This document shows, piece after piece, positions 1-64,000 of a stretch of DNA of 64,000 nt. Origin of the DNA: Eledone cirrhosa. Lineage: Eukaryota. The DNA lies in the NCBI GenBank assembly GCA_964016885.1, contig OZ024742.1, forward strand, positions 2,542,001 through 2,606,000, written 5' to 3'. Every line of letters begins with the position of its first letter. Position 1 is the stretch's first letter. Made by a program: the position numbers and the translations under genes. The notes beneath the pieces were generated by a model. The model had not been told where the DNA came from and made no database searches. It worked only from the letters and a program-made list of their open reading frames with translations.

Positions 1-3000
1 GAGTATTCCATGAAGAGATGGTCGGAAGAGGAGAGATGTGGGGAGCGCGCGCAACAGGAAGTGGTCAAGCGGTGGGAGTGCTGTGTGTCTGTTTGTGCTG
101 GGAGGTGGTCAGGGGGCATAGCAGCAGTCGGGTGGAATGGTAAAGGGGCGAGGATGGGTAGGTGTGAAAGTTGGAGTGAGGAGGGTGTGTGTGTGTATTA
201 GTAGAGGTGTTAGTGGGATGAGTGAGTGTGGAGCGAGGGTGTGGGTGGAGCGGGGAGAGAAGGGTGTGTGTAGTTCTATGGAGGGAGTGCGGTGTACTGG
301 TGTGTGTGTAGTTTGATGAAGGGGGTGTTAGTGGGTGTTAGTATACGGGAGGTGGGGAAAGGGTTGAATGCAGGTGTGAGTGGGGGTTAGTGGTGGTAGG
401 GTGTGTAGAGTTGGTGGTGTACGAGGGTGTGTGGGTACGTGTGCGTGGGGTTGGGGGGTGTTAGTGATGTTAGTTGCGTGTGGGGTGGGTGGTGTAAGTG
501 GATGCGTGTGTTCGTGTGCTTGGGGTCAGGGGGTGTTAGTGAGGTTAGTTGTGGGGTGGTGGGATAGAGGTGTGGGGGTGAGGGTTAGTGGTGGTAGTAG
601 GGTGTGTGTTTAGTGTGAGCGCGTGTATATATGTGCCGGTGGGTGTGTGAGTGTGATAAGGAGGGGGGCAGGAGAAGAAGGGAGAGATGTTAGTATGTTA
701 GTTGGGGAAGGGTGGTCGGATGAGGGTGGAGTGGAGTTGTTAGTATTGTTAGTTGTGGGGTGGGCGGTGAAAAGGAGGGGTGTGTTAGTGGTGTTAGTGG
801 GGGATAAGTGTGGGGGAGGGGGGCGGTCGAAGGCTAAAGGAATAAGGGTGGGGAGTTCAGGCCGGGGGAGTGTGGGTCTGTAAGATGAAGATAGTTCTTT
901 GTTCGACTCTAAGGCGATTGGCGGGTGTTTCGTGGCATTGGAGTAGGCCACAGACTGTGAGATGGCGTGCGGAATGTCCAGGGCCACCAAAGTGGCGGGC
1001 GATGGGGAACTACCACCGAGACGAATATCCCGGAGGTGCTCAGTGAATCGGTCCGCCAGGCGACGTCCCGTCTGTCCGACATAAGTCCGTAGACTAGGTT
1101 GGAGGAGGTGCAGCGGAAGGCATGCCGGACAGAGAGAGAGTGGCCGTTGGGACCCTGGAAGGTGGTGGTGTTGGTGATGTGGGGACAGGTGTTGCAGCGG
1201 GGCCTAGAACAGGGAAAGGAACCGGAGGGGGGGAACAGAGCGTGGGTTGGAGGGTAGGGAGCTGTGGACGAGGAGGGTGCGGAGATTGCGTGCGCGTTTG
1301 AAGGAGGGAGTCGTGGGGTTGGGAAGATGTGGGCGGTGGAGGGGTCGGACTGGAGGCGTCGGAAGAGGCGGTGGATGGTGCGGTGGAGGGGTAAGGTGGA
1401 GGGGTGGTAGGTGATGGGAAAGGGGAGACGGTGGGTGGGTGTGCGGTGGCGTGGGGTGAGGGTGGTGGATGGGTGGACAGCCCGGGCGCGGGTGAGAGCG
1501 GTGTGGACGAGAGAGGGGGGTAACCTCTGCGGATGAAATGACTGACTAGGGAAAGGGCCTGGGACTCGATGTCAGCATCTCGGCTACAGAGGCGGCGGAT
1601 CCTGAGGAGTTGGGAGTAGGGAATGGAGTGTTTAGTGTGGGTGGGGTGGGAAGAGGTGAAGTCGAGGTAAGAGTGGGAGTCGGTGAAGAAGGCGGAGGTG
1701 ACGAGGGAGTGGTGGGAGGGGTCGAAGGCGACGGAGATGTCTAAGAAGTGGACGTGGGTGGTGGAGATAGAGGTGGTGAAGTGGAGGGAGGGGTGGAAGG
1801 AGCAGAAGAAGGAGAGAAAGGAGTCGAGCTGTTCTCGGGTGAGGGTCGTGGCTCCGATACAGTCGTCAATGTAACGACCGTACAGTTCGGGCGTGGGGCC
1901 GGTGTACTGGGCAAAGATTTGGGCCTCAACATGGCCAACAAAAAGGTTGGCATAGTTCGGGCCCATTCTTGTACCCATGGCTACCCCCGTGACCTGTTGG
2001 TAAAACTCACCCGAGAAGGAGAAACAATTGAATGTGAGGACCAGCTCGGCGAGGCGAAGGTGGGTGGGGTGGACGGAATGGGGGAGGGGCGAAGGTCGAG
2101 GTAGTGTTTGAGGGCGCGTAGGCCGTCGGCGTGGGGGATGACGGTATAGAGGGACTTGATGTCTAGGGTGAAGAGGAAGGGCTGTGGGCCGGGTGTGTAG
2201 GTGAAGGAGTCGAAAAGGCGCAGGGCGTGGTTGGTGTCGGAGATGTGGGAAGGGAGGGTGGTGACAAGGGGGGCGAGGATGGAGTCGAGAAAGGCGGAGA
2301 TGAGTTCGGTGGGGCAGTTGCAAGCAGAGACGATGGGGCGGCCGGGGTTGTCGGGTTTGTGGAGTTTGGGGAGGAAGTAGATGGTGGGGGTGCGGGGGGT
2401 GCGGACGACGAGGTGGGAAGCGGGGGGGGGCGATAAGGTCTTGGATGGTGGAGGAGACTTGTTGTTGGTAGAGGGGGGTGGGATCGGAGGGTAGAGGGCG
2501 GTAGAAGGGGGTTCGACAGAGCTGCCTGAGGGCTTCGGCGGTGTAGAGGTCCGCGTGCAACACTACCACGGCGCCTCCCTTGTCCGCCGGTTTGATGACG
2601 ATGTCATCTCGGCTACGGAGGGAGCGGAGAGTGAGGAGTTCGCCCCGTGAGATATTGTACCGTTTGGAACGGTGGCGGAAGTCGAAACGATTTACTGCGC
2701 TACGGCTGGCATCGACGAACGCGTCCAGGGTGCTAAATTGCTCTGGGGCCGGCGTCCAAGAAGATGGTCGTCGGCCCAGGGCGAGAAACAGGTCTGGGGC
2801 GTCCGGAGCCGGTGGCGTTCGGCCGAAATGTGCCTGTAGCTTAGTGCTTCGCACGAATCGCTCGACTTCCGTTCGGGTGCGGAACTCGTCGCTGTGCGGA
2901 GTGTGGGGTATGAAGCGAAGGCCTCTACTAAGGAGTGAGCGCTCAGGTGCGGAGAGGGGGAGGTCAGGGGGTATGGTGGCAACAAGTGGTGGGGTTTGTG

Positions 3001-3990
3001 TGTGGGGGGAAGGGAGGTGTGGTGAGGGGTGAGGTGGAGGGTGGAGATTGGGTAGGGGTTTGGGTCGAGGGAGAGGTGGAGAGTGGTGGGCGTATGGGGA
3101 TAGGCGGGTGGTGGTGGATGGGGGTGGTTGGGAGGAGTGAGTGTAGCTTGCGGGCTTTGGTGGAGCTGAGGAACGAGAAGAGGTTGTGGTTGAGGTTTTG
3201 GGTGAAGGAGAGGATGGCTTGGGCGAGGAGGGGGTGGCAGGTGGAGTTAAGGCGGATGAGGGTGGGGGTCAGTTGGTGGTCAAGTTGGCGGAGGGTGGAA
3301 CGGGAGGCGCGGATGGAGTTGCGCATCAGGAGGCGTGAGGATCGGGTGAGGAACGTTGCGTGGAGGGGGAAGCGGCGGGAGGAGGGTGGAAGTGTAGACG
3401 GAAGCCGAGGGGGATAAGGTGGAGGCGGAGGCAGTGGCTGAGGAAATGGATGTGGCTGGAGTGCCGGGTTTTGGCGAAGAGAAGGTAGGAGAGTTGAAGG
3501 GCAGAGGGGAGATAGCAGGGTGAGAGGAGGGGGGAGGAAAAGTTTGAGGCGATTATGTAGTTGGTGGAGAAAGGATCTCAGGCTGGGCATGGTGGGCGTT
3601 GGGTGAAAGCAGGGGGAGGGATGAGAAAGCAGGGGTGTGAAGCGGGGTGGAGTGAACGAAGGAGTGAGTGCGAAGGATAGGCAGAGACGGGGAAGGGAAA
3701 ATGAAACAGAAAAACGTAAGGAGGGGGGAGTATACACAGGAAAATTAAAGACAAAAAATCATAAAGGTAAAAACACAGGCAATCGTGAACAAAAAAATCA
3801 TAGAAATAAAATTGTAAGAACACAGGCAAAGAATCATATACGGAAATAAACAAGTACAGTAACAAAATCAAACAAAGGTAATGCGTGGAAGGAAAGACCA
3901 AGTGTGGGAAGGTGTGTAAAGTTCGGAGAATGGTCACGGCGGATTAGATCGGGGTTGAGCCGGTAGTTAAGTTATGTTCCAAAGGAATGG
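1..3990 (-). mobile_element. Penelope-like retroelement (Neptune-like), near full length, frameshifted; extremely C-rich sense strand
   Basis: Minus-strand RT motifs IKPADKGGAVVV, GVAMGTRMGPNYANLF, RYIDD, FLDI and YLDFTSSHPTHTKHSIPYSQLLRIRRLCS. These are followed by a C-x4-C-x2-C linker (~1230-1180) and a GIY-YIG domain. Boundaries approximate; the 3' end runs off the window. Confidence 0.88.
855..3590 (-). pseudogene. PLE RT + GIY-YIG endonuclease polyprotein, disrupted by frameshifts/small deletions
   Basis: ORFs 2964-3737 and 1094-2854 hold the N-terminus and RT. Manual translation of 1100-855 gives NLVY...YVGQTGRRLADRFTEHLRDIR...IARHF...RLRVEQRTIFILQTHTPPGLN across frameshifts. Confidence 0.85.
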
Positions 3991-4064
3991 AAGCCGTGTG
4001 AGCGTGTATTATATATAATGGAAATATATATCATATATTGAGTTCTAAACTCGAAATAGTCTTT

Positions 4065-4140
4065 TACCCGCAGAAGAGCACAGAAATAGTAACTTTCACT
4101 TAATAATTGTTGCGAAACAAATTTAGAATTTGTCCGGGTA
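4065..4140 (+). ncRNA. type I hammerhead ribozyme-like motif (U4A core change)
   Basis: TACCCG-CAGAAGA-GCA...TGC-GAAA-CAAATT tag AATTTG-TC-CGGGTA: perfect 6-bp stems I and III, GUC site; the core reads CAGAAGA rather than CUGANGA. Confidence 0.65.
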
Positions 4141-4279
4141 TCACGGCCATTGCCAATATGGGTTTGTTATTTTTATTGATTTATTATTTTAAATTAGTAT
4201 TTTTCAACCTAGCTAACTTGGTCATTTGCAATTCGAACACAAGTATACTTGTATCAGTGTTCAGCCCCCTCATATATTC

Positions 4280-5070
<791 letters not shown>

Positions 5071-5249
5071 AAACTTTGATATAAGAAAATAATTCCTTAC
5101 CGCAGTTAATTTTCGTGTCCGCTAAGTTGTCCCTTCACGCATCGAATGACCGCCAAATTTGAAATTCCAGCAGTCTTTAGACTGAGGAAGTATCATAGCG
5201 TCACGAAGCGGAAAAGGGAGACAATCACGAGTCACGAGAAAAGTAAAAT

Positions 5250-5745
5250 AATATACACGTAGGTTAATTAGTTTTTTCAAAAACATTATCAACCCTGCGT
5301 GTTAAGAACTCAATTAATTTTAAAAAAATAAATGTATGCGTGTATTAAATACACACGCATATAGATATTTTCTTAGGCTAAAAACAGAGAAGTGATACCT
5401 AAATAACACAATATCTCATAACTGTAATAAATACGGAAAGTTACGCTTAAAAGGCATCTGGGAACATAAATCTCTGGCCAAATTAAGAGTAAAATATTTA
5501 ATACACGCTGGTTAATTAGTTATTTCAAAACCATTATCAATTCTGCGTGTTAAGAACTCAATTAATTTAAAAAAATAAATGTATACATGTAATTATTTAC
5601 ACACGCATATAGATATTTTCTTAGGCTAAAAACAGAGAAGTGATACCTAAAAAACAAACAATATCTCATAACAGTAATAAATACGGAAAGTTACGTTTAT
5701 AAGGCACCTGGAAATATAAATCTCTGGCCAAATCAAGAGTAAAAT
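5250..5745 (+). repeat. tandem duplication, ~243-bp unit, two copies
   Basis: aatacacg...ggttaattagtt...tctctggccaaat..agagtaaaatat occurs at ~5251 and again at ~5500. Confidence 0.85.
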
Positions 5746-5760
5746 ATATATATGTGCGTG

Positions 5761-5893
<133 letters not shown>

Positions 5894-6028
5894 ATGAATA
5901 AAAACAAAGAAACAGTTACTTATATTAAAAAATATTATATATTTTTAATATAAGGAACTGTTTCTTTGTTTTTATTCATTGCTTTTATTAATTCATCTTG
6001 ACTCTGTTTTCTTGTGATTTTCATCGAA

Positions 6029-6104
<76 letters not shown>

Positions 6105-6108
6105 CTGA

Positions 6109-6195
<87 letters not shown>

Positions 6196-7047
6196 CATAT
6201 ACACATATACACATATACATATATATATATATAGTAAGAATATTTTCGAAACAGCGAGCGGGTTTGAAATTATTAAAAATATAAGCTATCGCCGTATTTT
6301 GACTAAAGAACTTAAAGAAATTATTTAGCCTGATAGTGTGGTTAAGAACCCTCGGAGAAATGGAAAAAGATGATTATTGACGTACATGGGACGTATATAT
6401 ATATATACATATATAGATAATTCTTAGGTATATTCTCCGTCGTCTTCTGTTGTAGCCATATGTAATATGTAATATATTTTGCAAATATATGTAGATTTTG
6501 CTTCACCACCATTTTACGATGTTCTATCGGGTTTTGAATATTAAACTTGACCGTTCGACTCACAATTCACCGTCTCCGGTTCATGACGTGTGTATATTTT
6601 AAAATAATAAATAATAATGAAATTATTGTGTAAAGTGCTCAGGTGCACTACAACTTTCCGTGTTGCTGCTCCCATATTATATTTTATGTGTTGCTGCTCC
6701 TATACTACATTTAACGTGTTGCTGCTACCATACTACATTTTTATTTCAGCCACTAAATTGCCAGATAAGTATTACTTCCATAACTAATAACCTATGTTGG
6801 TTCTTGATTTATCAGTTAATCTTCTCTTACCTAACTTTGTGGTGTGCCGTGTAGTGTGTTGCGATTGTTCCCTGTTGTAAGTATAGGCTGAGCGTATAAT
6901 AAAGTGGTAGTAAAAATATACCAACAACATTAATGATGCTGAGACCACGAGAGTTTGTACACGTTAACAACATTGTAGACCTAGTATCTCGGCCTTATTA
7001 CTAAATAGAATATTCTAATATAGAAATCGAAGCTGGAAAGTAGTCGT

Positions 7048-7756
7048 GTTTCAACAACAGTGCAACAATTCTTGGGGGAGGGGAAAGTCGATTTAATCGA
7101 CCCTACGGCGTTACTGGTACTTTAGTTTATCGACCCTGTAAGGATGAAATGCAAAGCTAACCTCCACGGGATTTGAATTCACAACGCAAAGGGCAGTAAC
7201 TCTATGCCACTATGCATGATGTTTAACACTCTACCGAGGCTGCTAATCCTAAACCCTCAGTTGCCTAACTAAATAATGATTTCTAGTATAGTCACAAGGC
7301 CAGTAATTTTAGGGGAGGGGAAAGTCGATTAAATCGGCCCCAGTACATTACTGGTGGTTTATTTTATCGACCCCGTTAGGATGAAAGGCAAAGTTAACCT
7401 CGGCGGGATTTGAACTCAGACCGTAAAGGACCATAACTCTATGCTGCAAAGCATGGTGGCCGACTCTCAACCGATACTGCCAATCCACCGCCCTCAGTTG
7501 TCTAAATAATAATAATGGTTTCTTATATAGGCACAAGGCCAGTAATTTTGGAGGAGGGGAAAGTTGATTAAATCGATCCCCAGTGCGTGACTGGTACTTT
7601 ATTTTATCGACCCCATAAGGATGAAAGGCAAAGTTAACCTCGGCGGGTTTTGAGCTCAGATCATAAAGAGCCGTAACTCTATGCTGCAAAGCATGGCGTC
7701 CGACCCTCAACCGACACTGCCAATCCACCGCCCTCAGTTGTCTAAATAATAATAAT
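7048..7756 (-). mobile_element. three head-to-tail OK-like cephalopod tRNA-derived SINE copies (~240-bp period) separated by (TAA)n
   Basis: Each copy carries, on the minus strand, ggcggtggattggcag (A-box-like), gagttcaaatcccgccgaggttaactttgcctttcatcc (B-box-like) and ggggtcgataaaataaa..tggccttgtgcc. Family recognised from memory. Confidence 0.8.
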
Positions 7757-8204
7757 AAAACTGAAATGTTACTAAACTGTGACATATTTTTATTGCCAGC
7801 ATAATTCAATATTAAACATTCACCTCCACCTCCTATTTTTCATCCCCTCCATTTAATCGCTACACTTTCCTGTCACCATTCATCTGTAAGCTAACAATGA
7901 CCCCAGATCACATTGGAAGTTCCTTTCTTATCCCTAGGCAACCATTGAAACGTTTAATTAAGAATACCTCATCCCAATCCTAATTAGCCGTACCTTCTAG
8001 CTACAGATTAACATCAACTATAAACACTCTGCTCCAAATGATAATTCATTACTTGATTAGAGAACAAATTATATCCTAAGATGTTTGGGATACAATTGGA
8101 CGTTAAAGTCCTTTCAAAATTAAAACCTCTAGTTTTTTTAAATACACTTGTTTTATCGCCCTTTTGAGATATAAAAGACAAGGTAAAGATCCGCTTCAGT
8201 CACT

Positions 8205-8518
8205 AATAACCATGGGATTTGCATCTAGAAAGTTCCTCTCCGAGGCACAAGTTTGGGTAAGGTTGTCTTTATGGAAAACCAGTTATCACCCATATAAGTC
8301 TGTCACCCCTCTCCACGCCACCAATGTTGTCTAATGGAAAGGCAAAGGCCGGTATTGCTTGGCACCAGTGATGTCGTAGTTCGTTCATATAGCTAAGTAA
8401 ATTGGAGCAACGTTAAATAAAGTATCTTGCTCAAGGACACAACACATCACCTGGTCCAAGAATCAAACTCATAACCTCATGATTGCATGCCCAACGCTCT
8501 AACCACTTAGCCACGCAC
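8205..8518 (-). mobile_element. tRNA-derived SINE with conserved central domain
   Basis: Minus strand reads gcgtggctaagtggttagagcgtt (A box), gagtttgattc (B box), then ttgtgtccttgagcaagatactttattt, a motif common to conserved SINE cores. Confidence 0.65.
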
Positions 8519-10289
8519 AAGTCAGATGTGCTGTCTAAACAATTTATTCTATTCACACAACAACAAATTCTTATTGCTTCTCATCTATTAAAATAAATTC
8601 TACAAAATATCTTCACAATCCCCGACTCAGCTGTTTATTATTCAATTCAATCCAATCCAGGGCCTTCTCACACCTGTTGAATGAACCCTTCTCTGGTTGA
8701 GCTCCACTATTTTCTGTTTGGTTTTGGTCACGTCAATTCCTTGCACATGTTTTGTGCAAGGAATTGATGAACAGGAGGCTATAATGGAAGACAATTGCCC
8801 GCAATGACATGCAGTGGGACTAAATCCGAAACCTCATTGTGGTGATATGAACTCAGTCATGTGTGTACATTATATTTATCTTATATTTATCATTATATTA
8901 TTGTACGTCTATTATTGCATGTTATTATATTATCAATGTTTGTTATATCCCGTTATCTCTGTATTTAATATCACATAACTCATTCTTGTGAAATAAAGAA
9001 ATCATTATCACATGTTACAGCTGCAATATTGTACATGAATATTGCAGCTTGTGCTTACATTGAAACCCCCTTTGTCATTGTTGCAAATATAATGACAAGT
9101 AATATTTTCTTGTATTGCCTTCAACTGGAATTAAATATGATGAGGTCAACCCTAATTTCCATTATGAAAGCAGTGAGATATCGCCATGTTGACTAAAATG
9201 AAAATATTTTTTTTTTAAATGTTATTTTGAATTAAAGTAATATGATGAATTACGTAATATAAAATTGCATACACGTTATAATGAAACGAATTCTGTGTTG
9301 GTTAACATATGGCAGCTATACAATTCGGAAACTGGATTTAATTGATGGTATATATATGTCGATATGTAGCCCCCAGGAATGTTTCTGTTTAGATTCTAGT
9401 ATTTAAGATTTCAAAGAGATCATTCAGTTGTGAAGCAACAACAACATAGATTTTGTGAATATGAAAATTATTCCAATTGTAAATAAGACACATAATAAAT
9501 CTTATATCAAATACAACAAAACTATTTATTTTGATTGATATTTTTCAAATTAACCACAAAATATGAACTACTAGAAAGAGATTAAAGTGATTAATAAATG
9601 TAAATCACAGTGTTACCACGAGATCGATATCATTGATGCTACGTATAGAGATTATCGGCGTTCGAAGATCAAATCCCATCAATGTCAACTTTATCTGTAA
9701 TCCCGTGAGATCGATAAATAAAGTACTGGGGTCGATATTTCTATATCTCTCACATTTTCTCTCTATTGCTTTATCTCTTACATGGAAAGAAACCGGCTGA
9801 ATTTAAACATGGAGACGGCTGCTTGTACTATTCTCTGATTTACTGCCAGGACACCAATTCTATTGACCTGTTGTCTGAATGTCGGGATAACATGCCTGAG
9901 AGAACATACACACCCACAAACCCTAATATACTTTCTCGATAAATATATTTCTGCCCCCACTTCACGATTATTCTTTCTTTAGATGACAAGATACACTTGA
10001 ACGCACATATAGACACACACATACATATACACACAACCACATATAGACACACACATACATATAAACACCCACTAAGCCAGATATCTATACACACAACCAC
10101 GTACAACCGCTCCCCCCAAGAGATACTTTCGTGGAAAAAATTCTTTACAATTGAATGAACAATGTATGCCCTTATTTGGACAAATGACACCTCCCGATGA
10201 GACAGCCAGTTAACCGTCAATGCCTTTGGCATTCAGTCTAGAATTAGCTGCTGAAACGGCAACAGCTCAGCCGTCGGGGTCCCGACATA

Positions 10290-10323
<34 letters not shown>

Positions 10324-10877
10324 ATGTGAAGTGAACACCCATAACTGCACCTATTATATGGAGGGAACTCTTTAACCACACAGCCATAACTGCGCCTATC
10401 ATTATATATTATTTTTCAAATGAACCAAAACTCAGAACCATATCATATATTAGATAGTAACGACTTTACAAGATGTAAATCAAGAACTAAGAAGTAATGT
10501 TTCTACATTATGTAGAATAAAAATATAATTGATGTGAGACAAACCAAATATATTGTGTTTATGAATTATAGAAAACCATTGTTTTTTACTCAAGTTATTG
10601 TGATAATAGGAATTTCTTATGAATTCACTAAAGAAACATTATTGTAAGACTAACTGACGGTTGAGAAATTCCGATATTTATTATTTTATTATTTTTCCAA
10701 TTATGTAAAGTGTGTTAAAAAGTAATCTCCACAATAGGTGAAGTCATGACAGTGTGGATAAGGGATTTGCGTTGCAATCACGTAGAGTCAGTTCACCACG
10801 GTGGCCCTTGGCCAAACAATTCTTGACCAAAGCCACGTGAATGGAATTTGTTTGAGAGCAACTGTATAGAAGCCCGT

Positions 10878-10903
10878 CATATACTTATACACACACACAC
10901 ACA

Positions 10904-10990
<87 letters not shown>

Positions 10991-11080
10991 AGACACACAT
11001 GCACACACACACACACACATACTGACAGGCACACATACACACACACAGACAGGCACACACACACACACACATATATATAT
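10878..11080. repeat. (CA)n microsatellite
   Basis: Direct observation. Many other (TA)n/(CA)n/(TC)n tracts occur, e.g. 5750-5887, 6035-6232, 11650-11990, 13812-13903, 37820-37945, 43131-43342. Confidence 0.97.
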
Positions 11081-11234
11081 TAAACCATTATATTACTGAC
11101 TTATACGCATCGTTTAATATCATTTTACCTACTAACATTTGCTTATAACGTACGGTTTCATTTGACTAAGAAAATTACAAAGATAAAAAACCAGTAATTA
11201 TATACACATATACACATATACACATATATACAAA

Positions 11235-11443
11235 TAAAAAATGTTTTCCTGAGTTCAGTCTTTTTCGTCGCTATGGTCACTGCGGCCCGTCTATCGGTCG
11301 CTGTCTTCAATTTGCAAAGCTGTCTATACGTAATGTTATAACTCTAGGGTTATATACCCTATTGAGTGCTTTTCTGCACACCGAGACTGCATTCGTTAGG
11401 TTGGTTGCAACCAGAGCTTCGTTGATGCTGTACTAAATTTTGT

Positions 11444-11450
<7 letters not shown>
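11235..11450 (-). repeat. diverged copy of the ~200-bp repeat family also at 37595-37795 and 38345-38545
   Basis: Reverse complement shares agtacagc..., aacgaatgc..., aagcactc..., gctttgcaaattgaa.a.agcgaccg and tagc.acgaaa.. with the 37.6/38.3 kb copies. Confidence 0.65.
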
Positions 11451-11501
<51 letters not shown>

Positions 11502-11685
11502 AGATTCCGGACCGGAGCTCAGCCGTCGGGGTCCTGAATCTGTTCATAATACCCACTCTACTACCCAAAGTATCGAGTACTCTGGTGTGTTATGGTGCAC
11601 CTGGTATACTTGGTATCTTACTACACCCTCTTTGTTATCTTTCACTCCCTCTGTCTCTCTCTCTCTCTCTCTCTCTCACTCTCTC

Positions 11686-11737
<52 letters not shown>

Positions 11738-11787
11738 TATATATATATATACCCTCTCTCTCTCTCTCTCTCTCCATATATATATAT

Positions 11788-11972
<185 letters not shown>

Positions 11973-12007
11973 CCCTCTCTCTCTATATATATACATATTA
12001 TATAGCG

Positions 12008-12290
12008 ATGTACAACCACAGAAGTTCCTTCAACCTCAGACATAAGTGTTCTCAAATCAGACTATTTGATTTGATCTGGGACTTGAAGTATAGGAACCTG
12101 AAATACCAGATCAAATGGTCGGTAAGGAGTCACGTGGCCCAACATTCCACCGGAGGGAGCCACTGCAGGTTGTGTCTGACAGAATCGGCAGAGATCATTA
12201 AATCAAAATCGGCTGTTAGTTTAAGGTCGGAAAACCTCATAAACTGAAGACCCACCAGAAAACATATTCTCCGCCTTGGTATCCGGGCAG
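12008..12290 (+). pseudogene. Naiad-like PLE GIY-YIG endonuclease C-terminal fragment
   Basis: YNHRSSFN...LFDLIWDLK...YQIKWSV...CRLCLTE...II...RSENLIN*RP aligns by eye with the Naiad-like C-terminus at 35850-36142. Confidence 0.75.
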
Positions 12291-13808
12291 GAACCACGGA
12301 CAGACCAAAACCTAACCACCTGAACAAAGACACAACATCATAGTAACTACCACAATTATCATATCTCATCAACTTTAGCATCGTCCCCATTACCACTGTT
12401 ACCTTCATTACTACTGTTATTCTTGTTGATATTCTTGTTAATATTAATATTATATTTCATTCTTTATCTTGCCCCAACCACTAAACATATCACCATGTAT
12501 TCACTACACTCACCCACACCAACGTACTGCACACACGTGAGAGACACAGCATACTACATTTTATCACCAGCATACTACACTTTACCACAATTGATTTCAT
12601 CACTTCCATTTGTATCAGCAATTTCATCACCGTCATTAATAACACTAGCAGAAAAACCACCATTGGGGTGGGTTTTTTGCTAGCATGTGTAATGTGCAAG
12701 TATATTTAGATATGATACATCAAATAAAATTGTAATTGACAATATCCACAGAAATTGAACGAAGACTGCGTTACACTGTCTTTTGTAATCAGTAACGTAA
12801 TCCATGATACATTAAAAAAAGACGATATTATATATAAACTGCATTAGGAGAAAATTAGTGACGGAAATATATGAAGGTTTATTTAAGCGATCGCTAACCG
12901 GAAGTGTTGACTTGAAAATTTTATAGAAGTGAATCTTAAAATAAGCAACAATATTATTTATATTATTTATATTTAATCAAGAATAACGAAATTTAGTAGA
13001 TAAATTATGTAATATTCATTCATTATTTATTCAAAGTATTCCAATTTATTTTACAAACGGGATAAAAATATATATTCTGGACGCAGTCCCGTACGCCTTA
13101 CTTTATTATAGTTTAGATTAACTCTATCTTCCTGTATCTTCCAGCACACTGTCACTCTTCTCATATCCTATAAATGTTTTTCACCATTATATATTCCTAT
13201 ACGATGGTTATCTGTACTCACTGCTAGCGCATACACGTGCACATGTTGTCTGTCAATAGATATATACGTGCACCCCTACATATAGTCGTATGGACGTGCG
13301 AGCCTAGGAGCACGCATATTTTGTAGTGTGTACATATGTAGGGACACAGGCATGTGTATGTGAGAGCGCTTAGGGTGTGTCAGTAACTACGTATAATATG
13401 TGTGAGAGCATGTGTGCGCGTACTGGTGTACCTGTGCAACAAATATGTCATATGCCTACCCACGCGCACATATACACATATATATATATATATATATAAA
13501 TATGACGGGCATCCACTGATGATTTATAAGTGCCCACCTGCATATATTCCTACGGACTATGTAAGTTTCATCATAACCTGGATACATTTTCCCCAACTTG
13601 TAGAAAACTTATAATTAAACAATTGTTTGGAAAGGGAGATGTATTTTAATTATGTCTCATATAAAATAATACAACTGGCTATCCGCAAAATACATATAGT
13701 TAGCACCCCAAACGTAAAATTGGGATTATACTATGGTATATCCTAATGTTTGTTGAGTGAGATGGAAGTCAGTCAGAGTATAGCTTAAAGCTTTCTCTGT
13801 TAATGTAT

Positions 13809-13906
<98 letters not shown>

Positions 13907-13948
13907 ATGATATTAAATAAATGGAAACTGTATTTATAAAACCATATT

Positions 13949-14013
13949 TATTTCATTATATATATTTCAAGTGCAACCAAGCAAACCTTGGTGCGCTTTC
14001 ATCAGATAAAATA
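13949..14013 (-). ncRNA. minimal type I hammerhead ribozyme (PLE pLTR type)
   Basis: Minus strand: TATTTTAT-CTGATGA-AAGCGCACCAAG gtttg CTTGGTTGCACTT-GAAA-TATATA-TA-ATGAAATA. Canonical core, palindromic stem III. Confidence 0.85.
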
Positions 14014-15918
14014 CAAAGTTTGTTTTATAAATAAAGATGTACCCATGAAAATCATACCTTATCGGTCGGAAATTCACTGGATAGTGGAAAACATATTAGG
14101 GATTATTCAAAGTTATGTGTGAATATGCAAATGAGTGTGTAAATAATTGAAAAAACAATCGTTTATTTAAATGACGCTGGGGAGAGATAGGGAAGAAAGA
14201 GAGAGAGACAAAATATTAATATCATGAGATAGAGAGAAGAAATTTACTAAAGGATGAATAGAGCTCATGTAACGTAAATAAGTTATGTATATTTACTATT
14301 ATTTTGTTGTTAGAATTCTTTTCTAATATAATATAATATTTACTATTATAAGTAGATAGAAAAAATAGATATATATAGAAAAATAAGTATATATAAAAAA
14401 TTAGAGAGAAAAATATATTGAAATATAAATAGATAGAAAATAGATAAATAGAAGAATCAATAGATAGAAAAATAGATAGATAGAAAAATAGATATATGAA
14501 TGGATAGATGGGTATATCTTGTTATAGATAATTTTTTTAATGAGTTATGAGGGATATTGGTTTATATTTAGTGTAAGTGTAAGATAATAGCTGTAGACTT
14601 CCCAACTAACAAGACGTGTTTCAACTCGCTCTGACCAGTAAGTAGCTGTTGGAACAGAATACATATGAACCCAACTTTACAATTTTCAACTGAAAACTCA
14701 ACTGAAAATTCTTCCTTCTCAAAAACGACAAAGCCTTAATTCCAGTGAAAGCTACGTTTTTGTATCGTGAACACGTATTATGAAAGATATAATACTATAA
14801 CGATAATAATAATTATTCGTAAGTACACAATATTCCTATGAACAAACACACAATAGTTTACATTATCTCAGAATTATAACATATACCAGTATTATTGTCT
14901 CCTACTGTTCAATACACCACAGAAGTTAATATTTTGAATATTTCTATCCTTATTTGCCATTACCTATATTTATTACCTATATTTACTGTTATTATCTATA
15001 TTTCTTGTTGCACAAACAACTTGGTTAAGTGATAAACAACGAATCGAAGACACTGAAAAACAATAAGTAGCTCACAACAACAGTAACAAAAAACAACAAC
15101 AAAAAACACATCTTTAAATATCGCAACTGGTTGTATATTGAAGTGGATACTTTCATTAACTCATGGTTCATTCTCTTTCAAACCGATAACATACATGCCT
15201 CAAACTTCAATTTCATTGCTAAAAGAGTTGGCCATCTCTTTAATAACTCTGCTTCGTATCTCACTGTGAGAAACCTGTAACCACGTGGATAAACTAGCCC
15301 GAAATTGTTTTACTCACTACAGCCCATTTAATGTTATTATCTATATATTTTGTTGCACAAACAACTTGGTTAAGTGATCAACAATGAATCGAAGACACTG
15401 AAAAACAATAAATAGTTCACAACAACAGCAACAGTAACAAAAAAACACATCTTTAAATATCGCAACTGGTCATATATTGAAGTGGATACAACTACAACAT
15501 TCACATCAGCAGCTAAAAGAACTAATAGACCCACTGCCATCACCATCATCGTCGTCATTATCGTCATCATCATTGTTTCCATCTTCTACTGCTACTTCCC
15601 CTTCTTCATCTTCTCTCCCTCCTCCTCCTGCTACTACTCCTAGTGGCCAAAGCCAAACATTCCATTCTACCTCGCCAGTGACCCATCCCAACCACTCTTA
15701 CTTCCTCCATATCCCCACCACCATAGCTCCACTAACAACTCAAGTACCATTGCTACTACTACTACTATCTCAGCCAGTGTACAAAATCAACCACTGCTCC
15801 TTTCCCCCTCTCCATTCAAGTCAAACAATTCTAAATCTCAAGCTATTCACAATCCACCGCCCACATAAACGATGACGGGTAACGGAAATCCACGGACTGC
15901 CAGCTCAGAGAGCAACAC

Positions 15919-17209
15919 TTGCCTGGCCACAGACATCATATTGAAAATCAAGATATAAAAAGTGTCTTGTCGAAATATGATATCAAACAGGAAAGTGGAG
16001 CAATATACAAAAATATTTTCACAAACTGTAAGTTTACGATGTTAAAGAAAGCAGCAGCTTTCTTGAATGATGGTGTTCAAGTTGAGCTCACAAAATCAAA
16101 CCTCATCAACTGGATTATAACAAGGATTGAAAACTTCCTCCCGGAGACTTGCAAAATGTGTGACAAACAGTACTGCATTACATTTGGCCAAAAAACAGCT
16201 TTGGCATGCTTCATCTGTGGACAAGGAATACACGAAGCGTGCTACTTAAAAAAGATAAATAACCACACCATTCCAGATATTCTAGGCCTACACTGGCTAT
16301 GCGGTTATTGTTCACCAAGGGCCACAATAACGAATGAACCTAGGACCCTACCACAGACAGGCCGTTCTAAACAGACATTGATTGGCGAAACTGACATGGC
16401 AAATAAATCTTGCCACACACAGGCCATCCAAGTGCCTCTTGTAAATGACAAGAATGAAGACAATGACATGCAAACACCTACAAAACAAGAAACAGGAGAT
16501 CCTGCAGAAAAAGACCAAACTTCCCACGAAAAGAAACAGATTCAGAGCAAACGCTCAAATGAAGAAAGGCCAGTATGTATCCATTACAGGAGCAACAAGT
16601 GCAAACATGGTATTTCAGGTAAAGAGTGCACGTACAGTCACCCCAAACCATGCAAACCATATATCAACTTCGGTACTGATCGAAAAAAGGATGCCAAAAT
16701 GGCCGAGAATGTGAACTCCTTCACCCAAAGATGTGCCACAATTCGCTGAGAAAAAAGAATGTTTTGACGAGAATTGCAAATTTATGCACCGGAAGGGTAC
16801 AATTCGCATAAAAACTACTGAACCCACACCACCAGGACCAAGCTCAGCAGGGTATGAAAACCATTTCCCAAAAATGCAGAAACCAGGTCATGGCTCAACA
16901 GTGAATGAAAATCATGGTACTCAATTGCACACATCAGCTGTAACAAACCCAAACTCGCAGAAATTCGATACAGTAATGAATGAAAGCAGTTTTTTAGGCA
17001 TAATCTACCAACTACAACAACAGCTGTACTCCATACAGATGACTCAGCAAAACCAGGCAACATTGATACAAAGGCTGACACCTGGACTTACAGGGCACAT
17101 ACAACAAATACAGACAGCCCAGCAGACCGAATATCCAGTCAGCACAGTCCCAGCAACTACAACAGTCTTGCCAACAATAGGGCAGATTTATCCGGTACAA
17201 CAAGCATAA
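15919..17209 (+). pseudogene. LINE ORF1 with PHD-like finger and tandem CCCH-type zinc fingers (two A-run frameshifts)
   Basis: CKMC...CFICGQGIHEAC...WLCGYC; then CIHYRSNKCKHGISGKECTYSH, C..Y...GCQNGRECELLH and C...ECFDENCKFMH across frameshifts near 16688 and 16755. Confidence 0.75.
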
Positions 17210-19965
17210 TAACAGCAAATATCCAGGGTCTTTATCCGAAAACAAAACAGTGTAAAGTCCCTTTCTTGGAAGAATTAGCAACAGAAAACAACTCCAAAAT
17301 AATTGGAATTACTGAAAGTCATCTCAACGAAAACATCCGCAACAGCGAAATCACAATCAATGGATTCAACATCTTCAGATGTGATAGACAAGGCAGATCC
17401 CATGGGGGCGTTATCATGTATATCCATGATACCTATGCATGCATAGAACTTGTCAATGAATCAAATGCCTACTGCAACCTGCTGTGCATAAAAATCATCC
17501 AACTTAATACAGTTGTAACAATAATGTACAGACCGCCAAACAGCCCAACATTATCCTTCACTGAGCCACTGACAAAGCTCCAACAAATTCTGGAAAACAT
17601 GGCGAGTCCAATGCCAGACATTATCCTCCTTGGTGACTTCAACTTCCCTAACATCATCTGGCCACATGGACACATACTAAAACTGGGGACAAAAGCTGAA
17701 CAAATACAGGCAGCCAAGCTGTTGGAAGTCACAGAGAAATTATACCTCAAACAAATGATGACAGAAGCAACTAGAAATAATAATACGATCGACTTGGTTT
17801 TCACCAACAACGAGGACACGCTATTTGACCTTCACTCAACCCCAACAATCCTTTCAGACCACAATATTATTGAAATGCATTTACACATTGGTAATGAGCC
17901 CAATGCCACAACTCTTAAACAAAAGGACATGCCAAAGCTATGCAGGTATGATTATCACCAGGCAAATTGGGAAACTATTAACAACCAGTTACAAATCATT
18001 GACTGGGATCTCTACCTTACTGGGCCAGATAAACACAAGAAATTCTTAAACAAGATCGAAGAAATATGTGCAAAAAATATTCCTCTTAAGAAAACCAAAT
18101 CCACAAAAAAACCTGTACCACGGGAGTGAAAGATCCTGATGCGCAAAAGGTCAAGACTAAGAAACAAAACATCTAAGCTGACATCAAAACATGAACTACA
18201 GAAAGTCCTTGACCAAATATACAGATTAGAAGACAATCTAAAACAACACTATGATGAAGAACGTAACAATGCAGAAAAGAGAGCCATAGAAAACATCAAG
18301 AAAAATCCAAAATGTTTCTACAGTTTTGCAAAGAAATACTCGAATACCAAGTCAACAATAGGACCTCTCCAGAGACAAAATGGGGATGTAGTGAATAACC
18401 CTATTGAAATGGCAGAAATGTTGGGTCAACAGTATGAAAGTGTCTTCAGTGAGCCATCTAAAACCATGAAGATCCATGACCCAGGAGAATTCTTCAAGGA
18501 TATCGACCATACTAAACCTACCCTATCCGACATTGATTTCAACCCAGAAGACATAGAAAGAGCCATAGACAAGCTCTCCATGTACTCGGCTGCGGGGCCT
18601 GATGGTTTCAATGCCATGATACTTAAAAACTGCAAGGTACAATTGTTGAAACCGCTTTACATGATATGGAAGGAATCTATGGAGAATGGCAAAATACCAA
18701 ATACATATAAAGAAGCACACATAACTCCAATACATAAAGGGGACAGCAAATCAAAACCAAAGAACTACCGACCAATCTCACTGACATCACACATTATCAA
18801 GGTCTTCGAAAGAATAGTTCGTGGAAAACTGGTTGAGTTCCTGGAATCGAACAATCTGATGAATTGCAACCAGCATGGATTCACGTTAGGTAGATCATGT
18901 CTTTCCCAACTACTGGCACACCATGACCAAATCCTAGAAAATCTAGAGAATGGATACAACACAGATGTTATTTACCTCGACTTTGCCAAGGCATTTGACA
19001 AGGTAGATCATGGCATCCTGGGACACAAACTTCGAAAGCTAGGAGTAGGAGGAAAAGTTGGTACACGGATACATGAGTTCCTTACAAATAGAACTCAAAA
19101 AGTCACTGTGAATGGAACCCATTCAACACCATCACCTGTGACCAGCGGTGTTCCTCAGGGTACAGTACTCGGCCCAATCCTGTTTCTCATCCTCATCTCT
19201 GACATAGATGAAGATACAACCAGCAACGTCTCATCCTTTGCTGATGACACCAGGGTCATGAGACAAATCAAAGACGAGGTGGATACAGAGGCCTTACAAA
19301 AGGACCTGACCACCATATACAAATGGCAGGAAACAAACAACATGTTGTTCAATGATAAGAAGTTTGAACTAATTCGCTACGGAACAGATCAAGATCTGAA
19401 AAATACAACAAACTACAGAAACCCATCAGGACAACAAATAATGGAAAAACAGTGTGTGAAAGATTTAGGCATCCACATGGGAACCAGCCTAAAATTCAGA
19501 GAACACCTTGACTCAGTCTGTCTTACTGCAAGAAAGTACAGCGGGTGGATCTTGCGCACCTTCAAATCAAGAGATACCTCAACAATGAAAACCCTCTGGA
19601 ACAGTATGATACTTCCGAGGATTGACTACTGTTCTCAGTTGTGGTCACCAACAACAAAGGGCCGACTATCTAAGATGGAATCGCTCCAAAGAACCCTGCG
19701 AGAGTCAAGTCTGTTGGTTCGAGGAGCACAACTATTCAACTCCATTCCGGTACATGTCAGAAATCTATCAGGATGCAGTGTGGAATCATTCAAATTGCAG
19801 CTGGATAGATACTTAAGCACCATTAGAGATGAACCCCATCTCCCAGGATATACACAACGAGCACAAACTGACTCAAACTCGCTCCTACACATGTCAAAAA
19901 TTAACAGAGAATACAACCTGGCAACCACACCAGACTCTGAGGGTGGAGTCTTCGACTTGGCCTGA
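17206..19965 (+). pseudogene. LINE ORF2: apurinic endonuclease + reverse transcriptase, one in-frame TGA (18127-18129)
   Basis: ANIQGL, GITESHL, YRPP, GDFN, IDLVF and SDH (APE); NYRPISLTS, QHGF, YLDFAKAFDKV, GVPQGTVLGPILF, FADD and KDLGI (RT). Apparent internal deletion near 19690. Confidence 0.92.
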
Positions 19966-21634
19966 GCATGGACTCAAACTCAAATGAAATGAAATGAAAT
20001 GAAATGAAGTAATTAAGTTAACTGAGTTAATAAGAATATTTATATATTTTAAATGTTTTAAATTGGGAAGATACGGAAAAATACCCACCAGTTTTGTTTG
20101 TTTATTAGTTAGTATGAGACCATTTTGTCAAAGATATAAATATATTAACCTGAATAAGTTATTGGTTATAAATCTAATAAAAGATATAAAAAATTTTATT
20201 AAAAAATATTAAAGAATATTAATGAATTCTGGAAATTTTTTGGAAAATCTTCTAAAAAATGTTTTCGGAAAATATATTAAAAAATTTAAAAAATCTTTAA
20301 AAAAATAAAAAAAAACTTTTAAAGAAATTTTTTAAAAATTAAAAAAAATATTAAAAATTATTTTATAAGAGGTAAGTAGATTTTAAAAAAATACAAGTAA
20401 TTTTTTAAAAATAAGTAATTTTTACAATATATGAAATATTTTAGAAGTAAAAAATAAAGAATAAAAATGAAAAATGAAAGATTTAAGAAGTAAAAAAAAA
20501 AAAATAAAAATAAAGAATTAAAAAACCTTAAAACATATTAAAGTTAAAATTAAAAATTAAAATTTAAAAATTTAGGATCATATATGTATATAATTTAAGA
20601 AAATTTAATAAGTGAAATTATAAGAAGTGAAATTATAGCAAACAATATATGGAAATAAGTAGAAATATTATAAGTGTAATTATAATTCATATATAGTTCT
20701 AAACGTTGAATTTAGGCGATGTTTACAAGAACTAAATAAATTCGTCCGTACATTAATAGAGTTCTTACATTTAAGTATGAAGAAAATTTCCTCAACACAC
20801 AATTTGCAAAATCTAGATAAAACTGTGTTTCAGTAGGCAAGTCCTTCCGAAATTATTTCCCAAGTTAAAGAATAATCCATATTTTTGCATTTTAAGTTCC
20901 ATATTAGGTTTGATAGAGAAGTTGAAGATTTTTTACCAATATTATTAAACGAGCATTTGTGATTATTAAAACAAGTTTTAAAGTCTGTAGAAGTTGAACC
21001 TACATAGTTAAGTATATTATCACTGGTTTTGACTGTGCATTTATAGACCACGTCCTTATCTAAGCACTTATTTTTTAAAGGACAGTTTGATTTAATTCTA
21101 CAATTACATTTAGCGGAGTTGATGTTATTCGGAACGGTACTATTAAGTTGGATATTGCTAGAGATATTACTGCTATTTTGTTTAGGGTTTAAATTTCTAT
21201 TATTGATTCTATTTATATTTTGTGCTATGTCCATAGTAGTAGAGTAAGATAGTTTTATTGTATGTCTGTTAAATATTGAGTGGTATCTATGGGCTTTAGG
21301 GAAACATTTATCTAGAGCTTTAAAGAATAGCTTAGCTAAAGGTGTTTAACGCTTAAAGAGAAAGGAGGTGAATACCAAATTATATTTCTATTTCTATTTC
21401 TTCTGTTAGTTTTTATTGTAATTATAATTAATAGTAGGGTTATTTGCCTTATCACTGTTGTCGATGTATTTAATCTTATTTATATAGCCTGCTCGAATAA
21501 TAAAATAAATATGGTTTTATAAATATAGTTTCCATTTATTTAATATCATTGAATATTTACTCCAGTAACCAGTTGAGTGCTCTAAATCAGTTATAAACAT
21601 TTATATTTGTTGGAATTCCAACAAATTAAACACA

Positions 21635-22074
<440 letters not shown>

Positions 22075-22862
22075 ATATATATATTGCTATTTCAGAGCTC
22101 CAATTCTAATATATATATATATAACCCATGCTAGCGTGAAAGATGGACGTTAAACGAAGATGATGATGATGATGATGATATATATATATATGTATGTGTG
22201 TGTGGATGGGCGTATCTTGTGTGTATGCGCGGGTGTGATGATGATATCTACGTGTATATATATTTATATATATCTGTATGGATGTGCGTGCTTGTGTGTC
22301 TATGTGTGTGTGTACACATGATATTCTCTTTATATTCCTTTAACAGTTAATTTAGCAACTTTTATTTATAATCTTTTCAAACACTAACCACAACTCTTAA
22401 TTCCTTATAGTAACATTAGAGGGATAGATAAATTTACAACAAAGCCCCACCCCTAACCTTGGCTAACTTACTTTCCTTCCTTCTTTCTCTCTTATCCCTC
22501 TCCGCCAAACCGCTGACCAGTAGAAATCCCTTCTCCCTAGTGCAACACCGCACTCTTTCATCTCCCATCACGCATAGCCATACCACATCCACATCTACAC
22601 CCGGCACCTTCATCTCACCACATACACACCACAATGTCTATGATAAGCCGAAATACCCCCACAACTCACACCAACCATCGTTCCCCACCACCACCACCTC
22701 ATCATTATGCCCCCCCCCCCCCCACCCACCTATCACACACACCATAACATTCCTCATAGCAAAACCACCAATGAAAACAAGAGGAACTTACCACCATAAA
22801 GGAATCCAAATCGTTACAGACATCCCTATGCTCTATATGTTCATTCTGTCATTACCATAACA

Positions 22863-22953
22863 GAGGTCCGACAAGCTTTTGATTCAAGAGTCGGGCCAGA
22901 TCGATACAGATCGAACCATCAGCAGATCAAAAGCGAAACGCGCGTCACTACTC
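22863..22953 (+). ncRNA. degenerate hammerhead-like motif followed by AATAAA
   Basis: gaggt-CCGACAA-GCTTTTGAT...ATCAAAAGC-GAAA-CGCGCG-TC-actactc. 9-bp stem II, palindromic stem III; core 5' strand is mutated. Confidence 0.5.
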
Positions 22954-23015
22954 AATAAAGGTAACGAAGACATAACAAATCGTCCTTTTATTATCCCCCC
23001 TCCATATATATATAT

Positions 23016-24058
23016 TAGGGTGGCAATAGGTAATTTCCCGAAAGTTAAAATTTTGCTGCTCCAACCCCCCTAATCTTGTTTCAACCAACAAAAACACGGG
23101 ATGTGCAAAATTTCAGCTCAATCAGACAACTGTTAGGCGAACCTCAAACGCCTTGAAGCTGGAACATAGTATACGTTCAAAAGTGGTATACTGTTCCCTA
23201 TCTCGACCATTTTCTCTTTTCTTCTTAAAGACATTTATGTGGACACATCCAGGCAACCCCAGCGAATGTTTAAAAACGTTCTGAATTAAATGTACCAATA
23301 ATTAATTTGAAAAATTCCTGAAATAACATGAACAACTTAAGAAATATTACGTTTTCTTAATAAACCACACAACTTCTATAAGAGAAACGCATTTTTATTT
23401 ACAACAATAATTTCTATAGAATCAAAAATATAATGTGAACACTGAACACTGAATATTTAACATTATTTTTGCATAAGAGGGTGGTGAATTGGCTAGGGCG
23501 GTTAATTTGCAGTATCGGTAGAGGGTTGGACGCCATGCTTTCTAGCATAGTTACGTCCCTTTACGGTCTGAGTTCAAATCCCGCCAAGGTTAACTTCGCC
23601 TTTCATCCTTACGGGGCCGATAAAATAAAGTGCCAGTAATGTACTGGGTAATTGCTGGCCTTGTGCCTAAAGTAGAAACAATTATTTTTTCATAAGAGAG
23701 GATTTAGTGGCAGTTGGGTGTGTTTTACGGGTTTTGGTAATGATCTGTAAAACAAATTGTTTCTCAGTTTCATCTTTTAGGAGAATGTTATTGTGATCCT
23801 GAATGAGTTTGACATCTCTTTCATCATTCATAACAACTGTCTTCTCATGTTTTTCAAGTCCAATTTTGTAATCAGGACCATCCTTCCATGCTGAAGGGTC
23901 TTGTTGAGGAAATCGGTGCTGATAGAAAATCTCGTGAAGAATGTTTTTGTACCAGGAGTTACAAAAGACGAAAACTCGATGTTTGGTGCAGAATGTACCT
24001 CTTCAGTTGATTTTTTTTCTTCTTCATCTTCTTCACCTTTGTCTGCTCTCCTATTATA
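23016..24058 (-). mobile_element. hATm-like DNA transposon 3' remnant (terminus TAGGGTG; transposase C-terminus ~23682-24058)
   Basis: Minus-strand translation VTPGTKTFFTRFSISTDFL..DPSAWKDGPDYKIGLEK...VVMND-ERDVKLIQDHNNILLKDETEKQFVLQII resembles hATm-type transposase C-termini (recognised from memory). The terminus begins TAGGGTG. Confidence 0.6.
23480..23680 (+). mobile_element. OK-like SINE with 18-bp target-site duplication
   Basis: ctgagttcaaatcccgccaaggttaacttcgcctttcatcc. Flanked by attatttttgcataagag (23462-23479) and attattttttcataagag (23681-23698). Confidence 0.82.
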
Positions 24059-24061
24059 CTT

Positions 24062-25575
24062 TTCAATTCAATTCAATTCAATATATTTGGCAGAAATTAA
24101 AACATAGATGCTTCAGATGCCATATAAGGAGCGCGGGGGGGGGGGGGGGGGCATTTACACAGTTCGAAACACAGTGGTCCAACACCGGTCCAATTTCGCC
24201 TTGAATTGTTGCGTGGTTGACGCGTTGACTACTTCTTCTGGAAGCCGATTCCAGGATCCAGAGATGCGGATCGAGAAAGCAGCTTTCCGTCTATTTAGGC
24301 GCAAGCGGCGGTGAAATAGCTTTTTGTCATGTCCATGTAGACCCCTTTCAAGTGCCGGAATGAATAGGAGATCTTGAGGGAGATCGTAATGGCCATTGAA
24401 GAGATTGTAAGCCAAAATGAGATCGCCTCTTAGCCCTCGACGCTCCAAGGAAAAGAGGTTCAGCTTCTGCAGCCGGCTTTCGTAGGGCAGCTCATGAAGA
24501 CCCTGTACCATTCCAGTCGCTAGTCGTTGAACTCTCTCCAAGTGATGGATATCTCGGATGAGATAGGGGTTAGATGCTTGGATGCCATATTCTAGGTGCG
24601 GTCTCATGAGGGCGACATAGAGAGGCCTGAACATTTCTGGAGTAAGTTTGGTAAAAGAGCGTCGAATAAGAAAAAGAGAGCTCCTTGCCTTGTTTGCGGC
24701 TTGAATGCCATGTTTTGATGGTTTGAAGGACGAGTCGACCAGCAGACCAAGATCTTTAGTCTCCTCAACCTCCTTCAAAGGAGCAGTGCCACCGTTGAAG
24801 GTAAGAGCTGAGTTATAAGGTGTACCCACTTCCATATGGCAACACTTATCGACATTGATGTATAAATCCCAGTCAATGGACCAACTCCAGGCGCGTTGGA
24901 GGCTGGACTTGAGATTGTCGATCTCGCTCCTATGGGCTACCATTTTCACATCATCTGCAAATAGAAGCACGTTTCCACCAATCACGTCCGGCATGTCGTT
25001 GATGTATAGAAGGAAGAGAATTGGGCCCAACACAGAGCCCTGGGGAACCCCGCTGCCTACACCCACCCCCGATGACAGACTGCCATTGATCCGAACTCTG
25101 CAAGTACGACCCTCAAGAAATGATCCAATCCACTTTATAATCGAATCATGGAGACCATAGTTGCTGAGCTTATGCAGGAGCAGGCGGTGGTTGACAGAGT
25201 CAAAGGCTTTTGCGAAGGCGAGAAATATAATATCGGAAGCATCTCCATGCCTATTATCCTCGTCACCCATTCTTCCATCACGAGTAGGTTTGTAAGACAG
25301 AAACGTTTCGGGATGAAACCGTGTTGAGATGGAGAGATGCCAGTGAAAGACGCAAGATGAGCCATCATTGCCTGCTTGATTAGAGATTCCAAGGCTATAC
25401 AGACGATTGAGGTGAGACTCACGGGTCTGTACTTTGCCGGATCTTCTTTGTCGCCTTTTTTAAAGATAGGGCAAATTATAGCCACTTTCCAGTCGGCAGG
25501 AACAACTCCGGTAGCCAATGATAGGTTTAATAGTGTGTCTAGAAGTTTAACAAGGTTGGGTGCAACTTTCTCTCC
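24062..25575 (-). mobile_element. 5'-truncated CR1-clade LINE (RT only) with (TTGAA)n tail
   Basis: KYRPVSLTS, QHGF, FAKAFDSV, GVPQGSVLGPILF, FADD, KDLG and RPHLEY in ORFs 25135-25593 and 24155-25270; tail at 24062-24081. Confidence 0.9.
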
Positions 25576-27456
25576 TTGCTCTACTTTTATCATTGCTCTC
25601 CTTGCTCTCCTTGCTATCCTCGCTCTCCTTGCTCTCCTTTAATCATTGCTCTCCTTGCTCTCCTTTTATCATTGCTCTCCTTGCTCTCCTTTTCTCATTG
25701 CTCTCCTTGCTTCCCTTTTATCATTGCTCTCCTTGCTCTCCTTTTCTCATTGCTCTCCTTGCTTCCCTTTTATCCTTGCTCTCCTTGCTCTCCTTGCTCT
25801 CCTCGCTCTCCTTGCTCTCCTTTAATCATTGCTCTCCTTTTATCATTGCTCTCCTTGCTCTCCTTTTCTCATTGCTCTCCTTGCTTCCCTTTTATCATTG
25901 CTCTCCTTGCTCTCCTTTTCTCATTGCTCTCCTTGTTTCCCTTTTATCCTTGCTCTCCTTGCTCTCCTTGCTCCACTTGGTCTCCATTTCTCATTGCTCT
26001 CCTTGCTCTCTTGTTTCCCTTGCTCTCCTTGCTCTCCTTTTCTCATTGCTCTTATTGCTCTCCCTTTCTCCTTGCTCTCTTTGACTCCTTGCTCTCCTTT
26101 TCTTCTTGCTCTCCTTGCTCCCCTTTTCTCATTGCTCTCCATTTCTTATTGCTCTTATTGTTCTCCCTTTCTCCTTGCTTTCCTTTTATCCTTGCTCTCC
26201 TTGATCTCCATTTCTCATTGCACTCCTTGCTCTCTTGTTTCCCTTGCTCTCCTTGCTCTCCTTTTCTCATTGCTCTTATTGCTCTCACTTTCTCCTTGCT
26301 CTCTTTGACTCCTTGCTCTCCTTTTCTTCTTGCTCTCATTGCTCTTCTTTTGTCATTGCTCTCCTTGCTTTCCATTTCTCATTGCTCTTATTGCTCTCCC
26401 TTTCTCCTTACTGTCTTTGACTCCTTACTCTCCTTGCTTTCCTTTTATCCTTGCTCTCCTTGCTCCCCTTGGTCTCCATTTATCATTGCTCTCCTTGCTT
26501 TCCTTTTTCCCTTGCTCTCCTTGCTCTCCCTTTCCCTTGCTCTCCTTGCTCTCCTTTTCTCATTGCTCTCCTTGCTCTCATTTTCTCATTGCTCTTATTG
26601 CTCTCCCTTTCTCCTTGCTCTCTTTGACTCCTTGCTCTCCTTTTCTTCTTGCTCTCCTTGCTCCCCTTTTCTCATTGCTCTCCATTTCTTATTGCTCTTA
26701 TTGTTCTCCCTTTCTCCTTGCTCTCCTTGCTTTCCTTTTATCCTTGCTCTCCTTGATCTCCATTTCTCATTGCACTCCTTGCTCTCTTGTTTCCCTTGCT
26801 CTCCTTGCTCTCCTTTTCTCATTGCTCTCCTTGCTCTCCTTTTCTCATTGCTCTTATTGCTCTCACTTTCTCCTTGCTCTCTTTGACTCCTTGCTCTCCT
26901 TTTCTTCTTGCTCTCATTGCTCTTCTTTTGTCATTGCTCTCCTTGCTTTCCATTTCTTATTGCTCTTATTGCTCTCCCTTTCTCCTTGCTGTCTTTGACT
27001 CCTTACTCTCCTTGCTTTCCTTTTATCCTTGCTCTCCTTGCTCCCCTTGGTCTCCATTTATCATTGCTCTCCTTGCTCTCCTTTTCCCCTTGCTCTCCTT
27101 GCTCTCCCTTTCCCTTGCTCTCCTTGCTCTCCTTTTCTCATTGCTCTCCTTGCTCTCATTTTCTCATTGCTCTTATTGCTCTCCCTTTCTCCTTGCTCTC
27201 TTTGACTCCTTGCTCTGCTTTTCTTCTTGCTCTCCTTGCTCTTCTTGCTCTCTTTTTCTCCTAGCTCTCGTTGAATCCTTGCTCTCCTTTTCTTCTTGCT
27301 CTCATTGTTCTCCTTTTCTCCTTGCTCTCTTTGCTCTCCCTTTCTCATTGCTCTCCTTTGCTCCTTGCTCACCTTGACTCATTGCTCTTCTTTTCTCCTT
27401 GTTTCACCTTGCTCTCATTTTCTTATTGCTCTCTTTGCTCTCCTTTTATCCTTGCA
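25568..27456 (+). repeat. pyrimidine-rich minisatellite based on TTGCTCTCC with ~550-580-bp higher-order duplication
   Basis: Repeated ttgctctcc/cattgctctc units. Near-identical translations begin at 26330 vs 26908 and at 26235 vs 26787. Confidence 0.9.
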
Positions 27457-27534
27457 TCTATGTACTTGTTTATATACAAATACAATGAGAAAAGGGGAGC
27501 AAGGAGAAATATGAAATCAAGGATAGAAAGGAGA

Positions 27535-27569
<35 letters not shown>

Positions 27570-28009
27570 GACGGCGTATATATGTGTTGGTATGTATATT
27601 TAATCTTGATAGTTTGTATAATTTTGTATAATTTTGTACATAGATCTGTTGAATATGCATGCCAACTCTAACACATATATATCCTAGAAACGATCGTTAA
27701 ATAATGAACTTTTTTTGTTTAATATAAGGAATTGTTTATTCATTATTTGTTTAATATTTTATATACATATATATATATATAGAGAGAGAGAGAGAGTATT
27801 TACGTAGCGAGAGAGAGAAAAAAGGAGGGATAGGTGATACAGGTAGTTATTTGCCAAATAGCGTATGCAGAGGGTGCTCAATACTAGTGCCGGCAGTGTT
27901 AAATATTAGAAGTGTTAATACTTAATGAGCGAGAGAATTAGCAGAGCGTAAGCACGTGGAAAAGTAAGAAATAGGAGAACAGACCGTTAATACATGTTTA
28001 TTTAAAACA

Positions 28010-28049
28010 GCACCTACGTAGGTTTCGCCCGGATGGGCTTCTCAAGGGC
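28010..28049 (-). ncRNA. minimal hammerhead-like motif, U3:A8 variant
   Basis: Minus strand: GCCC-TTGAGAA-GCCCatccGGGC-GAAA-CCTACG-TA-GGTGC. Confidence 0.6.
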
Positions 28050-30047
28050 ATAAATAACTAAAAGTGTTCCCTACATGGCCCGGAAAATGTTTTTGGAGGT
28101 AAGTTCACGTCAGAGTTCATTCTTCGCAAAAAAAGCGTGTTTTGATTTTGCAGTAGGTCAAGTGTGGTAACTCTGGCCGGTGTTAGGGCAGTCTTTCCCG
28201 GACAAATTTTTCATCCGTTACAAGATGTGGTTACAACCTTACCATTGTCGATACGCACAGGGTCAGGTAAGCAACGTTTGTTTTAAGACGTTTGTTTCTG
28301 CACCTGCCCTCCTGGGTCATTTGAAGCTGGGTCTGGGATGCATGGTTAGTTTCCGGACGTTTTTTGCAGCGCCTGCCCCCCGGGGTGTTAAAGCTTGTTG
28401 CAGGGAGACCCGATATACGGTTTCACTCCTCATCCTTATCCCATCTGAATAAGGATATTTTTAAGCGATGTGTACAGTTTATCGTCGTTTCAGCTCTGCT
28501 GTTGATGAGCTCGTGGGTCGCCGTTATGATGTGGTAGAGCTCCATGAAGCAACTTCCTCTTGAAGTTGTACGGTGCAGCCCTGCCGACAATATCCCAGTT
28601 CGTGGAGAAGCTGATGTTTAAGTCTTTTAATGATGTGATGTAGTCCGCGAGCGAAGTGGAGTGTCTTAATTTCTTATTTGTGAAAGAGTGGAGTGTCTTA
28701 ATTTCTTATTTGTGAAAGAGTGGAGATGTGTTCGAAATCTAATTTTGAATGGGCCAGAGGTAGCTTCTATATAATGCTTAACGCTATTGTGGCTACTTAC
28801 AGTGCACCTATATATAACCCTATCAGTCAAGTAGTATCCCCTAAGAGGGCAGCGTCCCCTGCCGCAGCAGTTGCAATTTCTGTCGCGGTCTCTTCTAATT
28901 CCCACGGTAAGGTTATCATTATTGCTATCTACGTTGTTACCTACGCTCCTGCACCTGTCGTTAGCACCATTATAACCCACTGTGCGCGGGGTGGTTACCA
29001 TTATTATTCCGCACGTCATGTCCTGCATGTTCCCCAGTCATGTCGCGGTTATGCTGGTTGCGTCTGTAGAGGCTGTTGCCAGCACTATTGGATGCTGCTA
29101 GGGAGTCGTTAAGGCCGATATAGTTATTGTTAGGTGTAGGTGCGTCTGTGCTAAGGTGCTGTGTCTTGGTGATCTTACTGTGATTAATTGTTCCTATGAT
29201 GTCTGCTAGGTTAGGAGTAGTAGAGAAGGATATTTTTATATTGTTCCTATTAAGGATTTTTCTATACCTTAGGTTGGGTGGGAAGTTCTTCTCTAATGCT
29301 TCGAAGAATATCCGGGGTATGTTGTAGGCCACACTCCGAGAGTAGGGGGCTGGAACCATAGGACGTTACGGTGGCGATTACGTGTCCTTGTACGTTTGCT
29401 ACGGGTGGTTCCACCAAGGTGACCGTTCTTATGCATGTTAATGTGCTGTAGCCCGTTACGTGCCCCTTTCGCTTTATTCTCGGGGCAGACTTCTTCCTTC
29501 TTCTATGTTTATGTACAGGAAGATGTTAGTTGGAAGGCGTTGGTAGTAGGCCGTCGCCTTTGCTGATTTTATAGTAGGGGAATAATTCGAGTAGGCTACA
29601 GTGGTCACTGTCACCGGGGTCGTGATATTTATTGTGTGGTAAGTTACCTATACCATCGCCAGTGTAATTAACGTTGCGGCCGTGTTCCTTAGTGCGATTA
29701 TCTATACTATTATATCCGACTCCTACGAAGTTGCCACGTGATCGGTTATAGGTATGGCTTACTATAACGTTCGTCTTATGAGAGGGGGGGGGGATTCTGG
29801 AGCTAGCGTTAGGGATGTAGGAAATTCCTTGGTTAAAGCCAGCGCTTATCAAGGCCCTATTGTAGTAATCTGCCGCTTGGTTGAAGATATCCTCATTGGC
29901 GGAGAGTCTCGAGATCCTATGTGAGATGCTATAGACTATGGAGCTGAGAGTCTGCTTACACGCTTTTTTGCGAAGAATGAACTCTGACGTGAACATACCT
30001 CCAAAAACACTTTCCGGGCCATGTAAGGAACACTTTTAGTTATTTAT

Positions 30048-30087
30048 GCCCTTGAGAAGTCCATCCGGGCGAAACGTACTTAGGTGC
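30048..30087 (+). ncRNA. minimal hammerhead-like motif, U3:A8 variant (second pLTR copy)
   Basis: GCCC-TTGAGAA-GTCCatccGGGC-GAAA-CGTACT-TA-GGTGC. The two copies together imply an ancestral palindromic stem III, CGTACG. Confidence 0.6.
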
Positions 30088-30138
30088 TGTTTTAAATAAA
30101 CATGTATTAACGATCTGTTCTATTTCTTACTTTTCCAC

Positions 30139-30192
<54 letters not shown>

Positions 30193-30272
30193 ACATATAT
30201 ATTTCTCAATATCGAGTACTCATTTCTCTCACTGTCAACCACATACGGATATATGTATAATTGTATTACATA

Positions 30273-31118
30273 CTAGCAGTAAAGCCCGGGGCTGCTCAGT
30301 AGCTGTGTTAAAGTTACAATGTTAAGTTCCTTTCTTGGCTTAAAAACTGTAGAGTCTACAGTATAGACTTTGATGTGGTACTTTTGATCAATATTCCCTC
30401 AACCAACAGTATGCCTTATGAAGTTAAGAAAACATAACCATAACCCGAATGTTAAAACAAAAGAGGATGCTGGGGATAAAAACTGCACTGGTAATCTATT
30501 AACAAAAATCGATAATGTAAACACTGCAACACTTGTCTCAGAGAAAAACATCAGCGTAACCAAACTATCAGTTATTTTGAAACAAAGAAATTGGATGGAC
30601 ATGAACAAAAAAAAAAAAAATACATAAATGCGTTATTTGTCTGTCGTTTAAAATCATTGCTTCTAAATGATAATCACATAAGGCTTTATTAGAGATCAAT
30701 GCTTTTTTTACAAAATATTTGCTTGTTTTACGGTGTATTCAAATAGGCTTGTTTTCAAGTAAAAATATTGTTTTAAAAGACTTTTTAATGGAAATGAAGC
30801 AAAATGGAAGCTTAATGTTGGAACTTCGAACTCATGAATTTTGCAGGTTAAAATTTTGCTGGCCCGAAAACTCTTCGTGTATTTTTTGTACTTTTGCACG
30901 CGTAGTTTGTTCATAACGTAAATAGATAAACAAATGACGCCATAACAGGAAAATAACTCGTTTCTCTGAAAAATCAATACATTACAAATTCGATTTTTGC
31001 ACTCACCGCCGGCCATTCATCTATAAGTGTAGCAATTTCACCGAAATTTGAACGTACGGTTTAGGAGATGTGTGCCGACCGTTTTAGTAGACAGACAGAC
31101 AACCTCAGTTTTATATAT
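30273..31118 (-). mobile_element. non-autonomous Helitron
   Basis: Minus-strand 3' end ...cccgggctttactgCTAG|T and 5' region tatataaaactgaggttgtctgtctgtc. Homologous to 38792-39727. Confidence 0.7.
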
Positions 31119-31530
31119 CCGAATTGTTATGGGATGGAACCAAGGAAAAAGGCCTTCATATCACAGCTCCTCCGATCATTCCACAACAGTGTGGACATGA
31201 AAAACAAACACAATCAAGCAAACATACAAGCGATCTCACTTTTAACTGTAAAATGTGGGGTTGACTTCTTCCTCAGGGAAGATAATTTGGACAAGTAACT
31301 GGTGCCAGAATCTATCAGCCTTTGCCTTTCTTTTGGCTTCGATTTCTAATCATCCTTGACCGAAGAAGGTCTTTACCACATATATATATTTATAACGAAA
31401 GATTAATATGGTTCATTGGTTACTCAATGAATATAGTTTTACAATAGATTAAAAGCACTCAACAAGGAAATATTCCTGGAGTTTTAATATTATTCAAAAT
31501 ATTAACAAATGAAGATATTCACATAATCAA

Positions 31531-31608
31531 CATATATGCTTTATTATATATATTTCGAAGGTACTGTGTTGTTATTTTCCAGTACGTCCTCGTCAGATAA
31601 AATATATG
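31531..31608 (-). ncRNA. minimal type I hammerhead ribozyme
   Basis: Minus strand: CATATATTTTAT-CTGACGA-GGACGTACTG...CAGTACCTTC-GAAA-TATATA-TA-ATAAAGCATATATG. Canonical core and extended stem I. Confidence 0.85.
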
Positions 31609-31735
31609 ATTTGATATATGACATACCTCTACGGTCTTGATATTTCAATTCCAGTATTTGCAGTGATTTATTTCATCAAATCTCAACATTTATATACCAC
31701 AAATAATAATATGATAAACTTAAAGAAGAATATCT

Positions 31736-32234
31736 TCATTTGTTAATATTTTGAATAATATTATTCCCAATCGTATTCTTAAAATCGTAACTCCACCCTC
31801 GTGGAGTCCTTCCGAGTGGTCGTTTCCGCTCGCGCGGATTCCACTCGGCAACTGCGCGGGTCCACCGATTATCGGTGAACCGGGCGAGGTTTCCAACCCA
31901 TCTGAACTTGCTGCGCATATATTCCGTGATGACGTCCCTCACGCCGGACTTCTGTCTGATGACTTCGTTCCTAATGTGCTCTCTCAACAATATTCCTAGC
32001 ATTGATCTATCCATGGCTCTTTGAGTCGTTACCAGCCTCTGCTCGTCTCTCTTCGTTGTAGCCCAAGTTTCACCGCCATATAACATTACAGGTAAAACTG
32101 TTCTATTGAAGAAGTTAGCGCGGGTGATCTTGTCCAACCTCCCCTTGAGCACATCCCATATGCCGTTGAACGCCTTCCATCCGGCCCTTACTCTCTGCGA
32201 GATCTCCCTCTCAATGTCTCGGCGCATGTTCACT

Positions 32235-32240
<6 letters not shown>
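31736..32240 (-). pseudogene. RTE-clade LINE ORF 3' fragment
   Basis: EISQRVRAGWKAF...LPVMLYGGETW...QRAMDRSMLG...IRNEVIRQKS...RWVGNLARFTDNRW...KRPLGRTPRGW. Confidence 0.88.
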
Positions 32241-32299
<59 letters not shown>

Positions 32300-32301
<2 letters not shown>

Positions 32302-32625
32302 CTTAAGAGAAACATGAAAATAATGATAAGCACCCAATATTTGAACTGGTTTATAGAATTCTGTTGGCCTTTGTCACTCTAAGTAGAGCTTTAAAAATTA
32401 GCTTTTTAAGAATTTCCCTTTTCTTTAAATCCATCAACCACGACCGACCCGCAACCATCTTATAGACACCTGAAATATAGGCATTGTTAGCTTAAGAGAA
32501 ACTTAAAAATAAGGAGTGGCACCCGTATTCGAACTTGTTTATAGAATTCTTTCTGCCTTTGTCACTCTAAATATAAATTATAGCCTTAAAGAATTAACTT
32601 TTAATGAATTCCCTTTTCTTTCAAC
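32300..32625 (+). repeat. diverged direct duplication (~32300-32430 / ~32489-32622)
   Basis: agcttaagagaaac...gcaccc..tatt.gaact.gtttatagaattct...gcctttgtcactctaa occurs twice. Confidence 0.7.
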
Positions 32626-32708
32626 CAATGACCTCCATCCATCCCACTCCCCACCCTCTCCTACCACCAGAAAAGATATAAATACCACAACATTTATTTT
32701 GGGCAGCC

Positions 32709-32759
32709 AGATTCCTGATGATTTCTAAAGAATGAAACAGTTCTACTCCTGTAGAATCT
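32709..32759 (+). ncRNA. type I hammerhead ribozyme-like motif
   Basis: AGATTC-CTGATGA-tTTCtaaaGAAt-GAAA-CAGttctactcCTG-TA-GAATCT. 6-bp stem I, canonical core, GUA site; first stem II pair is mismatched. Confidence 0.72.
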
Positions 32760-33956
32760 CATCTATATTTATATATATATATATATATAGTAATAATAAT
32801 AAATTTGAAGACTAAAATCCAAAGAGGGCTCGATAAGGATAAATATATATCAAATATATAATAACCGTAGAGCAAATATTTATATATATATAGAATGATA
32901 TTAAATAAATGGAAACTATATATATAAAACCATATTTATTTTGTTATATATGTTTACAAGAACTAAATAAATTCGTCTAAACATTAATAGAGTTCTTACA
33001 TTTAAGTATGAAGAAAATTTCCTCAACACACAATTTGCAAAATCTAGATAAAGCTATGTTTCGGTAGGCAAGTCCTTCGAAATTATTTCCCAAGTTAAAG
33101 AATAATCCATATTTTTGCATTTTAAGTTCCATATCAGGTTTCATAGAGAAGTTGAAGATTTTTTATCAAGTTTTCGGAAAGAGCATTTGTGATTATTCCA
33201 ACGACTTTTAAAGTCTGTAGAAGTTGAATCTACATAGTTAAATATATTATCACTGGTTTTGACTGTGCATTTATAGACCACGTCCTTACCTCTAAGCACT
33301 TATGTTTTAAAGGACAGTTTGATTTAATTCTACAGTTACATTTAGCGGAATTGATGTTATTCGGAACGGTACTATTATGTTGGATATTGGTAGAGGTATT
33401 ACTGCTATTGTGGTTAGGGTTTAAATTTATATTATTGATTCTATTTATATTTTGTGCTATGTTCATAGTAGTAGAGGAAGATAGTTTTATTGTATGTCTG
33501 TTAAAGATTGGGTGGTATCTATGGGCTTTTGGAAAACACTTATCTAGTGCTTTAAACAATAGCTTTGTTAAAGGTGTTTTAACGCTTAATGAGAATGGGG
33601 GTGAGTACCAAATTATATTTCTAGTTCTATTTCTTCTGTTAGTTTTAGAGTTTAAGTTAGATTTTTTTTTATTGTAATTATAATTAATAGTAGGGTTATT
33701 TGCCTTATCACTGTTGTCGATGTATTTAATCTTATTTATATAGCCTGCTCTATTTAACGATTCATTATAATATTCTGCCTTATCGTCAAAAATGTTTTTA
33801 TTAGCGAAGATGCGTGAAATACGCTGTTGGATAGAATTTACAATAGTGTTCTTGATAGATCTAGGATGATTAGAGTTAAAACTTACTTAAGATTGTAGCT
33901 ATTGAAAAATTGTATTATTGATTTTCTTTTTCTATTAATTTCACAATTGCTAAATA

Positions 33957-36142
33957 ATGGAATTCTTTAGGATTTCTTCTTCTCTAAAAGATGTACCTTT
34001 TCCTAAGAATAAGGACTATCTTAAACAACTCATTGAGAAATCTGACTCCTTTGTGCGAAGACTTAGATGGCGTGCCTTCCATTTCGATAGAAAATCAGAT
34101 GAAAAAACAAATAAATCCAGTTACAACTTCGATATGATCTTCAAATCCAAGAAAAATCCACCTAACAACAAACTATTAATGGAATTTGAAAATGAAATAA
34201 TATCAATTATACAAAACATCAAATTCAAGAAAAAACAATTGGCAGGCCAGGAATGCCTTAAAGGCCTTAAGAATAATATAGACAATCTTGAAAAACTGAG
34301 AAATCCTCGTAAAATCTGACAAAACTAACAATCTATACGGAATGCAAAAGGACGAATACAATAACCTTATATTGGAAGAACTAAAGAAAAGCTACAAAAT
34401 AGCAATCACTGAAGTAAATAGAGAAATGGTAAATAAGCTTCTGAAATAATTCATAAATTAGGCATTGAAAACAGGACCGAACCCTTTATATCTAGAAAGC
34501 CAAAAATTAACCTGAAATATCACAAAAGAAACTTTGAAATAGAACTACCAGTCAGACTTATAGCACCATCTTAATCAGACTTAGGCATAGTTAGTAAACA
34601 TATATTAGATAGAATCATACCGCAACTTAAAGAAATATCTTACCTAAAACTATGGAACGATACTTAACGAGGTTATAGATTGGTTCAATAACATAAAATT
34701 TAAACATAACAAAAAATTCATTCAATTAGATATAGCAAACTACTACTCCTCCATTACTCCTAATTTACTTAATAAAGCTCTTATCTATGCATCTAAACAT
34801 ACAGATTTATCTAGCGAAGAAATGAATATCATTTTAACCGCACGGAAACCTTTAATTGAATTCAACAATCATCTCTGGACTAGAGCTGATAGAAAAAATA
34901 ATTTTGATATCACCATGGGGTCATCAGACTCGGCGCCAATAACGGATCTTGTGAGGCTATTTATTAATAATACACTACATAGAAAAATACCAGAGATGAC
35001 CGGTGGTTTATATCGTGATGATATGCTGTTAAAAATTGAAAATCATAGTAATTGTGAAATTAATAGAAAAAGAAAATCAATAATACAATTTTTCAATAGC
35101 TACAATCTTAAGTTAGAAATAGAGAATAACTATAAAATTGTTAACTTTTTAGACGTAACATTAAACCTTGACACAGGGTTCTACTATCCATTCCATGAAA
35201 TTAATGAGAATCTAAACTATGTAAGTTTTAACTCTATTCATCCTAGATCTATCAAGAACACTATTGTAAATTCTATCCAACAACGTATTTCACGCATCTC
35301 CGCTAATAAAAACATTTTTGACGATAAGGCAGAATATTATAATGAATCTTTAAATAGAGCAGGCTATATAAATAAGATTAAATACATCGACAACAGTGAA
35401 AAGGCAAATAACCCTACTATTAATTATAATTACAATAAAAAAAACTAACTTAAACTCTAAAACTAACAGAAGAAATAGAACTAGAAATATAATTTGGTAC
35501 TCACCCCCATTCTCATTAAGCGTTAAAACACCTTTAGCAAAGCTATTGTTTAAAGCACTAGATAAGTGTTTTCCAAAAGCCCATAGATACCACCCAATCT
35601 TTAACAGACATACAATAAAACTATCTTCCTCTACTACTATGAACATAGCACAAAATATAAATAGAATCAATAATATAAATTCAAACCCTAACCACAATAG
35701 CAGTAATACCTCTACCAATATCCAACATAATAGTACCGTTCCGAATAACATCAATTCCGCTAAATGAAACTGTAGAATTAAATCAAACTGTCCTTTAAAA
35801 TATAAGTGCTTAGATAAGGACGTGGTCTATAAATGCACAGTCAAAACCAGTTGGAATAATCACAAATGCTCTTTCCTAAAACTTAATAAAAAATCTTCAA
35901 CTTCTCTATGAAACCTGATATGGAACTTAAAATGCAAAAATATGGACTATTCTTTAACTTGGGAACTAATTTCGAAAGCACCTGCCTACCGAAACATAGC
36001 TTTATCTAGATTTTGCAAATTGTGTGTTGAGGAAATTTTCTTCATACTTAAATGTAAGAACTCTATTAATGTACGGACGAGTTTATTTAGTTCTTGTAAA
36101 CATCGCCTAAATTCAACGTTTAAAACTATATATAAATTATAA
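33957..36142 (+). pseudogene. Naiad-like RT + GIY-YIG ORF, multiply disrupted
   Basis: SLKDVP..FVRRLRWRAFHF, VKSDKTNNLY, FDITMGSSDSA, GLYRDD, NFLDVTLNL, IIWYSPPFS, K*NCRIKSNCPL, CKLCVEE, SCKH. Confidence 0.88.
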
Positions 36143-37335
36143 TTACACTTATAATATTTCTACTTATTTCCATAACAATCTTATCCACTCTGGTTTAATA
36201 TATTGTTATCTCTAAATCATGTCTATAATATTTGCTATAATTTCACTTCTTAAAATTTCTTAAAATATATACATATAAGATCCTAACTTTTAATTTTTTA
36301 AATTAAAATTTTTATTTTTAATTTTAATTTTAATATTTTAAAAATTTTTTTTAATTCTTTATTTTCTATTTTTTATTTTTTATTTCTTAAATTTTTCATA
36401 TATTTTTAAAAATTACTTATTTTAAAAATTACTTATTATTTTTTAAAAATTTACTTATCTCTTATAAATTATTTAAAAAAAATTTTCCCGAATTTTTAAT
36501 ATTTTTTAATAAATTTTTTTAATATATTTTATTAGATTTATAACCACTAACTAATTCAGGCTAAATATATCTTTCAACATTTATATCTTTAACATTTATA
36601 CTTATTTTGACAAAATAGTCTCATACTGACAAATAAATTAAAAAAACTGGAGTTTTTTCCGTTTCTTCCCAATTTAAAATATATAAATATAAATATTCTT
36701 ATTAACTCAGTTAACTTAATTTAATTGAACTCAATATTTACTTACATTAAATATAAACCAATATCCCTCATTAAAACAATTATCTATAACATGATATACC
36801 CATCTATCCATTTATCTATCTATTTATCTATTTATCTATTTATTGATTTATTTTTCTATTTATTGTTCTATCTATCTATTTTTCCAGCTATTTATTTTTC
36901 CATATATTTTTCTATGTAATTTTATATATATTTATTTTTCTATATATATCTATTTATTTTTCTAATTACTTATAACAGTAAATATATTAGAAAAGAATTT
37001 TAACAACTAAATAATCGTTAATATACGTACCGTTAGTAGATATATACTTAAAATTTATTCCCCCATACTAACGTTACATGAGTTCTATTCATCCTCTTGT
37101 TAATTTCTTCTTTCTATTTCTCTCGTAATATTATTATTTTTTATTTTTTCTCTCTCTCTTTCTTCTTTCTCTTTCTCCAGTGTCATTTAAATAAACGGTT
37201 GTTTTTCAATTATTTACATATTCATTTGCATATTCACACATAAGTTTGAATAATCCCTAATATATTTCCACTATCCAGTGAATTTCCAACCGATAAGGTA
37301 TGATTTTCATGGGTACGTCTCTAAAACAAACTTTG

Positions 37336-37400
37336 TATTTTATCTGATGAAAGCGTACCAATATTGTCTTGCTTGTCCTTGAAATATATATAATAAAATA
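37336..37400 (+). ncRNA. minimal type I hammerhead ribozyme in the Naiad pLTR
   Basis: TATTTTAT-CTGATGA-AAG...CTT-GAAA-TATATA-TA-ATAAAATA. Perfect 8-bp stem I; stem II is more degenerate than in the 13949 copy. Confidence 0.8.
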
Positions 37401-37564
37401 AATATGGTTTTATAAATATAGTTTCCATTTATTTAATATCATTGAATATTTACTCCAGTAAGCTGTTGAGTGCTCCAAATCAGTTATAAACATTTAGGTT
37501 TGTCGGATTTCCAACAAATTAAATACAACTTCTACTTATATATATATATATTTATATATATATA

Positions 37565-38560
<996 letters not shown>

Positions 38561-38562
38561 AT

Positions 38563-38625
<63 letters not shown>

Positions 38626-38791
38626 ATATAAAGAAATACACAGATACATGCAAACACATACATATACATGAATATATCCACATATATCTCTGAATTTGTG
38701 GTGCCAACCTCAACCGTTGTTGCTCTATGAATAACTGGGACAAAATAATCCGAATGGATTAGATTGATTCATATCAGACCTATATAATACA

Positions 38792-39727
38792 CTAGCAGTA
38801 AAGCCCGGCGTTGCTCGGGGTCGCTCAGTAGCTGTGTTAAAGTTACAATGTTAAGTTTCTTTATTGGCTTAAAAACTGTAGTGTCTACTGTGCAGACTTG
38901 CATGTGGTGTTTTTTATTAATATTCCCTCAACCAACAATATTCCTTATGAAGTTAAGAAAACATAACGATAACCCGAATGTTATAACAAAAGAGGATGCT
39001 GGGGACAGAAACTGCACTGGTTATTTATTAACAAAGATCGAAAATGTAAACACTGCAACGCAGAGAAAAACATTAGCGTAACCAAATTATCAGTTATGTC
39101 TGTCTGCACGCCTATATCATCTCTCTGCACGACTGTCTGTCTGCACGTCTATATCACCTCTCTGCACGACTGTCTGTCTGCACGCCTATATCACCTCTCT
39201 GCACGACTGTCTGTCTGCACGCCTATATCACCTCTCTGCAACGACTATCTGTCTGCACGCGTATATCACCTCTCTGCACGACTGTCTGTCTGCACGCCTA
39301 ACGACGAAATATTTGCTTGTTTTACGTAGTCTTTAAATAGACTTGTTTTCAAGTAAAAATATTGTTTTAAAATGCTTTTAAATGGAAATGAAGCAAAACG
39401 GAAGCTTAGTGTTCGAACTGATGAATTTTGCAGGTCAATATTTTGCTGGCTCGACAACTGAGAAAGCCAGCGTAATTTTTTACGTAAGACGCTCAATGTA
39501 AACAGAACAAAGGGAAATAACTGATAACTTACGCTCAAAAATCGATACATTATATTCGATTTCGTCAGATAGGGCGGGTCAATTTGAAATATTGTTTTTC
39601 CGATGTCTTCGCTAGGGCTCAATGTACAAGTATAGCAATTTCGGTGCAATTCCGTGAGAGATTCTAAGAGGAGATGTGTGCCAAAAATCGATAGACAGAC
39701 AGACAACCACAGTTTTATATATATAGA
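38792..39727 (-). mobile_element. non-autonomous Helitron with intact ends
   Basis: Minus strand A|TCtatatatataaaactgtggttgtctgtctgtc...cccgagcaacgccggg hairpin...CTAG|T: 5' TC, subterminal hairpin, 3' CTAG and an A|T insertion site. Confidence 0.8.
39097..39300 (+). repeat. 37-bp minisatellite (~5.5 units) inside the Helitron
   Basis: tgtctgtctgcacgcctatatcacctctctgcacgac starts at 39097, 39134, 39171 and onward. Confidence 0.92.
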
Positions 39728-39809
39728 TTATACGTGATTGACTCCCCCTCCCCCTTTCGGGATTATATCTTGCGTCCTACGGATGTGTTTCGAAACTCTA
39801 AATGAGGTA

Positions 39810-39902
39810 TCCTCTTGATAAGTCGGCAAACCTCACAAAAATACTGTATCTCTGTGATGTAGTGTTTTTGCATAATATGCCACGAAACTACGTAGTCGAG
39901 GA
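39810..39902 (+). ncRNA. type I hammerhead ribozyme, U3:A8 variant with long stem II
   Basis: TCCTC-TTGATAA-GTcGGCA...CAAAAATACTGTATC tctgt GATGTAGTGTTTTTG...TGCCAC-GAAA-CTACGTAG-TC-GAGGA. Confidence 0.8.
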
Positions 39903-40066
39903 GTAATTAAGGAATTTTGGTAGGGTATATCTTATTAATTATATCTAATGTTTCTTCGTTCTTTATAATGTATTATATATATATATACGTATATGCACAT
40001 ATCTGTATATATAATTTAATTTTTCTAAGTTTGTTATTATACATATACATTCGTACACACACTCAA

Positions 40067-40103
<37 letters not shown>

Positions 40104-40105
40104 CA

Positions 40106-40170
<65 letters not shown>

Positions 40171-40684
40171 ATACTTGGGGAGGGTCATATTTGTGTAATA
40201 TTGCCAGAATTAATAACAGAACACACTCACTGTTTGGTTGGTTTTCGCTTTTCGCTTCTGTGTCTTTTATATCGGTAATCTAATTTATTCGGTCCTCAAT
40301 GTTGCCATTGACTGACCAACGGTAAAAAATAATACAGATACAATATAGACACATATATATAGTTTATCAAACACATATATAGTTTATCAAAGTTCTTTCG
40401 TTGCATATCTGCAACATCGTCAGTAGTGCTATGGTTTCCTCCCGTTGCATTGTATTCTCTACGCCATCTATATTTAGTCTGTTTATATATTTATTTATTA
40501 GTTTATTTTATTTTGTCTTCTTTGCGCATGCGTTTGTGTGAGTGTTTAGTGTTTTGTTTGATGTGTGTTAGTGATTGGGTGACTGTGTATTGGTTAATGT
40601 ATTCTATCTTTACTAGTATGTGTTTATATGTGTTTGTTGTTATTGTGCTTGTGTATGTATTTATTTATTTATCTATTTATTTAT

Positions 40685-41042
40685 TTATACTTCTCTTAGG
40701 TCAGTGTTGTTTGTTTGGGTGTTGTTGTTATACCATTCATTCTTTCTGTTTAGCCTTGGCCTTCTAAGTTCTATTTCACTGGCCTCTCTGATTTTCCTAT
40801 CTGCTGGGTCATTTCTATGTTTACATATTATTCTAATTTCTATGTTGTCTATGCTACCGTCGTATTGTTGTCTGGCATGTTCGTATTGTACTGAACCGTT
40901 TTTTCGTCCTTTTAGTTCCCCCCAGTGTTGGTCTATCCTTTCACCTATGCTACGAGCTGTCTCGTCTATGTATGTTGTCATGTTTCTGCAAGTACCCTCT
41001 ATACATCGTAAGCTATAGACTACGTTTCTAGTTTTACAGTTT
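40685..41042 (-). pseudogene. PLE GIY-YIG endonuclease fragment
   Basis: NCKTRNVVYSLRC...C...TYIDETARSIGERIDQH...EH...RKIREASEI...PRLNRKNEW. Confidence 0.85.
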
Positions 41043-41080
41043 ATATATATACATATATATATACACACACACACACACAC

Positions 41081-41213
<133 letters not shown>

Positions 41214-41856
41214 AATGTATATGTATAATAACAAACTTAGGAAAATTAAATAGGAGACAAGACAACGAATGAAAACTAGGCAAAACGAATTTATTGGAGA
41301 GAGAGAGGGGTAGATAGATAGAGAGAGAGAAAGAGAGGGAGAGAGAGAGAGAGAAATATACATATACACACAAACATAGACACATACACGAATGCGCACA
41401 CACAAACATATATATATATATGAATATGTGCGTTTCTCTTTGTGAGTTTTTCCCCACCAACATGTGACATTACCAATGTACAAACACATCGATTTCAGCT
41501 GGTACTTTAAATAAATCCGATTACATTTTGAATAAGTGGGTTAAGGTTTATTTCTTCTCAAATAATATTCTCTATGTCCAAACAGCCATAAATTACGGAC
41601 GAACAATTTATAATAATTACATTTTTTTTCAAAACGCAATTACATGATAGGTTTTTACTAAAGCATTAAATTTTTCTCGGTTGTAAGTTAATGGCGGTTT
41701 GTAATACAAGATTTCTATAATAGCCGTCGTTTCTATAAAGTCTCCTAACATAGTAGCGCTTTTGAAGTTTCTATGAGAAATTTTAAATGATTACTGTAGT
41801 TAGAATAGAAAAATACATAGCAAATCTTCCTCTGTGAATAGACCACCACATATCGC

Positions 41857-41939
<83 letters not shown>

Positions 41940-41941
41940 TA

Positions 41942-41990
41942 TGTCAGGTCACCAGGTGGTGCTACTGGTAACATGTATCCCAGTACAACC

Positions 41991-42084
<94 letters not shown>

Positions 42085-42360
42085 CAGGTCACCAGTTGGT
42101 GCTACTGGTAACATGTATCCCAGTACAACCTGTCTCATGGTCGGGTTGTTGGCGACTAAACTGGCAACCCCACCAAGGTTTCTTGGTGAGGAGGGTGACT
42201 TTGGACATCCTGCAGGACTAAAAACAAAACCTGCCAAAGGGCAAAGGAGCTCTTAAGAGTCAATGGCCATCCAAAATCACCGGGAGAGATGACCCATTAG
42301 CCTTTGTCAAGGCAGAATTCTAGGAGAAGGAAAACTCTGATATAACACCTGCAACCCTGA
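41942..42360 (+). mobile_element. probable RTE-type LINE 5'UTR fragment; first ~53 bp duplicated around a (TA)n tract
   Basis: tgtcaggtcaccag.tggtgctactggtaacatgtatcccagtacaacctgtct at 41942 and 42082. ctaggagaaggaaaactctga at ~42320 resembles RTE 5'UTR motifs (from memory). Confidence 0.4.
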
Positions 42361-42685
42361 TGGTATTCAATGATGTTGACTTGTTCTTCTTTTTGGTAAA
42401 TTTCATCTTGGTTAAGAGAGTGGGACTGGCTTTGTGTGCCTTTGCTCACTATAAAAGCTTCACGGCACAGGCATTGCTTTATATCTGGAGATCGCTCTGC
42501 ACTTGTCGTCACATGGTACCATAGGCCTAAGACTATGTGTCAATAATTGTCACAGGTGTAGTGTTTTTACCAGAGTTTTCAACTCGCTGGCTGGACTAAA
42601 AAGTCACACTCGTTTAGCGCATCGGTAGGGGTTCTCCTACATGGATATAAAGTAGTGGCAGTACTCGAAAACGAGTTGGCAGCCA

Positions 42686-42720
<35 letters not shown>

Positions 42721-42728
<8 letters not shown>

Positions 42729-43098
42729 TAAACGGAATAGAAAATGCTGACAAATTGTTCACAGTGAAAAATAGTTTAATTAGGTATAAGTGAGAATTAG
42801 TAATAGTATTGGTTAGTATTCAGTTTTGGTTTTAAGTTTTACCGGTTGCGCATTTCTAATGCTTTTCAAAAATAATTTTGAGATAGAGCGTCCGTGATGT
42901 TTGCTCAGATCAGAGCAAACATCACGGACGCTCTATCTCAAAATTATTTTTGAAAAGTATTAGAAATGCGCAACCGGTAAAACTTAAAACCAAAACTGAA
43001 TACTAACCAATACTATTACTAATTCTCACTTATTCCTAATTCAACTATTTTTCACTGTGAACAATTTGTCAGCATTTTCTATTCCGTTTACCAATATA
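42721..43098. repeat. near-perfect ~378-bp palindrome with essentially no spacer, between (TA)n tracts
   Basis: Arms meet at gctcagatcagagc (centre ~42909/42910), with only a few mismatches along ~190-bp arms. Confidence 0.95.
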
Positions 43099-43126
43099 TA
43101 ATAACTTGTGTGTTACACCTCTATTC

Positions 43127-43171
<45 letters not shown>

Positions 43172-43176
43172 TATGT

Positions 43177-43344
<168 letters not shown>

Positions 43345-44035
43345 CATTGATTAGAGATAATTATGTGTAAAATGTCAACGAAGTCATATAGAAAAAAGTA
43401 TATGAATCCTAATTTTAAAAATACAGCTTTCCTTTATTATTTATTGTTAAAGAAAAATATAATTAAATGTAAACTGAAAGAAAAAGTTGATAAAATGATT
43501 GAAATTGTTGAAGACGAGACTGGTGAAGTCTTGAATGTGTTAAGTAAAGAAATAAAACGAAAGATATAGATAGAAAAGAAAATAAGAAATGCTTTTATAT
43601 TCATAACATTCCAACAAGTCATATATCTATCTATATATCTATGTTGTATTCTATATTGATATCTATCACATTAGCTATCTCTCTCTCTCTCTCTCTCTCT
43701 CCGTCTCCCTCTCTCTCCATCCCCCTCTCTCTCCCTCCTCCTCTCTCTCCTTCTCCCTCTCTCTCTGTTCACTCTCTCTACCCCTCAGCCCTCTCTAAAT
43801 GTCTATCTATCTCTCTTACGATGGACACATGTGCTGAGCTCGCTCGGTAAGTTTCGTTTAAATTTATCTGGAAATTGTGAACTGTAAACTTTCATTTTCG
43901 TACCATTTTGTAGAGGGACTGCCAGGTCAAATTTTGATCTGGTAATTCTCTCAAAATATTCTACGCCTTTAGGCGAAATAGTGTTGTAAACATTTTATCT
44001 TTCGAAAAATTTCGAAAAATCATATTTTTATAAAA

Positions 44036-45174
44036 ATGGCTGAAGCATCTTCACCAACAGTCAAAGGAAGAAAAGGGAAGTCATACTCACAGCTTCCCCC
44101 TGCCACTGTCACAGCAGCAGATGCCAAAGGCAGAGGTCAGCCAGAGGAAGAATTTTCTTCACCTGTTGACCGACAACTTGATGTAGCCACAACTATACAA
44201 GAAACTGAAAACAACAACAACAACGACAACAACAGCAACAATAAAGACAACAAAAACAACAACAACACAAACGTCACAAGTATCCACAAACCAAACGAGA
44301 AAGACAACAACAACAAAGATGAAAACAACTCAAACGACGAGAAACAAAACAATACAAACACCAACAACGAAAACAAAATATCTTTTGCACAAACGGCTAA
44401 ATTATCAGTCACTTATGTGCTTGAAGATATTTCAAAAGCCAAAGAACTGCTGGAAAAAGCCAAAAAATATGTATCTTTTGGCGAAAACGGTTCGTTTTCT
44501 ATAAATTCACCTCCAGAACTAAAAAAACAGACGGAATTACGAACTGTCGTATTCCGTACAATTTTAAATAAAACAAAAAAACCAGCACAACCATCTCAAG
44601 CTGAAATTCAGTTAGTACTGAAAGAAGCGATGAAAGACATCACTTTCATACAAAAGGATAAACTCTACGGGAGTTTATCCATATTGATGAAAGACGAATT
44701 GGCGGCGAAAAAATACTCTGTGTCGCCAATTCGTTCCACACACTACACCTTCTTCCCCACCTACATGGGTAAAAAAAACCCAGAGAATATGGATAACCAC
44801 CATCACCCCAAACATAAACTACTGGTGGTTACTAACCGGTTTCCTCAATTTAGACGAGGATAACCTCATTTCAATAGGGAAGGCATCCGGCGATGCGTTC
44901 AGTGGAACGAGTATCGAAGTTCTGACACAAATAAGGCCAGAACGTATCGCCCAAATCCCTGAGCGCGTCATGCTGGATGACCGTACCCACCTCAACATTA
45001 TTGTGGAGGGTAGGCGTCCCTCCTGTTACCTCTGTGGCAATAGAGGTCACCTGAGGGCTGCCTGTCCCCAGCTCACACAGAAAAAAACACTACTACCAAC
45101 ACCAACACCACCCCAACAACAACAACAAAACAACCACAACAGCAACAACACCAAAAACTAACAACACCACCACC

Positions 45175-45205
<31 letters not shown>

Positions 45206-45900
45206 ATACGTGAAAAAACAACACAGAATACTGTCCCACCCAACACCTCCCCACCCAAAACAAATACAAAAACACACACACCGCAAACACTACCAGAAAA
45301 TATACCCCTCCCACCCAACAAGGAAGACGAACCCCTTTCGTCGCAAGACGAAAAAGATCCCTTCCAAACAGTAAAAAGAAAGAAGAGGAGGCGCACCACA
45401 GACACACTTGTTAACTTTAACCCTCCCCAAGAGAACACAAATTATATACAAACCACCCCTCCCCGTCACACAACACTAACTGCTACACAAAAAAAGACTT
45501 TACAATATACATACATGAACACAGACAACAAAGAACTACTGAAAACAATTTCAGCAAACCCTTCGGTCCAAACTGAAGGGCCTAACTTTCTAACTGCTGT
45601 GGGACTACCTCATTTAAAAATGATTAAAGTCCCAATGAACTTTTATATAACACTGAAAACAAATTTCACGGGGGACGTGCCCCCCCCCCCCTGCGCCAAG
45701 CCAATCAACCGTTTCCTCCTAAAAAATCCCCACCCCATCCAGACACCCACTCAACCACAAACGCCCCAACCCCACAACACACTGATGCCCCTTCACTTCC
45801 ACAAACCACCACCCCACCCAACAACCCATCCCCAACCAGCATGGAAATTGAGCGGCCCGCTTCCCGGGACGCAGAGAGGTAAGTGCCTTTTCTCCTTACC
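44036..45900 (+). pseudogene. Tx1-like ORF1 (gag-like) with CCHC knuckle, frameshifted
   Basis: ORFs 44036-44863, 44970-45161 (LNIIVEGRRPSCYLCGNRGHLRAAC) and 45515-45919; N/Q/T/P-rich low-complexity tracts. Confidence 0.7.
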
Positions 45901-45906
45901 ACCAAC

Positions 45907-48900
45907 ATGGCTGTGCTAAGAGTAGGGTGTCTAAATGCGCGTGGCCTGGGCTCATCTTGGAAGCAAGCAATGCTTCTAAATGACCTCAGGTCACGATCTA
46001 TAAATGTGATGGTTATCTGCGAGGCCCGGATCAGCAGCATGCGACAGCTAGCCCCCACCTTTGACGAATTTGAGATGCACGCATCTCTCTGTCAGCCCGG
46101 AGGTGGGGTGGGGTTGTCGTTCTGCTTCAAAAACAGCTGGGCCTTGCCACACAGATAGTTCACTTGGACCCAGGGGGTCGACTGGTGGTGCTGGACCTTG
46201 GCAGTGGTGAAGGTAGAGCCTTTAGGCTGGTAGCCGCATATGCCCCTTTTCGGACAGAGCGGCCCGGCTTTTTCCAGCGTCTGGAGTCTTTTCTAGGGAC
46301 GTCCCGTTCCCTGCTTTTAGTGGGGGACTGGAATGGTATCCTGGATGCACGTTGGGACTATGCAGGGGCATGTCCCGATAGAGAGGGGTCCAACAGCCTC
46401 AAGGGGTTACTCGGCCGATTTGACCTGGCCGATAGATTTCGACTAGATTTTCCGACGGTGCCAACCTGGTCTTGGTCAAATCGCAGCGGATCATCTAGGT
46501 CGTACCTAGATAGGTTTTTAGTTAGAAATAAGGACAGGGACTTTTTAAGTTGTCCAGAAATGCTCATGGTTGGCTATTCAGACCACAAGTTGGTGACCTG
46601 CATGGTCAACCTTGATAGAACGCATAGACAGGGCCCCGGTTACTGGAAGCTCAACTTGTCCTTGCCGGCAAGTAGAGCTTACAGGGATCGGATTAGTACG
46701 TTAGTTAAGGAACGGTTGACTGGAGCGATCGACAACAGCAGGTGGTGGGTATCTCTAAAGAGAGAGATTAGAGTAGTCTCGATAGAATTTAGTAAGGCTC
46801 TAGCTGCGGATAGGAATAGGAAGGAAAGGGAGCTAATAGATAGAGTAGAAGAGGCAATTAGAAGCGGCGACGTGGCCAGAGTGCTAGCGTCGAGAACGGC
46901 TTTGAGCCAGTTTTTCGACGCGAAGCAGGAAGGCTGCGTTGTCCGAAGTAAAATACGTGATCTAGGGAACGAGGGGACCAAAGCTGTTAGCTGGGCCCGC
47001 CTGACAGAGGCCAACAGTGGGACTAAATCCACCATCCGGTCTTTGCGAGACCAGGATGGACGGGCGATTCTTGAGCCTAAGCAGATGTGTGAGGCCTTTC
47101 AAAGGCACTTTGCCCGACTGTTCGGAAGGGGCGGCTAGCCGGTTGGGAATGTGGACTTCGGTCCATACCTCGACGGCCTGCCGCGTCTCTCGGACAGGGA
47201 GGCGAAGTCCTACGAGGAGCCGATTTCGGCCGCTGAGATAGAGGACGTGCTGAGCCAATGCGGCAAACGCAAATCCCCGGGTCTCGATGGTCTTCCATAC
47301 GAATTATATCTAGCTATGCCGGACTTGTTCCCCGATTCCTCGAGGCGGTCTACTGCAACTGGCAACAGAACGTGAGAATTCCCTGTACTGTGACCAAGGG
47401 CGTAGTCACGCTAGTGAGGAAGGACGAGAACAAGGGGGACGAAATAAGTAACTTCAGGCCCATAACTCTGCTAAATACAGAGTTACAGATTTTGGCCAAG
47501 GTGCTAGCAAAGAGGTTGGCGCTTGTCGTGGGCAATCTGGTGGGAGATGCGCAGACATGTGCTATCCCGTCCAGGTCCATCCATGACAACCTCCATCTCA
47601 TGCGATACATCATAGAGAGGGTTAATAACGAACCCGGCTTTGGTGGGGCTCTGATCAACTTGGATCAATCTAAGGCGTTCGATAGGGTCGACCATGGTTA
47701 CCTGGATGCAGTGCTAGCGGCGGCAGGCTTCGGACCCGTTTTCAGGGGCTGGATCACTGCTATGCATAGCAGCCACATCTGCTCTAGGGTCAAGGTGAAC
47801 GGCTACCTCTCGGAGCCATTCAAAATCGCGCGGTCCATCCGACAAGGGTGCCCTCTCTCCTCCCTTCTGTATGTGTTGACTCTCGAGCCACTACTGCGGA
47901 AGTTGGAGTTGTTGCAGGGCATCCCTTTGGAACCGGGATTGCAGAAAGCGGTGTCGGCCTACGCCGATGACGTGACAGTAATGGTGTCGACGGCCTCCGA
48001 AATCGGGGCGGTCGGCACCTTACTGGAGGAGTACGAAAGGTTCACAGGGGCTAAGCTGAACCGGGACAAGTTGATCGGTTTGCAACTCGGCACGTGGAGG
48101 GGCAGACCGATGCCCTCCGATGGCGTCGTCGGACGCTGGACGGAGGGCCCGGTGAAGTTGCTCGGGGTCTGGTTCGGACCAGACCTCCAGGTGGAGAAGA
48201 ACTGGGCGGAGGTTACGAACAGGTATTTGCACTGACCCAGATGTGGGCCAGTTGCAAACTATCCCTGAAAGGTCGGGCGGAGGTGGCGAACACCTATATA
48301 GCGTCCGTCATCTACTACCACCTGACCGTAGTGCCTTGCCCAAGGGAAACCCTCGTCAAGATGGAGCGCGCGCTCTTCCAATTCCTTTGGAAGAGGCGGG
48401 CTCCCTTGGTGAGGAGATCCATCTGCTGTCAACACCCTTCGAAAGGAGGGCTGGGGATGCCGTGGCTCATGATGCGTAAACACGCACTAAGGCTACGGCA
48501 CCTCCACGTATTCCTCACCGGTCAACCGGTGTGGGCCTCGTTTGTGAGACGAACCTTTCCCAGACTCGTTTCACTCACCGAGCTGCAATCCTGGGTCAAG
48601 CAAAGACCGAGAAAACTAGGCGCCTGGCACACTGAGTGTGCCCAGGCGCTCACCGCCCTCTGGCAGGCGGATCCGGTTATCGGTGGAGACTCCACCGCAA
48701 CATTCTATAGAGGGCTGGTACGCAGCAGGTGCGACGACGCCCTCGGAGAAGCCCTAGACATGGAGGACGACGAACTGGCCAGCCTGTTCGATAGGACATT
48801 CAGCCCGGGACCTATGGACAACTTCCAGAAGTCCCTGTCCTGGCAGTGCTACCGAGGGGCTCTACCCGTTCGAGAAAAGCTCTACAGACACGGGTGCCCG

Positions 48901-49297
48901 GGTAGGGACCCTGCCAAAAAGATCTGTCCCATTGGTACACTGCTCGGGCGTAGCCGATCTGTGGGGCCATGTCGAACAACAGCTGTCAAGGGTGGGACCG
49001 ATCCGGTTGACCACCGAGTCTATTGTAATGATCAAGCCGCCTCCCCCCTTCAAAGATGAAGGAGAGGCGTGCGTAATAGCCATGGTGAAAGAAGTTGTAT
49101 GGTGGACGCGTCTAAAAGGACTGAGGTCAGACACCTTTCTCTCTGGCCAACAACTGGTCCGTTTCTTCCGATATCATTTCGGAAGAAGGATCAGGATGGA
49201 GAGAGAGGTGCTGCACCCCAGTCGTTTTTATGAAAGGTGGGTGAAAGTGGCGAGAATGGCCCGTGTGAATGGGCCTTCTCTTTACATAAGCCTGTAG
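45907..49297 (+). pseudogene. Tx1-like ORF2: APE + RT + C-terminal region, frameshifted
   Basis: LNARGL, AAYAP, GDWN, YLDRF, SDH, GYWKLN, KSPGLDGLPYE, NFRPITLLN, LDQSKAFDRVDH, IRQGCPLS, AYADD, GGLG. Confidence 0.92.
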
Positions 49298-49561
49298 GTG
49301 GAAAAGAGGAAGGAACGAGGGAGCACCCCCTCTCTGTGCTCCTGGGGAGAAGGGTTGCACACTTTTTTCGGGGGTATGTGCGACCCCCCAAGGCGCCTCC
49401 TCTCTATTGAGGATTTTGTTATAAATTTTATTTTTTGTTATATTTTATTTTATTTTTATATTTTGTTATTGCCTCCTCCATATTGAGGACGCCTTGTTTT
49501 GTAAACTCCCCTCATTGTACTTGTCCCACTTTTGATGCCCTGGTGGCAAATAAAAGAAACA

Positions 49562-49616
<55 letters not shown>

Positions 49617-49618
49617 CT

Positions 49619-51465
49619 ATCTGCTCTAGGGTCAAGGTGAACGGCTACCTCTCGGAGCCGTTCAAAATCGCGCGGTCCATCCGACAAGGGTGCCCTCTCT
49701 CCTCCCTTCTGTATGTATTGACTCTCGAGCCACTACTGCGGAAGTTGGAGTTGTTGCAGGGCATCCCTTTGGAACCGGGATTGCGGAAAGCGGTGTCGGC
49801 CTACGCCGATGACGTGACAGTAATGGTGTCGACGGCCTCCGAAATCGAGGCGGTCGGCACCTTACTGGAGGAGTACGAAAAGTTCACAGGGGCTAAGCTG
49901 AACCGGGACAAGTCGATCGGTTTGCAACTCGGCACGTGGAGGGGCAGACCGATGCCCTCCGATAGCGTCGTCGGACGCTGGACGGAGGGCCCGGTGAAGT
50001 TGCTCGGGGTCTGGTTCGGACCGGACCTCCAGGTGGAGAAAAACTGGGCGGAGGTTACGAACAGAGTGTTTGCACTGACCCAGAAGTGGGCCAGTTGCAA
50101 ACTATCCCTGAAAGGTCGGGCGGAGGTGGCGAACACCTACATAGCGTCCGTCATCTACTACCGCCTGACCGTAGTGCCCTGCCCAAGGGAAACCCTCACC
50201 AAGATGGAGCGCGCGCTCTTCCAATTCCTTTGGAAGAGGCGGGCTCCTATGGTGAGGAGATCCATCTGCTGTCAACACCCTTCGAAAGGAGGGCTGGGGA
50301 TGCCGTGGCTAATGATGCGTAAACACGCATTAAGGCTACGGCACCTCTACGTATTCCTCACCGGACAACCGGTGTGGGCCTCGTTTGTGAGACGAACCTT
50401 TCCCAGACTCGTCTCACTCACCGAGCTGCAATCCTGGGTCAAGCAAAGACCGAGAAAACTGGGCGCCTGGCACACTGAGTGTGCCCAGGCGCTCACCGCC
50501 CTCTGGCAGGCGGATCCGGTTATCAGTGGAGACTCCACCGCAACATTCTATAGAGGGCTGGTACGCAGCAGGTGCGACGACGCCCTCGGAGAAGCCCTAG
50601 ACATGGAGGAGGACGAACTGGCCAGCCTTTTCGGTAGGACATTCAGCCCGGGACCTATGGACAACTTCCAGAAGTCCCTGGCCTGGCAGTGCTACCGAGG
50701 GGCTTTACCCGTTCGAGAAAGGCTCTACAGACACGGGCGCCCGGGTAGGGACCCCGCCAAAAAGATCTGTCCCAGATGCGTGTGCGACGAGGAAACCGTT
50801 GCACACGCATTAGTACACTGCTCGGGCGTAGCCGATCTGTGGGGCTATGTCGAACAACTGCTGTCAAGGGTGGGACCGATCCGGTTGACCACCGAGTCTA
50901 TTGTAATGATCAAGCCGCCTCCCCCCTTCAAAGATGAAGCAGAGGCGGTGTTTCTGTGCGTAATAGCCATGGCGAAAGAGGTTGTATGGTGGACGCGTCT
51001 GAAAGGACTGAGGTCGGGCACCTTTCTCTCTGGCCAACAACTGGTCCGTTTCTTCCGATATCATTTCGGAAGAAGGATCAGGATGGAGAGAGAGGTGCTG
51101 CACCCCAGCCGTTTCTATGAAAGATGGGTGAAAGTGGCGAGAATGGCCCGTGTGAATGGGCCTTCACTCTACATCAGACTATAGGTGAGGAAGATGAAAG
51201 ACCAAGGGAGCACCCCTTCTCTGTGCTCCTGAGGAGAAGGGTTGCACACTTTTTTCGGGGGTGTGTGCGACCCCCCAAGGCGCCTCCTCTCTATTGAGGA
51301 TTTTGTTAAAAATTTTATTTTTTGTTATATCTTATTTTATTTTTATATTTTGTTATTGCCTCCTCCTTATTGAGGACGCCTTTTTGTGTAAACTCCCCCC
51401 TTTGTACTTGTCCCACTTTTGATGCCCTAGTGGCAAATAAAAGAAATATATCTATCTATCTATCT
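49619..51465 (+). mobile_element. second, 5'-truncated copy of the same Tx1-like LINE, directly abutting the first copy's (ATCT)n
   Basis: 49619-51184 is an uninterrupted frame from mid-RT to the stop, including CPRC...H...C, which is deleted in copy 1. Same 3'UTR and (TATC)n end. Confidence 0.92.
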
Positions 51466-51594
51466 ATAAATGTGTAGTTTTTGAGTGAGTGTATGTGTAC
51501 GTATAGATACAGACATATATACATGCACACACACACAGACACATATTATTGTGGCAATAAATGTTAGAAATATTTATAAACGATATAAGTGAAG

Positions 51595-51725
51595 ACAGAA
51601 ACAAACAAAAAAGCAACAACAACACCACCACCAACAACAACAACACAACAGCAACACAACAAGAACAACAACACAACAACAACAACAACAGCAACACAAC
51701 AATAATAACAACAACAACAACAACG
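51595..51725 (+). repeat. (CAA)n-rich microsatellite
   Basis: Direct observation. Confidence 0.85.
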
Positions 51726-52122
51726 AGTTTATATAACGGCCAAATTGAATTGCAGAATATACATAAGAAGAGGTGAAGGGTGTGGTTAGGGAGTTCGCTT
51801 GTCCACCACGTGGATCTGGGTTTCGTCCATTTTTATGGTACCTTGCACAAGGGGTATTCTATTTCAGCCCTGGTTTGTCCAATGTTTTGTCCATAGAGTT
51901 AGATATACGAAAACTGTCTTATATACCTGGATTATCTGATATCTGGAGAATCAAGCAAACTGGGAACTTCGCGTTTTCATAAATTAATGATTTGCTTAAG
52001 TGAAACCAAATAGTCATATATTAGTGGCATAGGGATGTGATTAAAAATCAGAATAACATTTATATAATTTATTCATTGAATATAATTACATGTAACAGAG
52101 GTTCTTATTTTAATAATAATAA

Positions 52123-52427
52123 GATATGGTATTAATAGAGAAAGAAAGCAAACAGTGTTGGATCATAGATTTAGCCTGTCCAGTTGATAACAAGGTATGC
52201 GATAAAGAAATTGATACATATGACAGGTGAGCTTGGGAGGTTAAGCAGTTTTGGTCACTGAAAAAGGTGGTGGTAATGTCAACAATAGTTGGAGTATTGG
52301 GAAGAGTGAGTAAAGTTATTGAGAAGTACATTAAACAAATAGGGATTGCAATACTGGTGGAGCGCTTAGAACAATAACAGCATTGCTTAGAACAACACGA
52401 ATACTCCGGAAGGTACTAAAAAAATAA
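52123..52427 (+). pseudogene. C-terminal restriction-like endonuclease (RLE) region of an R4/Dong-like non-LTR retrotransposon, 5'-truncated at (TAA)4
   Basis: Manual translation: DMVLIEKESKQCWIIDLACPVDNKVCDKEIDTYDR*AWEVKQFWSLKKVVVMSTIVGVLGRVSKVIEKYIKQIGIAILVERLEQ/TALLRTTRILRKVLKK*. This fits the R4-clade (P)D..D..P.D..KE...W...V..GALG...ALL..ARILR.VL pattern. Preceded by taataataataa at 52111-52122. Confidence 0.8.
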
Positions 52428-55400
52428 GGCGTGTTACCTCATTTCACTACCAGTGAACTTAGGTAAAACTGTAATACATTTCCAGTGTTAGAAGCTGAAA
52501 TAAGGGGTCTTACCTCAGTTCATAAACCAGCGAACAACTAACACTGTAGTACATCTCCAGTGTTAGAAGCAGAGATAAGAGTGTTACCTCAGTTCATAAA
52601 CCAGCGAACAACTAACACTGTAACACATCTCCAGTGTTAGAAGCTGAGATAAGGAGTGTTACCTTAGTTCACTGGTAGTGAACAGTTAACACTGCATTAC
52701 ATCTCCAGTGTTAGAAGCTGAGATAAGGGGTGTTACCTCAGTGCACTGTTAGTGAACAGCTAACACTGTAATACATCTCCAGGGTTAGAAGCTTAGATAA
52801 GGGGTGTTACCTCAGTTCACTGTTAGTGAACAGCTAACACTGTAATACATCTCCAGTGTGAGAAGCTGAGATAAGGGGTGTTACCTCAGTGCACTGTTAG
52901 TGAACAGCTAACACTGTAATACATCTCCAGGGTTAGAAGCTTAGATAAGGGGTGTTACCTCAGTTCACTGTTAGTGAACAGCTAACACTGTAATACATCT
53001 CCAGTGTGAGAAGCTGAGATAAGGGGTGTTACCTCAGTTAACTGGTAGTGAACAGCTAACACTGTAATACATCTCCAGTGTGAGAAGCTGAGATAAGGGG
53101 TGTTACCTCAGTTCACTGTTAGTGAACAGCTAACACAGTAATACATCTCCAGTGTGAGAAGCTGAGATAAGGGGTGTTACCTCAGTGCACTGTTAGTGAA
53201 CAGCTAACACAGTAATACATCTCCAGGGTTAGAAGCTTAGATAAGGGGTGTTACCTCAGTTCACTGTTAGTGAACAGCTAACACTGTAATACATCTCCAG
53301 TGTGAGAAGCTGAGATAAGGGGTGTTACCTCAGTTAACTGGTAGTGAACAGCTAACACTGTAATACATCTCCAGTGTTAAAAGCTAAGATAAGGGGTGTT
53401 AGCTCAGTTCACCGGTAGTGAACAGATAACACTGTAATACATCTCCAGTGTTAAAAGCTGAGATAAGGGGTGTTAGCTCAGTTCACCGGTAGTGAACAGC
53501 TAGCACTAATACAACTCCAGTGTTAGAAGCTGAGATAAGGGGTGTTACCTCAGTTAACTGGTAGTGAACAGCTAACACTGTAATACATCTCCAGTGTTAG
53601 AAGCTGAGATAAGGGGTGTTACCTCAGTTAACTGGTAGTGAACAGCTAACACTGTAATACATCTCCAGTGTTAAAAGCTGAGATAAGGGGTGTTAGCTCA
53701 GTTCACCGGTAGTGAACAGATAACACTGTAATACATCTCCAGTGTTAAAAGCTGAGATAAGGGGTGTTAGCTCAGTTCACCGGTAGTGAACAGCTAACAC
53801 TGTAATACATCTCCAGTGTTAAAAGCTAAGATAAGGGGTGTTAGCTCAGTTCACCGGTAGTGAACAGCTAACACTGTAATACATCTCCAGTGTTAGAAGC
53901 TGAGATAAGGGGTGTTAGCTCAGTTCACCGGTAGTGAACAGATAACACTGTAATACATCTCCAGTGTTAGAAGCTGAGATAAGGGGTGTTACTTCAGTTC
54001 ACTGGTAGTGAACAGCTAGCACTAATACAACTCCAGTGTTAGAAGCTGAGATAAGGTGTGTTACCTTAGTTCACTGGTAGTGAACAATTAACACTGCATT
54101 ACATCTCAAGTGTTAGAAGCTGAGATAAGGGGTGTTACCTCAGTTCACTGTTAGTGAACAGCTAACACTGTAATACATCTCTAGTGTTAGAAGCTGAGAT
54201 AAGGTGTGTTACCTTAGTTCACTGTTAGTGAACAGCTAACACTGTAATACATCTCCAGTGTTAGAAGCTGAGATAAGGCGTGTTACCTCAGTTCACTGTT
54301 AGTAAAAAGCTAACACTGTAATACATCTCCAGGGTTAGAAGCTTAGATAAGGGGTGGTACCTCAGTTCACTGTTAGTGAACAGCTAACACAGTAATACAT
54401 CTCCAGGCTTAGAAGCTTAGATAAGGGGTGTTACCTCAGCACACTGTTAGTGAACAGCTAACACTGTAATACATCTCCAGTGTTAGAAGCTGAGATAAGG
54501 GGTGTTACCTCAGTTCACCGGTAGTGAACAGCTAGCACTAATACAACTCCAGTGTTAGAAGCTGAGATAAGGGGTGTTACCTTAGTTCACTGGTAGTGAA
54601 CAGTTAACACTGCATTACATCTCCAGTGTTAGAAGCTGAGATAAGGGGTGTTACCTCAGTTCACTGTTAGTGAACAGCTAACACTAATACATATGCAGTG
54701 TTAGAAGCTGAGATAAGGGGTGTTACTTCAGTTCACTGTTAGTGAACAGCTAACATTGTAATACATATGCAGTGTTAGAAGCTGAGATAAAGGGTGTTAC
54801 TTCAGTTCACTGTTAGTGAACAGCTAACATTGTAATAGATCTCCAGGGCTAGAAGCTGAGATAAGGGGTGTTACCTTAGTTCACTTGTATTGAACAGTTA
54901 ACATTGTAATACATCTCCAGTGTTAGAAGCTGAGATAAGGGGTGTTACCTTAGTTCACTGGTAGTGAACAGCTAACACTGTAATACATCTCCAGGGTTAG
55001 AAGCTGAGATAAGGGGTGTTACCTCAGTTAACTGGTAGTGAACAGCTAACACTATAATACGTCTCCAGTGTTAGAAACTGAGATAAGGGGTGTTACCTCA
55101 CTTCACTGGTAGTGGGCAGGTAACACTGTAACACATCTCCAGTGTTAGAAGCTGAGATACGGGGTGTTACCTCAGTTCACTGGTAGTGAACAGCTAACAC
55201 TGTAATACATCTCCAGTCTGAGAAGCAGAGATAAGGAGTGTTACCTCAGTTCACCCGCAGTGAACAGCTAACACTGTGATACATCTCCAGTGTTAAAAGC
55301 TGAGATAATGGGTGTTACCTCAGTTAACTGATAGTGAACAGTTAACACTGTAATATTTCTCCAGTGTTGAAAGCTGAGATAAGGGGTGTTACTTCAGTTC

Positions 55401-58400
55401 ACTGGTAGTGAACAGTTAACACTGTAATACATCTCCAGGGTTAGAAGCTGAGATAAGGTGTGTTACCTTAGTTCACTGGTAGTGAACAGTTAACATTGTA
55501 ATACATCTCCAGTGCTAGAAGCTGAGATAAGGGGTGTTACCTTAGTTCACTGGTAGTGAACAGCTAACACTGTAATACATCTCCAGTGTTAGAAGCTGAG
55601 ATAAGGTGTATTACCTCAGTTCGCTGGTAGTAAACAACTAACACTGTAATACTTCTCCAGTGTTAGAAGAATAGATAAGTGGTGTTACCTCAGCACACTG
55701 TTAGTGAACAGCTAACACTGTAATACATCTCCAGTGTTAGAAGCTGAGATAAGGGGTGTTACCTCAGTTCACTGTTAGTGAACAGCTAACACTGTAATAG
55801 ATCTCCAGGGTTAGAAGCTCAGATACGGGGTGTTACCTCAGTTCAATGTTAGTGAACAGCTAACACTGTAATACATCTCTAGGGTATGAAGCTGAGATAA
55901 TGGGTGTTACCTCAGTTAACTGGTAGTGAACAGTTAACACTGTAATATTTCTCAAGTGTTGAAAACTGAGATAAGGGGTGTTACTTCAGTTCACTGGTAG
56001 TGAACAGCTAACACTAATACATCTCCAGTCTTAGAAGCTGAGATAAGGGGTGTTACCTCAGTTCATAAACCAGCGAACAACTAACACTGTAATACTTCTC
56101 CAGTGTGAGAAGCTGATATAAGTGGTGTTACCTCAGTTCACTGGTAGTGAACAGCTAACACTGTAATACTTCTCCAGTGTGAGAAGCTGAAATAAGGTGT
56201 GTTAGCTCAGTTCACCGGTAGTGAACAGCTAGCACTAATACAACTCCAGTGTTAGAAGCTGAGATAAGGGGTGTTACCTTAGTTCACTGGTAGTGAACAG
56301 CTAACACTGTAATACATCTCCAGTGTTAGAAGCTGAGATAAGGGGTGTTACCTCAGTTCATAAACCCACGAACAACTAACACTGTAACACATCTCCAGTG
56401 TTAGAAGCTGAGATAAGGGGTGTTACCTTAGTTCACTGGTAGTGAACAACTAACACTGTAATACTTATCCAGTGTTAGAAGCTGCGATAAGGGGTGTTAC
56501 CTCACTTCACTGGTAGTGAACAGCTAACACTGTAATACATCTCCAGTGTTAGAAGCTGAGATAAGGGGTGTTACCTCAGTTCACTGTTAGTGAACAGCTA
56601 ACACTGTAATACATCTCCAGGGTTAGAGGCTGAGATAAGGGGTGTTACCTCAGCTCACTGTTAGTGAACAGTTAACACTGTAATATTTCTCCAGTGTTGA
56701 AAGCTTAGATGAGGGTGTGTTACTTAAGTTCACTGGTAGTGAAAGGCTAGCACTAATACAACTCAAGTGTTAGAAGCTGAGATAAGGGGTGTTACCTCAG
56801 TTCACTCGTAGTGAACAGCTAGCACCAATACAACTCCAGTGTTAGAAGCTGAGATAAGGGGTGTCACCTCAGTTCACTGGAAGTGAACAGCTAACACTGT
56901 AATACATATCCAGTGTTAGAAGCTGAGATAAGGGGTGTTACCTCAGTTCATAAACCAGCGAACAACTAACACAGTAATACATCTCCAGTGTTAGAAGATG
57001 AGATAAGGAGTGTTACCTTAGTTCACTGGTAGTGAACAGTTAACACTTCATTACATCTCCAGTGTTAGAAGCTGAGATAAGGGGTTTTTCCTCAGTTCAA
57101 TGGTAGTGAACAGTTAACACTGTAATACATGTCACCGGTTAGAAGCTGTGATAAGGGGTGTTACCTTAGTTCACTGGTAATGAACAGTTAACGCTTTAAT
57201 ACATCTCCCGTGTTAGAAGCTGAGATAAGGGGTGTTACCTTAGTTCACTGGTAGTGAACAGCTAACACTGTAATACATCTCCAGTGTTAAAAGCTTAGAT
57301 AAGGTGTGTTACCTCAGCACACTGTTAGTGAACAGCTAACATTGTAATACTTCTCAAGTGTTAGAAGCTGAGATAAGGGGTGTTGCGTCAGTTAACTGGT
57401 AGTGAACATCTAACACTGTATTACATCTCCAGTGTTAGAAGCTGAGATAAGGGGTGTTACCTCAGTTCACTGGTAGTGAACAGTTAACACTGTAATACAT
57501 CTCCAGTGTTAGACGCTGAGATAAGGGGTGTTACCTGAGGTAACAGGTAGTGAACAGCTAACACTGTAATACATCTCCAGGGTTAGAAGCTTAGATAAGG
57601 GGTGTTACCTCAGCTCACTGTTAGTGAACAGCTAACAATGTAATACATCTCCAGTGTTAGAAGCTGAGATAAGGGTTGTTACCTCAGTTCACTGGAAGTG
57701 AACTGAGGTAACACTGTAATATTTCTTCAGTGTTGAAAGCTGAAAGAAGGGGTGTTACTTCAGTTCAATGGTAGTGAGCAGGTAACACTGTAATACATCT
57801 CCAGTGTTAGAAGCTGAAATACGGGGTGTTACCTCAGTTCACTGGTAGTGAACAGCTAACACTGTAATACATCTCCAGTGTTGAAAGCAGTGATAAGGGA
57901 TGTTGCCTCAGTTCACTGTTAGTGAATAGTTAACACTGTAATACTTCTCCAGTGTTGAAAGCAGAGATAAGGGGTGTTACCTCTGTTGACTGGTAGTGAA
58001 CAGCTAGGACTTATACGACTCCAGTGTTAGAAGCTGAGATAAGGGGTGTTACCTCACTTCACTGGTAGTGAGCAGGTAACACTGTAATACATCTCCAGTG
58101 TTAGAAGCTGAAATACGGGGTGTTACCTCAGTTCACTGGTAGTGAACAGCTAACACTGTATTACATCTCCAGTGTTAGAAGCTGAGATAAGGGGTGTTAC
58201 CTCAGTTCACCGGTAGTGAACAGCTAACACTGTATTACATCTCCAGTGTTAGAAGCTGAGATAAGGGGTGTTGCCTCAGTTCACTGGTAGTGAACAGCTA
58301 ACACTGTAATACATCTCCAGTGTTGAAAGCAGAGATAAGGGATGTTGCCTCAGTTCACTGTTACTGAATAGCTAACACTGTAATACTTCTCCAGTGTTGA

Positions 58401-61400
58401 AAGCAGAGATAAGGGGTGTTACCTCTGTTGACTGGTAGTGAACAGCTAACACTGTAATACATCTCCAGTGTTAAAAGCTGAGATAAGGGGTGTTACCTCA
58501 GTTTACTACCAGTGAACAGCTAACACTGTAATACATCTCGAGTGTTAGAAGCTGAGATAAGGGGTATTACCTTAGTTCACTGGCAGTGAACAGCTAACAC
58601 TAATACATCTATAGTGTTAGAAGCTGAGATAAGGGGTGTTACCTCAGTTCACTGATGGTGAACAGATAACACTGTAATACATCTCCAGGGTTAGAAGCTG
58701 AGATAATGGGTGTTACCTTAGTTCACTGGTAGTGAACAGTTAACACTGTAATACATATCCAGTGTTATAAGGTGAGATAAGGGGTGTTACCTCAGTTCAC
58801 TGGCAGTGAACAGCTAACACTAATAAATCTATAGTGTTAGAAGCTGAGATAAGGGGTGTTACTTCAGTTCACTGATAGTGAACAGCTAACACTGTAATAC
58901 ATCTCCAGGGTTAGAAGCTGAGATAATGGGTGTTACCTCAGTTCACTGGTAGTGAACAGCTAACACTGTAATACATCTCCAGTCTGAGAAGCAGAGATAA
59001 GGAGTGTTACCGCAGTTCACCCGCAGTGAACAGCTAACACTGTGATACATCTCCAGTGTTAAAAGCTGAGATAATGGGTGTTACCTCAGTTAACTGATAG
59101 TGAACAGTTAACACTGTAATATTTCTCCAGTGTTGAAAGCTGAGATAAGGGGTGTTACTTCAGTTCACTGGTAGTGAACAGTTAACACTGTAATACATCT
59201 CCAGGGTTAGAAGCTGAGATAAGGTGTGTTACCTTAGTTCACTGGTAGTGAACAGTTAACATTGTAATACATCTCCAGTGCTAGAAGCTGAGATAAGGGG
59301 TGTTACCTTAGTTCACTGGTAGTGAACAGCTAACACTGTAATACATCTCCAGTGTTAGAAGCTGAGATAAGGTGTATTACCTCAGTTCGCTGGTAGTAAA
59401 CAACTAACACTGTAATACTTCTCCAGTGTTAGAAGAATAGATAAGTGGTGTTACCTCAGCACACTGTTAGTGAACAGCTAACACTGTAATACATCTCCAG
59501 TGTTAGAAGCTGAGATAAGGGGTGTTACCTCAGTTCACTGTTAGTGAACAGCTAACACTGTAATAGATCTCCAGGGTTAGAAGCTCAGATACGGGGTGTT
59601 ACCTCAGTTCAATGTTAGTGAACAGCTAACACTGTAATACATCTCTAGGGTATGAAGCTGAGATAATGGGTGTTACCTCAGTTAACTGGTAGTGAACAGT
59701 TAACACTGTAATATTTCTCAAGTGTTGAAAACTGAGATAAGGGGTGTTACTTCAGTTCACTGGTAGTGAACAGCTAACACTAATACATCTCCAGTCTTAG
59801 AAGCTGAGATAAGGGGTGTTACCTCAGTTCATAAACCAGCGAACAACTAACACTGTAATACTTCTCCAGTGTGAGAAGCTGATATAAGTGGTGTTACCTC
59901 AGTTCACTGGTAGTGAACAGCTAACACTGTAATACTTCTCCAGTGTGAGAAGCTGAAATAAGGTGTGTTAGCTCAGTTCACCGGTAGTGAACAGCTAGCA
60001 CTAATACAACTCCAGTGTTAGAAGCTGAGATAAGGGGTGTTACCTTAGTTCACTGGTAGTGAACAGCTAACACTGTAATACATCTCCAGTGTTAGAAGCT
60101 GAGATAAGGGGTGTTACCTCAGTTCATAAACCCACGAACAACTAACACTGTAACACATCTCCAGTGTTAGAAGCTGAGATAAGGGGTGTTACCTTAGTTC
60201 ACTGGTAGTGAACAACTAACACTGTAATACTTATCCAGTGTTAGAAGCTGCGATAAGGGGTGTTACCTCACTTCACTGGTAGTGAACAGCTAACACTGTA
60301 ATACATCTCCAGTGTTAGAAGCTGAGATAAGGGGTGTTACCTCAGTTCACTGTTAGTGAACAGCTAACACTGTAATACATCTCCAGGGTTAGAGGCTGAG
60401 ATAAGGGGTGTTACCTCAGCTCACTGTTAGTGAACAGTTAACACTGTAATATTTCTCCAGTGTTGAAAGCTTAGATGAGGGTGTGTTACTTAAGTTCACT
60501 GGTAGTGAAAGGCTAGCACTAATACAACTCAAGTGTTAGAAGCTGAGATAAGGGGTGTTACCTCAGTTCACTCGTAGTGAACAGCTAGCACCAATACAAC
60601 TCCAGTGTTAGAAGCTGAGATAAGGGGTGTCACCTCAGTTCACTGGAAGTGAACAGCTAACACTGTAATACATATCCAGTGTTAGAAGCTGAGATAAGGG
60701 GTGTTACCTCAGTTCATAAACCAGCGAACAACTAACACAGTAATACATCTCCAGTGTTAGAAGATGAGATAAGGAGTGTTACCTTAGTTCACTGGTAGTG
60801 AACAGTTAACACTTCATTACATCTCCAGTGTTAGAAGCTGAGATAAGGGGTTTTTCCTCAGTTCAATGGTAGTGAACAGTTAACACTGTAATACATGTCA
60901 CCGGTTAGAAGCTGTGATAAGGGGTGTTACCTTAGTTCACTGGTAATGAACAGTTAACGCTTTAATACATCTCCCGTGTTAGAAGCTGAGATAAGGGGTG
61001 TTACCTTAGTTCACTGGTAGTGAACAGCTAACACTGTAATACATCTCCAGTGTTAAAAGCTTAGATAAGGTGTGTTACCTCAGCACACTGTTAGTGAACA
61101 GCTAACATTGTAATACTTCTCAAGTGTTAGAAGCTGAGATAAGGGGTGTTGCGTCAGTTAACTGGTAGTGAACATCTAACACTGTATTACATCTCCAGTG
61201 TTAGAAGCTGAGATAAGGGGTGTTACCTCAGTTCACTGGTAGTGAACAGTTAACACTGTAATACATCTCCAGTGTTAGACGCTGAGATAAGGGGTGTTAC
61301 CTGAGGTAACAGGTAGTGAACAGCTAACACTGTAATACATCTCCAGGGTTAGAAGCTTAGATAAGGGGTGTTACCTCAGCTCACTGTTAGTGAACAGCTA

Positions 61401-64000
61401 ACAATGTAATACATCTCCAGTGTTAGAAGCTGAGATAAGGGTTGTTACCTCAGTTCACTGGAAGTGAACTGAGGTAACACTGTAATATTTCTTCAGTGTT
61501 GAAAGCTGAGAGAAGGGGTGTTACTTCAGTTCAATGGTAGTGAGCAGGTAACACTGTAATACATCTCCAGTGTTAGAAGCTGAAATACGGGGTGTTACCT
61601 CAGTTCACTGGTAGTGAACAGCTAACACTGTAATACATCTCCAGTGTTGAAAGCAGTGATAAGGGATGTTGCCTCAGTTCACTGTTAGTGAATAGTTAAC
61701 ACTGTAATACTTCTCCAGTGTTGAAAGCAGAGATAAGGGGTGTTACCTCTGTTGACTGGTAGTGAACAGCTAGGACTTATACGACTCCAGTGTTAGAAGC
61801 TGAGATAAGGGGTGTTACCTCACTTCACTGGTAGTGAGCAGGTAACACTGTAATACATCTCCAGTGTTAGAAGCTGAAATACGGGGTGTTACCTCAGTTC
61901 ACTGGTAGTGAACAGCTAACACTGTATTACATCTCCAGTGTTAGAAGCTGAGATAAGGGGTGTTACCTCAGTTCACCGGTAGTGAACAGCTAACACTGTA
62001 TTACATCTCCAGTGTTAGAAGCTGAGATAAGGGGTGTTGCCTCAGTTCACTGGTAGTGAACAGCTAACACTGTAATACATCTCCAGTGTTGAAAGCAGAG
62101 ATAAGGGATGTTGCCTCAGTTCACTGTTACTGAATAGCTAACACTGTAATACTTCTCCAGTGTTGAAAGCAGAGATAAGGGGTGTTACCTCTGTTGACTG
62201 GTAGTGAACAGCTAACACTGTAATACATCTCCAGTGTTAAAAGCTGAGATAAGGGGTGTTACCTCAGTTTACTACCAGTGAACAGCTAACACTGTAATAC
62301 ATCTCGAGTGTTAGAAGCTGAGATAAGGGGTATTACCTTAGTTCACTGGCAGTGAACAGCTAACACTAATACATCTATAGTGTTAGAAGCTGAGATAAGG
62401 GGTGTTACCTCAGTTCACTGATGGTGAACAGATAACACTGTAATACATCTCCAGGGTTAGAAGCTGAGATAATGGGTGTTACCTTAGTTCACTGGTAGTG
62501 AACAGTTAACACTGTAATACATATCCAGTGTTATAAGGTGAGATAAGGGGTGTTACCTCAGTTCACTGGCAGTGAACAGCTAACACTAATAAATCTATAG
62601 TGTTAGAAGCTGAGATAAGGGGTGTTACTTCAGTTCACTGATAGTGAACAGCTAACACTGTAATACATCTCCAGGGTTAGAAGCTGAGATAATGGGTGTT
62701 ACCTTAGTTCACTGGTAGTGAACAGGTAACGATGTAATACGTTTCCAGTGTTAGAGGCTGGGATAAGGGGTGTTACCTCAGTTCACTGATAGTGAACAGC
62801 TAACACTGTAATACATCTCGAGTGTTAGAAGCTGAGATAAGGGGTGTTACCTCAGTCAACTGGTAGTGAACAGCTAACACTGTAATTCATCTCCAGTGTT
62901 AGAAGCTGAGATAAGGGGTTTACCTCAGTTCACTGGTATTGAAGAGCTAACACTGTAATACATCTCCAGTGTTAGAAGCTGAGATAAGGGGTGTTACCTC
63001 AGTTCACTGATAGTGAACAGCTAACACTGTAATACATCTCGAGTGTTAGAAGCTTAGATAAGGGGTGTTACCTCAGTTAACTGGTAGTGAACAGGTAACA
63101 ATGTAATACATTTCCAGTGTTAGAGGCTGGGATAAGGGGTGTTACCTCAGTTCACTGATAGTGAACAGCTAACACTGTAATACATCTCCAGTGTTAGATG
63201 CTGAGATAAGGGGTGTTACCTCAGTTTACTGGTAGTGAACAACTAACACTGTAATACATCTCGAGTGTTAGAAGCTTAGATAAGGGGTGTTAACTCAGTT
63301 CACTACCAGTGAACAGGTAACAATGTAATACATTTCCAGTGTTAGAGGCTGGGATAAGGGGTGTTACCTCAGTTCACTGATAGTAAACAGTTAACACTGT
63401 AATACATCTCCAGTGTTAGAAGCTGATATAAGGGGTGTTACCTTAGATAACTGGTAGTGAACATTTAACACTGCATTACATCTCAAGTGTTAGAAGCTGA
63501 GATAAGGGGTGTTACCTTAGTTCACTGGTATTGAACAGTTAACATTGTAATACATCTCCAGTGTTAGAAGCTGAGATAAGGGGTGTTACCTTAGTTCACT
63601 GGTAGTGAACAGCTAACACTGTAATACATCTCCAGGGTTAGAAGCTGAGATAAGGGGTGTTACCTCAGTTAACTGGTAGTGAACAGCTAACACTATAATA
63701 CGTCTCCAGTGTTAGAAGCTGAGATAAGGGGTGTTACCTCACTTCACTGGTAGTGGGCAGGTAACACTGTAACACATCTCCAGTGTTAGAAGCTGAGATA
63801 CGTGGTGTTACCTCAGTTCACTGCTAGTGAAAGGCTAGCACTGTAATACATCTCCAGTCTGAGAAGCAGAGATAAGGGGTATTACCTCAGCACACTCTTA
63901 GTGAACAGCTAACACTGTGATACATCTCCAGTGTTAAAAGCTGAGATAATGGGTGTTACCTCAGTTAACTGATAGTGAACAGTTAACACTGTAATATTTC
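52424..64000 (+). repeat. 74-bp tandem satellite, ~156 units, continuing past the window end
   Basis: Consensus ataaggggtgttacctcagttcactggtagtgaacagctaacactgtaatacatctccagtgttagaagctgag. Period measured as 52801 to 52875. Confidence 0.97.
55172..62703 (+). repeat. 3766-bp (51-monomer) higher-order repeat, two near-identical copies
   Basis: Rare variants recur at offset 3766: 55211/58977, 55671/59437 and 58801/62567. Confidence 0.92.

Follow-up and report, generated by a model that had tools for sequence, protein, structure and literature searches.

The stretch analysed here (the window, 64,000 bp, G000:C3:2542001-2606000) lies on a 379-Mb contig of the Eledone cirrhosa assembly, at a distance of 2.6 Mb from the contig end, and the genome searched comprises 3.0 Gb in 1,796 contigs. 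On the forward strand of the window, a (TAA)4 target site at 52111-52122 marks the 5' truncation point of a LINE insertion, followed by the decayed last ~100 codons of the element's single ORF (52123-52427). This remnant is truncated just inside the PD-D motif, and its translation contains two in-frame stops and one frameshift before ending in ILRKVLKK and the stop codon TAA at 52425-52427. The stop codon itself lies inside the first unit of a tandem array that starts at 52424, so that no spacer separates ORF and array. The first unit (76 bp, 52424-52499) occupies the original 3'UTR position and is the most diverged of the array, with an inverted hairpin loop and an extended hairpin arm. Within the window, TRF reported a period of 74 bp and 156.7 copies at 52424-63996. 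The target site, the ORF end and the directly adjoining array had all been described in the initial annotation and are present as stated.

The 74-bp array runs from 52424 to the window edge at 64000 and on beyond it. The ~11.5-kb array described earlier is real within the window, but its actual extent is 20,748 bp (281 units), reaching window-equivalent position 73171 (G000:C3:2615171). There, ~9 kb past the window, it is closed by the terminus of the element itself, followed by a TAA tail, and the array is thus nested inside one 5'-truncated insertion. The last 8 bases of (TAA)4 equal the 8-base tail after the far terminus; this match may represent a target-site duplication, one that is inseparable from the element's own TAA tail. 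The junction at 51733-52167 recurs unchanged in contigs from runs X1 and X2, which may derive from the assembled sample. The array contains a recent 3,766-bp head-to-tail duplication (55161-62730), the copies of which differ by 5 mismatches in 3,804 bp; it may be a real recent expansion or an assembly artefact. A second internal duplication spans 2,139 bp.

Several other repeats occur upstream in the window. Positions 1-4000 are GC-rich and strongly G-skewed, with long stop-free frames that had no match in Pfam. A SINE that we take to resemble octopod SINEs forms a 240-bp tandem trimer at 7067-7756, and the head of the same SINE was seen within 90 bases downstream of 30 of 97 unit-bearing LINE copies; it seems to share the TAA target and might be Dong-mobilised. 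LINE material at 15438-19965, with weak PHD, APE and RT matches in three frames, is presumably CR1-like by architecture, and a CT-rich 26/52-bp tandem array occupies 25566-27455. APE-type LINE material with a zf-RVT domain, which we assume to be L1/Tx1-like, extends from 43982 to 51460; its 3' part and tail are present a second time at 49505-51460.

The ORF fragment matches the C-terminus of P0001, a protein with RT-thumb, zinc-knuckle and PD-D endonuclease, with 64% identity over 87 aa (E 1e-33) and the same end point, which bears out the earlier reading of 52123-52427 as a decayed RLE C-terminus. P0001 is in turn 45% identical to a 1,141-aa intact ORF of a sister family in the same genome (L162), in which RVT_1 is present, the best structure matches are R2 proteins and a weak second stretch falls at the PD-D region. 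A Pfam search of the window fragment returned no family, and tblastn to the sister-family ORF missed the fragment; P0001 bridged the two. In its long copies, the satellite-bearing family has RT fragments further upstream. Judging from these predicted domains, the parent element is an RLE LINE of the R2 group, in which the RT is followed by a zinc knuckle and a C-terminal PD-D endonuclease.

TAA-type tails follow nearly all listed termini and TAA runs occur at many 5' breaks, in line with the TAA target proposed in the initial annotation. The name R4/Dong-like used here is based on target, architecture and general resemblance. Relatives of the RT in the Atlas are unnamed RT clusters from cnidarians and molluscs, and the N-terminus of the sister-family ORF matched no zinc-finger family. 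Elements of the R4/Dong clade characteristically lack zinc fingers at the N-terminus, which is of a diverged Myb/SANT-like kind, and their RTs group with those of R4, Dong and Rex6. Target and tail fit Dong of the R4/Dong clade, a (TAA)n target having been reported for Dong in molluscs (accessible text of PMC7998251). As described in the accessible parts of the literature (PMC7998251, PMC4640811, PMC3728117), elements of this clade resemble the present one in combining an RT with a C-terminal RLE, a (TAA)n target and a short 3'UTR with a TAA tail, whereas the present family is decayed, its own 5' end was not recovered, and its placement in the clade is tentative.

All of the 19 best other ORF-end copies run into the 74-bp unit. 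In 17 of them there is at most one unit, followed mostly by a 9-base terminus and the TAA tail; of the remaining two, one has 1.5 units and the other an array. Single copies therefore sit between the ORF stop and (TAA)n, as the initial annotation had predicted from its proposal that the monomer is the element's 3'UTR. That proposal holds: it is almost certain that the 74-bp unit is the 3'UTR of the LINE family and that the arrays grew in place.

The family is old and looks dead. Its copies are ~9% off the column majority, and ORF divergence is similar in array-bearing copies (9.3%) and in copies with a single unit, here called solos (8.8%). If a scale on which a divergence of 0.09 corresponds to 25 My (accessible part of PMC13282606) applies, and the genome is that of an octopus, the copies would be tens of millions of years old. 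Open frames of the satellite-bearing family, which numbers ~280 copies by a very rough estimate, do not exceed 249 aa among 150 scored protein matches, and the long open frames among these matches belong to a younger family, 42-44% identical. The younger RLE family (L162, L163; endonuclease region 44% identical) retains intact ORFs of 1,000+ aa, numbers at least 4,558 3' ends and carries a UTR that looks different from the 74-bp unit. Used as a control, its 4,558 UTR motifs included two tail-nested dimers and no arrays of period 55-85. A consensus RNA fold of the UTR from 18 dead copies was uninformative, with compensatory changes at 0 of 20 pairs.

The same joint between units was found at 32 loci, 29 on large contigs, two on small contigs and one from a later sample. 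Joint-bearing loci span 1.2 to about 617 units (45 kb), and a 54-bp variant reaches about 705 units (39 kb). With long head-to-tail arrays (20.7, about 39 and about 45 kb), higher-order duplications and several loci, these repeats are satellite DNA. Among 31 loci examined at both ends, 28 begin at the ORF end; two of the 28 have small deletions and one retains only 15 ORF bases, and the remaining three loci lack the ORF. At the 3' side, 25 of the 31 arrays end in the terminus, one ends in a degenerate form and five lack it. ORF remnants are shorter in arrays (median 213 bp, n=25) than in solos (544 bp, n=24; p 0.01). The searches for array loci were biased toward arrays close to the consensus and toward the known joint; when copies were selected by the stop motif only, 10 of 53 had more than one unit, and the joint was the same in all ten. 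Four fuzzy joint matches (L158, L164, L184, L187) proved to be solo termini and were dropped from the count. Apart from a 68-bp array, no other periods were found on the parts listed, unrelated repeats swamping the matches past the first 100, and joints other than the known ones may exist.

Small arrays carry locus-private variants across their own units, and in some dimers private variants are common to the units. In other arrays one or the other hairpin is missing, which leaves 54-56-bp and 40-bp units, and some flip strand. Arrays of 20-45 kb with locus-private variants and kb-scale duplications point to local expansion at the DNA level. Of the iteration by RT that had been proposed for the window array, slippage may have produced a single founding event, whereas the expansion looks DNA-level. 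Internal strand inversion, apparently at the hairpin, was seen in 54-bp-variant arrays at C8:35.12-35.16 Mb (L114/L143/L144/L232) and at C6:101.34-101.35 Mb (L112/L113). At another locus (L142, G000:C14:9947.4-9950.0 kb), a 39-unit array with 15 ORF bases of its own begins immediately after the 3' end of another Dong-like family, an arrangement that may be either a nested insertion in the TAA tail or a template jump.

An array on C9 consists of 26 units of 68 bp with a joint of its own, 2-base homology at that joint and the CA allele. It sits on a decayed ORF end, 22 of 25 units are identical, and the left break is the same as in the 74-bp arrays. This array shows a recent, independent DNA-level birth from the same UTR, without RT. 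Exchange between loci had been suggested by units being less diverged than ORFs (4.1% vs 8.1%), a difference that largely disappeared among pattern-only loci (5.9% vs 7.3%, p 0.29) and was put down to ascertainment.

The bases after the unit end are AT at the common joint; of 2,258 joints read in 33 stretches, about 28 deviate from this, and no CG-type joint occurs. The parental ends have 0 bases in common at the break, and only AAG, two bases further on, is shared in register. The microhomology invoked in the initial annotation (aaataagg vs gagataagg) compares the ORF end with the joint itself, that is, parent with product, and is not supported. Slippage of a proofreading DNA polymerase at AAG should give CG, and the founding event may therefore have been a slip of the RT on an end with two mismatched bases; R2 RT can jump with little pairing (accessible part of 10.1101/2021.04.30.442027).

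A derived T at unit position 61 distinguishes arrays from solos. First units carry it in 19 of 22 cases and last units in 18 of 20, and the last unit has it in all four closed loci of 2-3 units; the figure for solos is 14 of 69. T61 completes a perfect 9-bp hairpin; the fold of the unit has a z of -4.0 as single-stranded DNA (0 of 200 shuffles) and of -2.2 as RNA. Further array-shared bases are T58, with 14 of 31 against 4 of 61 in solos, and T22, with 8 against 1. Solos with T61 number 13, vs 13.7 expected from decay, and this lack of a surplus indicates that there is no hidden pool of collapsed interior daughters. Arrays of CG or CA units have the same joint. At unit positions 61-62 of solos, CA outnumbers TG by 30 to 13, while six other CpG sites show the reverse (75 to 109; p 0.0007); a CA-linked ORF subfamily was sought among the solos and not found.

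By coordinates, the arrays show a distal or small-chromosome bias. They lie at most 35 Mb from an end at 27 of 29 loci, vs 13 of 34 for solos, and all seven loci of up to 4 units are distal in this sense. In 100 copies picked regardless of unit number, arrays occurred at 9 of 44 distal and 1 of 56 interior copies; the 35-Mb cut was set after the first sample had been seen, and a 20-Mb cut in the same sample gave 6 of 28 vs 4 of 72 (p 0.03). With the 35-Mb cut fixed, a new stop-motif sample had arrays at 10 of 28 distal vs 0 of 24 interior copies (one unplaced locus omitted), and its new loci alone gave 5 of 16 vs 0 of 17.

No ORF base marks array-bearing copies relative to solos, and five ORF CpG sites have decayed alike in both. 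Most of the tested CpGs fall in Arg codons, so an active source would leave them unmarked too. On an ORF tree, array and solo labels change 10 times, vs 12.2 when shuffled (14 of 500 shuffles as low), and monophyly of the array ORF ends is not rejected (p-AU 0.22), a test that covered 13 array rows among 78, rows below 200 bp being excluded. In a 117-unit array on C17, the units are those of the main family, while the adjoining ORF end clusters with a sister subfamily (support of 97/97, and 6 of the 10 diagnostic bases). A search for TAA-flanked insertions truncated inside an array gave 0 matches, and no near-identical multi-variant units common to distant arrays were seen, that is, no recent transfer was caught.

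How one joint came to lie at 32 loci may be explained in several ways. In the best explanation, to which we give about an even chance, the joint would have arisen once from the 3'UTR of the old RLE LINE family and would then have been copied, by homology to the 74-bp UTR, into resident dead single-UTR copies near chromosome ends. Gene conversion/gap repair or circular DNA would have provided the route, and expansion in place would have followed by unequal exchange and hairpin-aided slippage. The unit identity, the nesting, the shared joint, the distal location and the locus-private variants are observed; from them we infer the single origin, the homology-seeded spread and the role of hairpins. 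The distal arrays, the missing T61 surplus, the lack of an ORF mark, the C17 array, the lack of array-truncated insertions and the 68-bp birth argue for copying at the DNA level. Against it, monophyly of the ORF ends is not rejected, the shorter ORF remnants of arrays fit an origin at the RT level, and T61 in the last unit of 2-3-unit loci would need conversion up to the unit end. The homology available is also only 74 bp at about 90% identity, CpG sites that lie in Arg codons are uninformative, and a recent transfer was not caught. A less likely alternative is that a single active source duplicated its 3'UTR, perhaps because the RT slipped in the register of AAG, kept its terminus and retrotransposed, every daughter being inserted with at least two units and then expanding locally. 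It would account for the single joint, for T61 in first and last units together with T58 and T22, for array ORFs of the same age as solo ORFs, for the shorter remnants and the monophyly result, and for an AT rather than a CG joint, as expected of a polymerase that extends a 2-base mismatched end and with a precedent in R2 RT (accessible part of 10.1101/2021.04.30.442027). Such a source would nevertheless need a strong distal insertion bias that is missing in solos of the same age, and the solos without a T61 surplus, the sister-subfamily ORF end on C17 and the 0 array-truncated TAA-flanked insertions all stand against it.

Recurrent duplication at each locus, whether by an RT slip at every insertion or by hairpin-guided DNA slippage in T61 copies, is improbable. 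The 68-bp array did arise independently with an identical left break, deletions and inversions linked to the hairpins appear repeatedly from array to array, and some dimers share private variants, but 32 loci use one homology-free break while the better-paired 68-bp joint was seen once. RT slips at each insertion also predict position-61 alleles and locations like those of solos, and arrays of CG or CA units carry the same joint as the others. Least credible of all, and hardly to be expected, is the view of the initial annotation that the window captures the satellite at its birth junction, its transcripts acting as trans-mobilised templates or as RT decoys. The window array is among the larger ones and starts exactly at the stop codon. 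The joint is, however, common to 32 loci of a family ~9% diverged, so the window is probably not the birthplace; nothing marks it as a source among them, and the arrays of about 617 and 705 units are larger. The satellite-bearing family has no long open frame among the 150 scored matches and the intact sister family has another UTR, and a present-day template or decoy role of array transcripts appears unlikely.

In anatomy and distal bias, the closest known system is the group of squamate satellites derived from SINEs (sSat; Vassetzky et al. 2023, PMC10702118). In the accessible text, these are tandem repeats of partial retroposons at many loci, with few to hundreds of units, terminal units that retain element ends and a subtelomeric tendency. 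They differ in that the present parent is an autonomous RLE LINE and the unit is almost exactly its 3'UTR from the stop codon; the arrays here also usually keep both element ends, a minority situation in sSat, and one joint is dominant. Satellites with a monomer from the 3' non-coding part of a retroelement include the cetacean common satellite (L1), 18HT (HeT-A/TART), chicken HinfI (CR1) and PisTR-A (Ogre 3'UTR). As far as the accessible sources go (PMC9659126; PMC12628747), the evidence for these is either similarity of sequence or repeats contained in LTR elements, whereas 1 to about 700 units are all found here in place inside RLE insertions.

A single junction at many loci is also known for Rsp-like repeats inserted into 1.688 clusters in Drosophila (Sproul et al. 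2020, PMC7403614), whose spread into landing sites that already existed is attributed, in the part of that paper available, to conversion seeded by homology or to circular DNA. Landing sites in the present case would be the single 74-bp UTRs of dead LINEs instead of the clusters of another satellite. In internal arrays of the Ogre or Helitron type, the array is moved by the element's own transposition; shorter ORF remnants and array-shared bases favour such movement here, while the lack of array-truncated insertions, the distal arrays and the sister-subfamily ORF on C17 speak against it. By analogy, the present satellite works like sSat and possibly like Rsp-like, as a variant of TE-derived satellites and not a separate category. 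No Dong/R4-derived satellite was found in the mainly open-access literature searched, and a Repbase or Dfam note of this repeat may exist.

The passage from transposon fragment to multi-locus satellite is usually inferred by similarity after the junctions have gone. In this genome, the copies range from solos through dimers to arrays of about 700 units with stop codon, terminus and target intact, a second independent birth and a control family are also at hand, and the series makes the distinction between carriage by transposition and spread by DNA repair directly testable. The satellite may have homed into its own parent, a single birth having led to colonisation of ~1/3 of the distal copies of the dead family through 74 bp of DNA homology; we consider the chance of this slightly short of even. 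If it is true, fossil LINE copies would have served as pre-laid landing pads, and every stage of a dated series, from the solo UTR up to a 45-kb satellite, would be preserved in one genome with both ends of the element in place.
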